IMG/VR virus record: IMGVR_UViG_3300012231_000025 | Coordinates: 1 to 38,690 of that record | Source: a virus | Taxonomy: Duplodnaviria > Caudoviricetes | DNA length: 38,690 bases | Reading direction: 5' to 3' (one strand) | Part shown: piece by piece, positions 1 through 38,690 of the stretch | Layout of the letters: each line of letters begins with the position of its first letter | How positions within the stretch are numbered: position 1 is the stretch's first letter | The notes under the pieces: generated by a model | What the model was told of the DNA's origin: nothing | Seen by the model: only the letters and a program-made list of their open reading frames with translations | The model's database searches: none | Position numbers and translations under genes: made by a program

Positions 1-588
1 CATCCCGTCGCACGAACAAAGCGATACCCCTTGCCGGTAATTGTCCGTCGCCTTGAGCCGTCGAAACACGAGATTTTTGCATTGCTTCCGACCTTCCGCC
101 GTCACCAACGGGCCGACGTAGACGCCGTCGCCGCCGGAGCGCTGGACCGCCACGTCGGTTAGCTCCACGTTCGTACACCCGGTCAGGCTAATAGCGTGCC
201 GGAACTCGGTCGCCGGATACCCGTTGGCGATCGTGTACTCCGCTTTACGCATTCTGAACGTGCAGCCCCGCACGGCGACGCTCGACACGCCCACGGCCGC
301 GACCAGACAAGCATCCGGCACGTCGCCGGTCGCCTTGAACGCTCCCGCCGCCGCCTGGATGACCACGCCCGGTTCGCACAAGATCGTGAGGTTGTCGCGT
401 AGACGGATCGTCTTGTCGGTTTCGTAGACCTTCTCCGCGCCCGGCGTCGGGTTGCGAACGACGATGTAGCTCGCCCCGCCGTCGATGAGGGCCTGCAATT
501 CCGCCACGGACGGCGCGTACGCGACGATCTGGGCGTTCACCACCGACGCGAAACAACAGACAGCAAACACGGCCCGTTTCAGTTTCAT
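1..588 (-). CDS. Secreted right-handed parallel beta-helix (pectin-lyase-like) protein, truncated at window edge
   Basis: Not in the ORF track; translated by hand: MKLKRAVFAVCCFASVVNA/QIVAY...LQALIDGGA...FRHAISLTGCTNVELTDVAVQRSGGDGVYVG...ATDNYRQGVSL. Sec-type signal peptide; GDG.Y and N.RQG.S coil motifs; AAAGGA upstream; open to position 1. Confidence 0.8.
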   Translation of the reverse strand, partial: MKLKRAVFAVCCFASVVNAQIVAYAPSVAELQALIDGGASYIVVRNPTPGAEKVYETDKTIRLRDNLTILCEPGVVIQAAAGAFKATGDVPDACLVAAVGVSSVAVRGCTFRMRKAEYTIANGYPATEFRHAISLTGCTNVELTDVAVQRSGGDGVYVGPLVTAEGRKQCKNLVFRRLKATDNYRQGVSLCSCDGM

Positions 589-714
589 CCTTGACCCATT
601 CCTTTCATAGTTTGGCGGCTCAGGTTGCCAAAGCGGACCCGATCGACGTTGCGCCACAAGGAGGTGTAAAAACCAGCGCAGCTTGCGTTTGAAGCCCGTC
701 CACCGCCGGGTTGT

Positions 715-3700
715 CTAAGGTTCCTCGGCTTTGCGTTCGTCGGAAGCAATCGACTGTCGTAGCCCGCGTTCCGTGATCGGAGCGGACTTGGGGTGTGCGT
801 AGCGTTCGTAGAAGGTGAGCAGGCGCTCCCAGCGGTGCCCGCCGGCGACCCCGTAGGCTTCTTTGATGAGCCGGAATGCTTCCTCTCTGCTCGCATATTG
901 AGGCAATATATTGATGCCAAACACTTCTTTCAAGAGGACTTTGATTAAATTTTCGCCCGATCGTCCGGTGGCCGCCTCGTAGATGCGAAACGGCGAGCGC
1001 GTGGCCAGCTTGGGGGCGGGGATGCTCCCCCAGGCGACGTGCTTGGCCGCATCCCACAGTTGCACGATCGCCGGGTCGTTGCGATCCATGATTTCCCGAC
1101 CCCCGTACGCGGTCACATTCGGCCATAGCTCAGCTAGTGGTCCGAACAGGGGCTGACGCATGATGTGGGGGATCCCGATCCCGCCGGGACCAGTGGCGAC
1201 GCGCATTTCGTTGCCCAGCCAGTACAGGTAGCGCATGTCCATCGTGTGCAGGCGGCCTTGCTTGTCCCGCGGCAAGGGCAAGATGGGCTGGAAGTAGCGG
1301 TCGTTCCATCCCTGCAACCAGCCGAACGGGCCTTGGGCATCCCGCGACCGCGACGTATTGAGGATCTTCATCTCGTCGTCGGTCACGCCCAACAGGAGGC
1401 GGCTGGTGAGGTGGATGACCCCAGGCAGAGCGTAGTAGGCCAACACGCGGCCTGGGTGCTCGCGCATACCCTTGATCGTGATCTTGATCGCCTGGTCGCT
1501 GAACGCGGCGAAGGGATCGCCGAAAGGCAGCACCCGCAGCCACTTGGCCGCCTGGCCGAGACGGTTGTAGTTTTGGAACCAGCGGAGGTTTTCCGTCGCT
1601 ATCTCTTCCGGCAGGCCGAGAACTTCCCGGTCGCGGATCCAGCTCGCCACAATGGAGACCTCGTCGATGAAGCCGTACCCTTTGCCCAACTCGTGACCAG
1701 CTTTCTTCGCCCAGAGGTAGAGATCAATGAGGCCGCCAACCACCTGCCCGTGCGGCGCACTGATGAACTCGCTCGCTTTCGCCCCCACGCCGTTGCGGTC
1801 CCAACCCCCGCGGAGGGCGTTCATCCCCAGCAGGTTCTTAACCGTGGGATCGGCGACCCCATTGGAGAGGCGTTTCGCGGCCTCGATGAACACGGCCTTG
1901 TGCGTGAGGGGATTGAGCCCCGCCAGCATCCACGTGAAGGTCTGTCCCAAAACCTGATTGATCCATGTGGTTGTGCTCGTCAGAACGACGATGGACCGGA
2001 AAGCGTTCAGCGCCGACCTCCAGTACTGAGACAAGAACCCGGTGAACACGAGGTCCATTTCGTTGATGGCGTCCTCGACGCCCGCCGGGACATACTTATT
2101 GGCCAAGTCCCAGAGCTTCGGCGTATCCGGCAACTGCCGGTAGCGCATCTGCTCTCCCTCATCGAGGTCGTTGTACTCCGCTTCGCTGATGGCCTCCGTT
2201 TCATTCAGGTAGTGAAACAGCTTCCCGAATGCCACGTTTTTCATCAGGCTGGTGATGGTGCTGCCTAGCAGGATGCGCATGTCCTTGACGGGGCCGAGCC
2301 ATTCAACCTGCTCGTCCTCCAGGGGGGGAATGATCTTCACCCGCTCCTTCACCATCTCGCCGTAGCGGGCCTGATTGCGTTCGATCTCCTGGTCGGCGAA
2401 AGCCTTTGCCGCGTCGGGACTGTCAAACTGCCGCTCCTGAAGATTCGCCTTGCGAACCGTCCACAGCTTCTCGTCCGCGCGCTTGGCCTTGAACATGCCG
2501 AGGGCCAATCTGGGACCGAGCAGCTTGTGCTCCGCCCAGACCATACTCCTCACGGGGTGCCGTTTTTTCTGATGGTAGTTGTACAGCCGCTGAAGGTAGA
2601 TCAACCCCGATGCTTTCCGGGCCTCTACAATTTCCTTCCAGTTTTCCAGGCCCCCCAGTTGGGCCATTTTCAGAAGCCAGGGGGTGGACAGGATTTCGTC
2701 GGTCAGCTCGTCGAGGATGCTCTTGGCGTTGCCCAACCACTCACGCATCGCCGGCGAGATGTCTTCGTAGGGTCGTTTCCCGCGGGCCACCTCCTCAATC
2801 AAGGCATGTTCGGTCAGGGCGTACACGTCCCAGCCTTCCTTGGGCATCGCGTGGCCGATGGTGGTATCGTGTATTTTGTCTATCCGCTCCTGCACCGCCG
2901 CGAGCCGCGCTTCGATGGACGCTTCGTACTCTTCCCGGCTCACCCCGCGGCCGCTCTGCTTTTTCACCCAAGATGCAAAGTGTTCCTTCCACACCGCGCG
3001 CATGTCCGGCGGCATGTTCTCCGGGCGGTTGTGGCCGCCGCCCAGCACGGCCTTGGCGACGCTCTTGATCTCCTTCCATGCTGTTTCGGGCCACTTCGCC
3101 CCGATCCCCTTCTCACGGACTTCCCCCACGTGCCGATTTAATCGTTCGTCGAGGTTGGCGCGATACTCCGCCGCTACGGCAGACGCACCCTTGGCTCTCT
3201 CAAATTCGTTTCTTGTCGCTTGGGACATATTCCAGCCCAAGTCCCAGAGACTCCCGGAGATGGCGTTCGAAATAGCCTGTCCCTTTGCGGTCTTGCGGTT
3301 AAACCAGGGCTTGCTGACCCATTTCTCCCATGAGCGAACATACCACCCGCGCAAGCCGGTCAACGCCGGATTACCCGCGCCCATGGCACCCATCCCGAAC
3401 AACGGCACGTTCCCGCCCCAATTTTCAGTAACCCACGCGCGGTACTCGGGAGTCATATTGGGCGGGAGCAGCGACTCTTCGCGCTTGCCAAACCCCGGTG
3501 AGATTCCCCCGCCGCCGGGCTCCGGCTTCCGCGGACCTTCCCCATCCTCGTCTTCTTCCTCCCCTTCCTGGTCGCCCATGTCTTCCGCGGCTCCGCCCTC
3601 CGCCGCTTTATTTGCCTGGTCCGCGACGGCCGCAATCTCGTCGGTCAGCTTCCGAACCTTCGCGGCTAATTGGTCCAGTTCTTTCTGCTTGCCGAAGGGC

Positions 3701-6700
3701 TTGTCGATGTTGCGCCCGATCTCCGCCAGCTCTTCCTTGGCGGTTGCGAGACGGGCCGCGTACGCAGCCGGGGAAACGTCCATAAGCATGTCCGTTAGAC
3801 CCATGATCCAGGCCCGCAACTGGCCCTCGCTCGGAATGGTCCCCACGCCGCCGACGGTCGGGGGAGCATGAGCGAGGCGGTCCCAATCGCTTCGCATGTC
3901 CGCGGGGGGCGTCATGTGTGCCGTACTCTGCCCAAAGCCGTCGACCTTGACCGCCACGCCGACCCCCCGGAAGGTCCCCAACGGGGTCCAGACGCCGATG
4001 CTGTTGCTTTTGGCGGACTCGAATAGAGCAGCCCCGGCCTCGCCCATCTTGTCGTACTCTTTCCCCCTCACGCTCATGGTGAAGGGCTTCGCGGGCGGCA
4101 GACCCGCGGCCCAATCGGCGATACGTTTCGCCGCCTTCAAGTCCTCGGCCGTCTTCTCGATGATCGCTTTGGTCCGCAGTTCCTTCTTGCGCAGGTCCAT
4201 CTGCGCGTCGCGGTGGTAGCGTAGTTGACCCTGGAGCGTACGCAGTTGTTGATCGGCTTTGGTCCATTCGAGCACGGTTTTGTTTTCGCTCGACTCCGCC
4301 ATCGCTAATTGGAATGACGCGAACCCGATGTCGACGTCCTGGATACGGTCGGCGTCCAAGCGCCCGGACAGGAACTCGCTGATGACCTTCTGCTTGGCGG
4401 CCAACAGGGAATACATGAACTCATCGCTGCTACCTTTGCTAACGTAGCGATACATCCGCACTTCCTGGGGCTTGGTGGGGTCCCCCCAGTTGATGTTGCC
4501 CTGGCGAATGGGGCGGCCCTCCATTTGAGTCAAGAGGGCCGGCGTCCAGGCGGGTTCCATTTGCTGCAAGGCAAGGACGCGCTCCTGCACGTTCACGCCG
4601 GTACCCATCTTGGCCATCGAACCGATGAGGATACGCAGATCCCCGCGGTTGACTTTCTCAAAAAGGGCCTGTTTCTGCTCATCCTTTTGGGCGTCATAGA
4701 TGGTTGCTATCTGATCTCGCGGGACGCCCGCCCCAACAATTTTTTCAATCAGAGCGGAGTAGAGCGCGAAGCCTACCTTGCTCCCCGGCGGCCCCTGGTT
4801 CACGAAAATCAACTGCGTATACCGATGCTTGTGCCCTTCTTTGTAGATCGCCGCCGCCCTCTCGGCCGTCGCGGCAATCTTGTTCCCCGGTTCTTCGGCG
4901 AGCCCTGGCAGGACGAGGCGCATGTCCAAGGCGGCCTTTTTTTCGTCGCTGATGATCGACAGCATAATGTCGTCGCCGGATTTAGGGCGCGGCTTGAGGT
5001 CTCTCACCCGCTGGGCAATGACCTTTCGATATTCAATCTGTGCGGGCGTCGCTTCCAGCACCACCAGCTCATAGGTGCGTTTGCCTCGGCTGTTCATCGC
5101 AAAGATGGGCATCGGCGATGAGCCGACACGCTTGGCTAAGGTTTCCGACACCGCTTCGTGGGCGACAAAGTGGGCGATCTCGTCCCACATCTGGTAGAGG
5201 GCGTGCAGGTTGAGGTACTCGCGCAAGCGGGTGACCATTTTGTATCGACCGGCCACACGTTCCAGGTCCGCGGCCGGCAGAGCGAACATACGCACCCAAT
5301 CGTCGAAGGAACTGATCCCGATCTCGCGGAGCTTTTCCGGCTGAAGGTATCTCTGAATCGCGTAAATCTCGCTGATGGAGTTGTCGATCGGCGTCCCCGT
5401 GGAGAACACCACGCCTCGCCCGTTCTGAAGTTTCTGAACGTAGCGGGCCTTCACATACAAGTCCGTGGTGATCTGGTTCCCCGCCGGATGACCCAACCCC
5501 CGGACGTTGTTCAGTTGGGTCTGAAATCCGAGGTTCTTAACCTTCTGGGACTCGTCGTACATGATCCAATCGAGCCCCAACTCCTCAAAGGTGAGCGTCG
5601 GCGTCCGGCGGATGTCCTCGATTCGTTCCTCCATGCGAGCCTGCAAGTTATCCCGCGCCTTCTCCATCTGTTTGACGCTTTTCTTGGAGGCTTTGTCCGA
5701 ATCTTCGCTCATGTCCGCGATGGACTCCTCCATCGCCTCGATCATTTCGTCGTAATAGCTCCGCAACGTGGCCTCGCCCACCGGGAGCATCGTGAATTGC
5801 TTATGCGGAATGATAAACACGGTGCGTTCCGCGGCGGCGACGCGGGCCAATGTCGCGGCCCGGTTCTTTTCCTGTAGGTCCGACGCCGACAGGGCAATGA
5901 AGTTTCCGCCCGGGTACAGGAGCCGGGCCTGCTTGATGAACTGATTCAGCGTCGCACGCTCGACCACGATGGCGACCTTGCGGGCCAAGCGCAGACGCAG
6001 GGTTTCCATCGCCGCCGCGGTCAGCATGAAGGTTTTGCCGCCGCCCACGGCCACGGCCAACAGGGTGTTGTTGGGAGACGCAATCGCCCGGTAGACCCCG
6101 TCTTTTTGGTGAGGGTCCAACTTGATCTGCGGATTCATCCCCGGAAATGTGAGGTGCGAGCCGTCCCACTTGCGCGGGGCCGTGTTGTTCATTTCCTCGT
6201 TGAACACACGTAGAACGTGCGGACCCCATTTTTTGTGGCTCCAGAGCCAGGTCTCGAAGTAGGCGTTGATCTCCGCCAGCTTCGCCTCCGCGGCCGCCGT
6301 CGCCTCGGGGTTCACCCGTTCTCGTTTCGTGTCGTCGGCGTCGGTGAATTTCTCGGTCACTCGGGGGCTCTTCATGGACAGCTTGGCCTTTATCAGCTCC
6401 ACAAAGTCCATGTCCTTCGTACCCCAAGTCTCCGTTGCGGCGGCGCCCGTCGCGGTCCACGACGGGGCGGAAACGAACCAACGGCCCGTCGCGTTCCCCC
6501 GCCGCACGGATATGGACCTGCGGACCTTCTCCCCCAGGATGCTCACCATGAAGTCTTCGATGGTCTCCGCGGGGATCCACGGGGCGCCGATGACCGGCGC
6601 GATACGCGACGGGGGCTTGTCTTCCGGCTGGACGGCCTTCAGCGCCTCCACGTTGCGCTTGTAGCGGTCCTCCATCTTGGCCAGGCCCTCCGCGTCGCGC

Positions 6701-9700
6701 AGCTTGGCCCTAACATTCCCGGAGAGGTAATCGGAGGCCAGCACCAACTCCTCGGCGGGCATCTCGTACACCAAGGACTCCTCGATCAGGCGGGTTTTGG
6801 CCGTCGCTTCCTCGACGCCGAGCAATTCCGCGATACGAGAAAGGTCCACGCGGTTGCTCTCGTCCAAGGCGATGGACAGGGCATCGCTGGTGTTCTCGGC
6901 GCTACTGGGCGGCCGATACGGTTCGAGCATCCTGCGGGTGAAGATGTCGCCCTTTGTCCCGGTCTTGGTCGCGCGGTCGTAGTTCTCCACCGAACCCAGC
7001 AAAGAGAAGGTCAAGGGGTCGCCGGCCAAAAGCTTGCCGTTCGCGGTGGCGTGAATGGGCGTGATGCCATCCTTCCCGAGGCGGTCGTAAATCTCGTTGA
7101 TCTTTTTTTGCAGCGCGGGCAGTCGTTCATCGCCCTTGGGATCGACCGAAGCCCGCAACACTTCCAGAACGCCGTCACGAAGCTCCACCAGACCTTTGAC
7201 CCGCTGCACGGCTTTAGGCCCGTGCTGTTCCAGCAGAGATCGCTCTACGTTGCCGGAAGGCTCACCCCTGTTCTGCGCTCGCCGCAAGGCGCCATCCGAG
7301 CCGACGAACAGGGCTCCCGCCGGAAGATCATCCGGCGAGGGGACCATCTCCAGAGGGTCGATGCGGTCGGTCCTGCCTCCTTCCACCTTGCCAAAGAGGT
7401 CCCTCGGCAATTTGCTGAGGGCGATCTCAAGATCGCGGGCCAAGTCGAAGCCCTCGGGAGCCTCCACGATCGTATTCGTCGGTGCGTCTTCACTGGTGTA
7501 TTGGGACCCCGCTTTGATGGTGCCGAGGACCATTTCCGGGTGTTTCTGGAAATACTCATTGACCCATCGGTCTTTCAGCGCTTCATAGGGTTTGCTGTGC
7601 AGCCACGCCTCCCCGCCGGGGGCTTCACCTTCGCCCCGTTTCCGCAGAAACAGAATGTCCGCGGTCACCTTTGTGCCGGGCAGTGAATCCTCGTTGAGTC
7701 GCACCGCACCGATGAGGTCCGCACGCTCGCCAAGGTAGGCGCGGACTTTCTCGGACAACTTGTCCATCGTGCCTTTGGTGGTGATGAACGCCACGATCCC
7801 GCCGGGGTGCACCAGGTCCAGCCCGCGAACGAAAAAATAATCGTGGATGAACTCGCGCAGCCCCTTGGGGTAGCGCTTGTCCTTGATGAACAACTGACCG
7901 AATGGGACGTTGGAGATCGCCACGTCGAAGTAATCTTTGGGCAACGCCGCCTCTTCGAACGGGCTGTGCCGCACGTCCGACGCTGGATACAACGCGGCCG
8001 CGATCCCGGCGCTAATGGTGTCTTTCTCAATAGCCACGCGGCGGCTCGCGTCGGCCATGTCCAAGGGCTGCAAACCCAGGAAGTGACCAACGCCGGCGGA
8101 GGTTTCAAGCACGGCGCCACCCAAAAACCCCATTCGTCGCAAGGCTTCCCACATGCCTTGGACGATTTCCGGGGGCGTGTACATTGCGTTCAGCGTTGAA
8201 CTTCGGGCCGCGGCGTATTCCTCGTCGGTGAGCAGCTCGCCAAGTTCTTCGCCCTCCCGACTCCACTCGTTTTTCAGCGTTCCGTAGAGACTCCGAAACG
8301 CTTCGCTCACCGAACCCCAACCCTGATAGCGCACCAGGACGGCTTTCTCGTCTTCCGTCGCGGCGCGGTTTTCCTCTTGAATTTTCTTGAGCGTGCGAAT
8401 GGCTTCTACGTTGCGCTTGAAGATGCTCTTCTTCCCGCTGACGAAAAGCGACGTGGGGTCGGTGATGGAGTAGTCGCTCAACCCGCTTCGTTGGACCGTG
8501 TGGGTGACCTGGACCTCCGGTCTTTCCGGTTCTTCCGGTGGTTCCTTTTTCTCGGCGGGGATTTTTTTTGAGGGGGGTTCCGCTTTTTCCTCTTTCGCTT
8601 GGATAAACGCCTCTTCGGCCTGGAGTTGCCTCTGGTTGGCTTCGTTGAATTTTCCTTTGGCCGCCAAAAAGTAGTCGTTGTCGATGTCGCCCTTGCGGTA
8701 TCGCGCCGCCGTCTGATGGTACTCTTTGCTGGCCGCCGCATAAGCGGCGCGGGCCGCGTCGTATGTTTCTTGCGCCGACTTGGAAACTACTCCGGCAGTT
8801 GGAGGTACTGCCCCGCCACGATCTCGTACGCCTGCTCCGGCTTCATGCCGCTCTCCACCAGGCGGGCGATCGACGCCTCCGCCGCCGCTTGGCGCTCGAG
8901 GGCGTACAGGTGCAGGCGCTCCGCTTTCTCCAGGCGGTTGTACGTCTTTGGGCGCTCTTCCTTCAGGTAGCGAAGGGCCTCCCACCCGAGGTCGCCCAGG
9001 CGTTGGCTCGCCTCCTTGTCGCTCTGCGGTGGGTTCGGGCTCCCGTTCTGCACGTGGTTTTGGTTGTTCTGTTGGCCTAACATGGGGTGTCTCTCCCTTT
9101 ATTATACCACCTATTGGGGCGATAGGTTCTATCTTTGGCGGTTTTTCTTCGCGGGGCGGCTCCGGGACGGGGGGCAGAGCAAGCGTCGTTTTACGAATGG
9201 CCCTCTGCTCCGCTTCTTTCAGCAGCGGCAGGCCGAGTTTGTTCTCCTGCACGTACTCGTCGAGGGCCATCAGGAGGGTAATGTCGTCTTGGTATCTTCC
9301 GGGATTGTTAGTGAGGTACTTGCGGGTTGCTTCGAGCCCCTTGGGGAGCGTGCGCCCGGTGATAGCCTCATACAAAGTCCTCGTTTTTTTATTATCAGGC
9401 CACAGCGATTGGGAATCGCCCCCCTTGAGCAGGGCCCGCCGCAAGTCCCAAATGTAAGCCTGCTTGTAGCCCTCGACTTCCGCCGTCGTCGGCGGCCGTC
9501 CTTTCACGTTGCGCAGCAGCAACCAGGTCAGGCGATCCACGATACGCTTGCTTCGATCGACCTCGGCGTTGCTCTTGTCGATCACGCCGGTCAGAGACGC
9601 CGGAGGCGCCGGAGTAGTGAGTTCGGGCCGGACCGGCACCCCCGGCTGTTGTGGTTCGGGACGTTTACCAGCCTCAATCGCATCGCGGACGGCGGCGAGT

Positions 9701-11823
9701 TCCGCCGGGTCCAGCTCGTCGAGGTGTCGTTTGCCCGTCAACCGCTCGGTGAAGGCCATGAAGGCCGTGTCGTTATCCCACGGGATGCCTTCCTGGTCGG
9801 CGAGCAGGTGAATCGCGGCAACGGCGGGTGCTACTTCTTCTTCAGCCGCTTCGATTTCCGGCCCTCGCTCAAGGCCATCACCGCCCGTTCCTGCGCCCCC
9901 CCGCTGGCCCGCAAGCCCAGCCTTCGGCATTTCGACGGTTTGGAGTTTCGGTTCTTGTTCCGATAATGGTTCTTCTTCTGTTGCAGTCAAACTTGTAGGT
10001 TTCAATCCTGCACCCACAACAGGTGGTGTTTCACGTGGAACTTGCCCAGCTTCACGGACGGGTATGTGTACTCCCGGCGGGACTTCGCCTTCCGGCACGC
10101 CATGACCCGGCGGCGGTATCTCGGCTTCGCCAGGCTTCAGCGGCGCTCCGGGCGGTTGCCGGCGTTCAAACGGCTTGGCCTCCTCGGGCATGAGGGCGGA
10201 TACCCCAGCGGTGACCGTTCCGGGGATCAGAAATCCCATGAACTCCGCCTGTAGTTGCTTCCAGCCGGGCCAAGGTTCACCCGCCTTCGGCATCTGCCAG
10301 ATGGGGTTGCCTTCCAGCCCTTGCAGCCGCGGATCATCGCCGCCCGCGGCGATGACTTCTTTCGCCGCGGCCTCCATCAGCTCGCCGATGCGCTCCTCTC
10401 CTATTTCCCCGAACACCCCGTTATAACCCGCCTTGTTGGTGAGCATTTGCATGGCGGAACTGATGGTCAGGTATTTGTTAGGGAAACGCGTAACAAGCTC
10501 CGTCGCGATCGCCGTTCGGAGTTTGCCGGCCCACTCGACGGCCTTCAGAGAGGGAAGCACGACTCGCTCGGCGCCTGCGGCCAATCGACCGAGTTTCCCG
10601 CCGATGATCCCCACCGACGCCCCCGTGAACTCGCTCACCACCTGGATGCCCTGGTGAACCGCAGAATCGCGTAGGGCCTCCAGGAGCGGTTGGGGCGGGG
10701 CCGTCATAGCGTATTCGAGCGCCGCGTCGTCTCCGGGTCTTAGCTCGTATCCTGGGACCTGTCTTTGCAGCGTCTCTACGGCCGTCCGCGTCGCCCAACT
10801 GGGCAGACCGCGTTCCGCCGTTTTGACTGCCGCGTGGACCGCGAGTCGGGGAAGGGTCTTTTCGGAAGCCGCTTCGGCGACCTTCATGGCCGCCTTGCTC
10901 ACCGCCGAGGACACGGTCTTACCGACCAGCTTCTCCGCTCCCTTGGCCATGAGCCGGGTAGGTCCTCCGCCAGTCGCATATTCCAGACCGACGGGGATCG
11001 ACTGCCCCAAGATGTCGACGCCCGTGCCCGCGACGGTCTTTCCGCGGCTCTCCCGCGCCTCTGTCTCTTTCGCTTTGGTCAGCAGCTCGAAGTCGTCGAT
11101 GGTTCCTGTTCCCGCGTCCATCCGGCTCGCGGCGGCGACCAGTTGGTAAGCGTCGATGCCCAGCGCCAAGGTCGAAACGTAGGGCAGTTTTCCGACCAAT
11201 CCACGCCAACTCTTGAATTCCCGCGCCACGACTTCGGGTGCCGTCTCCGGTGGGGGCAACCCATTCAAAGGTGGCAGTTGGTAGCGACGGCGGAAAATGT
11301 TTAGAAACCGCAGCTTCGCGTTGTCGGTGAGAAGGTTGTTGAAGTCGGGATGCTCGCGGGCCTCAAGCTCAGCCTGGGCGCCGAAGGCCCGCTCGGCCAT
11401 TTGCTGTTCGGGCGTCGGGCCGCCGCCGAACGCCTTTGATAGGCTTCCGGCGATGCTCTTGCCCACCCGCTGTATGAGGCCGGGGGGCTTTTCGAGGGGG
11501 CCGACGGGCGGGGCGGGACCAGTCGCCGCCTCCGCTGTTGAAACCGCCGCGGCGGGCGGCCACTGAGACACAATCTCCGGCGAGGGCGTAGCTTCTTCGG
11601 CCGGTGGCACGGTCGGCATAGCCGTCCCGCCCCGCATAAAGCCCGTCAGAATGTCGTCGTAGGTTTTGGGAGCCGACTGAACAGGAGCCTCGAAGCGCTG
11701 CAACAAGGCATCGTATGGCCCTGGCGTGGCTACGGGCGGCGTGGCGAACTTCGTCAGAAGGGCGTCGTACCCATTGCCGTCGGCGAAGGCGTCGCGGGTG
11801 AGTTCCTTGATCGGTTCGCCCAC
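715..11823 (-). CDS. Giant (3702 aa) polyvalent ejection-type protein with DarB-like N6-adenine DNA methyltransferase and SNF2/SF2 helicase domains
   Basis: MTase motifs YTPPEIV, VLETSAGVG (motif I) and ISNVPFG (motif IV). Helicase motifs AVGGGKT, DESQ, STGTPIDNS, MGTGVNVQ and QMEGRPIRQGN. Last gene of the ejection-protein block; C-terminal helical/hydrophobic region resembles LPD38-type ends. Confidence 0.88.
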   Translation of the reverse strand: MGEPIKELTRDAFADGNGYDALLTKFATPPVATPGPYDALLQRFEAPVQSAPKTYDDILTGFMRGGTAMPTVPPAEEATPSPEIVSQWPPAAAVSTAEAATGPAPPVGPLEKPPGLIQRVGKSIAGSLSKAFGGGPTPEQQMAERAFGAQAELEAREHPDFNNLLTDNAKLRFLNIFRRRYQLPPLNGLPPPETAPEVVAREFKSWRGLVGKLPYVSTLALGIDAYQLVAAASRMDAGTGTIDDFELLTKAKETEARESRGKTVAGTGVDILGQSIPVGLEYATGGGPTRLMAKGAEKLVGKTVSSAVSKAAMKVAEAASEKTLPRLAVHAAVKTAERGLPSWATRTAVETLQRQVPGYELRPGDDAALEYAMTAPPQPLLEALRDSAVHQGIQVVSEFTGASVGIIGGKLGRLAAGAERVVLPSLKAVEWAGKLRTAIATELVTRFPNKYLTISSAMQMLTNKAGYNGVFGEIGEERIGELMEAAAKEVIAAGGDDPRLQGLEGNPIWQMPKAGEPWPGWKQLQAEFMGFLIPGTVTAGVSALMPEEAKPFERRQPPGAPLKPGEAEIPPPGHGVPEGEVPPGVHIPVREAGQVPRETPPVVGAGLKPTSLTATEEEPLSEQEPKLQTVEMPKAGLAGQRGGAGTGGDGLERGPEIEAAEEEVAPAVAAIHLLADQEGIPWDNDTAFMAFTERLTGKRHLDELDPAELAAVRDAIEAGKRPEPQQPGVPVRPELTTPAPPASLTGVIDKSNAEVDRSKRIVDRLTWLLLRNVKGRPPTTAEVEGYKQAYIWDLRRALLKGGDSQSLWPDNKKTRTLYEAITGRTLPKGLEATRKYLTNNPGRYQDDITLLMALDEYVQENKLGLPLLKEAEQRAIRKTTLALPPVPEPPREEKPPKIEPIAPIGGIIKGETPHVRPTEQPKPRAEREPEPTAERQGGEPTPGRPRVGGPSLPEGRAPKDVQPPGESGAPAPVRPRAPSGGGGVDRPPGGERHEAGAGVRDRGGAVPPTAGVVSKSAQETYDAARAAYAAASKEYHQTAARYRKGDIDNDYFLAAKGKFNEANQRQLQAEEAFIQAKEEKAEPPSKKIPAEKKEPPEEPERPEVQVTHTVQRSGLSDYSITDPTSLFVSGKKSIFKRNVEAIRTLKKIQEENRAATEDEKAVLVRYQGWGSVSEAFRSLYGTLKNEWSREGEELGELLTDEEYAAARSSTLNAMYTPPEIVQGMWEALRRMGFLGGAVLETSAGVGHFLGLQPLDMADASRRVAIEKDTISAGIAAALYPASDVRHSPFEEAALPKDYFDVAISNVPFGQLFIKDKRYPKGLREFIHDYFFVRGLDLVHPGGIVAFITTKGTMDKLSEKVRAYLGERADLIGAVRLNEDSLPGTKVTADILFLRKRGEGEAPGGEAWLHSKPYEALKDRWVNEYFQKHPEMVLGTIKAGSQYTSEDAPTNTIVEAPEGFDLARDLEIALSKLPRDLFGKVEGGRTDRIDPLEMVPSPDDLPAGALFVGSDGALRRAQNRGEPSGNVERSLLEQHGPKAVQRVKGLVELRDGVLEVLRASVDPKGDERLPALQKKINEIYDRLGKDGITPIHATANGKLLAGDPLTFSLLGSVENYDRATKTGTKGDIFTRRMLEPYRPPSSAENTSDALSIALDESNRVDLSRIAELLGVEEATAKTRLIEESLVYEMPAEELVLASDYLSGNVRAKLRDAEGLAKMEDRYKRNVEALKAVQPEDKPPSRIAPVIGAPWIPAETIEDFMVSILGEKVRRSISVRRGNATGRWFVSAPSWTATGAAATETWGTKDMDFVELIKAKLSMKSPRVTEKFTDADDTKRERVNPEATAAAEAKLAEINAYFETWLWSHKKWGPHVLRVFNEEMNNTAPRKWDGSHLTFPGMNPQIKLDPHQKDGVYRAIASPNNTLLAVAVGGGKTFMLTAAAMETLRLRLARKVAIVVERATLNQFIKQARLLYPGGNFIALSASDLQEKNRAATLARVAAAERTVFIIPHKQFTMLPVGEATLRSYYDEMIEAMEESIADMSEDSDKASKKSVKQMEKARDNLQARMEERIEDIRRTPTLTFEELGLDWIMYDESQKVKNLGFQTQLNNVRGLGHPAGNQITTDLYVKARYVQKLQNGRGVVFSTGTPIDNSISEIYAIQRYLQPEKLREIGISSFDDWVRMFALPAADLERVAGRYKMVTRLREYLNLHALYQMWDEIAHFVAHEAVSETLAKRVGSSPMPIFAMNSRGKRTYELVVLEATPAQIEYRKVIAQRVRDLKPRPKSGDDIMLSIISDEKKAALDMRLVLPGLAEEPGNKIAATAERAAAIYKEGHKHRYTQLIFVNQGPPGSKVGFALYSALIEKIVGAGVPRDQIATIYDAQKDEQKQALFEKVNRGDLRILIGSMAKMGTGVNVQERVLALQQMEPAWTPALLTQMEGRPIRQGNINWGDPTKPQEVRMYRYVSKGSSDEFMYSLLAAKQKVISEFLSGRLDADRIQDVDIGFASFQLAMAESSENKTVLEWTKADQQLRTLQGQLRYHRDAQMDLRKKELRTKAIIEKTAEDLKAAKRIADWAAGLPPAKPFTMSVRGKEYDKMGEAGAALFESAKSNSIGVWTPLGTFRGVGVAVKVDGFGQSTAHMTPPADMRSDWDRLAHAPPTVGGVGTIPSEGQLRAWIMGLTDMLMDVSPAAYAARLATAKEELAEIGRNIDKPFGKQKELDQLAAKVRKLTDEIAAVADQANKAAEGGAAEDMGDQEGEEEDEDGEGPRKPEPGGGGISPGFGKREESLLPPNMTPEYRAWVTENWGGNVPLFGMGAMGAGNPALTGLRGWYVRSWEKWVSKPWFNRKTAKGQAISNAISGSLWDLGWNMSQATRNEFERAKGASAVAAEYRANLDERLNRHVGEVREKGIGAKWPETAWKEIKSVAKAVLGGGHNRPENMPPDMRAVWKEHFASWVKKQSGRGVSREEYEASIEARLAAVQERIDKIHDTTIGHAMPKEGWDVYALTEHALIEEVARGKRPYEDISPAMREWLGNAKSILDELTDEILSTPWLLKMAQLGGLENWKEIVEARKASGLIYLQRLYNYHQKKRHPVRSMVWAEHKLLGPRLALGMFKAKRADEKLWTVRKANLQERQFDSPDAAKAFADQEIERNQARYGEMVKERVKIIPPLEDEQVEWLGPVKDMRILLGSTITSLMKNVAFGKLFHYLNETEAISEAEYNDLDEGEQMRYRQLPDTPKLWDLANKYVPAGVEDAINEMDLVFTGFLSQYWRSALNAFRSIVVLTSTTTWINQVLGQTFTWMLAGLNPLTHKAVFIEAAKRLSNGVADPTVKNLLGMNALRGGWDRNGVGAKASEFISAPHGQVVGGLIDLYLWAKKAGHELGKGYGFIDEVSIVASWIRDREVLGLPEEIATENLRWFQNYNRLGQAAKWLRVLPFGDPFAAFSDQAIKITIKGMREHPGRVLAYYALPGVIHLTSRLLLGVTDDEMKILNTSRSRDAQGPFGWLQGWNDRYFQPILPLPRDKQGRLHTMDMRYLYWLGNEMRVATGPGGIGIPHIMRQPLFGPLAELWPNVTAYGGREIMDRNDPAIVQLWDAAKHVAWGSIPAPKLATRSPFRIYEAATGRSGENLIKVLLKEVFGINILPQYASREEAFRLIKEAYGVAGGHRWERLLTFYERYAHPKSAPITERGLRQSIASDERKAEEP
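8787..9083 (-). CDS. Nested out-of-frame 98-aa TnpV-like protein inside the giant gene
   Basis: Globular, helical-looking translation LRYLKEERPKTYNRLEKAERLHLY...LVESGMKPEQAYEIV..QYLQLPE resembles TnpV-family proteins. Preceded by TGgTATAAT and GGGAG. The host frame is P/G/R-rich over the same stretch. Confidence 0.7.
   Translation of the reverse strand: MLGQQNNQNHVQNGSPNPPQSDKEASQRLGDLGWEALRYLKEERPKTYNRLEKAERLHLYALERQAAAEASIARLVESGMKPEQAYEIVAGQYLQLPE
9101..9127 (-). promoter_or_regulatory. Intragenic extended -10 promoter (TGgTATAAT) with adjacent inverted repeat ACCTAT-N7-ATAGGT
   Basis: Perfect TGnTATAAT at 9109-9101 on the minus strand, 17 nt upstream of ATG 9083; 6-bp inverted repeat at 9109-9114/9122-9127; no good -35. 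Confidence 0.6.
10027..10042. other. parS-like ParB-binding palindrome
   Basis: TGTTTCACGTGGAACT matches 15/16 of the chromosomal parS consensus TGTTTCACGTGNAACA; encodes VPRET in the giant protein. Confidence 0.6.
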
Positions 11824-11826
11824 AAG

Positions 11827-12942
11827 TTAGTTCCCCAACTCTTTGACGCGCATCGTGAACTCGTAGGCCCTACGGTTGGCCATTTCCTCGGCGCGGGCCT
11901 TCCTTGCGGGGATGGTAGCCAGGCCAATGGGACCCTCCATCATGCCCATGATCCCCGGACGCCTCGGAGTCGCCGCTTTTTCGGCTTCAAACGTGGCCAG
12001 GACCTCCTCATCCGTGGGCATGAACGCGCCCGCCTCGAATGCCGCTTTGATTTCATCGGGAGTCGGGGCGTTCTGTGCGGCTAAGTTGCGGAGGAGTTTC
12101 TTCTGCCCGGCGTTGGCCGTGGCCGAAACGGAGTCCACATAATCCATCAGGGCCATTTTCGCGCGCAGTTTTTCGGCAACCGCCGTGGGCCGCACGGTGT
12201 TGCTTCCCTCGTCCGCCGTCTCCGTGATCGCTTTGACCAAACCGCGACGCCCGTACAGTTTTTCTTGGAGGTCGCCCGTGTTCAGGAGGCTCGTCTTGTC
12301 CGCCGTGGGTACTCTCCCCGCTCCCGGTCCGCGTTCCTGCTCTTCGACCATGCCTCGGATGCCCGTCTGGGTTTGCCCTAATGCCTCTTGTTCCGCAACC
12401 ATCTTTGCGAGCAGTTGTTCTTTCGCCGTTGGTTCCGCCCGGCGGTTCATTCCCTCACGCTGCAATTCGTGGCCTTCGCGCTGGACTGCGACGCCTTCCG
12501 CATGACGCCGCTCGGTCGCCAGGTCCGTCCTCGCGTACCGCTCCTGCTCCTGCGCGTGATACTCCTCCGCTAGGTATTGCTTATACCCATTGTCAACCGC
12601 CTGAAACACCTGGGGCGAGACGAACTTTTTCCCGGCCAGTTGCGGGAAATTCCGCCGCGCCCATTCCGGCGGGCTGAGGATCCTGCGCGTGGCAGCGACG
12701 TTTTCAGGAACGGGGCGAGCCGGGGCCATCGGCGCGGACCCTTCGCGGCTCAGGGCAGGACCCGGCCCGCCCTTGGAGGGTGATGCGGCTTGGGAGTTTT
12801 CGAGTTTCGTGCGGATGCCCGACAGAGCCATGTCCTTCACCGCTTGGACGGCCAGGGGGCGGGCTGGATTTTCCGCGAAATCGAACGCCTGCTCATCGGC
12901 AGGCGGTGCGTACTGTGGTCGTAGGGACATGATCCCGGGCAT
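11827..12942 (-). CDS. Putative internal virion/ejection protein (371 aa)
   Basis: A/E/R/Q-rich helical protein immediately upstream of the giant gene; position typical of podovirus ejection proteins. Confidence 0.55.
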   Translation of the reverse strand: MPGIMSLRPQYAPPADEQAFDFAENPARPLAVQAVKDMALSGIRTKLENSQAASPSKGGPGPALSREGSAPMAPARPVPENVAATRRILSPPEWARRNFPQLAGKKFVSPQVFQAVDNGYKQYLAEEYHAQEQERYARTDLATERRHAEGVAVQREGHELQREGMNRRAEPTAKEQLLAKMVAEQEALGQTQTGIRGMVEEQERGPGAGRVPTADKTSLLNTGDLQEKLYGRRGLVKAITETADEGSNTVRPTAVAEKLRAKMALMDYVDSVSATANAGQKKLLRNLAAQNAPTPDEIKAAFEAGAFMPTDEEVLATFEAEKAATPRRPGIMGMMEGPIGLATIPARKARAEEMANRRAYEFTMRVKELGN

Positions 12943-13235
12943 CAGGTTCCCTCCAATTGCTCGCGGGCCATGTTCCCATAGTTGGCGTGAATCTGTCGTT
13001 CGATCTTCATCGCTAAAGCGGCCGCGTGCAGGGACATCAGGCCGTGAATCTGGGTCACCGGCCCGAACGTCTGCGACATGGTGACCGGCTCAACCTTCCC
13101 CGGCTTCGTGGCGATCATGGCGTCGAACAGAACCACCGTGCAGAGGTTGCGCGAAGCGAACTCCGCCAACAACTCCTCCCGCGTGGCGTGGGCCAGGTAG
13201 TGTTTGAGCGTGTCGCGTTGTTCCGTACAGTGCAT
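12942..13235 (-). CDS. Hypothetical protein (97 aa), paralogue of 27801-28049
   Basis: MHCTEQRDTLKHYLAHATREELLAEFASRNLCTVVL...; fills the gap between 13241 and 12942; its TGA overlaps the next ATG. Confidence 0.6.
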   Translation of the reverse strand: MHCTEQRDTLKHYLAHATREELLAEFASRNLCTVVLFDAMIATKPGKVEPVTMSQTFGPVTQIHGLMSLHAAALAMKIERQIHANYGNMAREQLEGT

Positions 13236-13240
13236 TGTGT

Positions 13241-13762
13241 CTACATCCCGGGGAAGCCACCCGGCGACGGGTACGGCGCGCTCGGGTAGGGCGCCTCGAA
13301 CCCATACTGCGCCATCGAAACACTGTCGCCGTACAGCGCTTGGTTGCGCTGGATCCCCGTGGAGAAGTCCATCAGGTTCCCGCCCAGGTTCGACGGTTGC
13401 CCGCCCTGCGATTGATCGTACGCCCCCCCGACGGTTGCTCCTAAGCTCGCGCCCGCCGTAATGGCCGGAAGGGCCGCCAGAGACAGCCCGCCGGTCGGTA
13501 TGGCGAGCAGTCCCGCCCCGATCGCCCCTATGGCCCCGCCCGCCAGAGCGCCGGAGCCGCCTTGCTTCGCCGCGGCCTTCTTCGCCTGTCGATCCTCGGC
13601 GATCTTTCGCAAGAGCATCATCATGGTGTCGCGTTGCTTCTGCTCGTGCGCGATCCGGGCCATGCGCAACTGCATTCCCAGTTGCGCATCGCGGTTGGCC
13701 GAACCCGCAAGCAGGTTCGTGTTGGCCATCGCCCCACCCCAACTTGGCGCTTGAACCATCAT
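13241..13762 (-). CDS. Putative DNA pilot/ejection protein (173 aa)
   Basis: Gly/Ala-rich hydrophobic stretch GALAGGAIGAIGAGLLAIPTGGLSLAAL typical of P22 gp7/gp20-like ejection proteins; ATGA overlap with the upstream gene. Confidence 0.6.
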   Translation of the reverse strand: MMVQAPSWGGAMANTNLLAGSANRDAQLGMQLRMARIAHEQKQRDTMMMLLRKIAEDRQAKKAAAKQGGSGALAGGAIGAIGAGLLAIPTGGLSLAALPAITAGASLGATVGGAYDQSQGGQPSNLGGNLMDFSTGIQRNQALYGDSVSMAQYGFEAPYPSAPYPSPGGFPGM

Positions 13763-14865
13763 GCCGCTTGGTTCCTCTGGTCAAACAAGGAGGCCAGACC
13801 ACCTAGCCCCGCAATGGCATAATTTTTAGCCCCACCGCCCGAGGCGGAAAGCAACTGGTTGACCAAATCCTGTATGTCGAACTTCGATTCTTCCTCCATC
13901 GCCGCGATCATCCGTTCCGCTTGCGCGGCTTGCTTCTCCGCTTGCCGTGAGCCCTCGGCCAAGGCAGGCCAGACGGTGTAATCGGTCGGCTCGAAGTCCA
14001 GGCCCATTTCCAGCGCCGCTAAGGCACCAGCTAGTTGACTGCGCGCATTCTGATATTGTAGATCGAGGCCCTCGTAACCCCCCGCCGTTTGGGCAAGGTT
14101 AGCGATCGCCTGCTGGCTTAGGGTCCGCTGAGCCTGGTCGAATCCGCCTCGGACCATCGTCTCGCCGATGTTGGCCTGCCCCGCGAGGAGCGCGCTTCGA
14201 TCCATCGCCGCACTGCCTGCGCCCATTCCACGGGCGGCGGCATTGCCCGCCAACTGTGCTTGCCCGCGGGCCGTTTGTTGGGCGATCGGCAACACCGCCG
14301 CGGTACGCTCCATCGGGCTGAAAAACTGATACCCCGGCGCGGCGCGTTCACTCATGGCGTCCATCACCATCTGCCGGAACGGGTCGTTGGCCCAGCTCTC
14401 CGCCCCGGCCTCCACGCTGCTCATCTGCTCGCCGAGCCATTGCCGCCCGGCCGCCTGCCCAGCCAACTTCTTTTGCTCGATTCGCCAAGCGTCCTGTTCG
14501 CTCAGGATCATCGCTGGGCGTTGCTCGGGCGTCGCACCCTGATATAAATCGTAGAAGCTCGACGCCCCTTGAAGCCCCATCCAATCGGGCACGGTCAGAT
14601 CGGGAGTGAAGCCCGGCCCCCAGTACGGCTTTCTGATGGGCGCGCCCGTTGCCGGATCGAAAGATAGACCGGGAATTTCCCACCAGGGTTTGTAGTTGAC
14701 GTAACCGCCGGCACTGGCCGGATCGGTGCTCGCCGCTGCGCCACCTGGTTTGCCACCGATGGGGGTCCCGGGGTCCTTGGTTTTAGTCATCAATCCCGAT
14801 TTGGTCGACGGACCGGGATTGGCCCAGCTCGCGCTTCCCGTCCAACCTTGTGTGCTTGCGGCCAT
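13759..14865 (-). CDS. Putative ejection protein (368 aa)
   Basis: Q/A/G-rich, with an AARGMGAGS motif common in podovirus ejection proteins; GGAG RBS; syntenic position. Confidence 0.6.
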   Translation of the reverse strand: MAASTQGWTGSASWANPGPSTKSGLMTKTKDPGTPIGGKPGGAAASTDPASAGGYVNYKPWWEIPGLSFDPATGAPIRKPYWGPGFTPDLTVPDWMGLQGASSFYDLYQGATPEQRPAMILSEQDAWRIEQKKLAGQAAGRQWLGEQMSSVEAGAESWANDPFRQMVMDAMSERAAPGYQFFSPMERTAAVLPIAQQTARGQAQLAGNAAARGMGAGSAAMDRSALLAGQANIGETMVRGGFDQAQRTLSQQAIANLAQTAGGYEGLDLQYQNARSQLAGALAALEMGLDFEPTDYTVWPALAEGSRQAEKQAAQAERMIAAMEEESKFDIQDLVNQLLSASGGGAKNYAIAGLGGLASLFDQRNQAA

Positions 14866-14883
14866 TGCGGCTACTCCGCCACG

Positions 14884-15057
14884 TCAAAAGATCGCCCAGA
14901 AGGGGAATTGCTCGGGGTCGCCAAGGGGCACCGGACCGCCCGCGACCCCGCCCTCTCCGGGATCAACGCCGGCGGCTTGCGGAGCACCTACGGGTTCCCC
15001 GCCGAACGCCGCGGTTGTGTCGAGCAAAATAGGAGGTCCGCCGTCTTCAAACGGCAT
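14884..15057 (-). CDS. Small Gly/Pro-rich protein (57 aa)
   Basis: Below the ORF-track cut-off: MPFEDGGPPILLDTTAAFGGEPVGAPQAAGVDPGEGGVAGGPVPLGDPEQFPFWAIF; GGAGGAG RBS at the end of the previous gene; fills the gap. Confidence 0.6.
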   Translation of the reverse strand: MPFEDGGPPILLDTTAAFGGEPVGAPQAAGVDPGEGGVAGGPVPLGDPEQFPFWAIF

Positions 15058-15060
15058 GGG

Positions 15061-15516
15061 CTACTCCTCCATAAAAAATTCGTAGCGCACCGCAAACCCC
15101 GGGCTGCTCGTCAAACAACGCAGGCCCCACCTAGTCGCCGTGTCCATGATGATGAACCCGTTGCGCGTCGGCGGGCGCCAAATGAACATCGCCTGTTGGT
15201 GCAGGGTGATCCAATAATGCGCCGTGAGGGTTGCCGGTTCCACCGTCGGCGTAATGTGCACCGTGGTCAGGATCGAACCCGAGAACGCGGGAATTTCCTT
15301 CACAATGTTGGCCGAGTCATCGGTAAACGTCCCATCGGCGCTGGCTATCCCCAGCTCCCATTTGAGGGGTGCCGAGGCGGACGTCGACCCGATGGGCATG
15401 ATAGCGATGGCGTGCAAGAGGCATCGCTCATTCGTGGGTACGCGAGCCTGCCACTGGGTTTGCGGCTGGGCCCCTGGGGTTACTTCAACTTTGTGGCTGA
15501 ACAGTTTCTGTGCCAT
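15061..15516 (-). CDS. Putative virion beta-sandwich protein (151 aa), paralogue of 35129-35596
   Basis: Start reassigned to MAQKLF (AAAGGA RBS); beta-rich; T.EP and W.P motifs; ends FMEE; directly after the nozzle gene. Confidence 0.6.
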   Translation of the reverse strand: MAQKLFSHKVEVTPGAQPQTQWQARVPTNERCLLHAIAIMPIGSTSASAPLKWELGIASADGTFTDDSANIVKEIPAFSGSILTTVHITPTVEPATLTAHYWITLHQQAMFIWRPPTRNGFIIMDTATRWGLRCLTSSPGFAVRYEFFMEE

Positions 15517-15564
15517 GATCGTTTTTCCTTTGTGTAAGTATGGCCTCGCGGCCCATGCAGTCAA

Positions 15565-17583
15565 CTATCTCTGCCCAATGAGGTCGGCGTCTGGTTCGAA
15601 CCCCACGATACGCACGTTAGGGGACCAGCGGGCGTCCCTGCTGGGATCGTTCTTGACGAACAGCTCGATGTCCGACCCGCTTTCGGACACCTTTTGATAC
15701 GTATGCAGACCGCCGGCGAGGTCCACGCTCTTATATTCCTCCACGTTGTGGGGGTGGGTGCGGAACCCGAAGCGCAGCCCGTGGTCGAAGCCGTCTCCCC
15801 CGGGATCCTCGTCGTGGAACCACTTGACGGCGTAGAAATGCTTGTCGATCCCATCCACGACCACCAAACGGCCCGTTCGGTACTCAAAAACGGGCATGGG
15901 CAAGTCCGTCCTGCGGTCGTTCATCACCAGCACCCGCAAGGACGAAATCACCACCGCCAAAATTGTGGGGCGCAGCTCGAACTCGTTGAGTATGTTGGGC
16001 GGGGGCATCGGCGGGGCAGCGGGGTCGGACGTTCCCACAACTTGAATGAGGCAGTTGGGGTTGTCGACCTGTGGATCATCGGTACTCAACACGCTCCACG
16101 CCTTGGTATCGTAGTGAAAGGCGAGGATTTGCGCCCTCTCATCGTCGACCGTGCGATTCACCATGAACAAGATACGGCGGCTGGTGTCAACGCTGTACGT
16201 GACCGCCTGATTCTGCCCATACGTCAAATCCCCAACGAAATCTCCCCACGTGGGTTGGATACCGCGGGCCACGGGCAGGTCGTTCAAGCCGTCGAAGGAA
16301 TACAACCCATCCACGGCGTTGTAATACTCCATCGGCGGCGTTCCGCAGACGATGGCCCCGTTGCCGCCCGCGGCGTTGGCACAGCCGGTGCGAGCCTTCG
16401 TCCGATACAGTTCCGCAGGGTTCGGCCCCGGGTCGTCGCCGAGGGCGAGGGTTGCGTTGGTTGTGGTCACGATGTTTCCGCTGAGGATCCATTTCGACCG
16501 CTCCTTGGAAATCACCAGTTGACCCGCCAATTCGGACATGCCCGTGATCTGCCCGCCGGCATCGTCCAAAACTTCAAAGTCGTCGACGTGTTCGGGGTGG
16601 GAATCTGCGGAATAACGGAGCAGGTTGGGATTTTTAAGATCGTTGTAGAACATCCGTCCTTTGTAGAACAGCCCCACCGAGGCGTTTGCGGGGATGCCGT
16701 TTTTCACGGGTCCGTAGGGGCCGTTTGCCAGCGTGCCGAGAGGGGCGGCTTCTGCCTGGAAGAACTGCCCGGGGCCCGGGACCGGGCAAAGGGCGAAGAG
16801 AATGAAGGGTTCACCCGCGGTCACGTTGCGGCGGTAGATGCGAATGTGCGTGATGCCGTAGTTCGCGGGCCATGTTCCAAAGCCTATTTGCAGCAGCGTA
16901 GAGTTGCCGCCACCCGCCACCCCGCTCGGGAAGGAACTGCCCACCTGGAGCACGGCGTTGCTTTCTGCATCGCTGTTCACGTCGTAGTAACTGAAGCCGA
17001 ACTGCCATGATGTGTTGTCCGCCAGGGCACCGTCGAATGTACCGGGGACCACCGTGATGCGATACGTAATTTCTCCAGCTTGCGGAGCGCTCAACCCAAT
17101 GGCTCCGCCAGTGATCCGCGAGGTGGGCACGGGCATCCCCACAATGCTCCAAGCGGGCAAATTGTTGTCCCCCTGGCTCAGACGGTACACGCGGAGCCCG
17201 TCGGCGTAGTAGAGCCGCGTGTTGGCGAAGATGAATGATCCCTGCCGCTCTTGAATCCCGTTGTAGACGGCTTGCAGACCGGCACTCGGAGAGGTTGCAA
17301 ACAGCACCCCGTCCGCATGAAGCACGCTGACCAACCCCGGGGAACCGTTACTCAACCGTGGGGAAAACCATTCCGCGGCCGCGAAAAAATTAGCGGCGAC
17401 GAACCCAGAAAAGCGTGTGTCCACTTCAAACGGTGGACGGGGGGTGATCGCCCCGTCTCGGAAGATCACGTTATTCGCCTTCGCGGCGTCCTGTGGTCCA
17501 AGCTCGCGGGGCGATTGCGTCGTGTTGAGACCGCGCCAACCGCCGCGAACCTGCAAAGGACTGACTCGCGGACGTTCGGGCAT
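15565..17583 (-). CDS. Tail nozzle/tubular protein B (P22 gp10-like beta-propeller), 672 aa
   Basis: N-terminal GGWRGLNTTQSP...ANNVIF and YKGRMFY...LRYS..HPE motifs; follows the adaptor gene. Confidence 0.75.
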   Translation of the reverse strand: MPERPRVSPLQVRGGWRGLNTTQSPRELGPQDAAKANNVIFRDGAITPRPPFEVDTRFSGFVAANFFAAAEWFSPRLSNGSPGLVSVLHADGVLFATSPSAGLQAVYNGIQERQGSFIFANTRLYYADGLRVYRLSQGDNNLPAWSIVGMPVPTSRITGGAIGLSAPQAGEITYRITVVPGTFDGALADNTSWQFGFSYYDVNSDAESNAVLQVGSSFPSGVAGGGNSTLLQIGFGTWPANYGITHIRIYRRNVTAGEPFILFALCPVPGPGQFFQAEAAPLGTLANGPYGPVKNGIPANASVGLFYKGRMFYNDLKNPNLLRYSADSHPEHVDDFEVLDDAGGQITGMSELAGQLVISKERSKWILSGNIVTTTNATLALGDDPGPNPAELYRTKARTGCANAAGGNGAIVCGTPPMEYYNAVDGLYSFDGLNDLPVARGIQPTWGDFVGDLTYGQNQAVTYSVDTSRRILFMVNRTVDDERAQILAFHYDTKAWSVLSTDDPQVDNPNCLIQVVGTSDPAAPPMPPPNILNEFELRPTILAVVISSLRVLVMNDRRTDLPMPVFEYRTGRLVVVDGIDKHFYAVKWFHDEDPGGDGFDHGLRFGFRTHPHNVEEYKSVDLAGGLHTYQKVSESGSDIELFVKNDPSRDARWSPNVRIVGFEPDADLIGQR

Positions 17584-17585
17584 GG

Positions 17586-18245
17586 TTAGATTCTCTGCGA
17601 ACGTGCCGCGATCAGGCTCGTCGTCTCGCCCATCATCAGGCGCACTTGCTCGTTGAAACGTAGCTCCAGCGTGCTGTTGGTCCGCTCTTCCGTGCCCTTG
17701 CCCACGATCGCCGCCTGCATGGCCACGATGTGATGGTACCCTTCCGGAACCATCGATGGCGTGTCACTGTCAAGGGCCAGGACGTTCACCGCGGGGATGT
17801 AGTGGACCTCCAACGTCTGTGCCGGCGGAGCGTCGTCTCCAAAACGCAACCTCCACTGTCCGCTAGAGTTACGGTAGATGCTGACGCCGTGTGTCTGGGG
17901 TGCGTTTTCAAGTTCCGGGTAGTAGTTCTGACTGCCCTCACGGTTGACTTCGGTGAGAACCAGGAAAGGCACCTGGACGCGCCCGGTTCCCACCACGCGG
18001 CGGACATCGACGATTCGGCGCACGCTTCCCGCCGTGCCGACGTCGTACTCTTTAGCCGCCGGCGTCACGGCGATGGAAAGGGGGCCGGTGAGGTTCCAGA
18101 GACGGCCCGAACCCTCCACGATGCCCACTACCATCGGATAGGCCATGTTGAGCAGGGTGTTGAGCAGCGGGTCGTCGAACCGGCTCTTCTTTGGATCGTC
18201 GAGCCAGACGGCGGTTTCACTGCGTAGTTCCGCAAGCGTTTTCAT
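17586..18245 (-). CDS. Head-tail adaptor (tail tubular protein A-like), 219 aa
   Basis: MKTLAELRSE...LDD...LLNMAY start and DSDTP.VPE.YH..V..A motif of phage adaptor proteins; syntenic. Confidence 0.8.
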   Translation of the reverse strand: MKTLAELRSETAVWLDDPKKSRFDDPLLNTLLNMAYPMVVGIVEGSGRLWNLTGPLSIAVTPAAKEYDVGTAGSVRRIVDVRRVVGTGRVQVPFLVLTEVNREGSQNYYPELENAPQTHGVSIYRNSSGQWRLRFGDDAPPAQTLEVHYIPAVNVLALDSDTPSMVPEGYHHIVAMQAAIVGKGTEERTNSTLELRFNEQVRLMMGETTSLIAARSQRI

Positions 18246-18264
18246 GCGTCACCCGACATCCGAC

Positions 18265-18299
18265 AAAAACAAGGGGCGGAGCGAAGCCGCCCCGCCCCC
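18265..18299 (-). terminator. Rho-independent terminator ending the capsid block
   Basis: mRNA GGGGCGGGGCG-GCUU-CGCUCCGCCCC followed by UUGUUUUU. Confidence 0.75.
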
Positions 18300-18329
18300 A
18301 TACAACCCGTGCTCGCGTTGGGTTTTATG

Positions 18330-19250
18330 TTACGTCGCCGCCGTGCCGATCAGCGCCCCGGTGAGCGCCGCCGCGTCGGTGGCGTAGTTCTCATAGAGCA
18401 CCCACGTAGCCGAGCCGACCGTAATGGCCGCCGCGAAGGGAGCAGCCGTCGCGCCGGTTAGGGTGCAGAAGTTCTGGAAAATCTCCCCCGTGGCTACGAC
18501 CGCACCGGCAAGGATGCAGACGTTGGTGGCCAGGTTGGAGAGCACGTTTCGCCCTATGGCCAGGCGTGTCGCCGCCGCGGTCACGTGGATGTTGGCCGTC
18601 GAAAAACTCCCTTTGAGGATGCAATCGGTGATCTCGACGCCGTCGCAGGCACCGGATATCTTGATCGCCGATACCGCGCCCGCCGTCTCACAGTCGCTAC
18701 GCATACCGCTGATCCGCGCGTAGCTCGCCCCGACGGCGAGTTCCACATGGATGAGCGCTTGCTTGCTGGCGCTATCTTCGCACCGGAAGTTCGACAGCTT
18801 TGCTCCCGCGGCCGTGATGTTCAGCACTTGGGCCAGGGAGTCGATGTCGGTGATGAGGTCAAAATTGTTCATCGTCACGTCGGCCGCCGAGATCCGCACG
18901 TTCGCCGTGGTGAGCGTGCCAACCTTGATCTGCGGTCTCGTGGTCTCCCCGCCAACCCCATGAATGAACAGACCCAACTTGTTGACGTCCAGCCCGTTGG
19001 CAACGGACACGGTCTCGATGTGACCCGGCAGCATGATGATCGTGTCGTAGGGCAGCGACAAGGCAACCGCTTTCACCAACGTCGAAAGCGGGTAGTCGCG
19101 TTTCAGCCCCGAGTTGTTGAGGTTGCTCGCCCGCAAATGCGACGATTGCACATACCGCACTTTTTGCCCGGGAATGTCGGCGTAGCCGCCGGTGATGACC
19201 TTGGGGTCGAGCCCGGAGGACGCGATCATTCGAGTTGTTACAGCACCCAT
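18330..19250 (-). CDS. Virion-associated beta-helix protein (306 aa), possible head fibre/decoration
   Basis: PLSTLVKAV...DTIIMLPGH.E start typical of beta-helix proteins, followed by I/V/N-rich coils; AAAGGA RBS; downstream of the capsid gene. Confidence 0.6.
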   Translation of the reverse strand: MGAVTTRMIASSGLDPKVITGGYADIPGQKVRYVQSSHLRASNLNNSGLKRDYPLSTLVKAVALSLPYDTIIMLPGHIETVSVANGLDVNKLGLFIHGVGGETTRPQIKVGTLTTANVRISAADVTMNNFDLITDIDSLAQVLNITAAGAKLSNFRCEDSASKQALIHVELAVGASYARISGMRSDCETAGAVSAIKISGACDGVEITDCILKGSFSTANIHVTAAATRLAIGRNVLSNLATNVCILAGAVVATGEIFQNFCTLTGATAAPFAAAITVGSATWVLYENYATDAAALTGALIGTAAT

Positions 19251-19344
19251 GAGTGAGTCCTTTCAGTTTAGTTCCCCGTCCTTGGAAACAAGGGGGACGG
19301 GCATCCGTGCCCATCTACCCTTGCTCCCTACGAAGGAACGTCTT

Positions 19345-19944
19345 TTACGTCCGGAACGGCCCGTTCTCGTCGGTCAAGCCGACCGTGTACCGGAAGTCGA
19401 TGTAGCTCAGCTTGATCGCATCCGCCGCCGCCGTCCCGATGCTGGTCATAGTCAGGGCGCAGGCGATGACCGAATCGCCGACGAACACGCCGGGTACGTT
19501 CATGGGGGTCCAAAGCGTTTCGTTCAGAGCGTTGCTGACCGCGACCGCCGCGAGGGTCGGAAACGCCTTGCTCACGTCAGGGGTGACTTTCGCATCGCCC
19601 AAGAGCACTCCGGCGGCCACTCCCTTCATATCGAGGGTGAAAATGATGCCCGTCTGGGAACCCGTGACCAGGGTGAAGCCCACCAGGGCGTGAATGTCTC
19701 GCGTCCAATCCGCGTCCCACTTCCGCGGGTTGAGCATAAAGTAGACTTCGTCCGCGGCGTCGAGGGCGATACCCCCCAATTCGCTTGCGGTGTCGGACAG
19801 CTCGCCTTCAACGGGCGCGCCAGCGCCGTAGGAAGTCCCGGTCGCCAGGATGATGCCCTGCGCGTCCTGGGGAAACCACACCCGGTCGTAGCCAAATTTC
19901 AGATTTAGAGCATCGTCCCCGATGCCGCCGCCGCCTCGTGTCAT
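19345..19944 (-). CDS. Putative capsid decoration/virion protein (199 aa)
   Basis: Beta-rich; AGGAG RBS; directly after the major capsid gene. Confidence 0.5.
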   Translation of the reverse strand: MTRGGGGIGDDALNLKFGYDRVWFPQDAQGIILATGTSYGAGAPVEGELSDTASELGGIALDAADEVYFMLNPRKWDADWTRDIHALVGFTLVTGSQTGIIFTLDMKGVAAGVLLGDAKVTPDVSKAFPTLAAVAVSNALNETLWTPMNVPGVFVGDSVIACALTMTSIGTAAADAIKLSYIDFRYTVGLTDENGPFRT

Positions 19945-20005
19945 GTGTGTCTCCTATCAAAGGCCGGAGAATGCTTCCCGCGGCCTACTGCCTACAGCCT
20001 TGTTT

Positions 20006-21244
20006 CTAGAACACGACCGGCACTTCGAGGTCGGTCAACTTCCACTGGGTATTCGGAGCGTCGCACACCGGCTGCATGAACCGGTACCAGGCCGCCTCGT
20101 AGGCGTGCCGATCAGGAATCCGCGAAAGGATTGCCCCGTCCTTGTTCATCCAGTCGCCTTCGTTGTTCTGGTACAGCTCCCAGTGCGAGGTATCCAGGCC
20201 GATCATCACCGCCGGGTCGATGTGCTTGTCGCGCACGATGGGGATGTCGTTGTGCATGATCGCTTCCGCCCAACCGTTCAGCTTCTTGGTGGCGTTGTCG
20301 ATCCGCCGGGCCGCGATGAGGTCGTTCATCAGCTTACGATGCACGCCGTAGCCGCAAAGGATCAGGTTGGTCTCGCCGCTGCTGTGCTCGTCCACGAAGT
20401 CCACCGCCTCCTGGATCAGTGGGAAGGTGCACTCTCGGGGGACACCGCCGTTGGCGAAGACGTTCCCCTGCCAGAACTCGTTGCCTTGCAGGGTGCGGTC
20501 GATGCCGCCGTAGAACCCCAAGGCGGCCGGCGGATTGCTCGCGGAAATGACCGCGTCCAACCCGAAAATCGCGTCGTTGTACGAACCCGCCCGGTAGACG
20601 TTGTAAGTCGTCGGGGCGGCGTTGATCGCGGTGAAGTCGATGAGGGCCGCGGGAGACGTGAGGGTGATCGTCTTGGTCAGCTTGTTTACGCTGATCTCCG
20701 CGTTGACCACGCCAGCGCCGGTGGCCCCGGTGGAGGCCAACAAGACGTCGACCTTCATCCCGTCCACCAAACCGCGCACGCTGTCCACCACCAACGTCGT
20801 GCTCGACGCCGACGACGCAATGGCCGCGATCTTCGCGGACCCGTCGCCGAACATATCGAAGTTCAGGTAGTGGCGGTGTTGCTTGATGAAGTTGTTGATC
20901 TCTAGCTCGTAGGGGCGAATGATCGCCGCGGACGGCACATCATCCGCACCTTCTACGTGCGGCCCGTCAATGAGGATCCGCCCGTAGAGCCGTTTGTAGT
21001 TAAAGATCGCATTCTTGACCTTCTGGTGTGACGCCGGCGGGAGGATGCCCGTCGAACTCCACCCCAACCCGCCGCTCTGCCCCTTGTGCAGGGTGACGGT
21101 GATGTTCTTACCTTCCGCGTAGTCCTGGCTGTTGCGGGTAAGGTACTGGAGTAAAATGGACTTGAGATTGAACTGGACCCGCATCCGCGGCTGGTATCGT
21201 ACGCGGAGCAAGTCTTCCTGTGTGGTGCGGTTGGCGCCTGCCAT
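20006..21244 (-). CDS. Major capsid protein (HK97 fold), 412 aa
   Basis: Motifs DMFGDGS, GLDAVI, YGGIDR...FWQGNV and IPIVRDKH; strong AAGGAG RBS; follows the scaffold gene. Confidence 0.88.
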   Translation of the reverse strand: MAGANRTTQEDLLRVRYQPRMRVQFNLKSILLQYLTRNSQDYAEGKNITVTLHKGQSGGLGWSSTGILPPASHQKVKNAIFNYKRLYGRILIDGPHVEGADDVPSAAIIRPYELEINNFIKQHRHYLNFDMFGDGSAKIAAIASSASSTTLVVDSVRGLVDGMKVDVLLASTGATGAGVVNAEISVNKLTKTITLTSPAALIDFTAINAAPTTYNVYRAGSYNDAIFGLDAVISASNPPAALGFYGGIDRTLQGNEFWQGNVFANGGVPRECTFPLIQEAVDFVDEHSSGETNLILCGYGVHRKLMNDLIAARRIDNATKKLNGWAEAIMHNDIPIVRDKHIDPAVMIGLDTSHWELYQNNEGDWMNKDGAILSRIPDRHAYEAAWYRFMQPVCDAPNTQWKLTDLEVPVVF

Positions 21245-21355
21245 CGCTGACTCCTTTCAGCGGCGTGCAGGCGCCTGTTTTTCCTCCCATCGGCGGGTTG
21301 CGACGACCTGCACCGTCGCAAGTCCCGCCGACTTAACCCGCCTTGCAAGGGCGGG
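21245..21355 (-). promoter_or_regulatory. Structured 5' leader of the capsid gene (hairpins, potential pseudoknot, SD in a hairpin loop)
   Basis: Stem 21290-21331 (16 bp with a 2-nt bulge) whose loop GUGCAGG is complementary to CCUGCAC at 21271-21265; CGCUGA-AAGGAG-UCAGCG abuts the AUG; extra hairpin at 21337-21355. Confidence 0.55.
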
Positions 21356-21376
21356 CGGAGTTTGTGGAGAACACCG

Positions 21377-22099
21377 TTACTTTTTCGTACGACCCATCTT
21401 CTTGTTGACGAAGTCTACATTACCTCGTCGCTGCTCGGCCACAAAGGCGTTTTCGTCCGTCGGCCACTTGGCCTCGGTCCCAAAGACCGCCTCATCAAAC
21501 ACGTCCGGGGTGACGTTCCCGAGATTGGGGCGGTCGCTCCGCCCCTCGCCCTTGCCGCTGTCCACCGCGTCACCCTGCTTGTCCAATCGTTCCTCAGCCC
21601 TCTTGCGGTCCTCGGTCGCCTTTACCGCGGAAAACTTCTTGACCCGCCGATCGCACTCGGCCTTGGCGGCCTCGGCGAAGGCCGCGGACATTTTGTCGGC
21701 GCTCTTCAGCGTCGCGTAGTCCGCCCGGGCGCGTACCGTCGCCGCGGCCTCCATCTCGATCTGCCGCAGCTCCACGGCGTCGCCCTTGAGTTGCGGGAAC
21801 TCGTCCACCACGTTTTTCAGCGTCGTCTGCATGTCGCGTTCCGCCAGTGCCACGTTCGCGGCATACTGCGCCTGACGAGCCATTTCCTCGCGGGTGATCG
21901 GTTCGGCAGGCGCTGCTTTCGTTGTATCCACGGTCTTTTTTGCTTGATCCGCCTTCTCAGCCGCGACTTGTTTCTGTGCTCGTTCCAAGACTTCGCTCGG
22001 TGCGACGCCCATGTTGCGGGTCTGTTGAATGAACGCTCGTTCGTCGGCGGTGAGGTCCGCCCCCGCGTCCCCTACGCCATCATTCTCTTCATCGACCAT
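21377..22099 (-). CDS. Capsid scaffolding protein (240 aa)
   Basis: Acidic N-terminus and A/E/K-rich coiled coil; located between portal and capsid; AGGAG RBS. Confidence 0.7.
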   Translation of the reverse strand: MVDEENDGVGDAGADLTADERAFIQQTRNMGVAPSEVLERAQKQVAAEKADQAKKTVDTTKAAPAEPITREEMARQAQYAANVALAERDMQTTLKNVVDEFPQLKGDAVELRQIEMEAAATVRARADYATLKSADKMSAAFAEAAKAECDRRVKKFSAVKATEDRKRAEERLDKQGDAVDSGKGEGRSDRPNLGNVTPDVFDEAVFGTEAKWPTDENAFVAEQRRGNVDFVNKKMGRTKK

Positions 22100-22134
22100 G
22101 TATTCTACTCCTGCGGTTTTCCATTACCACGTTT

Positions 22135-24498
22135 CTAGGATACCCCCGCCGGGCTTCCAGGTGCAAGTGGCACCCCTGGCAAAGGTCCATTCATGGGGGG
22201 CCTTATTCCTATTGGCGCAATAGGTGGTGTTCCACGCATTCCCGGCGGTGGACCCATCGCCCCCGGTCCCATCATCATCCCCGGCGGACCAGTGCTCATT
22301 GGTGGAGTCGGCATGGGCGCTGGCATCCCCTGCGGCGGCTCCGGGGGGGCTAGGCCGCGAAGGTATTCCGCGGTCCGTTCCTTGATGACTTCGGGGTACA
22401 TCACCTTCAAGGCCCGATTAAAGAGGTGCTCCTGCAAATGCACCAGGAAACCAACGCCCACTTGCTTGTCTTTGGCGGCGGCCTCTTTGTATCGCGCCGT
22501 GGTGGTGAGCATTTCGTGTTCGCGGATGTGGACCGCGTCATTGTCGCCCCATGCACAGCGGATTTTGCTGCGCTCCTTGGCGTCACCCATGAGTAGTTCG
22601 TTCTCAATGGCCGCGTTGGTGCGGTGCTCGGATTCCTCATCGGTCTGCGCGGGCACTTGCTCGTTGATCCAACGCATGACCATGCGGCGATCGTCCTCCC
22701 GTTCCGCGGAGAGGTAGCCCATCTTGGTCAACCCCTCGACCTTGGCGATCACGTCCTCCATGCTGGCCTGATCCGAAATCATGGCCCGGACGTTGGCCGC
22801 GTCGGGGCCGACCGGCGGGCGGCTGATGAGCGTGCGCCCCTTGAAGGTGAGGACTTCGGGGGCCGATCGCTCGCCGGTGATGAGGATGGAGCGCTCCTCC
22901 GTGTAATACTGCCAGATGAGGGCGAGCATTTGAGCGCCCAGACGTTCCGCCCCGGCCTGGATGAGTAGCTTCGTAGCCGTGCGGCCGCGCTGGTCGCCCT
23001 CGATCATCAGTTGGGCGTGCTTGCCGGACTGCGTTCCCGGTTCCTTGGACCCGGCCGTCGAGCGATGCACCCGACCCACGTCCTCCATGTCCCGGACGTT
23101 CATTTCGTCGAGGGCACCCATGTAGCTCGGCGGATTGGGGTACTCAAAAGCCTTGACCTTGTTGATCCCGCCTTCCTTCATGTTGATGACCTTCGGACCG
23201 TTGCTGAAGGCTTCCTCCGGCAGACCCGACCCGCTCTCATTCATGATCCGCGGGTCGATGCTCATGTGCAGGTGCGCGTGAATCAAGGAGCGCTGCTTGT
23301 TGCGGGCGCGTTGCAGACCCATGAGGTCGGCGATCGTCGATACGGGGCGGAAGGCCTCCGGCTCCGCGTGCTCTCGGAAAGTGGTCAACGGGATCTGCCC
23401 GTGGACGTACGGGTTCGCAACTTTCTTAATCACCTTCTGCCCCGCAACGATCCCGCAAAAACCTTTGGGGGCGGATGGCGATCGCGGACGCCACATTTCG
23501 TGCACCAGAACCTCGGTCGATTCGGTCATGCCGTTGACGTACTCGCCGACGCGGCCAATGGCGTTCCCCGCGGCGTAGTTATATCCCCGGTGCTGTTGCA
23601 AGGTCTGGCTGCTGTCCGCTTCCAGACCGCGCGCCGCTTCCTTGTAGCGTTCGCGCATGTACTCGATGGATCGGAACTTGGACACGATGATCCAAGGGGC
23701 CTCCTCGGCCAGGTGACAGTGCTCCGGCTCGGTCACGTCGAAGCCGCTCAGAAAATCAACGGCCAGGTCGCCGTCCGCAAGGTCCAAGCCGTCGCCGCTC
23801 AGCTTCACCCGATCGGCCTTGACCTTCCGCTTTTTGCCCACTAACTCCCGTAGTCGTTGGGTCCACTTGCCGCGGGTCTTTTCGTCGTCGTCTTCGCCCT
23901 CTTCGCGCATCATGTCGGCGTCGAAAAACGAGGTCGGACCCGCGAACGGGTCCCAAGTACACTTGCCCCACACGATCCCGGTCGTGAACATCATCCAGAA
24001 GGCTTCGAGTAGCTTGACTTGCCCGCTGGGGCTGCACGCCCCCCAGAAATGCCTCAACAGCTTGGCCTGGGCCTTGGCCGAGGTGACGTCGTCGTTCTCC
24101 CGGGTTTGCGGGTACACCTCCCAGGACATTGCCCGACCGAGGATCAGGCCGATGGAGTCGAGAAGGAACCCCCTCAACTTGTTGATGATGATGGGGTCGC
24201 GGCACTGAAGGGGAAGGTCGGTCAGTTCCTGCGGCTCAAGGGCCATCCGCTCGTCGGACCAAATGTAGTTCTGGTAGCCGCGGACCCAGGCGAGTTGTTC
24301 AGACGCGGTTTTTTCCCACTCGTAGCGGCGGGTCTTCCCGGCCTCGTACTGATTGGTGACGAAGGCCAGCAGGTCGCTGTCATCCATCGCGGCCGGGTTG
24401 GTCCAGTCGAGGCGGTGGACGGCCAGCGCACCGCCGCCGCCGGAGTCACCGGCCTGGCGGCGGATGGTGGGTTCATCGGGTACGGGGTTCTTGACCAT
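22135..24498 (-). CDS. Portal protein (P22-like), 787 aa
   Basis: IIINKLR, P.T...DDV..AK, NPY.HG.IP, LQRARN, SG and DNDAVHIREH motifs; P/M/G-rich tail; located between TerL and scaffold. Confidence 0.88.
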   Translation of the reverse strand: MVKNPVPDEPTIRRQAGDSGGGGALAVHRLDWTNPAAMDDSDLLAFVTNQYEAGKTRRYEWEKTASEQLAWVRGYQNYIWSDERMALEPQELTDLPLQCRDPIIINKLRGFLLDSIGLILGRAMSWEVYPQTRENDDVTSAKAQAKLLRHFWGACSPSGQVKLLEAFWMMFTTGIVWGKCTWDPFAGPTSFFDADMMREEGEDDDEKTRGKWTQRLRELVGKKRKVKADRVKLSGDGLDLADGDLAVDFLSGFDVTEPEHCHLAEEAPWIIVSKFRSIEYMRERYKEAARGLEADSSQTLQQHRGYNYAAGNAIGRVGEYVNGMTESTEVLVHEMWRPRSPSAPKGFCGIVAGQKVIKKVANPYVHGQIPLTTFREHAEPEAFRPVSTIADLMGLQRARNKQRSLIHAHLHMSIDPRIMNESGSGLPEEAFSNGPKVINMKEGGINKVKAFEYPNPPSYMGALDEMNVRDMEDVGRVHRSTAGSKEPGTQSGKHAQLMIEGDQRGRTATKLLIQAGAERLGAQMLALIWQYYTEERSILITGERSAPEVLTFKGRTLISRPPVGPDAANVRAMISDQASMEDVIAKVEGLTKMGYLSAEREDDRRMVMRWINEQVPAQTDEESEHRTNAAIENELLMGDAKERSKIRCAWGDNDAVHIREHEMLTTTARYKEAAAKDKQVGVGFLVHLQEHLFNRALKVMYPEVIKERTAEYLRGLAPPEPPQGMPAPMPTPPMSTGPPGMMMGPGAMGPPPGMRGTPPIAPIGIRPPMNGPLPGVPLAPGSPAGVS

Positions 24499-24557
24499 TC
24501 CTTCGCAACTCAGGGCAAGCCGTGGTCCTTGTCAATCCGGGATCGCAAGCGCGAAGG

Positions 24558-24695
24558 TTAGTAAGCGGCGGCGGTCTTCGTGCCTTTGCCCTTGTTGCGG
24601 GTCTTCATGGGCTTGCCGGTTTTCTTGGCCGCCTTCTTCGCGGCCTTCACACCCGCTTCGGTGTAGGCAAAGTGTTTGTTTCCGACTTTGGGCAT
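24558..24695 (-). CDS. Small basic protein (45 aa)
   Basis: Below the ORF-track cut-off: MPKVGNKHFAYTEAGVKAAKKAAKKTGKPMKTRNKGKGTKTAAAY; AGGAG RBS; TGATG coupling with the upstream ORF. Confidence 0.75.
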   Translation of the reverse strand: MPKVGNKHFAYTEAGVKAAKKAAKKTGKPMKTRNKGKGTKTAAAY

Positions 24696-24856
24696 CACTC
24701 ATTCTCCTGTTCTGTGTTGATCCGTTCGACCGCAGCGGCGTACGCGCGGTCACTCTCCAACTGCCGTAGATACCCGTCCATCGCCGGTTCGAGCTTGGCG
24801 CGCTCTTTGAGCCGCTTTATCCCCGGCGAGTCGGCGGCCATTCTCGGCTCTTTCAT
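24695..24856 (-). CDS. Hypothetical protein (about 53 aa)
   Basis: MKEPRMAADSPGIKRLKERAKLEP...; AGAAGGG upstream; stop overlaps the next start. Start uncertain (24895 is an alternative). Confidence 0.45.
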   Translation of the reverse strand: MKEPRMAADSPGIKRLKERAKLEPAMDGYLRQLESDRAYAAAVERINTEQENE

Positions 24857-24955
24857 ACACCCTTCTATTGTGCTCGACGGCAGCGGCAACTTCATCCCGC
24901 GGAATCACCGCCCACCAGCGACCGGCGATCAACAACAACTCGGCTTTCGCCACGC

Positions 24956-25762
24956 CTAACCCGGGCTCGCCGGTTGCCCCCACCAGTAGCGTCTCGTCCA
25001 CACGGTCGCAAATACCTTCCCCGCCGTGTACGCCGCGGCCAGGTCCAATCCCAGGTCGAAACCGCTCGCGGTGTCCAGGTAGGGCAACCACCGGCAGTGA
25101 CGAACGACGGTTTTCGTGTCCGTGGGCAATGTGATCGTGGTGTACGCCTCGGTCGATCGCAGAGCCACGTTGGCATCAGGACACGTGTACAGGGCCGCCG
25201 CCAAGGTTCCCGGCGCCGTGTTCGGGTACACCAACACGTTGCTGATGTCCCCGCCGAAGGCGGCACTGGGCAGAAGCTCAAATTTACTGCCCGCGCCGCT
25301 GATAATCGCCTCCGTGAAGGTCCCGTTGGCCGACCTCGCCGTTCCCGCCGTATCGCCCACCGTCGGGGTGATGGTCCCCGCACCCGTGTAATTGGTGATG
25401 GTGAAGGTGACGTTGTAGGTGATCGTCGGGGTCACGATTACCCCGCCCGCGGTAGCCAACGACAGGACATCGCCGGGCGTAAGCCGCGCCGTGCCATTGC
25501 CGGTGAGTTTCCATAAAGCCGTGAGCACCCACGGTTGCGGAGTCGGCTGGGGAACAAGAAACGTCCCATTCCCCACGGCGTTGCGGTCGATGAGCAGGCG
25601 CAACTCCGTGCCGAACGTCGGTTGACGAAGGTTCCCGACCCCGGAACGATTCAGAAGGACTGGGATCGGCCCCGGGGCCGCTAAAAACTGCTCGGTGTCG
25701 GAAAGCAGAAGACGGTCGTGGTTTTTGACCCACTGTTCGGCCTTGTGCGGGGCGACGTTCAT
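24956..25762 (-). CDS. Thr/Gly-rich beta-sandwich protein (268 aa), possible virion accessory with a CBM-like insert
   Basis: VGNGTF...W...W...TYNVTFTITNY...GTFTEAI...ISNV pattern of galactose-binding-like folds; ATGA overlap with TerL; AAGGAAGGA RBS. Confidence 0.5.
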   Translation of the reverse strand: MNVAPHKAEQWVKNHDRLLLSDTEQFLAAPGPIPVLLNRSGVGNLRQPTFGTELRLLIDRNAVGNGTFLVPQPTPQPWVLTALWKLTGNGTARLTPGDVLSLATAGGVIVTPTITYNVTFTITNYTGAGTITPTVGDTAGTARSANGTFTEAIISGAGSKFELLPSAAFGGDISNVLVYPNTAPGTLAAALYTCPDANVALRSTEAYTTITLPTDTKTVVRHCRWLPYLDTASGFDLGLDLAAAYTAGKVFATVWTRRYWWGQPASPG

Positions 25763-27483
25763 CGTTTTTTCCTTCCTTGGGCGGCGAGCAGACGACGGGC
25801 ATAGTGGGCGAGTGAGCGCTCTTCCAGCCCCGTGGTGAACCGAGACTTCCGTGTCTCGTGCAGAACCTTCATAGCCAACTGCTCCCGGGTGATCGGGATG
25901 CTTTTTTCAAGGTCGATGGAGCCGTCGATCAGCGACGACACCCACCGGATGCCTTCCAACTTCTCGGTCTTGGGCTTGTCTGTCAATAGCTTGCCGGTGG
26001 TTTCTTTGCGCTGGATGATCTTCTGACCCCGGCAGGGGATGTCGTTGTCGCAGTAGGTCTTAATCAGCAACGACCAGCTCCGGTCGGCGACCGTACCCTC
26101 GTAAGCCTCGGAAATCGGACCCCGCCACCAGACCTCGCGGCGGTCCTCCGGGGCTTTTTCCCAGCCGCTCATGCGGTGGATTTGCTCGATTTCGGTCATC
26201 ACGTTCCAGCCTTTTTCCACCGAATCGACGATGTACAGCTCCCGGTAGACGTACACCAGGCCGGTGAGGTTGAAGGTGGTGACCGCGTACCGCACGGCGT
26301 CGGGACAGTGGTCGTCTTGTTTCAATGGCTCGTCGGGCCGGTCCTCGTCCCAGCGGTAGGCGAAAAACTCCCGAATCGTGTTGGGACAGGCCATTGAGAC
26401 CAGGAAGCCGGGCGGACCCGGGACGTGGGCGATCCACAGGCACGCGAAAGCCGACGTGCTCTGGCCCCAGTCAATCGCACGATACCGCTCCGTGTTCCGC
26501 GGGCAGTCAATGTCGCCGACGCAGTGGTCGCGGCGGAACAGGGGATAGATTCGACCGCTCGCATACTCCCATGCCTCCTGCGGCGTGTCGGGGTGTTCCT
26601 GCTTCATGCGCACGGGGGAAATCGCCCCCAGGCGTTCCGACTCCCGCGCATACCAGGCGGCGTCCCGCCCCGGGCGCTTGCTCCAATGGATGAAGACCGG
26701 CTTGAAGCCGTTGGGTCCGGTCCCGTCGGGGCGCAGGGCTTCCCCGAACTCCCCGTAGGAGCCCTGCCAAGATTCGTAGAAATACCCCTGCGGCCCGGCG
26801 CTGCTCGACAACGCCACAATCTGACCCTTGGCCGACTCGACGCCCGGCTGAGTCGCGGCCATCGTGTCGGCCAGCTCCGGGATGCGGCTCGCCTCATCGA
26901 GGATCGCAAGGTCCACGGTCATCGAACGGGACGCCTTCTCACCGCCCACAATGGCGCGGAGCACGATTGCATTGCCGTCCTCCTCGTAGGTCAGCTCCTG
27001 CTTGTTGTCGGTGCTGATGGTTTTCTTAAACCAGATGGGCAGCCGCGCCTGGATGTACTTCACCCGCTTGACGAAGTCCTTCGCGTAGTCCTTCAGTTGG
27101 TTGACCACGATGATGTTGAGCGTGCGGCCGTAAATAATTCGCCACACCACGAACGCGGCCAACAGCCAGGTCAGCCCCAGTTGCCGACCCTTCAGAAGAA
27201 CGAGCCAGGTCCCCGCGACGAGGTCCGGCACCCGCTCGCGTTGCGAGTCCCAGAGGTCCATCTTGACGTCGCGCTTGGTTTCGCGGTCCCAGATCACGAC
27301 CCACTTGTCGGAGAAGCGTTCGAAGCCGGCGGCGCCCTCCCGCGGGTGACAGGCCCAGTATTCGGCTTCCGTTTCGTCGGTCAGCAGGCGCTCTTCGTGC
27401 GCCCGCACCTGCCCGAGAAGGGTTTCCGCGGTGGACCCGATGAGGGTCCGTACCTGGCTAAGCGTCTGGTTGAGGGGGGGCAT
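25759..27483 (-). CDS. terL: Terminase large subunit (574 aa) with rearranged nuclease domain
   Basis: Walker A LKGRQLGLT, Walker B ILDEA, motif C SSA; nuclease motifs IDWG, DDHCPDAVRY, YVYRELY and VAD. Confidence 0.9.
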   Translation of the reverse strand: MPPLNQTLSQVRTLIGSTAETLLGQVRAHEERLLTDETEAEYWACHPREGAAGFERFSDKWVVIWDRETKRDVKMDLWDSQRERVPDLVAGTWLVLLKGRQLGLTWLLAAFVVWRIIYGRTLNIIVVNQLKDYAKDFVKRVKYIQARLPIWFKKTISTDNKQELTYEEDGNAIVLRAIVGGEKASRSMTVDLAILDEASRIPELADTMAATQPGVESAKGQIVALSSSAGPQGYFYESWQGSYGEFGEALRPDGTGPNGFKPVFIHWSKRPGRDAAWYARESERLGAISPVRMKQEHPDTPQEAWEYASGRIYPLFRRDHCVGDIDCPRNTERYRAIDWGQSTSAFACLWIAHVPGPPGFLVSMACPNTIREFFAYRWDEDRPDEPLKQDDHCPDAVRYAVTTFNLTGLVYVYRELYIVDSVEKGWNVMTEIEQIHRMSGWEKAPEDRREVWWRGPISEAYEGTVADRSWSLLIKTYCDNDIPCRGQKIIQRKETTGKLLTDKPKTEKLEGIRWVSSLIDGSIDLEKSIPITREQLAMKVLHETRKSRFTTGLEERSLAHYARRLLAAQGRKKR

Positions 27484-27489
27484 CGGGGC

Positions 27490-27588
27490 TTACACCCTTG
27501 CCCGAAACGTCATGCCCAGGACCGCTGCGGCAGCGAACGCGATCACCACATAGAACACCAGCAAGGCGTACATGATCCAGTTGCTCAC
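27490..27588 (-). CDS. Small single-pass membrane peptide (32 aa)
   Basis: GTG start overlapping the upstream TGA; GGGAGG RBS; MSNWIMYALLVFYVVIAFAAAAVLGMTFRARV. Confidence 0.55.
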   Translation of the reverse strand: MSNWIMYALLVFYVVIAFAAAAVLGMTFRARV

Positions 27589-27800
27589 GGCCCTCCCTTG
27601 TGCCCCTTCAACAGAGGATGATTGCGCCGTCTAGCGTTGGCCGTCGCCCGGTTGTCACGATCGACCTGGAAAGTAATTCTCCGACCGTCCAGACGGAACA
27701 GCAACGTGTGCACCAGGCCGCAGTCACAGCACATGAATTTGAACTTGCGACCACGGACATTGATCCTCTCACCGGTCCCAAAGGTACGGTATCGAGACAC
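27585..27800 (-). CDS. Small Zn-binding phage protein (CCDCGLVH), 71 aa
   Basis: CxxC-xxx-H motif; GGAGGA RBS; tight packing with neighbours. Confidence 0.65.
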   Translation of the reverse strand: MSRYRTFGTGERINVRGRKFKFMCCDCGLVHTLLFRLDGRRITFQVDRDNRATANARRRNHPLLKGHKGGP

Positions 27801-28049
27801 TCAGCGATCCTCCCCCAAGTCGCCCAGGGGAACCTGGTCATAATGGTACTTCAGAAACCAGCCTAATTCCTGGTGCACACCCAGGCACGTCGTCATGTCG
27901 CCCCGCTTGCACATCGCCGTTCCGGGGTCCACGCGGTGCACACCCAAAATCACCGTGCCGTAACGCTTCTCCATCTCGTCGGCGATCTGTTCCAACGTCG
28001 CCAGTTGCAGCTCGACCCGACCGTCGTGTGCAGGCTGTTCCTTGGTCAT
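27801..28049 (-). CDS. Hypothetical protein (82 aa), paralogue of 12942-13235
   Basis: ATGA overlap with the upstream gene; LQLATLEQIADEMEKRYGTVIL motif. Confidence 0.6.
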   Translation of the reverse strand: MTKEQPAHDGRVELQLATLEQIADEMEKRYGTVILGVHRVDPGTAMCKRGDMTTCLGVHQELGWFLKYHYDQVPLGDLGEDR

Positions 28050-28534
28050 GTGGTCGCCGCCGGTTTGTCCGGCATCCCTTCGCGGCTCATGGCAAGGTTG
28101 TCGATGGTGCGACCGCTGACCTTCTCGGCCTTCAGCTCCCCGCGTAGGCGAAGCAAGCGGTTGACGCCGTCGACCGCCATCGCCGACGCTCCCAGCGTGC
28201 TCTCAGCGACGTAGCGGGCCACCCGGTAGCTCTCCGCGCCGTGAACTCCCCGTTGCAGGCGAGTCACGACCTTCGGGTCCGGGTGCCCCGTGTCCAACTG
28301 TTCTTGCAAGATGGCCGCGGTGCATTTGTCGAACATCCCAACGCTTAGCGGATAGACCGGCGTGTGCGGATTATCGCCCACGGCCCGCGACTCCTCGACC
28401 ACCCCGCGGTACAGCTTCGCCAGGTCCATGCCTGGAAACTCGATCAACGCGCGGACGTTTTTCTCGATCTGCTCCGCCCGCGGCGGACGTGCCGGCGGTT
28501 TCCGTGCTCCGCGTTTTTTCCCTTTCCCTCTCAT
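28046..28534 (-). CDS. Basic helical protein (162 aa), candidate terminase small subunit
   Basis: ATGA overlaps at both ends; basic N-terminus; size and position upstream of TerL fit, but no diagnostic motif was recognised. Confidence 0.35.
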   Translation of the reverse strand: MRGKGKKRGARKPPARPPRAEQIEKNVRALIEFPGMDLAKLYRGVVEESRAVGDNPHTPVYPLSVGMFDKCTAAILQEQLDTGHPDPKVVTRLQRGVHGAESYRVARYVAESTLGASAMAVDGVNRLLRLRGELKAEKVSGRTIDNLAMSREGMPDKPAATT

Positions 28535-28863
28535 GGTTGTGGCCACTTCCAGTAGTTCTCAATCCACTGTTCTTCGGTTTCTGACAAATACTCAGCATCC
28601 GGCGGCCCCAACGGACCCTTGCCCCACTTCCGACGATGCGCCTGGTCCTCAATCGCTAACCCTTCAACGACGGCAAGATGCTGCTCCCACCCAGCCTCTA
28701 CCGTTGGGCGCTTGCACATGATTTGTGGCGGCACCACCGCATTATTCTTCATCCAATCATACACCGTGGTCACAAGGCCCCCATCGGTCACCACCGTCAG
28801 CGTACCAACGCAGGTTCGCCACAGTTCGCCGCTCCTCGGCTTTTTCCAACTCGCATCAGGCAT
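28531..28863 (-). CDS. Hypothetical protein (110 aa)
   Basis: Fits operon packing; Trp-rich globular translation. Confidence 0.55.
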   Translation of the reverse strand: MPDASWKKPRSGELWRTCVGTLTVVTDGGLVTTVYDWMKNNAVVPPQIMCKRPTVEAGWEQHLAVVEGLAIEDQAHRRKWGKGPLGPPDAEYLSETEEQWIENYWKWPQP

Positions 28864-28873
28864 CAGCGTACCC

Positions 28874-29101
28874 CTACGGCGTCGACGGACTCTTCAAGTC
28901 GATCACGTCGTATTCCTGCACCATTGTTTGCGGCTCCTTGCACACGGGGCACACGCCGTCCGGGTCGCGCACCAACTGCCGCCAGACTTCTCCCGGAAAC
29001 GCGGTCCTGCACATCGTGCAGCCGATCATGTGAATCAGCTCCCCGGTCTCCACGTCCCGAAGCGGAACCAACGTCGCCTGCTTGAACTGCTTTTTCGCCA
29101 T
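28874..29101 (-). CDS. Zinc-ribbon protein (75 aa), first gene of the packaging/morphogenesis operon
   Basis: CTMC...CPVC; GGAGG RBS before ATG 29101. Confidence 0.7.
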   Translation of the reverse strand: MAKKQFKQATLVPLRDVETGELIHMIGCTMCRTAFPGEVWRQLVRDPDGVCPVCKEPQTMVQEYDVIDLKSPSTP

Positions 29102-29119
29102 GTGGCCTCCATCGCGCAA

Positions 29120-29155
29120 CCCCCACCCCCTACCCCCTCCCCCAGCGCCACCCCC
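29120..29155 (-). other. G-quadruplex-forming sequence (five G5 tracts)
   Basis: Minus strand GGGGG-TGGCGCT-GGGGG-A-GGGGG-TA-GGGGG-T-GGGGG. Confidence 0.6.
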
Positions 29156-29185
29156 AAAAGGGCCGATCGTGCCGGGGGAGTGTAT

Positions 29186-29213
29186 TTGACATTTTCGGTA
29201 GACGCTATATCGT
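29186..29213 (+). promoter_or_regulatory. sigma70-type promoter, probably leaderless, for 29221
   Basis: TTGACA-16-TATCGT, then 7 nt to ATG 29221; no SD. Confidence 0.6.
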
Positions 29214-29220
29214 CGTCGTT

Positions 29221-29685
29221 ATGAGTCGTTATACGCTCAACATGGCCCCGGGGCAACTGCTCCCCAAAAATAAGTACGGCGTCGCCCCCAAGGATCTCCG
29301 CACGTACAACGGCCAGGTGTACGCTTCCAAGGCTGAAGCCAACCGGGCCTTCATCCTGGATCGCCTCTTGCGGGCCATCGGTCCGGGAGCCGTCGAACGC
29401 TGGGAACGCCAGCCGCGGTTTCAACTTGGAACGCCGCTCAACGTCTACGTGGCCGATTTCCTGGTCTACGAAACGGACGGCAGCGTACACGCCGAAGACG
29501 TCAAGGGGTTCCGTACCCCGGCTTTCAACAAGAACGTGCGGCTTTGGAGGGCCTACGGCCCGATGCCGCTTTGGATACTCACGCCATCCGGCGCCGGACG
29601 CTGGAACGTGGAAATCATCGACGGGGCTGAGGCCCCCGGAAAGGATTCTGAACATGGGCATCACCCGACAACCGACCGTCATTGA
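29221..29685 (+). CDS. DUF1064-like PD-(D/E)XK endonuclease (154 aa)
   Basis: NKYG...YASKAEA.R...RQPRFQL...YVADFLV...EDVKG motif series. Confidence 0.8.
   Translation: MSRYTLNMAPGQLLPKNKYGVAPKDLRTYNGQVYASKAEANRAFILDRLLRAIGPGAVERWERQPRFQLGTPLNVYVADFLVYETDGSVHAEDVKGFRTPAFNKNVRLWRAYGPMPLWILTPSGAGRWNVEIIDGAEAPGKDSEHGHHPTTDRH
29228..29256 (-). promoter_or_regulatory. Candidate sigma70-type promoter for the morphogenesis operon
   Basis: TTGCCC-17-TATAAC; the cgTATAACg context is identical to the promoter at 32570-32597. Confidence 0.4.
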
Positions 29686-30112
29686 CCCCAAGCCTCACCC
29701 GTTTTTGACCGAGTTCCTCGACCCCGCCGGGTCGCTAACCGCAGTCTGTCCGCTCTATGTGACCGGCCTCTGTGAGACGGCCAATGGGGTTGCTATCCGC
29801 ACCGCCAGGGGAGCCGTTGCCGACCAGTTCTTCGTCGCCGGTCCCGCCCGCGACGTCGTCAACCGCCTCAAGGCTGCCTGGGATGAGGCCCACGACAGCT
29901 TTCTTGCGTCCTTCCTTCGCGGCGACATGGGTATGTTGGAAGACCACCTAATGAAGCGGCTGCTCGAGCAGTTACCGTCGCTGGGGAAGGTCGAGAACGC
30001 AGTGATTGCCAACGTGGTCCGTTGTGAACTCGAAAAAATGGCCGCGGGCGAACCCGCGACCACAAATGCTCCGCCAAAGGGCAAACGTACACCCTTAGAG
30101 CAGCGCGTTTAA
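29654..30112 (+). CDS. Hypothetical protein (152 aa)
   Basis: Start reassigned to ATG 29654 (AAAGGA RBS); MGITRQPTVIDPKPHPFLTEF... Confidence 0.55.
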   Translation: MGITRQPTVIDPKPHPFLTEFLDPAGSLTAVCPLYVTGLCETANGVAIRTARGAVADQFFVAGPARDVVNRLKAAWDEAHDSFLASFLRGDMGMLEDHLMKRLLEQLPSLGKVENAVIANVVRCELEKMAAGEPATTNAPPKGKRTPLEQRV

Positions 30113-30307
30113 CAGCACTACGAGGGCGGCAACGAGGCACAGGCCGACCACTACTCCGCTCGCGTAGGCCCGCTGGTCGACGCCGTCCTTTGTATCGGTC
30201 CATATTTCTACACCGGGCGGTATCCGCCCGTTCTCATCCGGAATTTGTCCCACAAAGCCGGGCGGAGGCGTGATTCTAGCCCAGACCTTCCCGTTACCTT
30301 TGCTCAT
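30095..30307 (-). CDS. Small membrane-anchored protein (70 aa)
   Basis: C-terminal hydrophobic helix; ATGA overlap. Confidence 0.55.
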   Translation of the reverse strand: MSKGNGKVWARITPPPGFVGQIPDENGRIPPGVEIWTDTKDGVDQRAYASGVVVGLCLVAALVVLLNALL

Positions 30308-30603
30308 CGTGCATCCCTCGGTATGTTCCCGTCGAGCACCAGCCCGGCGTCTACGCCCAGTTCTTGCTTCACCAGCACCGCCCGTTGCGGCACCACCACC
30401 ACCACCGCCACCTGCCCCTGATCTCCGATCGGGACCTCGACTTCGTTGAGGGCCAACGTTTCCAAGATCGCCGTCCAGAGTTGATCCATCGCCCCAGGGC
30501 GCATGTACGGCTCAAGGATGAACGGGTCGAGCACGAGCAGGATGTCACTTTCCGTCGTCGCAAACCCCAGGGGCTTCACCCGCCGCAGTTGTTTCATGTC
30601 CAC
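30304..30603 (-). CDS. Hypothetical protein (99 aa)
   Basis: AAGGAG upstream; fits operon packing. Confidence 0.55.
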   Translation of the reverse strand: MDMKQLRRVKPLGFATTESDILLVLDPFILEPYMRPGAMDQLWTAILETLALNEVEVPIGDQGQVAVVVVVPQRAVLVKQELGVDAGLVLDGNIPRDAR

Positions 30604-30685
30604 TGCATTTACTCCTTAACCGCGACGCGGGGCGGGGTGACGTGTGCAGGCACGACTTCCCCCGCTCCCGCGTGAGGATATTGTT

Positions 30686-30907
30686 TTACGGTCCATCGTC
30701 ACAACAGTACGTGTGCTGGAGCTCAAACGGCTCCGCCTGTTCCTGGTCGTCGTGCCGCCCGGCCCAACAGTCCGCACAGTACGTGTACTTCGGCGATCTA
30801 CTCCATCCTATCCGGTCCCCCTTGCGGATGGCGTGCCCGCAAGCTCCCTGCGTGGCGAACTTCGCCTTGATCTCAATACAATCGGAAAAATCGACTTGAA
30901 CGCTCAT
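30686..30907 (-). CDS. Small Zn-finger protein (73 aa)
   Basis: IKAKF..ACGH.IRKGD.I...YCADC pattern; GAGGA RBS; first gene after the promoter at 30973-31001. Confidence 0.65.
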   Translation of the reverse strand: MSVQVDFSDCIEIKAKFATQGACGHAIRKGDRIGWSRSPKYTYCADCWAGRHDDQEQAEPFELQHTYCCDDGP

Positions 30908-30972
30908 CGGTTCCTCACTTTCGTCGCCCGGCGACCCCCGCCGGCGGGGTGGAACTCACGCCCCACGATGGA

Positions 30973-31001
30973 AGTATACCACATATCGGCGCAATATACA
31001 A
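30973..31001 (-). promoter_or_regulatory. sigma70-type promoter with extended -10 and AT-rich upstream element
   Basis: TTGTAT-17-TATACT with TG at the extended position; lies downstream of the terminator at 31097-31130. Confidence 0.7.
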
Positions 31002-31096
31002 GAATATTCCTAACAAAATACTAACTGCTAAGCTGGGGGCTATAGACCGTAGGCTGTAGGTGTTCTAAGTCGTGCAATTACAATGAGTTGCGCATG

Positions 31097-31130
31097 AAAA
31101 AGCCGTCCGGGGCGGAAGTCCCGGACGGCT
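31097..31130 (-). terminator. Rho-independent terminator
   Basis: AGCCGUCCGGG-loop-CCCGGACGGCU followed by UUUU, downstream of the 31170 stop. Confidence 0.75.
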
Positions 31131-31169
31131 CGGCGTATCCCAGGGCGTGCAATCCCCAAGACGTGAAGT

Positions 31170-31958
31170 TTACGGCTCGCCGCAGACGACCAGGGCCTCG
31201 GGCAAACCCATCGCGATCGTGTCGGCAATGTTTTCCTGGGTCATGATCCGGGCCTTGTTCAATTGCCCGGCCAGCGGGATCAACGTGAACTTGCCCTTGT
31301 CAAAGTCGATCGCCACGGCGCAGCTCACCGGCCATTGGAGCGAATCGCCCCACAGCTCCTCGTAGACCGCGACCTTCACCACGATCTCGTCGGGGATTTC
31401 CTTGCCGTTGCCCACGATCTCTCGCAGGACGCTGCGGCTCACTTGTTGGCGGCCGGTTTCGTAGGTCGCATCGCCTGAACTGTTGTTGGTGAACTTCAAC
31501 TGCCGGAAGAGGGACACCACGTCGGGCATCACACAACCGGCCAGGTCGATGCGCAGGAAGTCAATGAAATCATCCTGCGGTTTGGTCATGCCGCCCGTCT
31601 GGCACTTGACTAAGTTCAAATAGGGGTTGGTCATGGTCAGGGGCATCGACACCCGATCGCGGCGGTCACCCTCCTCATCCAAGATCGCGATGATCCCCGT
31701 CTGCCCCACGAAGACCGCCTGTTTCGCTGCGGGCAACCTGATCACCGCGGAGATGAAGTCCTTCACCCGGTAGAGCGTGTAAGCCCGCGGCCCGATGCCG
31801 GCCGTTTTCTTTTCCAGCAACCCCTCAAGGTTCCTTTGGAAATAAACGTAGTCCGGCTCGGTGTCCGCCGGTGGTTTGACAAAATGCTTCTCCAGCGTGG
31901 CCCCCTCACGGACCGCCATCCCCCGAATCGCCTCGATTGCTTCAGCCAACATCAGCAT
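31170..31958 (-). CDS. Phage protein, YfdQ/DUF2303-like (262 aa)
   Basis: Q.DFIDFLRI.L and IPDEIVVKV.VYE motifs; typical partner of the adjacent 112-aa gene; AAAGGAG RBS. Confidence 0.55.
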   Translation of the reverse strand: MLMLAEAIEAIRGMAVREGATLEKHFVKPPADTEPDYVYFQRNLEGLLEKKTAGIGPRAYTLYRVKDFISAVIRLPAAKQAVFVGQTGIIAILDEEGDRRDRVSMPLTMTNPYLNLVKCQTGGMTKPQDDFIDFLRIDLAGCVMPDVVSLFRQLKFTNNSSGDATYETGRQQVSRSVLREIVGNGKEIPDEIVVKVAVYEELWGDSLQWPVSCAVAIDFDKGKFTLIPLAGQLNKARIMTQENIADTIAMGLPEALVVCGEP

Positions 31959-31993
31959 TGCAGGTCTCCTTTTCTGGGTTTCCGTTTCTCGCC

Positions 31994-32332
31994 TTACTTC
32001 TCAATCTCGTCCAGCGTTCCCTGCCGGACGTCCTCAGGACTTTCGTCGTTGAAAATAAGCTTGTCGCCATCCACGCTCATCGAGTAGTCGCGGGTCTTCA
32101 TCTTTGGCGTGCGGCTGTTGGCCTCGATCGAGACCTTCACTTCTTCGAGGATGCCCCGCGGGTCCGCCAATGGCGTAAACGTGAAGGTCATGATCAGCGT
32201 GCGGGCGTTCTTGAGCGTCGGTCGTTCGATGAGGTCGCGCATTACGCGGTCCAGCTCTTGGCGACCCATCACCGCTCCCACCCCGCGGTTGATCTTGAGC
32301 AACGCCACGATGGAGTCCAGTTTTTTTTTCAC
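31994..32332 (-). CDS. Phage protein of the YfdP / so-called 'replication terminator' type (112 aa)
   Basis: INRG...ELDRVMRD..ERP....RTLIMTFTFTP; GTGA overlap with the upstream gene. Confidence 0.55.
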   Translation of the reverse strand: MKKKLDSIVALLKINRGVGAVMGRQELDRVMRDLIERPTLKNARTLIMTFTFTPLADPRGILEEVKVSIEANSRTPKMKTRDYSMSVDGDKLIFNDESPEDVRQGTLDEIEK

Positions 32333-32562
32333 CGCTTGCCTCTCTTTCTGGTCTTTGGTTCCAATGACTCTCTCTCTATCTCCCCGCGAATCTGCCGGAA
32401 GGTCGGCGACTCCCGCGCGAAGACCGCCAGGGCGTTCACCGCGGAGCCGAATCGACGCTTGCCCGCGAACGCGGCGTCGATCACGTCGTCGTATTCGCCG
32501 TCGCGCACGCCCTTGATAAAATTGATGGAGTACTTCGCCTCTCCACCGGGTTTCTTTGCCAT
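32329..32562 (-). CDS. Small basic protein (77 aa), possible DNA-binding regulator
   Basis: First gene after a strong promoter, apparently leaderless; strand-helix-helix-like pattern (inference). Confidence 0.55.
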   Translation of the reverse strand: MAKKPGGEAKYSINFIKGVRDGEYDDVIDAAFAGKRRFGSAVNALAVFARESPTFRQIRGEIERESLEPKTRKRGKR

Positions 32563-32569
32563 AGGCGGC

Positions 32570-32597
32570 GTTATACGTCCTATCAAACCCTTGTCAA
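32570..32597 (-). promoter_or_regulatory. sigma70-type promoter giving a leaderless mRNA
   Basis: TTGACA-16-TATAAC, then 7 nt to ATG 32562; no SD. Confidence 0.65.
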
Positions 32598-32839
32598 GAG
32601 GGCGGGACACATTTTTTGAGGAGTTGGAGCAGGACCATATCAGACATCTCGCCCATGCCGGTGCGGACGGCCTCAATCGAAGCGCCGAAGGCCTTGAGTT
32701 CGCCGAACACCGGCTGGTGCCCGCCCGGCAGGATGATGTTGCCCACCTTGTAGCCGATCACGTAGGCGGTCACGTGCTGAAGGACTTCCTTCTGCATGTT
32801 CAGCTCGCTGGGCAGGTCGGCTTCGATGGTGATTCGCAT
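32594..32839 (-). CDS. Hypothetical protein (81 aa)
   Basis: Start reassigned to MRITIEAD (AAAGGAG RBS). Confidence 0.6.
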   Translation of the reverse strand: MRITIEADLPSELNMQKEVLQHVTAYVIGYKVGNIILPGGHQPVFGELKAFGASIEAVRTGMGEMSDMVLLQLLKKCVPPS

Positions 32840-32891
32840 GGGTTTTCGTTCTCCTTTCGCCCCAAGGCTCACGGGCCTTGGTGCTGCCGCC

Positions 32892-34841
32892 TTAAATCCA
32901 CGACACGTGCAGTTTCGGCTGCAACGTCGGGTCGCTGGTGAAGTCCTTCGAATGGAAGGACACAAACTTCACGCCCGCGCCTTCGGTGGTGATTTTCAGG
33001 AGCATGTGCAACTGCCTTCCCCTATTGTTCAGCGCGTCCTGAGCAAGCCCGGCCAAGCCGGGCAGCGATGTAAAGCCATTTGGACCGAGCACCCAGTTTA
33101 CATCGACCGGGTCGGTCTCCGTGTAGTCGCCGCCCGGCAAGGTCCAGGGCAACCCCGTATCGTAGATGTTCCAGGTGCAAATCAGTTCCACCCAGTTGGG
33201 TTGCGTGAGGCGGTGAACCTTGGCGGCGACGGAGTTGGACAAGCCAAACTCGTGCAGAACCAGGTGGCACTCTACGATCGTCGCACCCGGTGGAATGTCA
33301 GCCGGCAGGCTGTAATGCAGCAGCGCCCGGTTGCTGTTCAGGACGCCCGAATTGTTGCCGACCCTCATCGACCCCTCGCCCCCCGCATTGATGTCGTCTA
33401 ACGGGTTGGCACTCTCCAGTACGGTGTCTTTTACAGCCCCGAGGATGATGCTGTTGGGGATCGGCGTAGCCACGCCGCGAATAGCGATGAGGTGGGCGGC
33501 GATGCGCTTCCCGGTGCCTACCGGCTCCGACTCCGCGAACTGCGAGCGGTATTCCTTCCCGTCCAACAGGAAGATGCCCGGCGTCCGCTGGCGGATGTGG
33601 GCGGTCTCAATGGTCGAGAGTTGCGACCCGACCACGGGCTCGGCGTCGGTTTCGTTGAAGACCCGCGCGTAGATCGTCCCAGTGCTCGCCCGCATGTAAG
33701 TCTCGAATACAAAGAAGGTCCCGAACCAGTTGTCCTCCGTGTACAGGAACGGACGCCCGTAGGAGGTCCATATCCCGATCGGAGAGCGCACCGAATCAAG
33801 GGGGATGTCGTTGGGAATACAGGGGAAGACGTAGCCAAGTTCATCATCCAACAGCGGAGATTGCTGAACGGCCGGGACCGACGCCGGAATGAAGGCGTCG
33901 TAGCCCGCGAAGATCGGATCGTCGATCACGTCCGGCGGGAAGAAGTCCAACACCGCCGGGTCGATCGCGGCCCACGCCACGACCGCAACCGCCTGGAAAC
34001 TCCACCCGGCGACTTCCTCGATGATCGCTGGACAGATGAAATCCAAGGGGTCGAGGACGTTCCCATCAAACGTCACGAAGGTGGCGGGCAGCGCCGCAAA
34101 CGGCGGCGGGGCTTCCTCGATCAGCGACCACGGCACAAAGGCTAATGGATCGAGAATGTTCCCAACGAACGTGACGAACGTGGCGGGCAATGACGCCAAC
34201 GGCGGGGGCGGCTCTTCGATGGCCGCCCAGGGAACGAACGCCGGCGGATCAAGCACGTTGCCGGGGAACGTAACGAACGTGGGCGGCAGAGCCGCAAACG
34301 GCGGCGGAGGCTCCTCTATCAAGGGGAACGGCACAAACGCCGGCGGGTCAAGGATGTTGCCCGGGAAAGTCACGAACGTGGACGGCAGAGCCGCGAACGG
34401 CGGCGGGGGTTCTTCAATCACGACCGGCGGAACGAACTCCAGAACCGGCAACTCGAAACTCGCACCCGCCACCACGGCCGCCGGGGTGAAAGTCCATCCC
34501 GATAATTCCTCGATCATTGCCGGGGGCACGAACGTGGGCGGGTCGAGGACGTTCCCGGGGAAGGTGACGAACGCAGACGGCAGCGCTACGAACGGGGGCG
34601 GTGCCTCTTCGATCAAGGTCCAGGGTACGAAAGCTGGGGGATCAAGGATGTCGCCAGGGAACGTGACGAACGTGGACGGCAGAGCGACAGCGGGAACCGG
34701 CAGCTCGTCAATGACGAGCGGAGGTACGAACGCCTCCAGAACGTCGGGGAGCACGCCCGCCCCGGTGGGGGGAGCGGCGGCGGGGGTTGCGAAATACGCG
34801 AAGTCGCTCTGGTAGATGAAGACGTAGGAGCAGCCGTACAA
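32892..34841 (-). CDS. Repeat-stalk protein with C-terminal DNRLRE/CBM96-like domain (649 aa), candidate fibre/adhesin
   Basis: TTG start with AGGAGG; 33-aa Pro/Phe repeats; C-terminal KDTVL...RALLHY.L...IPPGATI..C.L.L...W.E...TWN...W..PGGD...FHSKD...PKL.V. Confidence 0.75.
   Translation of the reverse strand: MYGCSYVFIYQSDFAYFATPAAAPPTGAGVLPDVLEAFVPPLVIDELPVPAVALPSTFVTFPGDILDPPAFVPWTLIEEAPPPFVALPSAFVTFPGNVLDPPTFVPPAMIEELSGWTFTPAAVVAGASFELPVLEFVPPVVIEEPPPPFAALPSTFVTFPGNILDPPAFVPFPLIEEPPPPFAALPPTFVTFPGNVLDPPAFVPWAAIEEPPPPLASLPATFVTFVGNILDPLAFVPWSLIEEAPPPFAALPATFVTFDGNVLDPLDFICPAIIEEVAGWSFQAVAVVAWAAIDPAVLDFFPPDVIDDPIFAGYDAFIPASVPAVQQSPLLDDELGYVFPCIPNDIPLDSVRSPIGIWTSYGRPFLYTEDNWFGTFFVFETYMRASTGTIYARVFNETDAEPVVGSQLSTIETAHIRQRTPGIFLLDGKEYRSQFAESEPVGTGKRIAAHLIAIRGVATPIPNSIILGAVKDTVLESANPLDDINAGGEGSMRVGNNSGVLNSNRALLHYSLPADIPPGATIVECHLVLHEFGLSNSVAAKVHRLTQPNWVELICTWNIYDTGLPWTLPGGDYTETDPVDVNWVLGPNGFTSLPGLAGLAQDALNNRGRQLHMLLKITTEGAGVKFVSFHSKDFTSDPTLQPKLHVSWI
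33919..34730 (-). repeat. About 8 tandem 96-99-nt (32-33 aa) coding repeats
   Basis: Consensus FVP...IEE.PPPFAALP.TFVTFPGN.LDPPA; unit starts at 34730 and 34631 are 99 nt apart; two variant units contain GW[TS]F. Confidence 0.9.
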
Positions 34842-34852
34842 GGGTCAGCCTC

Positions 34853-35122
34853 CTACGGGAGTATCAGGCGCCCGTGCTTCTCCGCGTCGTCGAGCCGCTT
34901 TTCCAGGGGATAACACATGACCGTGCACAGCTCCTTCTCGCAACAGAGCGGGCCGTTGCACTTGCTGCACCAGCCGCGCAGACGACCCGAGCCGCGAACC
35001 ACCATCCAGTGCATCCCGCAATGGCAGCATTGCAGGGTGTCGGCTTCGATAACCCGCCCCGAGGACGTAGCGGTGATGATGACGCCCGCGGGCTTGTTGG
35101 CCGTCGCGGTCTTTTGGAGCAT
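34853..35122 (-). CDS. Cys-rich Zn-binding protein (89 aa)
   Basis: CCHCG..W...CSKCNGPLCC...C...CYP.EK. Confidence 0.7.
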   Translation of the reverse strand: MLQKTATANKPAGVIITATSSGRVIEADTLQCCHCGMHWMVVRGSGRLRGWCSKCNGPLCCEKELCTVMCYPLEKRLDDAEKHGRLILP

Positions 35123-35128
35123 GGCCCC

Positions 35129-35596
35129 TTATTCCATCCAGGCCAACGCCGCCAGGGCCGCGAACGCTGTCCCGGCAATGGAAACGGTGGTCAGGCAGAG
35201 GCCGTCGCCGGCGGCGGGACTGCTGATGATTTCCCGCCCGGGATACGCCAACCATCGCCAGGGAATTTCATGCCGGAGCCCGATCCGCAATAGGTTGGTA
35301 CCCGCCGCGTTGGTGGGGTCCGTCGTGTGCGGCCCCCCCGTGCCGATCACCGTCGCCGCCGGACCCGGCGGATTGGTGTTGATCTCGTCGAGGGCCGTCC
35401 CGCCTGTTCCGGCATCGGTCGACTGCCGCAGGGCAATCTCCGCTCCGTCAGCGCCGGGCGTCGCGGCCGTGGCCGACGATAAGTTGATCTCGTGCAGGTG
35501 GACACGGGCGATGGTGCCGCCCTGCAAGTTGGCGAGCACCGCAGCATTGCCCGCCACGCTGAGCGTCTGGGTGTGGGTCGTTCTGAAATTAGCCAT
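35129..35596 (-). CDS. Putative virion beta-sandwich protein (155 aa), paralogue of 15061-15516
   Basis: LRQSTDAGT, T.DPT, WRW.AYPG.EII, ends WME; AAAGGAG RBS. Confidence 0.6.
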   Translation of the reverse strand: MANFRTTHTQTLSVAGNAAVLANLQGGTIARVHLHEINLSSATAATPGADGAEIALRQSTDAGTGGTALDEINTNPPGPAATVIGTGGPHTTDPTNAAGTNLLRIGLRHEIPWRWLAYPGREIISSPAAGDGLCLTTVSIAGTAFAALAALAWME

Positions 35597-35646
35597 TTAC
35601 TCTCTCCTTTGTTTCGGCCGTCACAACGGACGGCGCTGTTCTAAAC

Positions 35647-36915
35647 CTAATACGCCGCCACTAGCGGCGGGTGAACTTCAAGCTCCTGATGGTGGGCCAG
35701 GAAATAGCTACCCAGAGTGTACCTGGTACCCAGAATTCCGTGCGTATGTAGGACCACATCCCCCACAGCATCCGTGTTCGTCCACTGATAGGCAATGGCA
35801 TCTCCGGGGTTGACGATCTCGACATGGCTCTCGTCTAATTTCAGTCCCGTTTGTCCGACGGAGTAGCTCAGGGAAAGCGACGTAGCCGCCGTGTTCCGAC
35901 GAAACACAAGGGTTGCGCTCCCTGTAGTCATCGTGTTGACCGACACCAAGGCGATTAACAACTTCACCCCGAAGATGAATCGTGGGACTCCCGCAATGAA
36001 TGCTTCCCCGTTATACGAAAGCGGCCCGGCGACCGGGTACTCCAGAGTAAACGCCGGGCCGGTCGGATTACCCCCGTTCCAAAAACAAGCCATCAGCGGA
36101 AATTCGAGGTTGGAGGTTGTACAGGTCGTGCAGACCGTATCAATAAAAATAGCCGTCCCACCGCCAATTTCAGCCACATAGTTGAAGTCATCGCCGACGG
36201 CTAAACTATCGCTCCCACTCGTGTCCTCCATCTGCCCCGTCTGGGCCGCCGTAAAGGTAACAGTTTGTCCGCCGTCGGCCCCGTTTTTGCGCGTCTTAAT
36301 GACGGTACTCGTGCTCAGCGTGTTGGCGCTGACGTTCACAAATAAATCGGTTGAAGTGAACGCCATCCGGCAGGGGTATTTTTGGTATGTCTCCGTACTG
36401 GCGAAGAATTGGGGGCCGCCGTTGATCGGACTGTAACGGGTGACGACGGGCACATCGTTGCTGGAGATTCCACCCCCGTTCACCAAGGGCACGATCGTCT
36501 TGCTGGTGTCGTCAGCCGTAAACTGAACCGACGCGGCTGTAACTATGATACTCTTGTTGCCAGCAGCCGAGGGGGCGATTGACTGAAAATTAACCTCATC
36601 CGTTGCCGCGATTGTCGCACTGTTGGTCGTGTCCTCAAAAGCTCCGGTGAGGCCCGGCCCGATACTCACACTAAGGGCACCAGGGCTACCCGTTGCGGCA
36701 CGGTTCTTTCGCACAGCGAATGTACATGTTTGGGATACAAAATTATTGCTTATGACGTACACGTACAGATTGCTTATGACCCCGGCGTCCCGGAACGGGG
36801 CCTCGGCGTTGGCTTCCGTGGCGTTGGCGGCCAACTGCCCACTCAATGAGTGATACCGCGTAAAGGAATCGGGGAGAGTGAGTTGCCCCGCATTGAGTAG
36901 AAACGCTGTACCCAT
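35647..36915 (-). CDS. Putative receptor-binding/fibre protein with three tandem beta-sandwich domains (422 aa)
   Basis: Three copies of L.V.V..N......[TVF]R[KR]N......[SV]...[GA].TG...D........[GT]D; visibly lower GC than the core genes. Confidence 0.6.
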   Translation of the reverse strand: MGTAFLLNAGQLTLPDSFTRYHSLSGQLAANATEANAEAPFRDAGVISNLYVYVISNNFVSQTCTFAVRKNRAATGSPGALSVSIGPGLTGAFEDTTNSATIAATDEVNFQSIAPSAAGNKSIIVTAASVQFTADDTSKTIVPLVNGGGISSNDVPVVTRYSPINGGPQFFASTETYQKYPCRMAFTSTDLFVNVSANTLSTSTVIKTRKNGADGGQTVTFTAAQTGQMEDTSGSDSLAVGDDFNYVAEIGGGTAIFIDTVCTTCTTSNLEFPLMACFWNGGNPTGPAFTLEYPVAGPLSYNGEAFIAGVPRFIFGVKLLIALVSVNTMTTGSATLVFRRNTAATSLSLSYSVGQTGLKLDESHVEIVNPGDAIAYQWTNTDAVGDVVLHTHGILGTRYTLGSYFLAHHQELEVHPPLVAAY

Positions 36916-36918
36916 GGA

Positions 36919-37341
36919 TTAGGACATCACAACTTTACCTTGCCCAAACTGAGCTTCACAACTCGAATGAAAGTTGGCTTTCTTCAGGGGCGTCATGCTC
37001 GCCCCTGGGATCCCCACGTTCAACACGCGGCCTTTCCCTTCCCCGGTGAACGACCAGACGTACTCTGCGCCCGCCTTGAACTCCGGGGATCCCTTGGCGT
37101 TCGCTTCCGCAAGGCCGAGGTTCAGCTCTGGGGCGTGGACCCCCAACAACATCGCATGAACGAGGTTCTTACGCTTGTTCTCCCCGTCGGGGTTCGCGTA
37201 CAGCACGCCGTACAGCTCCGCGTCGGCTACAGACGCATGCGCTGGACATTTAGTCAGCACCTGCCCGCCGCCGACGAGCGTGTTCCCATCGTAGATTTCC
37301 TCAACACAACACCCGCAAGTATCCGGTTTCCAGGTTTTCAT
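36919..37341 (-). CDS. Hypothetical phage protein (140 aa), TWxPDTCxC...CPAH...ENKRKN
   Basis: Cys/His motif suggests metal binding; AGGA RBS; lies in the fibre module. Confidence 0.6.
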   Translation of the reverse strand: MKTWKPDTCGCCVEEIYDGNTLVGGGQVLTKCPAHASVADAELYGVLYANPDGENKRKNLVHAMLLGVHAPELNLGLAEANAKGSPEFKAGAEYVWSFTGEGKGRVLNVGIPGASMTPLKKANFHSSCEAQFGQGKVVMS

Positions 37342-37350
37342 GCGTTCATC

Positions 37351-37590
37351 CTACGCCACGTCTTCTTCCGTGGATAGGGCGAAAAACGGGATATGGTACT
37401 CGCCCACTAGGCCGGGAACGCCGTCTGCCCCGTCTGCACCATCGGCACCGTCTGCACCATCGGCACCCGCCGCGCCGCCGCCTACCCCGACGCCTACCGT
37501 TGCCCTAAGACCATCCAGACGGCGCCACAGCTCGCGCAGCTCGTACTCCATCGCCGTGTTCTGCCGGTGGTCTGTGTATCGCAGGGGCAT
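37351..37590 (-). CDS. Short collagen-like protein (79 aa)
   Basis: N-terminal amphipathic helix, (GAD)5 collagen triplets at about 37423-37467, C-terminal IPFFAL. Confidence 0.65.
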   Translation of the reverse strand: MPLRYTDHRQNTAMEYELRELWRRLDGLRATVGVGVGGGAAGADGADGADGADGADGVPGLVGEYHIPFFALSTEEDVA

Positions 37591-37593
37591 GGG

Positions 37594-37809
37594 TTATTTC
37601 GTCCTCGGGTGTCCGGGCGGGATCCTCTGGCGGTAGGCCGGGCGGTCCCCCACGGCCAGGTCAACCGCTCCGCCCTCGACGACACCCGCTCTGCTAAGAC
37701 AGTCTACCACATAGCACCGAAAACTCTCGTCGTCGAGGTCCAACACGTCGATGTCACCGAAGCTACCGTCGGTGCGAATCCCACGAACAGCGACCATCCC
37801 TCTCTGCAT
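37594..37809 (-). CDS. Hypothetical protein (71 aa)
   Basis: First ORF of the fibre module; tight spacing with the next gene. Confidence 0.55.
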   Translation of the reverse strand: MQRGMVAVRGIRTDGSFGDIDVLDLDDESFRCYVVDCLSRAGVVEGGAVDLAVGDRPAYRQRIPPGHPRTK

Positions 37810-37810
37810 G

Positions 37811-38105
37811 GTTGTTATCTTTCTAAGTTAATAACAACAATAAGCCCTGTGATATCCGTGCGATTCGCTACCCACGTCTTACCCACCCACAAGGGCAAGC
37901 GGTCCGCCAACCATGAAGTACATGCCCTAGTGGTGTGGCGCTCTGTAACATTTCACACCCCATGTGATTTGTTCTGTAAAATCTGACCCACAATTCACAG
38001 GAAAGCCCCTTTAGCGTCCAACCCTGTCAGATTCAGCCAAGATATCACAGAAGATATCACAGGCAAAGCACGGGAAACGAGCACATTTCACAGGAAAAGC
38101 ACAGG
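37811..38105. repeat. AT-richer non-coding region with TCACAG(G) iteron-like repeats and an 8-bp inverted repeat
   Basis: GATATCACAG at 38041 and 38053 and inverted near 37847-37856; TTCACAGGAAA at 37994 and 38087; GTTGTTAT-N12-ATAACAAC at 37811-37838. Confidence 0.65.
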
Positions 38106-38486
38106 TCATGGGTGCTCGCTGTTCCGTCGCAGGCGGAGTATTTGTTGCCGGTGGAGTAACCAGTCCTCGAAACTGTTTGACGCCGTCTGGGTAAGGACGA
38201 TCACAGTCAAGAGGATCACCATGCCCATGGGAAGCACAGACTGGTAGTTGACGCCGGTGATGGGCCCCGTGTTCAGGTTCACGGCGGCCTCGATTTCAGC
38301 CTTCACGATCGCCGAAACCATCGCCTGCACATCTTCGCTGCTTACCGAAGTCGGCTCTGTGCTTGGCGCACTTGCGGGCGTCGGGCGGGTATCCGTTCGC
38401 TTCACCATGCCGGCGCACCCCGCGACGCCGAGTAGCAGGCCCGCGAGCAGGCCCGAAACAAAAGCAGCGGCGGTACGATCTTTCAC
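38106..38486 (-). CDS. Lipoprotein with C-terminal TM segment (126 aa), candidate unimolecular spanin
   Basis: GTG start coupled to the upstream TGA; signal MKDRTAAAFVSGLLAGLLLGVAG-C (lipobox); second hydrophobic helix VLPMGMVILLTVIVLT. Confidence 0.5.
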   Translation of the reverse strand: MKDRTAAAFVSGLLAGLLLGVAGCAGMVKRTDTRPTPASAPSTEPTSVSSEDVQAMVSAIVKAEIEAAVNLNTGPITGVNYQSVLPMGMVILLTVIVLTQTASNSFEDWLLHRQQILRLRRNSEHP

Positions 38487-38656
38487 GGAAACACCCGATT
38501 CCAAATCTGATTGAGCTTGTCGGATTGCTTGCCTGTCAACTCGACGGCTCGGTTGCTGTCGAGAGATTCAAGAAAGTCCTGCTCCCATTCGGACATCTTG
38601 TCGCTGTCGTCGTTAAGAAGCTCGTTGAGAAGTTTCTGCTCGTCGTTAGTCATCAT
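38483..38656 (-). CDS. Small acidic helical phage protein (57 aa)
   Basis: Below the ORF-track cut-off: MMTNDEQKLLNELLNDDSDKMSEWEQDFLESLDSNRAVELTGKQSDKLNQIWNRVFP; stop overlaps the next GTG. Confidence 0.7.
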   Translation of the reverse strand: MMTNDEQKLLNELLNDDSDKMSEWEQDFLESLDSNRAVELTGKQSDKLNQIWNRVFP

Positions 38657-38690
38657 GCTTGCCCGGCTTATGGCTGTTGCCCGGCGGGTC

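Follow-up and report, generated by a model that had tools for sequence, protein, structure and literature searches.

Sequence evidence for a non-circularly permuted nuclease domain in a clade of phage large terminases

Results

The window analysed here is the whole 38,690-nucleotide stretch of DNA from a virus (Duplodnaviria; Caudoviricetes) that makes up positions 1 to 38,690 of IMG/VR record IMGVR_UViG_3300012231_000025. Its minus strand carries, at 25759-27483, a gene for a 574-residue large terminase (TerL; hereafter P0001). The assignment follows from matches to Terminase_6N (E 1.9e-8; 34.7 bits against a cut-off of 22) and phrog_2 (E 3e-30), and from Foldseek, for which T4 gp17 and D6E TerL were the best matches to the whole protein. 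T4 gp17 was also recovered with phmmer (E 2.6e-6). Terminase_6N, phmmer and Foldseek all indicate an N-terminal ASCE ATPase with Walker A and Walker B motifs. Profile and phmmer matches place this domain at residues ~70-308 (26560-27276, minus strand), within which we take LKGRQLGLT (27169-27195) to be Walker A and LAILDE (26893-26910) to be Walker B.

Downstream of the TerL gene lie a P22-like portal gene (22135-24498, minus strand; PF16510, E 3e-11; phrog_156, E 1.5e-21), a major capsid gene (20006-21244, minus strand; phrog_14242, E 1.4e-45) and an SU10-type adaptor. TerL is encoded alongside the portal and capsid genes in a single copy: P0001 was the only TerL match in the window's 86%-complete virus record, and a single match was found in all five virus records searched, four of which are at least 90% complete. 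Upstream of TerL, a 166-residue helical-looking ORF without a Pfam or PHROG match (28046-28546, minus strand) occupies a possible small terminase position. A nuclease-like gene (DUF1064/phrog_190; 29221-29685) also precedes the packaging genes but is encoded on the plus strand. The end of the P22-like virion module is occupied by a gene for a 3702-residue DarB-like protein with methyltransferase and SNF2 helicase parts (715-11823, minus strand; phrog_10089, 1318 bits).

The nuclease domain of P0001 can be divided into three blocks, all encoded on the minus strand and in one reading frame. Block A (residues 309-354; 26422-26559) holds a linker strand, beta1 with the catalytic D338 (26470-26472) and beta2. 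The nuclease start at residues 332-354 reads YRAIDWG..ACLWIAH, with DWG at residues 338-340. The moved segment, block C (residues 355-406; 26266-26421), reads PGPPG-FLVSMACPNTIREFFAYRW..KQDDHCPDAVRYAVTT and comprises beta6, a helix, the terminase beta-hairpin and the catalytic helix, with catalytic residues H392 (26308-26310) and D395 (26299-26301). Its motifs, LVS..CPNTIRE..Y.W..DDH..DA.RY, fall between strand 2 and VYVYRE. Block B (residues 407-520; 25924-26265) follows with TGLVYVYRELY..TVADRS..EGIRWVSSLIDG and contains beta3, a helix, a clade-specific insert, beta4 with the catalytic D467 (26083-26085), beta5 and, last, the GI..V..L helix. A basic tail (residues 521-574; 25762-25923, minus strand) is helical in the AlphaFold model. 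A sequence-only reading of this DNA had described DWG followed by the C-terminal block and then by VYRE, DRS and GI..V. This order is correct in P0001, and the junctions placed by that reading at about 26265 and 26410 are close to the actual ones at 26265/6 and 26421/2.

Block profiles were mapped with hhalign onto a 120-member sister family of canonical order (P0228). Block A aligned to P0228 residues 272-313 (probability 97), block B to 320-396 (probability 97) and block C to 396-451, the canonical C-terminus (probability 98, E 2e-14). The three blocks tile a single canonical domain without overlap, in the order A-C-B here versus A-B-C there. With phmmer, residues 361-404 matched the C-terminal residues 370-417 of D6E TerL. 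No second block C was found in the tail at residues 521-574 (hhalign against the canonical family, probability 0.1), nor any further DH..D.RY-type motif in 187 intein-free permuted proteins. Because block A stays first, A-C-B is not a rotation of A-B-C, which sets it apart from a circular permutation. At the level of sequence, these results confirm a true non-circular permutation of the canonical nuclease. The earlier proposal of a natural permutation of this kind is borne out by the block tiling and by the structural alignment ranges given below.

The same reading anticipated two out-of-order matches to terminase profiles. Such a pair was obtained when the whole permuted domain was aligned to the canonical family with hhalign, whereas P0001 had no match to Terminase_3C or Terminase_6C at E 0.01. 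Terminase_3C matched 21 of 62 relatives, and TIGR01547 (PBSX type) matched P0001 in block C alone, far under the cut-off. The colinear order of the Terminase_3C and TIGR01547 families (strands 1-5, helix, strand 6, hairpin, catalytic helix) does not hold for P0001. It is a TerL on all features tested, yet lies outside the colinear nuclease families.

A search with the nuclease region returned 62 matches from ENA, JGI, Logan and NCBI assemblies, every one in A-C-B order. A profile search of 1.84 billion representatives gave, among the best 150, 138 permuted proteins, 10 full-length proteins in which the block is terminal, and 2 truncated ones; 1,241 representatives reach E 1e-30, so the permuted count is a lower bound. 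Across all proteins examined, 193 of 234 had the A-C-B order (a lower bound for the clade), a count that takes in 16 proteins whose block C is interrupted by an insert and 2 that were assigned visually; the same-order homologs sought on the strength of the earlier reading were thus found. A strict best-hit order test was passed by 192 of the 193; in the remaining protein, P0223, block B is matched partially and likewise comes after C. Among the other 41, 19 were judged by eye (17 with the acidic helix at the end, 2 truncated) and 22 had no match to blocks A and C. Canonical controls gave A-B-C in 62/62 targets with all three blocks scored (of 212 targets), and in the sister family (n = 120) block C lay 79-134 residues after block A in the 76 members with both matches, with no call for 44.

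Permuted relatives share as little as 24% identity with P0001. Junction spacing is nearly constant throughout, with a D395-V412 span of 18 residues in 162 of 187 permuted proteins. The 16 proteins with an insert in block C (P0134, P0139-P0141, P0143, P0144, P0152-P0154 and others) form a subclade carrying ~15 extra residues after a conserved Cys. Among cultured phages, none of 50,697 records covered 80% of the permuted nuclease, and the 17 matches were to block C alone.

AlphaFold modelled the whole of P0001 at pLDDT 89.4 and residues 305-530 (150 sequences) at pLDDT 94.4 and pTM 0.91, with both junctions above 95. By structure ranking and DSSP string, the predicted model has an RNase H-like fold with an extended sheet and a beta-hairpin. 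Terminases filled the first 13 ranks when the model was compared with 48,161 chains by a sequential structure aligner (VIA). The best match was D6E (Z 9.7, rmsd 2.6, 129 of 226 residues aligned), a modest score that is expected because the aligner is sequential. We checked the ends of the aligned ranges against residue numbers for four terminases. The D6E range (233-364) ends ahead of its block-C equivalent (370-417), the SPP1 range (237-362) ahead of H400/D403, the G20c range (256-392) ahead of H427/D429 and the T4 range (360-510) ahead of D542. With Foldseek, TM-scores for the nuclease model were low (best 0.47), which is to be expected because the method depends on order. A viral structure library returned only distant terminases (≤ 21% identity among the 50 matches listed), and the clusters retrieved from the ESM Atlas, some of terminase C-domains and others unnamed, are uninformative on block order.

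Co-variation across 187 permuted nucleases places the moved helix on strands 1 and 2 (336-400, z 8.5; 351-400, z 12), beside the post-strand-1 loop (344-391, z 6.8) and beside the GI..V helix (398-511, z 6.5), and strand 6 by strand 3 (361-411, z 9.4). The pairs 350-414, 348-416 and 353-408 show strands 2 and 3 in register on either side of the 52 inserted residues. Of the 20 strongest pairs joining block C to other parts of the domain, 9 are found again in a canonical alignment of 192 rows (background 7.3%), and 11 are under z 3 there. We predict that the domain adopts the usual RNase H-like shape, with block C in its usual place. Convergence of D338, D467 and D395 in one site is supported indirectly by co-variation, model confidence and conservation. 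Ahead of strand 4, residues ~437-460 form a clade-specific hairpin (SGW..W.pg..gE) that co-varies strongly (414-459, 350-459) and is missing from shorter prophage members. A clade-specific basic loop at residues 489-502 precedes the GI..V helix.

A strict junction pattern applied to 185,579 species genomes matched 2 stretches, both titled Planctomycetota. The sensitive host search was confined to 401 Planctomycetota genomes. At the protein level it gave 31 matches, 15 of which were examined: four were permuted genes (G001, G068, G315 and G093) and 11 were canonical. At the DNA level it gave 10 weak matches, one being the G315 prophage. Relatives occur as prophages in five Planctomycetota genomes, and one protein (P0039) is labelled Planctomycetes. 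Bacterial genes adjoin the phage module in G001 and G002, and the G068 and G315 prophages lie on contigs of 2.0 and 2.8 Mb. The prophages at G001:C112 (~43-78 kb), G068:C2 (~1.345-1.387 Mb) and G315:C1 (~2.011-2.054 Mb) belong to one family, which has DNA methyltransferases and a repressor and gives weak Mu-like matches (to a transposase at E 0.005 and to a Gam-like protein at E 0.0009); the G002 prophage has a tyrosine integrase instead. Directly after the G068 prophage, a second, different phage module apparently begins (G068:C2 ~1.387-1.400 Mb; L154), as judged by eye from ORF starts.

A P22-like portal (phrog_156) accompanies the permuted TerL in 13 of the 21 virus loci examined, and the prophage head module has a phrog_145 portal in 4/4 tested and a phrog_247 capsid. 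Because the permuted TerL is combined with two kinds of head module, these data do not support a packaging mode particular to the clade, nor the distinct mode suggested in the sequence-only reading. Virus records are classed as linear or provirus, which is uninformative on packaging mode. In four loci (L091, L092, L117 and L119) no portal was seen among the next long ORFs, and the permuted TerL is followed by glycosyltransferase-like, radical SAM, methyltransferase or tail genes.

Origin and activity of the permuted nuclease

We consider it very probable that P0001 is a TerL of order A-C-B whose nuclease would fold normally and likely cut DNA by a two-metal mechanism, the order having arisen in what was likely a single, near-neutral and old event. 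In the predicted structure, block C would leave the strand-2/3 turn, place strand 6, the hairpin and the catalytic helix normally, and return to strand 3. Metal A would be held by D338 and D395 and metal B by D338 and D467, with H392 assisting. This arrangement is modelled on the metal-binding set D294/D429/D347 of G20c, as given in the accessible text of PMC5389553, with the SPP1 G2P nuclease (PMC2685612, accessible text) as second analogue for the two-metal site.

The last helix of terminases is described as antiparallel to strand 1 (PMC3985635, available portion), from which we infer that its end lies near the strand-2/3 turn. With strand 6 beginning beside strand 3, short linkers would then be enough. 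The linkers of block C in P0001 are PGPPG and NLTG, and their spans are nearly fixed in the clade. In the canonical fold the two ends of block C already adjoin the strand-2/3 turn, and for this reason the move was likely near-neutral. The route we prefer, with modest conviction, is partial gene duplication followed by reciprocal loss of pieces, which would leave a functional site at every step and yield a change that is hard to reverse. Duplication intermediates were absent from the 187 intein-free permuted proteins and from the tail profile, and no junction repeats or microhomology were found.

A possible, though doubtful, alternative to intragenic duplication is that recombination of two terminase genes inserted a fragment to give the present order. 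The nearest canonical nucleases, of GGNRSGKS type, score a median of 55 bits on block A and 48 on block C with about 0 on the ATPase, and the nearest ATPases have distant nucleases (median bits 16 on A, 22 on C and 126 on the ATPase), but these scores are biased because the two comparison sets come from different searches. On the nuclease tree, the sister group of the clade consists of five GGNRSGKS-type loci (SH-aLRT 81). However, a single GGNRSGKS family gives high scores with all three blocks, a pattern consistent with the swap of a whole domain in an event distinct from the permutation, and the lack of repeats at the block junctions also speaks against an inserted fragment. That the nearest nucleases and the nearest ATPases differ in type hints at such a swap, in sets that were gathered differently. 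Duplication followed by loss remains our preferred route.

It seems unlikely that the rewiring was itself selected, such that a hairpin and catalytic helix tied into the strand-2/3 loop alter gating, packaging mode or host sensing. The moved block does contain the hairpin proposed as nuclease gate (PMC2685612, accessible text), the order persists to 24% identity with the tight junction lengths noted above, and some Avs2 and Avs3 sensors contact the nuclease domain (PMC13601566, accessible text). However, the co-variation contact map matches the canonical one, as judged by the recurring block C pairs, and the gene is found alongside two head modules and in both integrase-bearing and weakly Mu-like prophages. 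EcAvs2 and Upx chiefly read the ATPase according to the same source, and a neutral, hard-to-undo change would persist as well. We are equally sceptical that, in this widespread uncultured clade (with some Planctomycetota prophages), the re-threaded nuclease alters the time of cutting or the view that host terminase sensors have of it. A near-neutral move accounts for the order in our preferred reading.

We think it very improbable that the nuclease is inactive or purely structural and that another gene cuts the DNA. The DUF1064/phrog_190 gene at 29221-29685 does provide the window with a second nuclease-like gene. Against this, D338 is kept in 187/187 permuted nucleases, D467 in 182/187 and D395 in 179/187 (with H or D at 392 in 185/187), upholding the earlier claim that the acidic residues are retained. 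All three Asp, which map onto canonical D303, D359 and D443, occur together in 175/187. The dN/dS of block C was 0.04-0.25 in five of five DNA pairs, the distant ones near saturation, and was under the ATPase value in four of the five. By these substitution rates, block C is under purifying selection.

Inteins placed in the catalytic motif also argue against an inactive nuclease. An intein-like insert separates DH. from the next CD motif in 6 of 193 permuted proteins (P0118, P0131, P0135, P0149, P0184 and P0203), and 5 of the 6 have a Pfam intein or Hint domain. Inteins usually adjoin invariant residues, and in a mycobacteriophage survey all TerL inteins were in the ATPase, unlike the site between DH. 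and CD here (PMC5050341, accessible text). The minus-strand gene at L088:2731-5127 has an intein inside this motif, and P0135 carries a further intein, with LAGLIDADG, in strand 2. On this evidence, the permuted nuclease likely cuts DNA.

Repeated origin of the permutation is a shade less credible still. After 13 fragments were dropped and close relatives thinned, FastTree on the ATPase alone placed 143/143 permuted proteins together (support 1.0), apart from 39 others. Of the quick IQ-TREE ATPase trees built from three thinnings, one recovered a single clade (SH-aLRT 99); the other two split the permuted proteins into two groups and would require two changes. However, a constrained single-clade ATPase tree was 18.3 lnL better (p-AU 0.70; one thinning tested), and a partitioned tree of the three nuclease blocks grouped 69/69 permuted proteins against 45 canonical rows (SH-aLRT 99.7). 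The nuclease-block tree intermixes both ATPase groups of permuted proteins, and the nearly uniform junction spacing across the clade likewise weighs against repetition. We therefore favour a single origin from these sequence trees. The idea that the order marks a terminase clade agrees with the FastTree ATPase, constrained IQ-TREE and nuclease-block groupings.

An assembly artefact or chance motif resemblance can be dismissed for practical purposes: the sole contig across the gene may be the source sample, but the order is common to 193 proteins from independent assemblies, which argues against misassembly, and to prophages on 2.0 and 2.8 Mb contigs, and the E-value of 2e-14 between block C and the canonical C-terminus speaks against chance. 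That contig, from Logan, spans the gene with zero differences and was not counted as independent; the argument rests on homologs. The window's own record (L099) and L108, which has the same block scores, were left out of the support.

Discussion

As judged from sequence, the TerL permutation is real and conserved, probably has a single origin and is probably functional. If the nuclease still cuts, this is a rare natural re-ordering of an essential enzyme: the permutation is non-circular, crosses the active site of an RNase H-like protein and has become fixed in a deep clade. Permuted TerL would offer a natural test of the hairpin-gate model because the hairpin is no longer close to a free C-terminus. 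For a phage clade with poor scores on standard profiles, the block order could serve as an almost irreversible marker. Colinear TerL alignments, as used for phage trees and packaging predictions, would mis-align permuted proteins. The G068 and G315 prophages, on multi-megabase contigs, point to possible experimental hosts.

A 2026 review describes solved terminase nuclease domains, from podoviruses to herpesviruses, as practically indistinguishable, and its accessible text has no word beginning with 'permut' (PMC13595956). Provisionally, no permuted TerL nuclease is described in the accessible text of the literature covered (including PMC7617512, PMC7824862, PMC10359639 and 10.1101/2023.12.19.572443), which lies largely outside subscription journals. 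Where 'permut' appears in the displayed text of terminase papers, it refers to P22 DNA, methyltransferases or a statistical test.

The predicted fold is like that of the solved terminases D6E (5OE8), P22 (4DKW), SPP1 G2P (2WC9), HK97, G20c, P74-26 and T4 gp17, which rank first. By fold position, D338, D467, H392 and D395 of P0001 correspond to D266, D321, H400 and D403 of SPP1 and to D294, D347, H427 and D429 of G20c. In contrast, strand 6, the hairpin and the catalytic helix lie between strands 2 and 3 in P0001 but are C-terminal in the solved terminases. P0001 also differs from them by an extra insert of ~20-35 residues before strand 4 and by the basic tail after the GI..V..L helix. The uncultured P0228 family shares a KxRQxG-type ATPase with the permuted clade (median 126 bits), and the GGNRSGKS-type loci (including L011, L016 and L026) have the most similar nuclease blocks; both are canonical, in the order A-B-C.

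Within the RNase H-like superfamily, the strand-2/3 loop is reported to tolerate helices (RNases H2 and H3), and a reversed last helix and migrated carboxylates in YqgF and Tex are also known (PMC3985635). These are insertions or single-residue shifts; the available portion of that survey describes no move of the catalytic helix in the chain and has no word beginning with 'permut'. Non-circular permutations of proteins are rarer than circular ones, according to the accessible text of PMC10085705. The closest parallel to the permuted TerL is the major capsid protein of BPP-1, likewise an essential phage protein, whose HK97 fold is non-circularly permuted: the N-terminal element is fixed and the next two are interchanged (PMC3863775, accessible text). 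That case concerns a capsid fold and not an enzyme, whereas the swap in P0001 crosses the active site.
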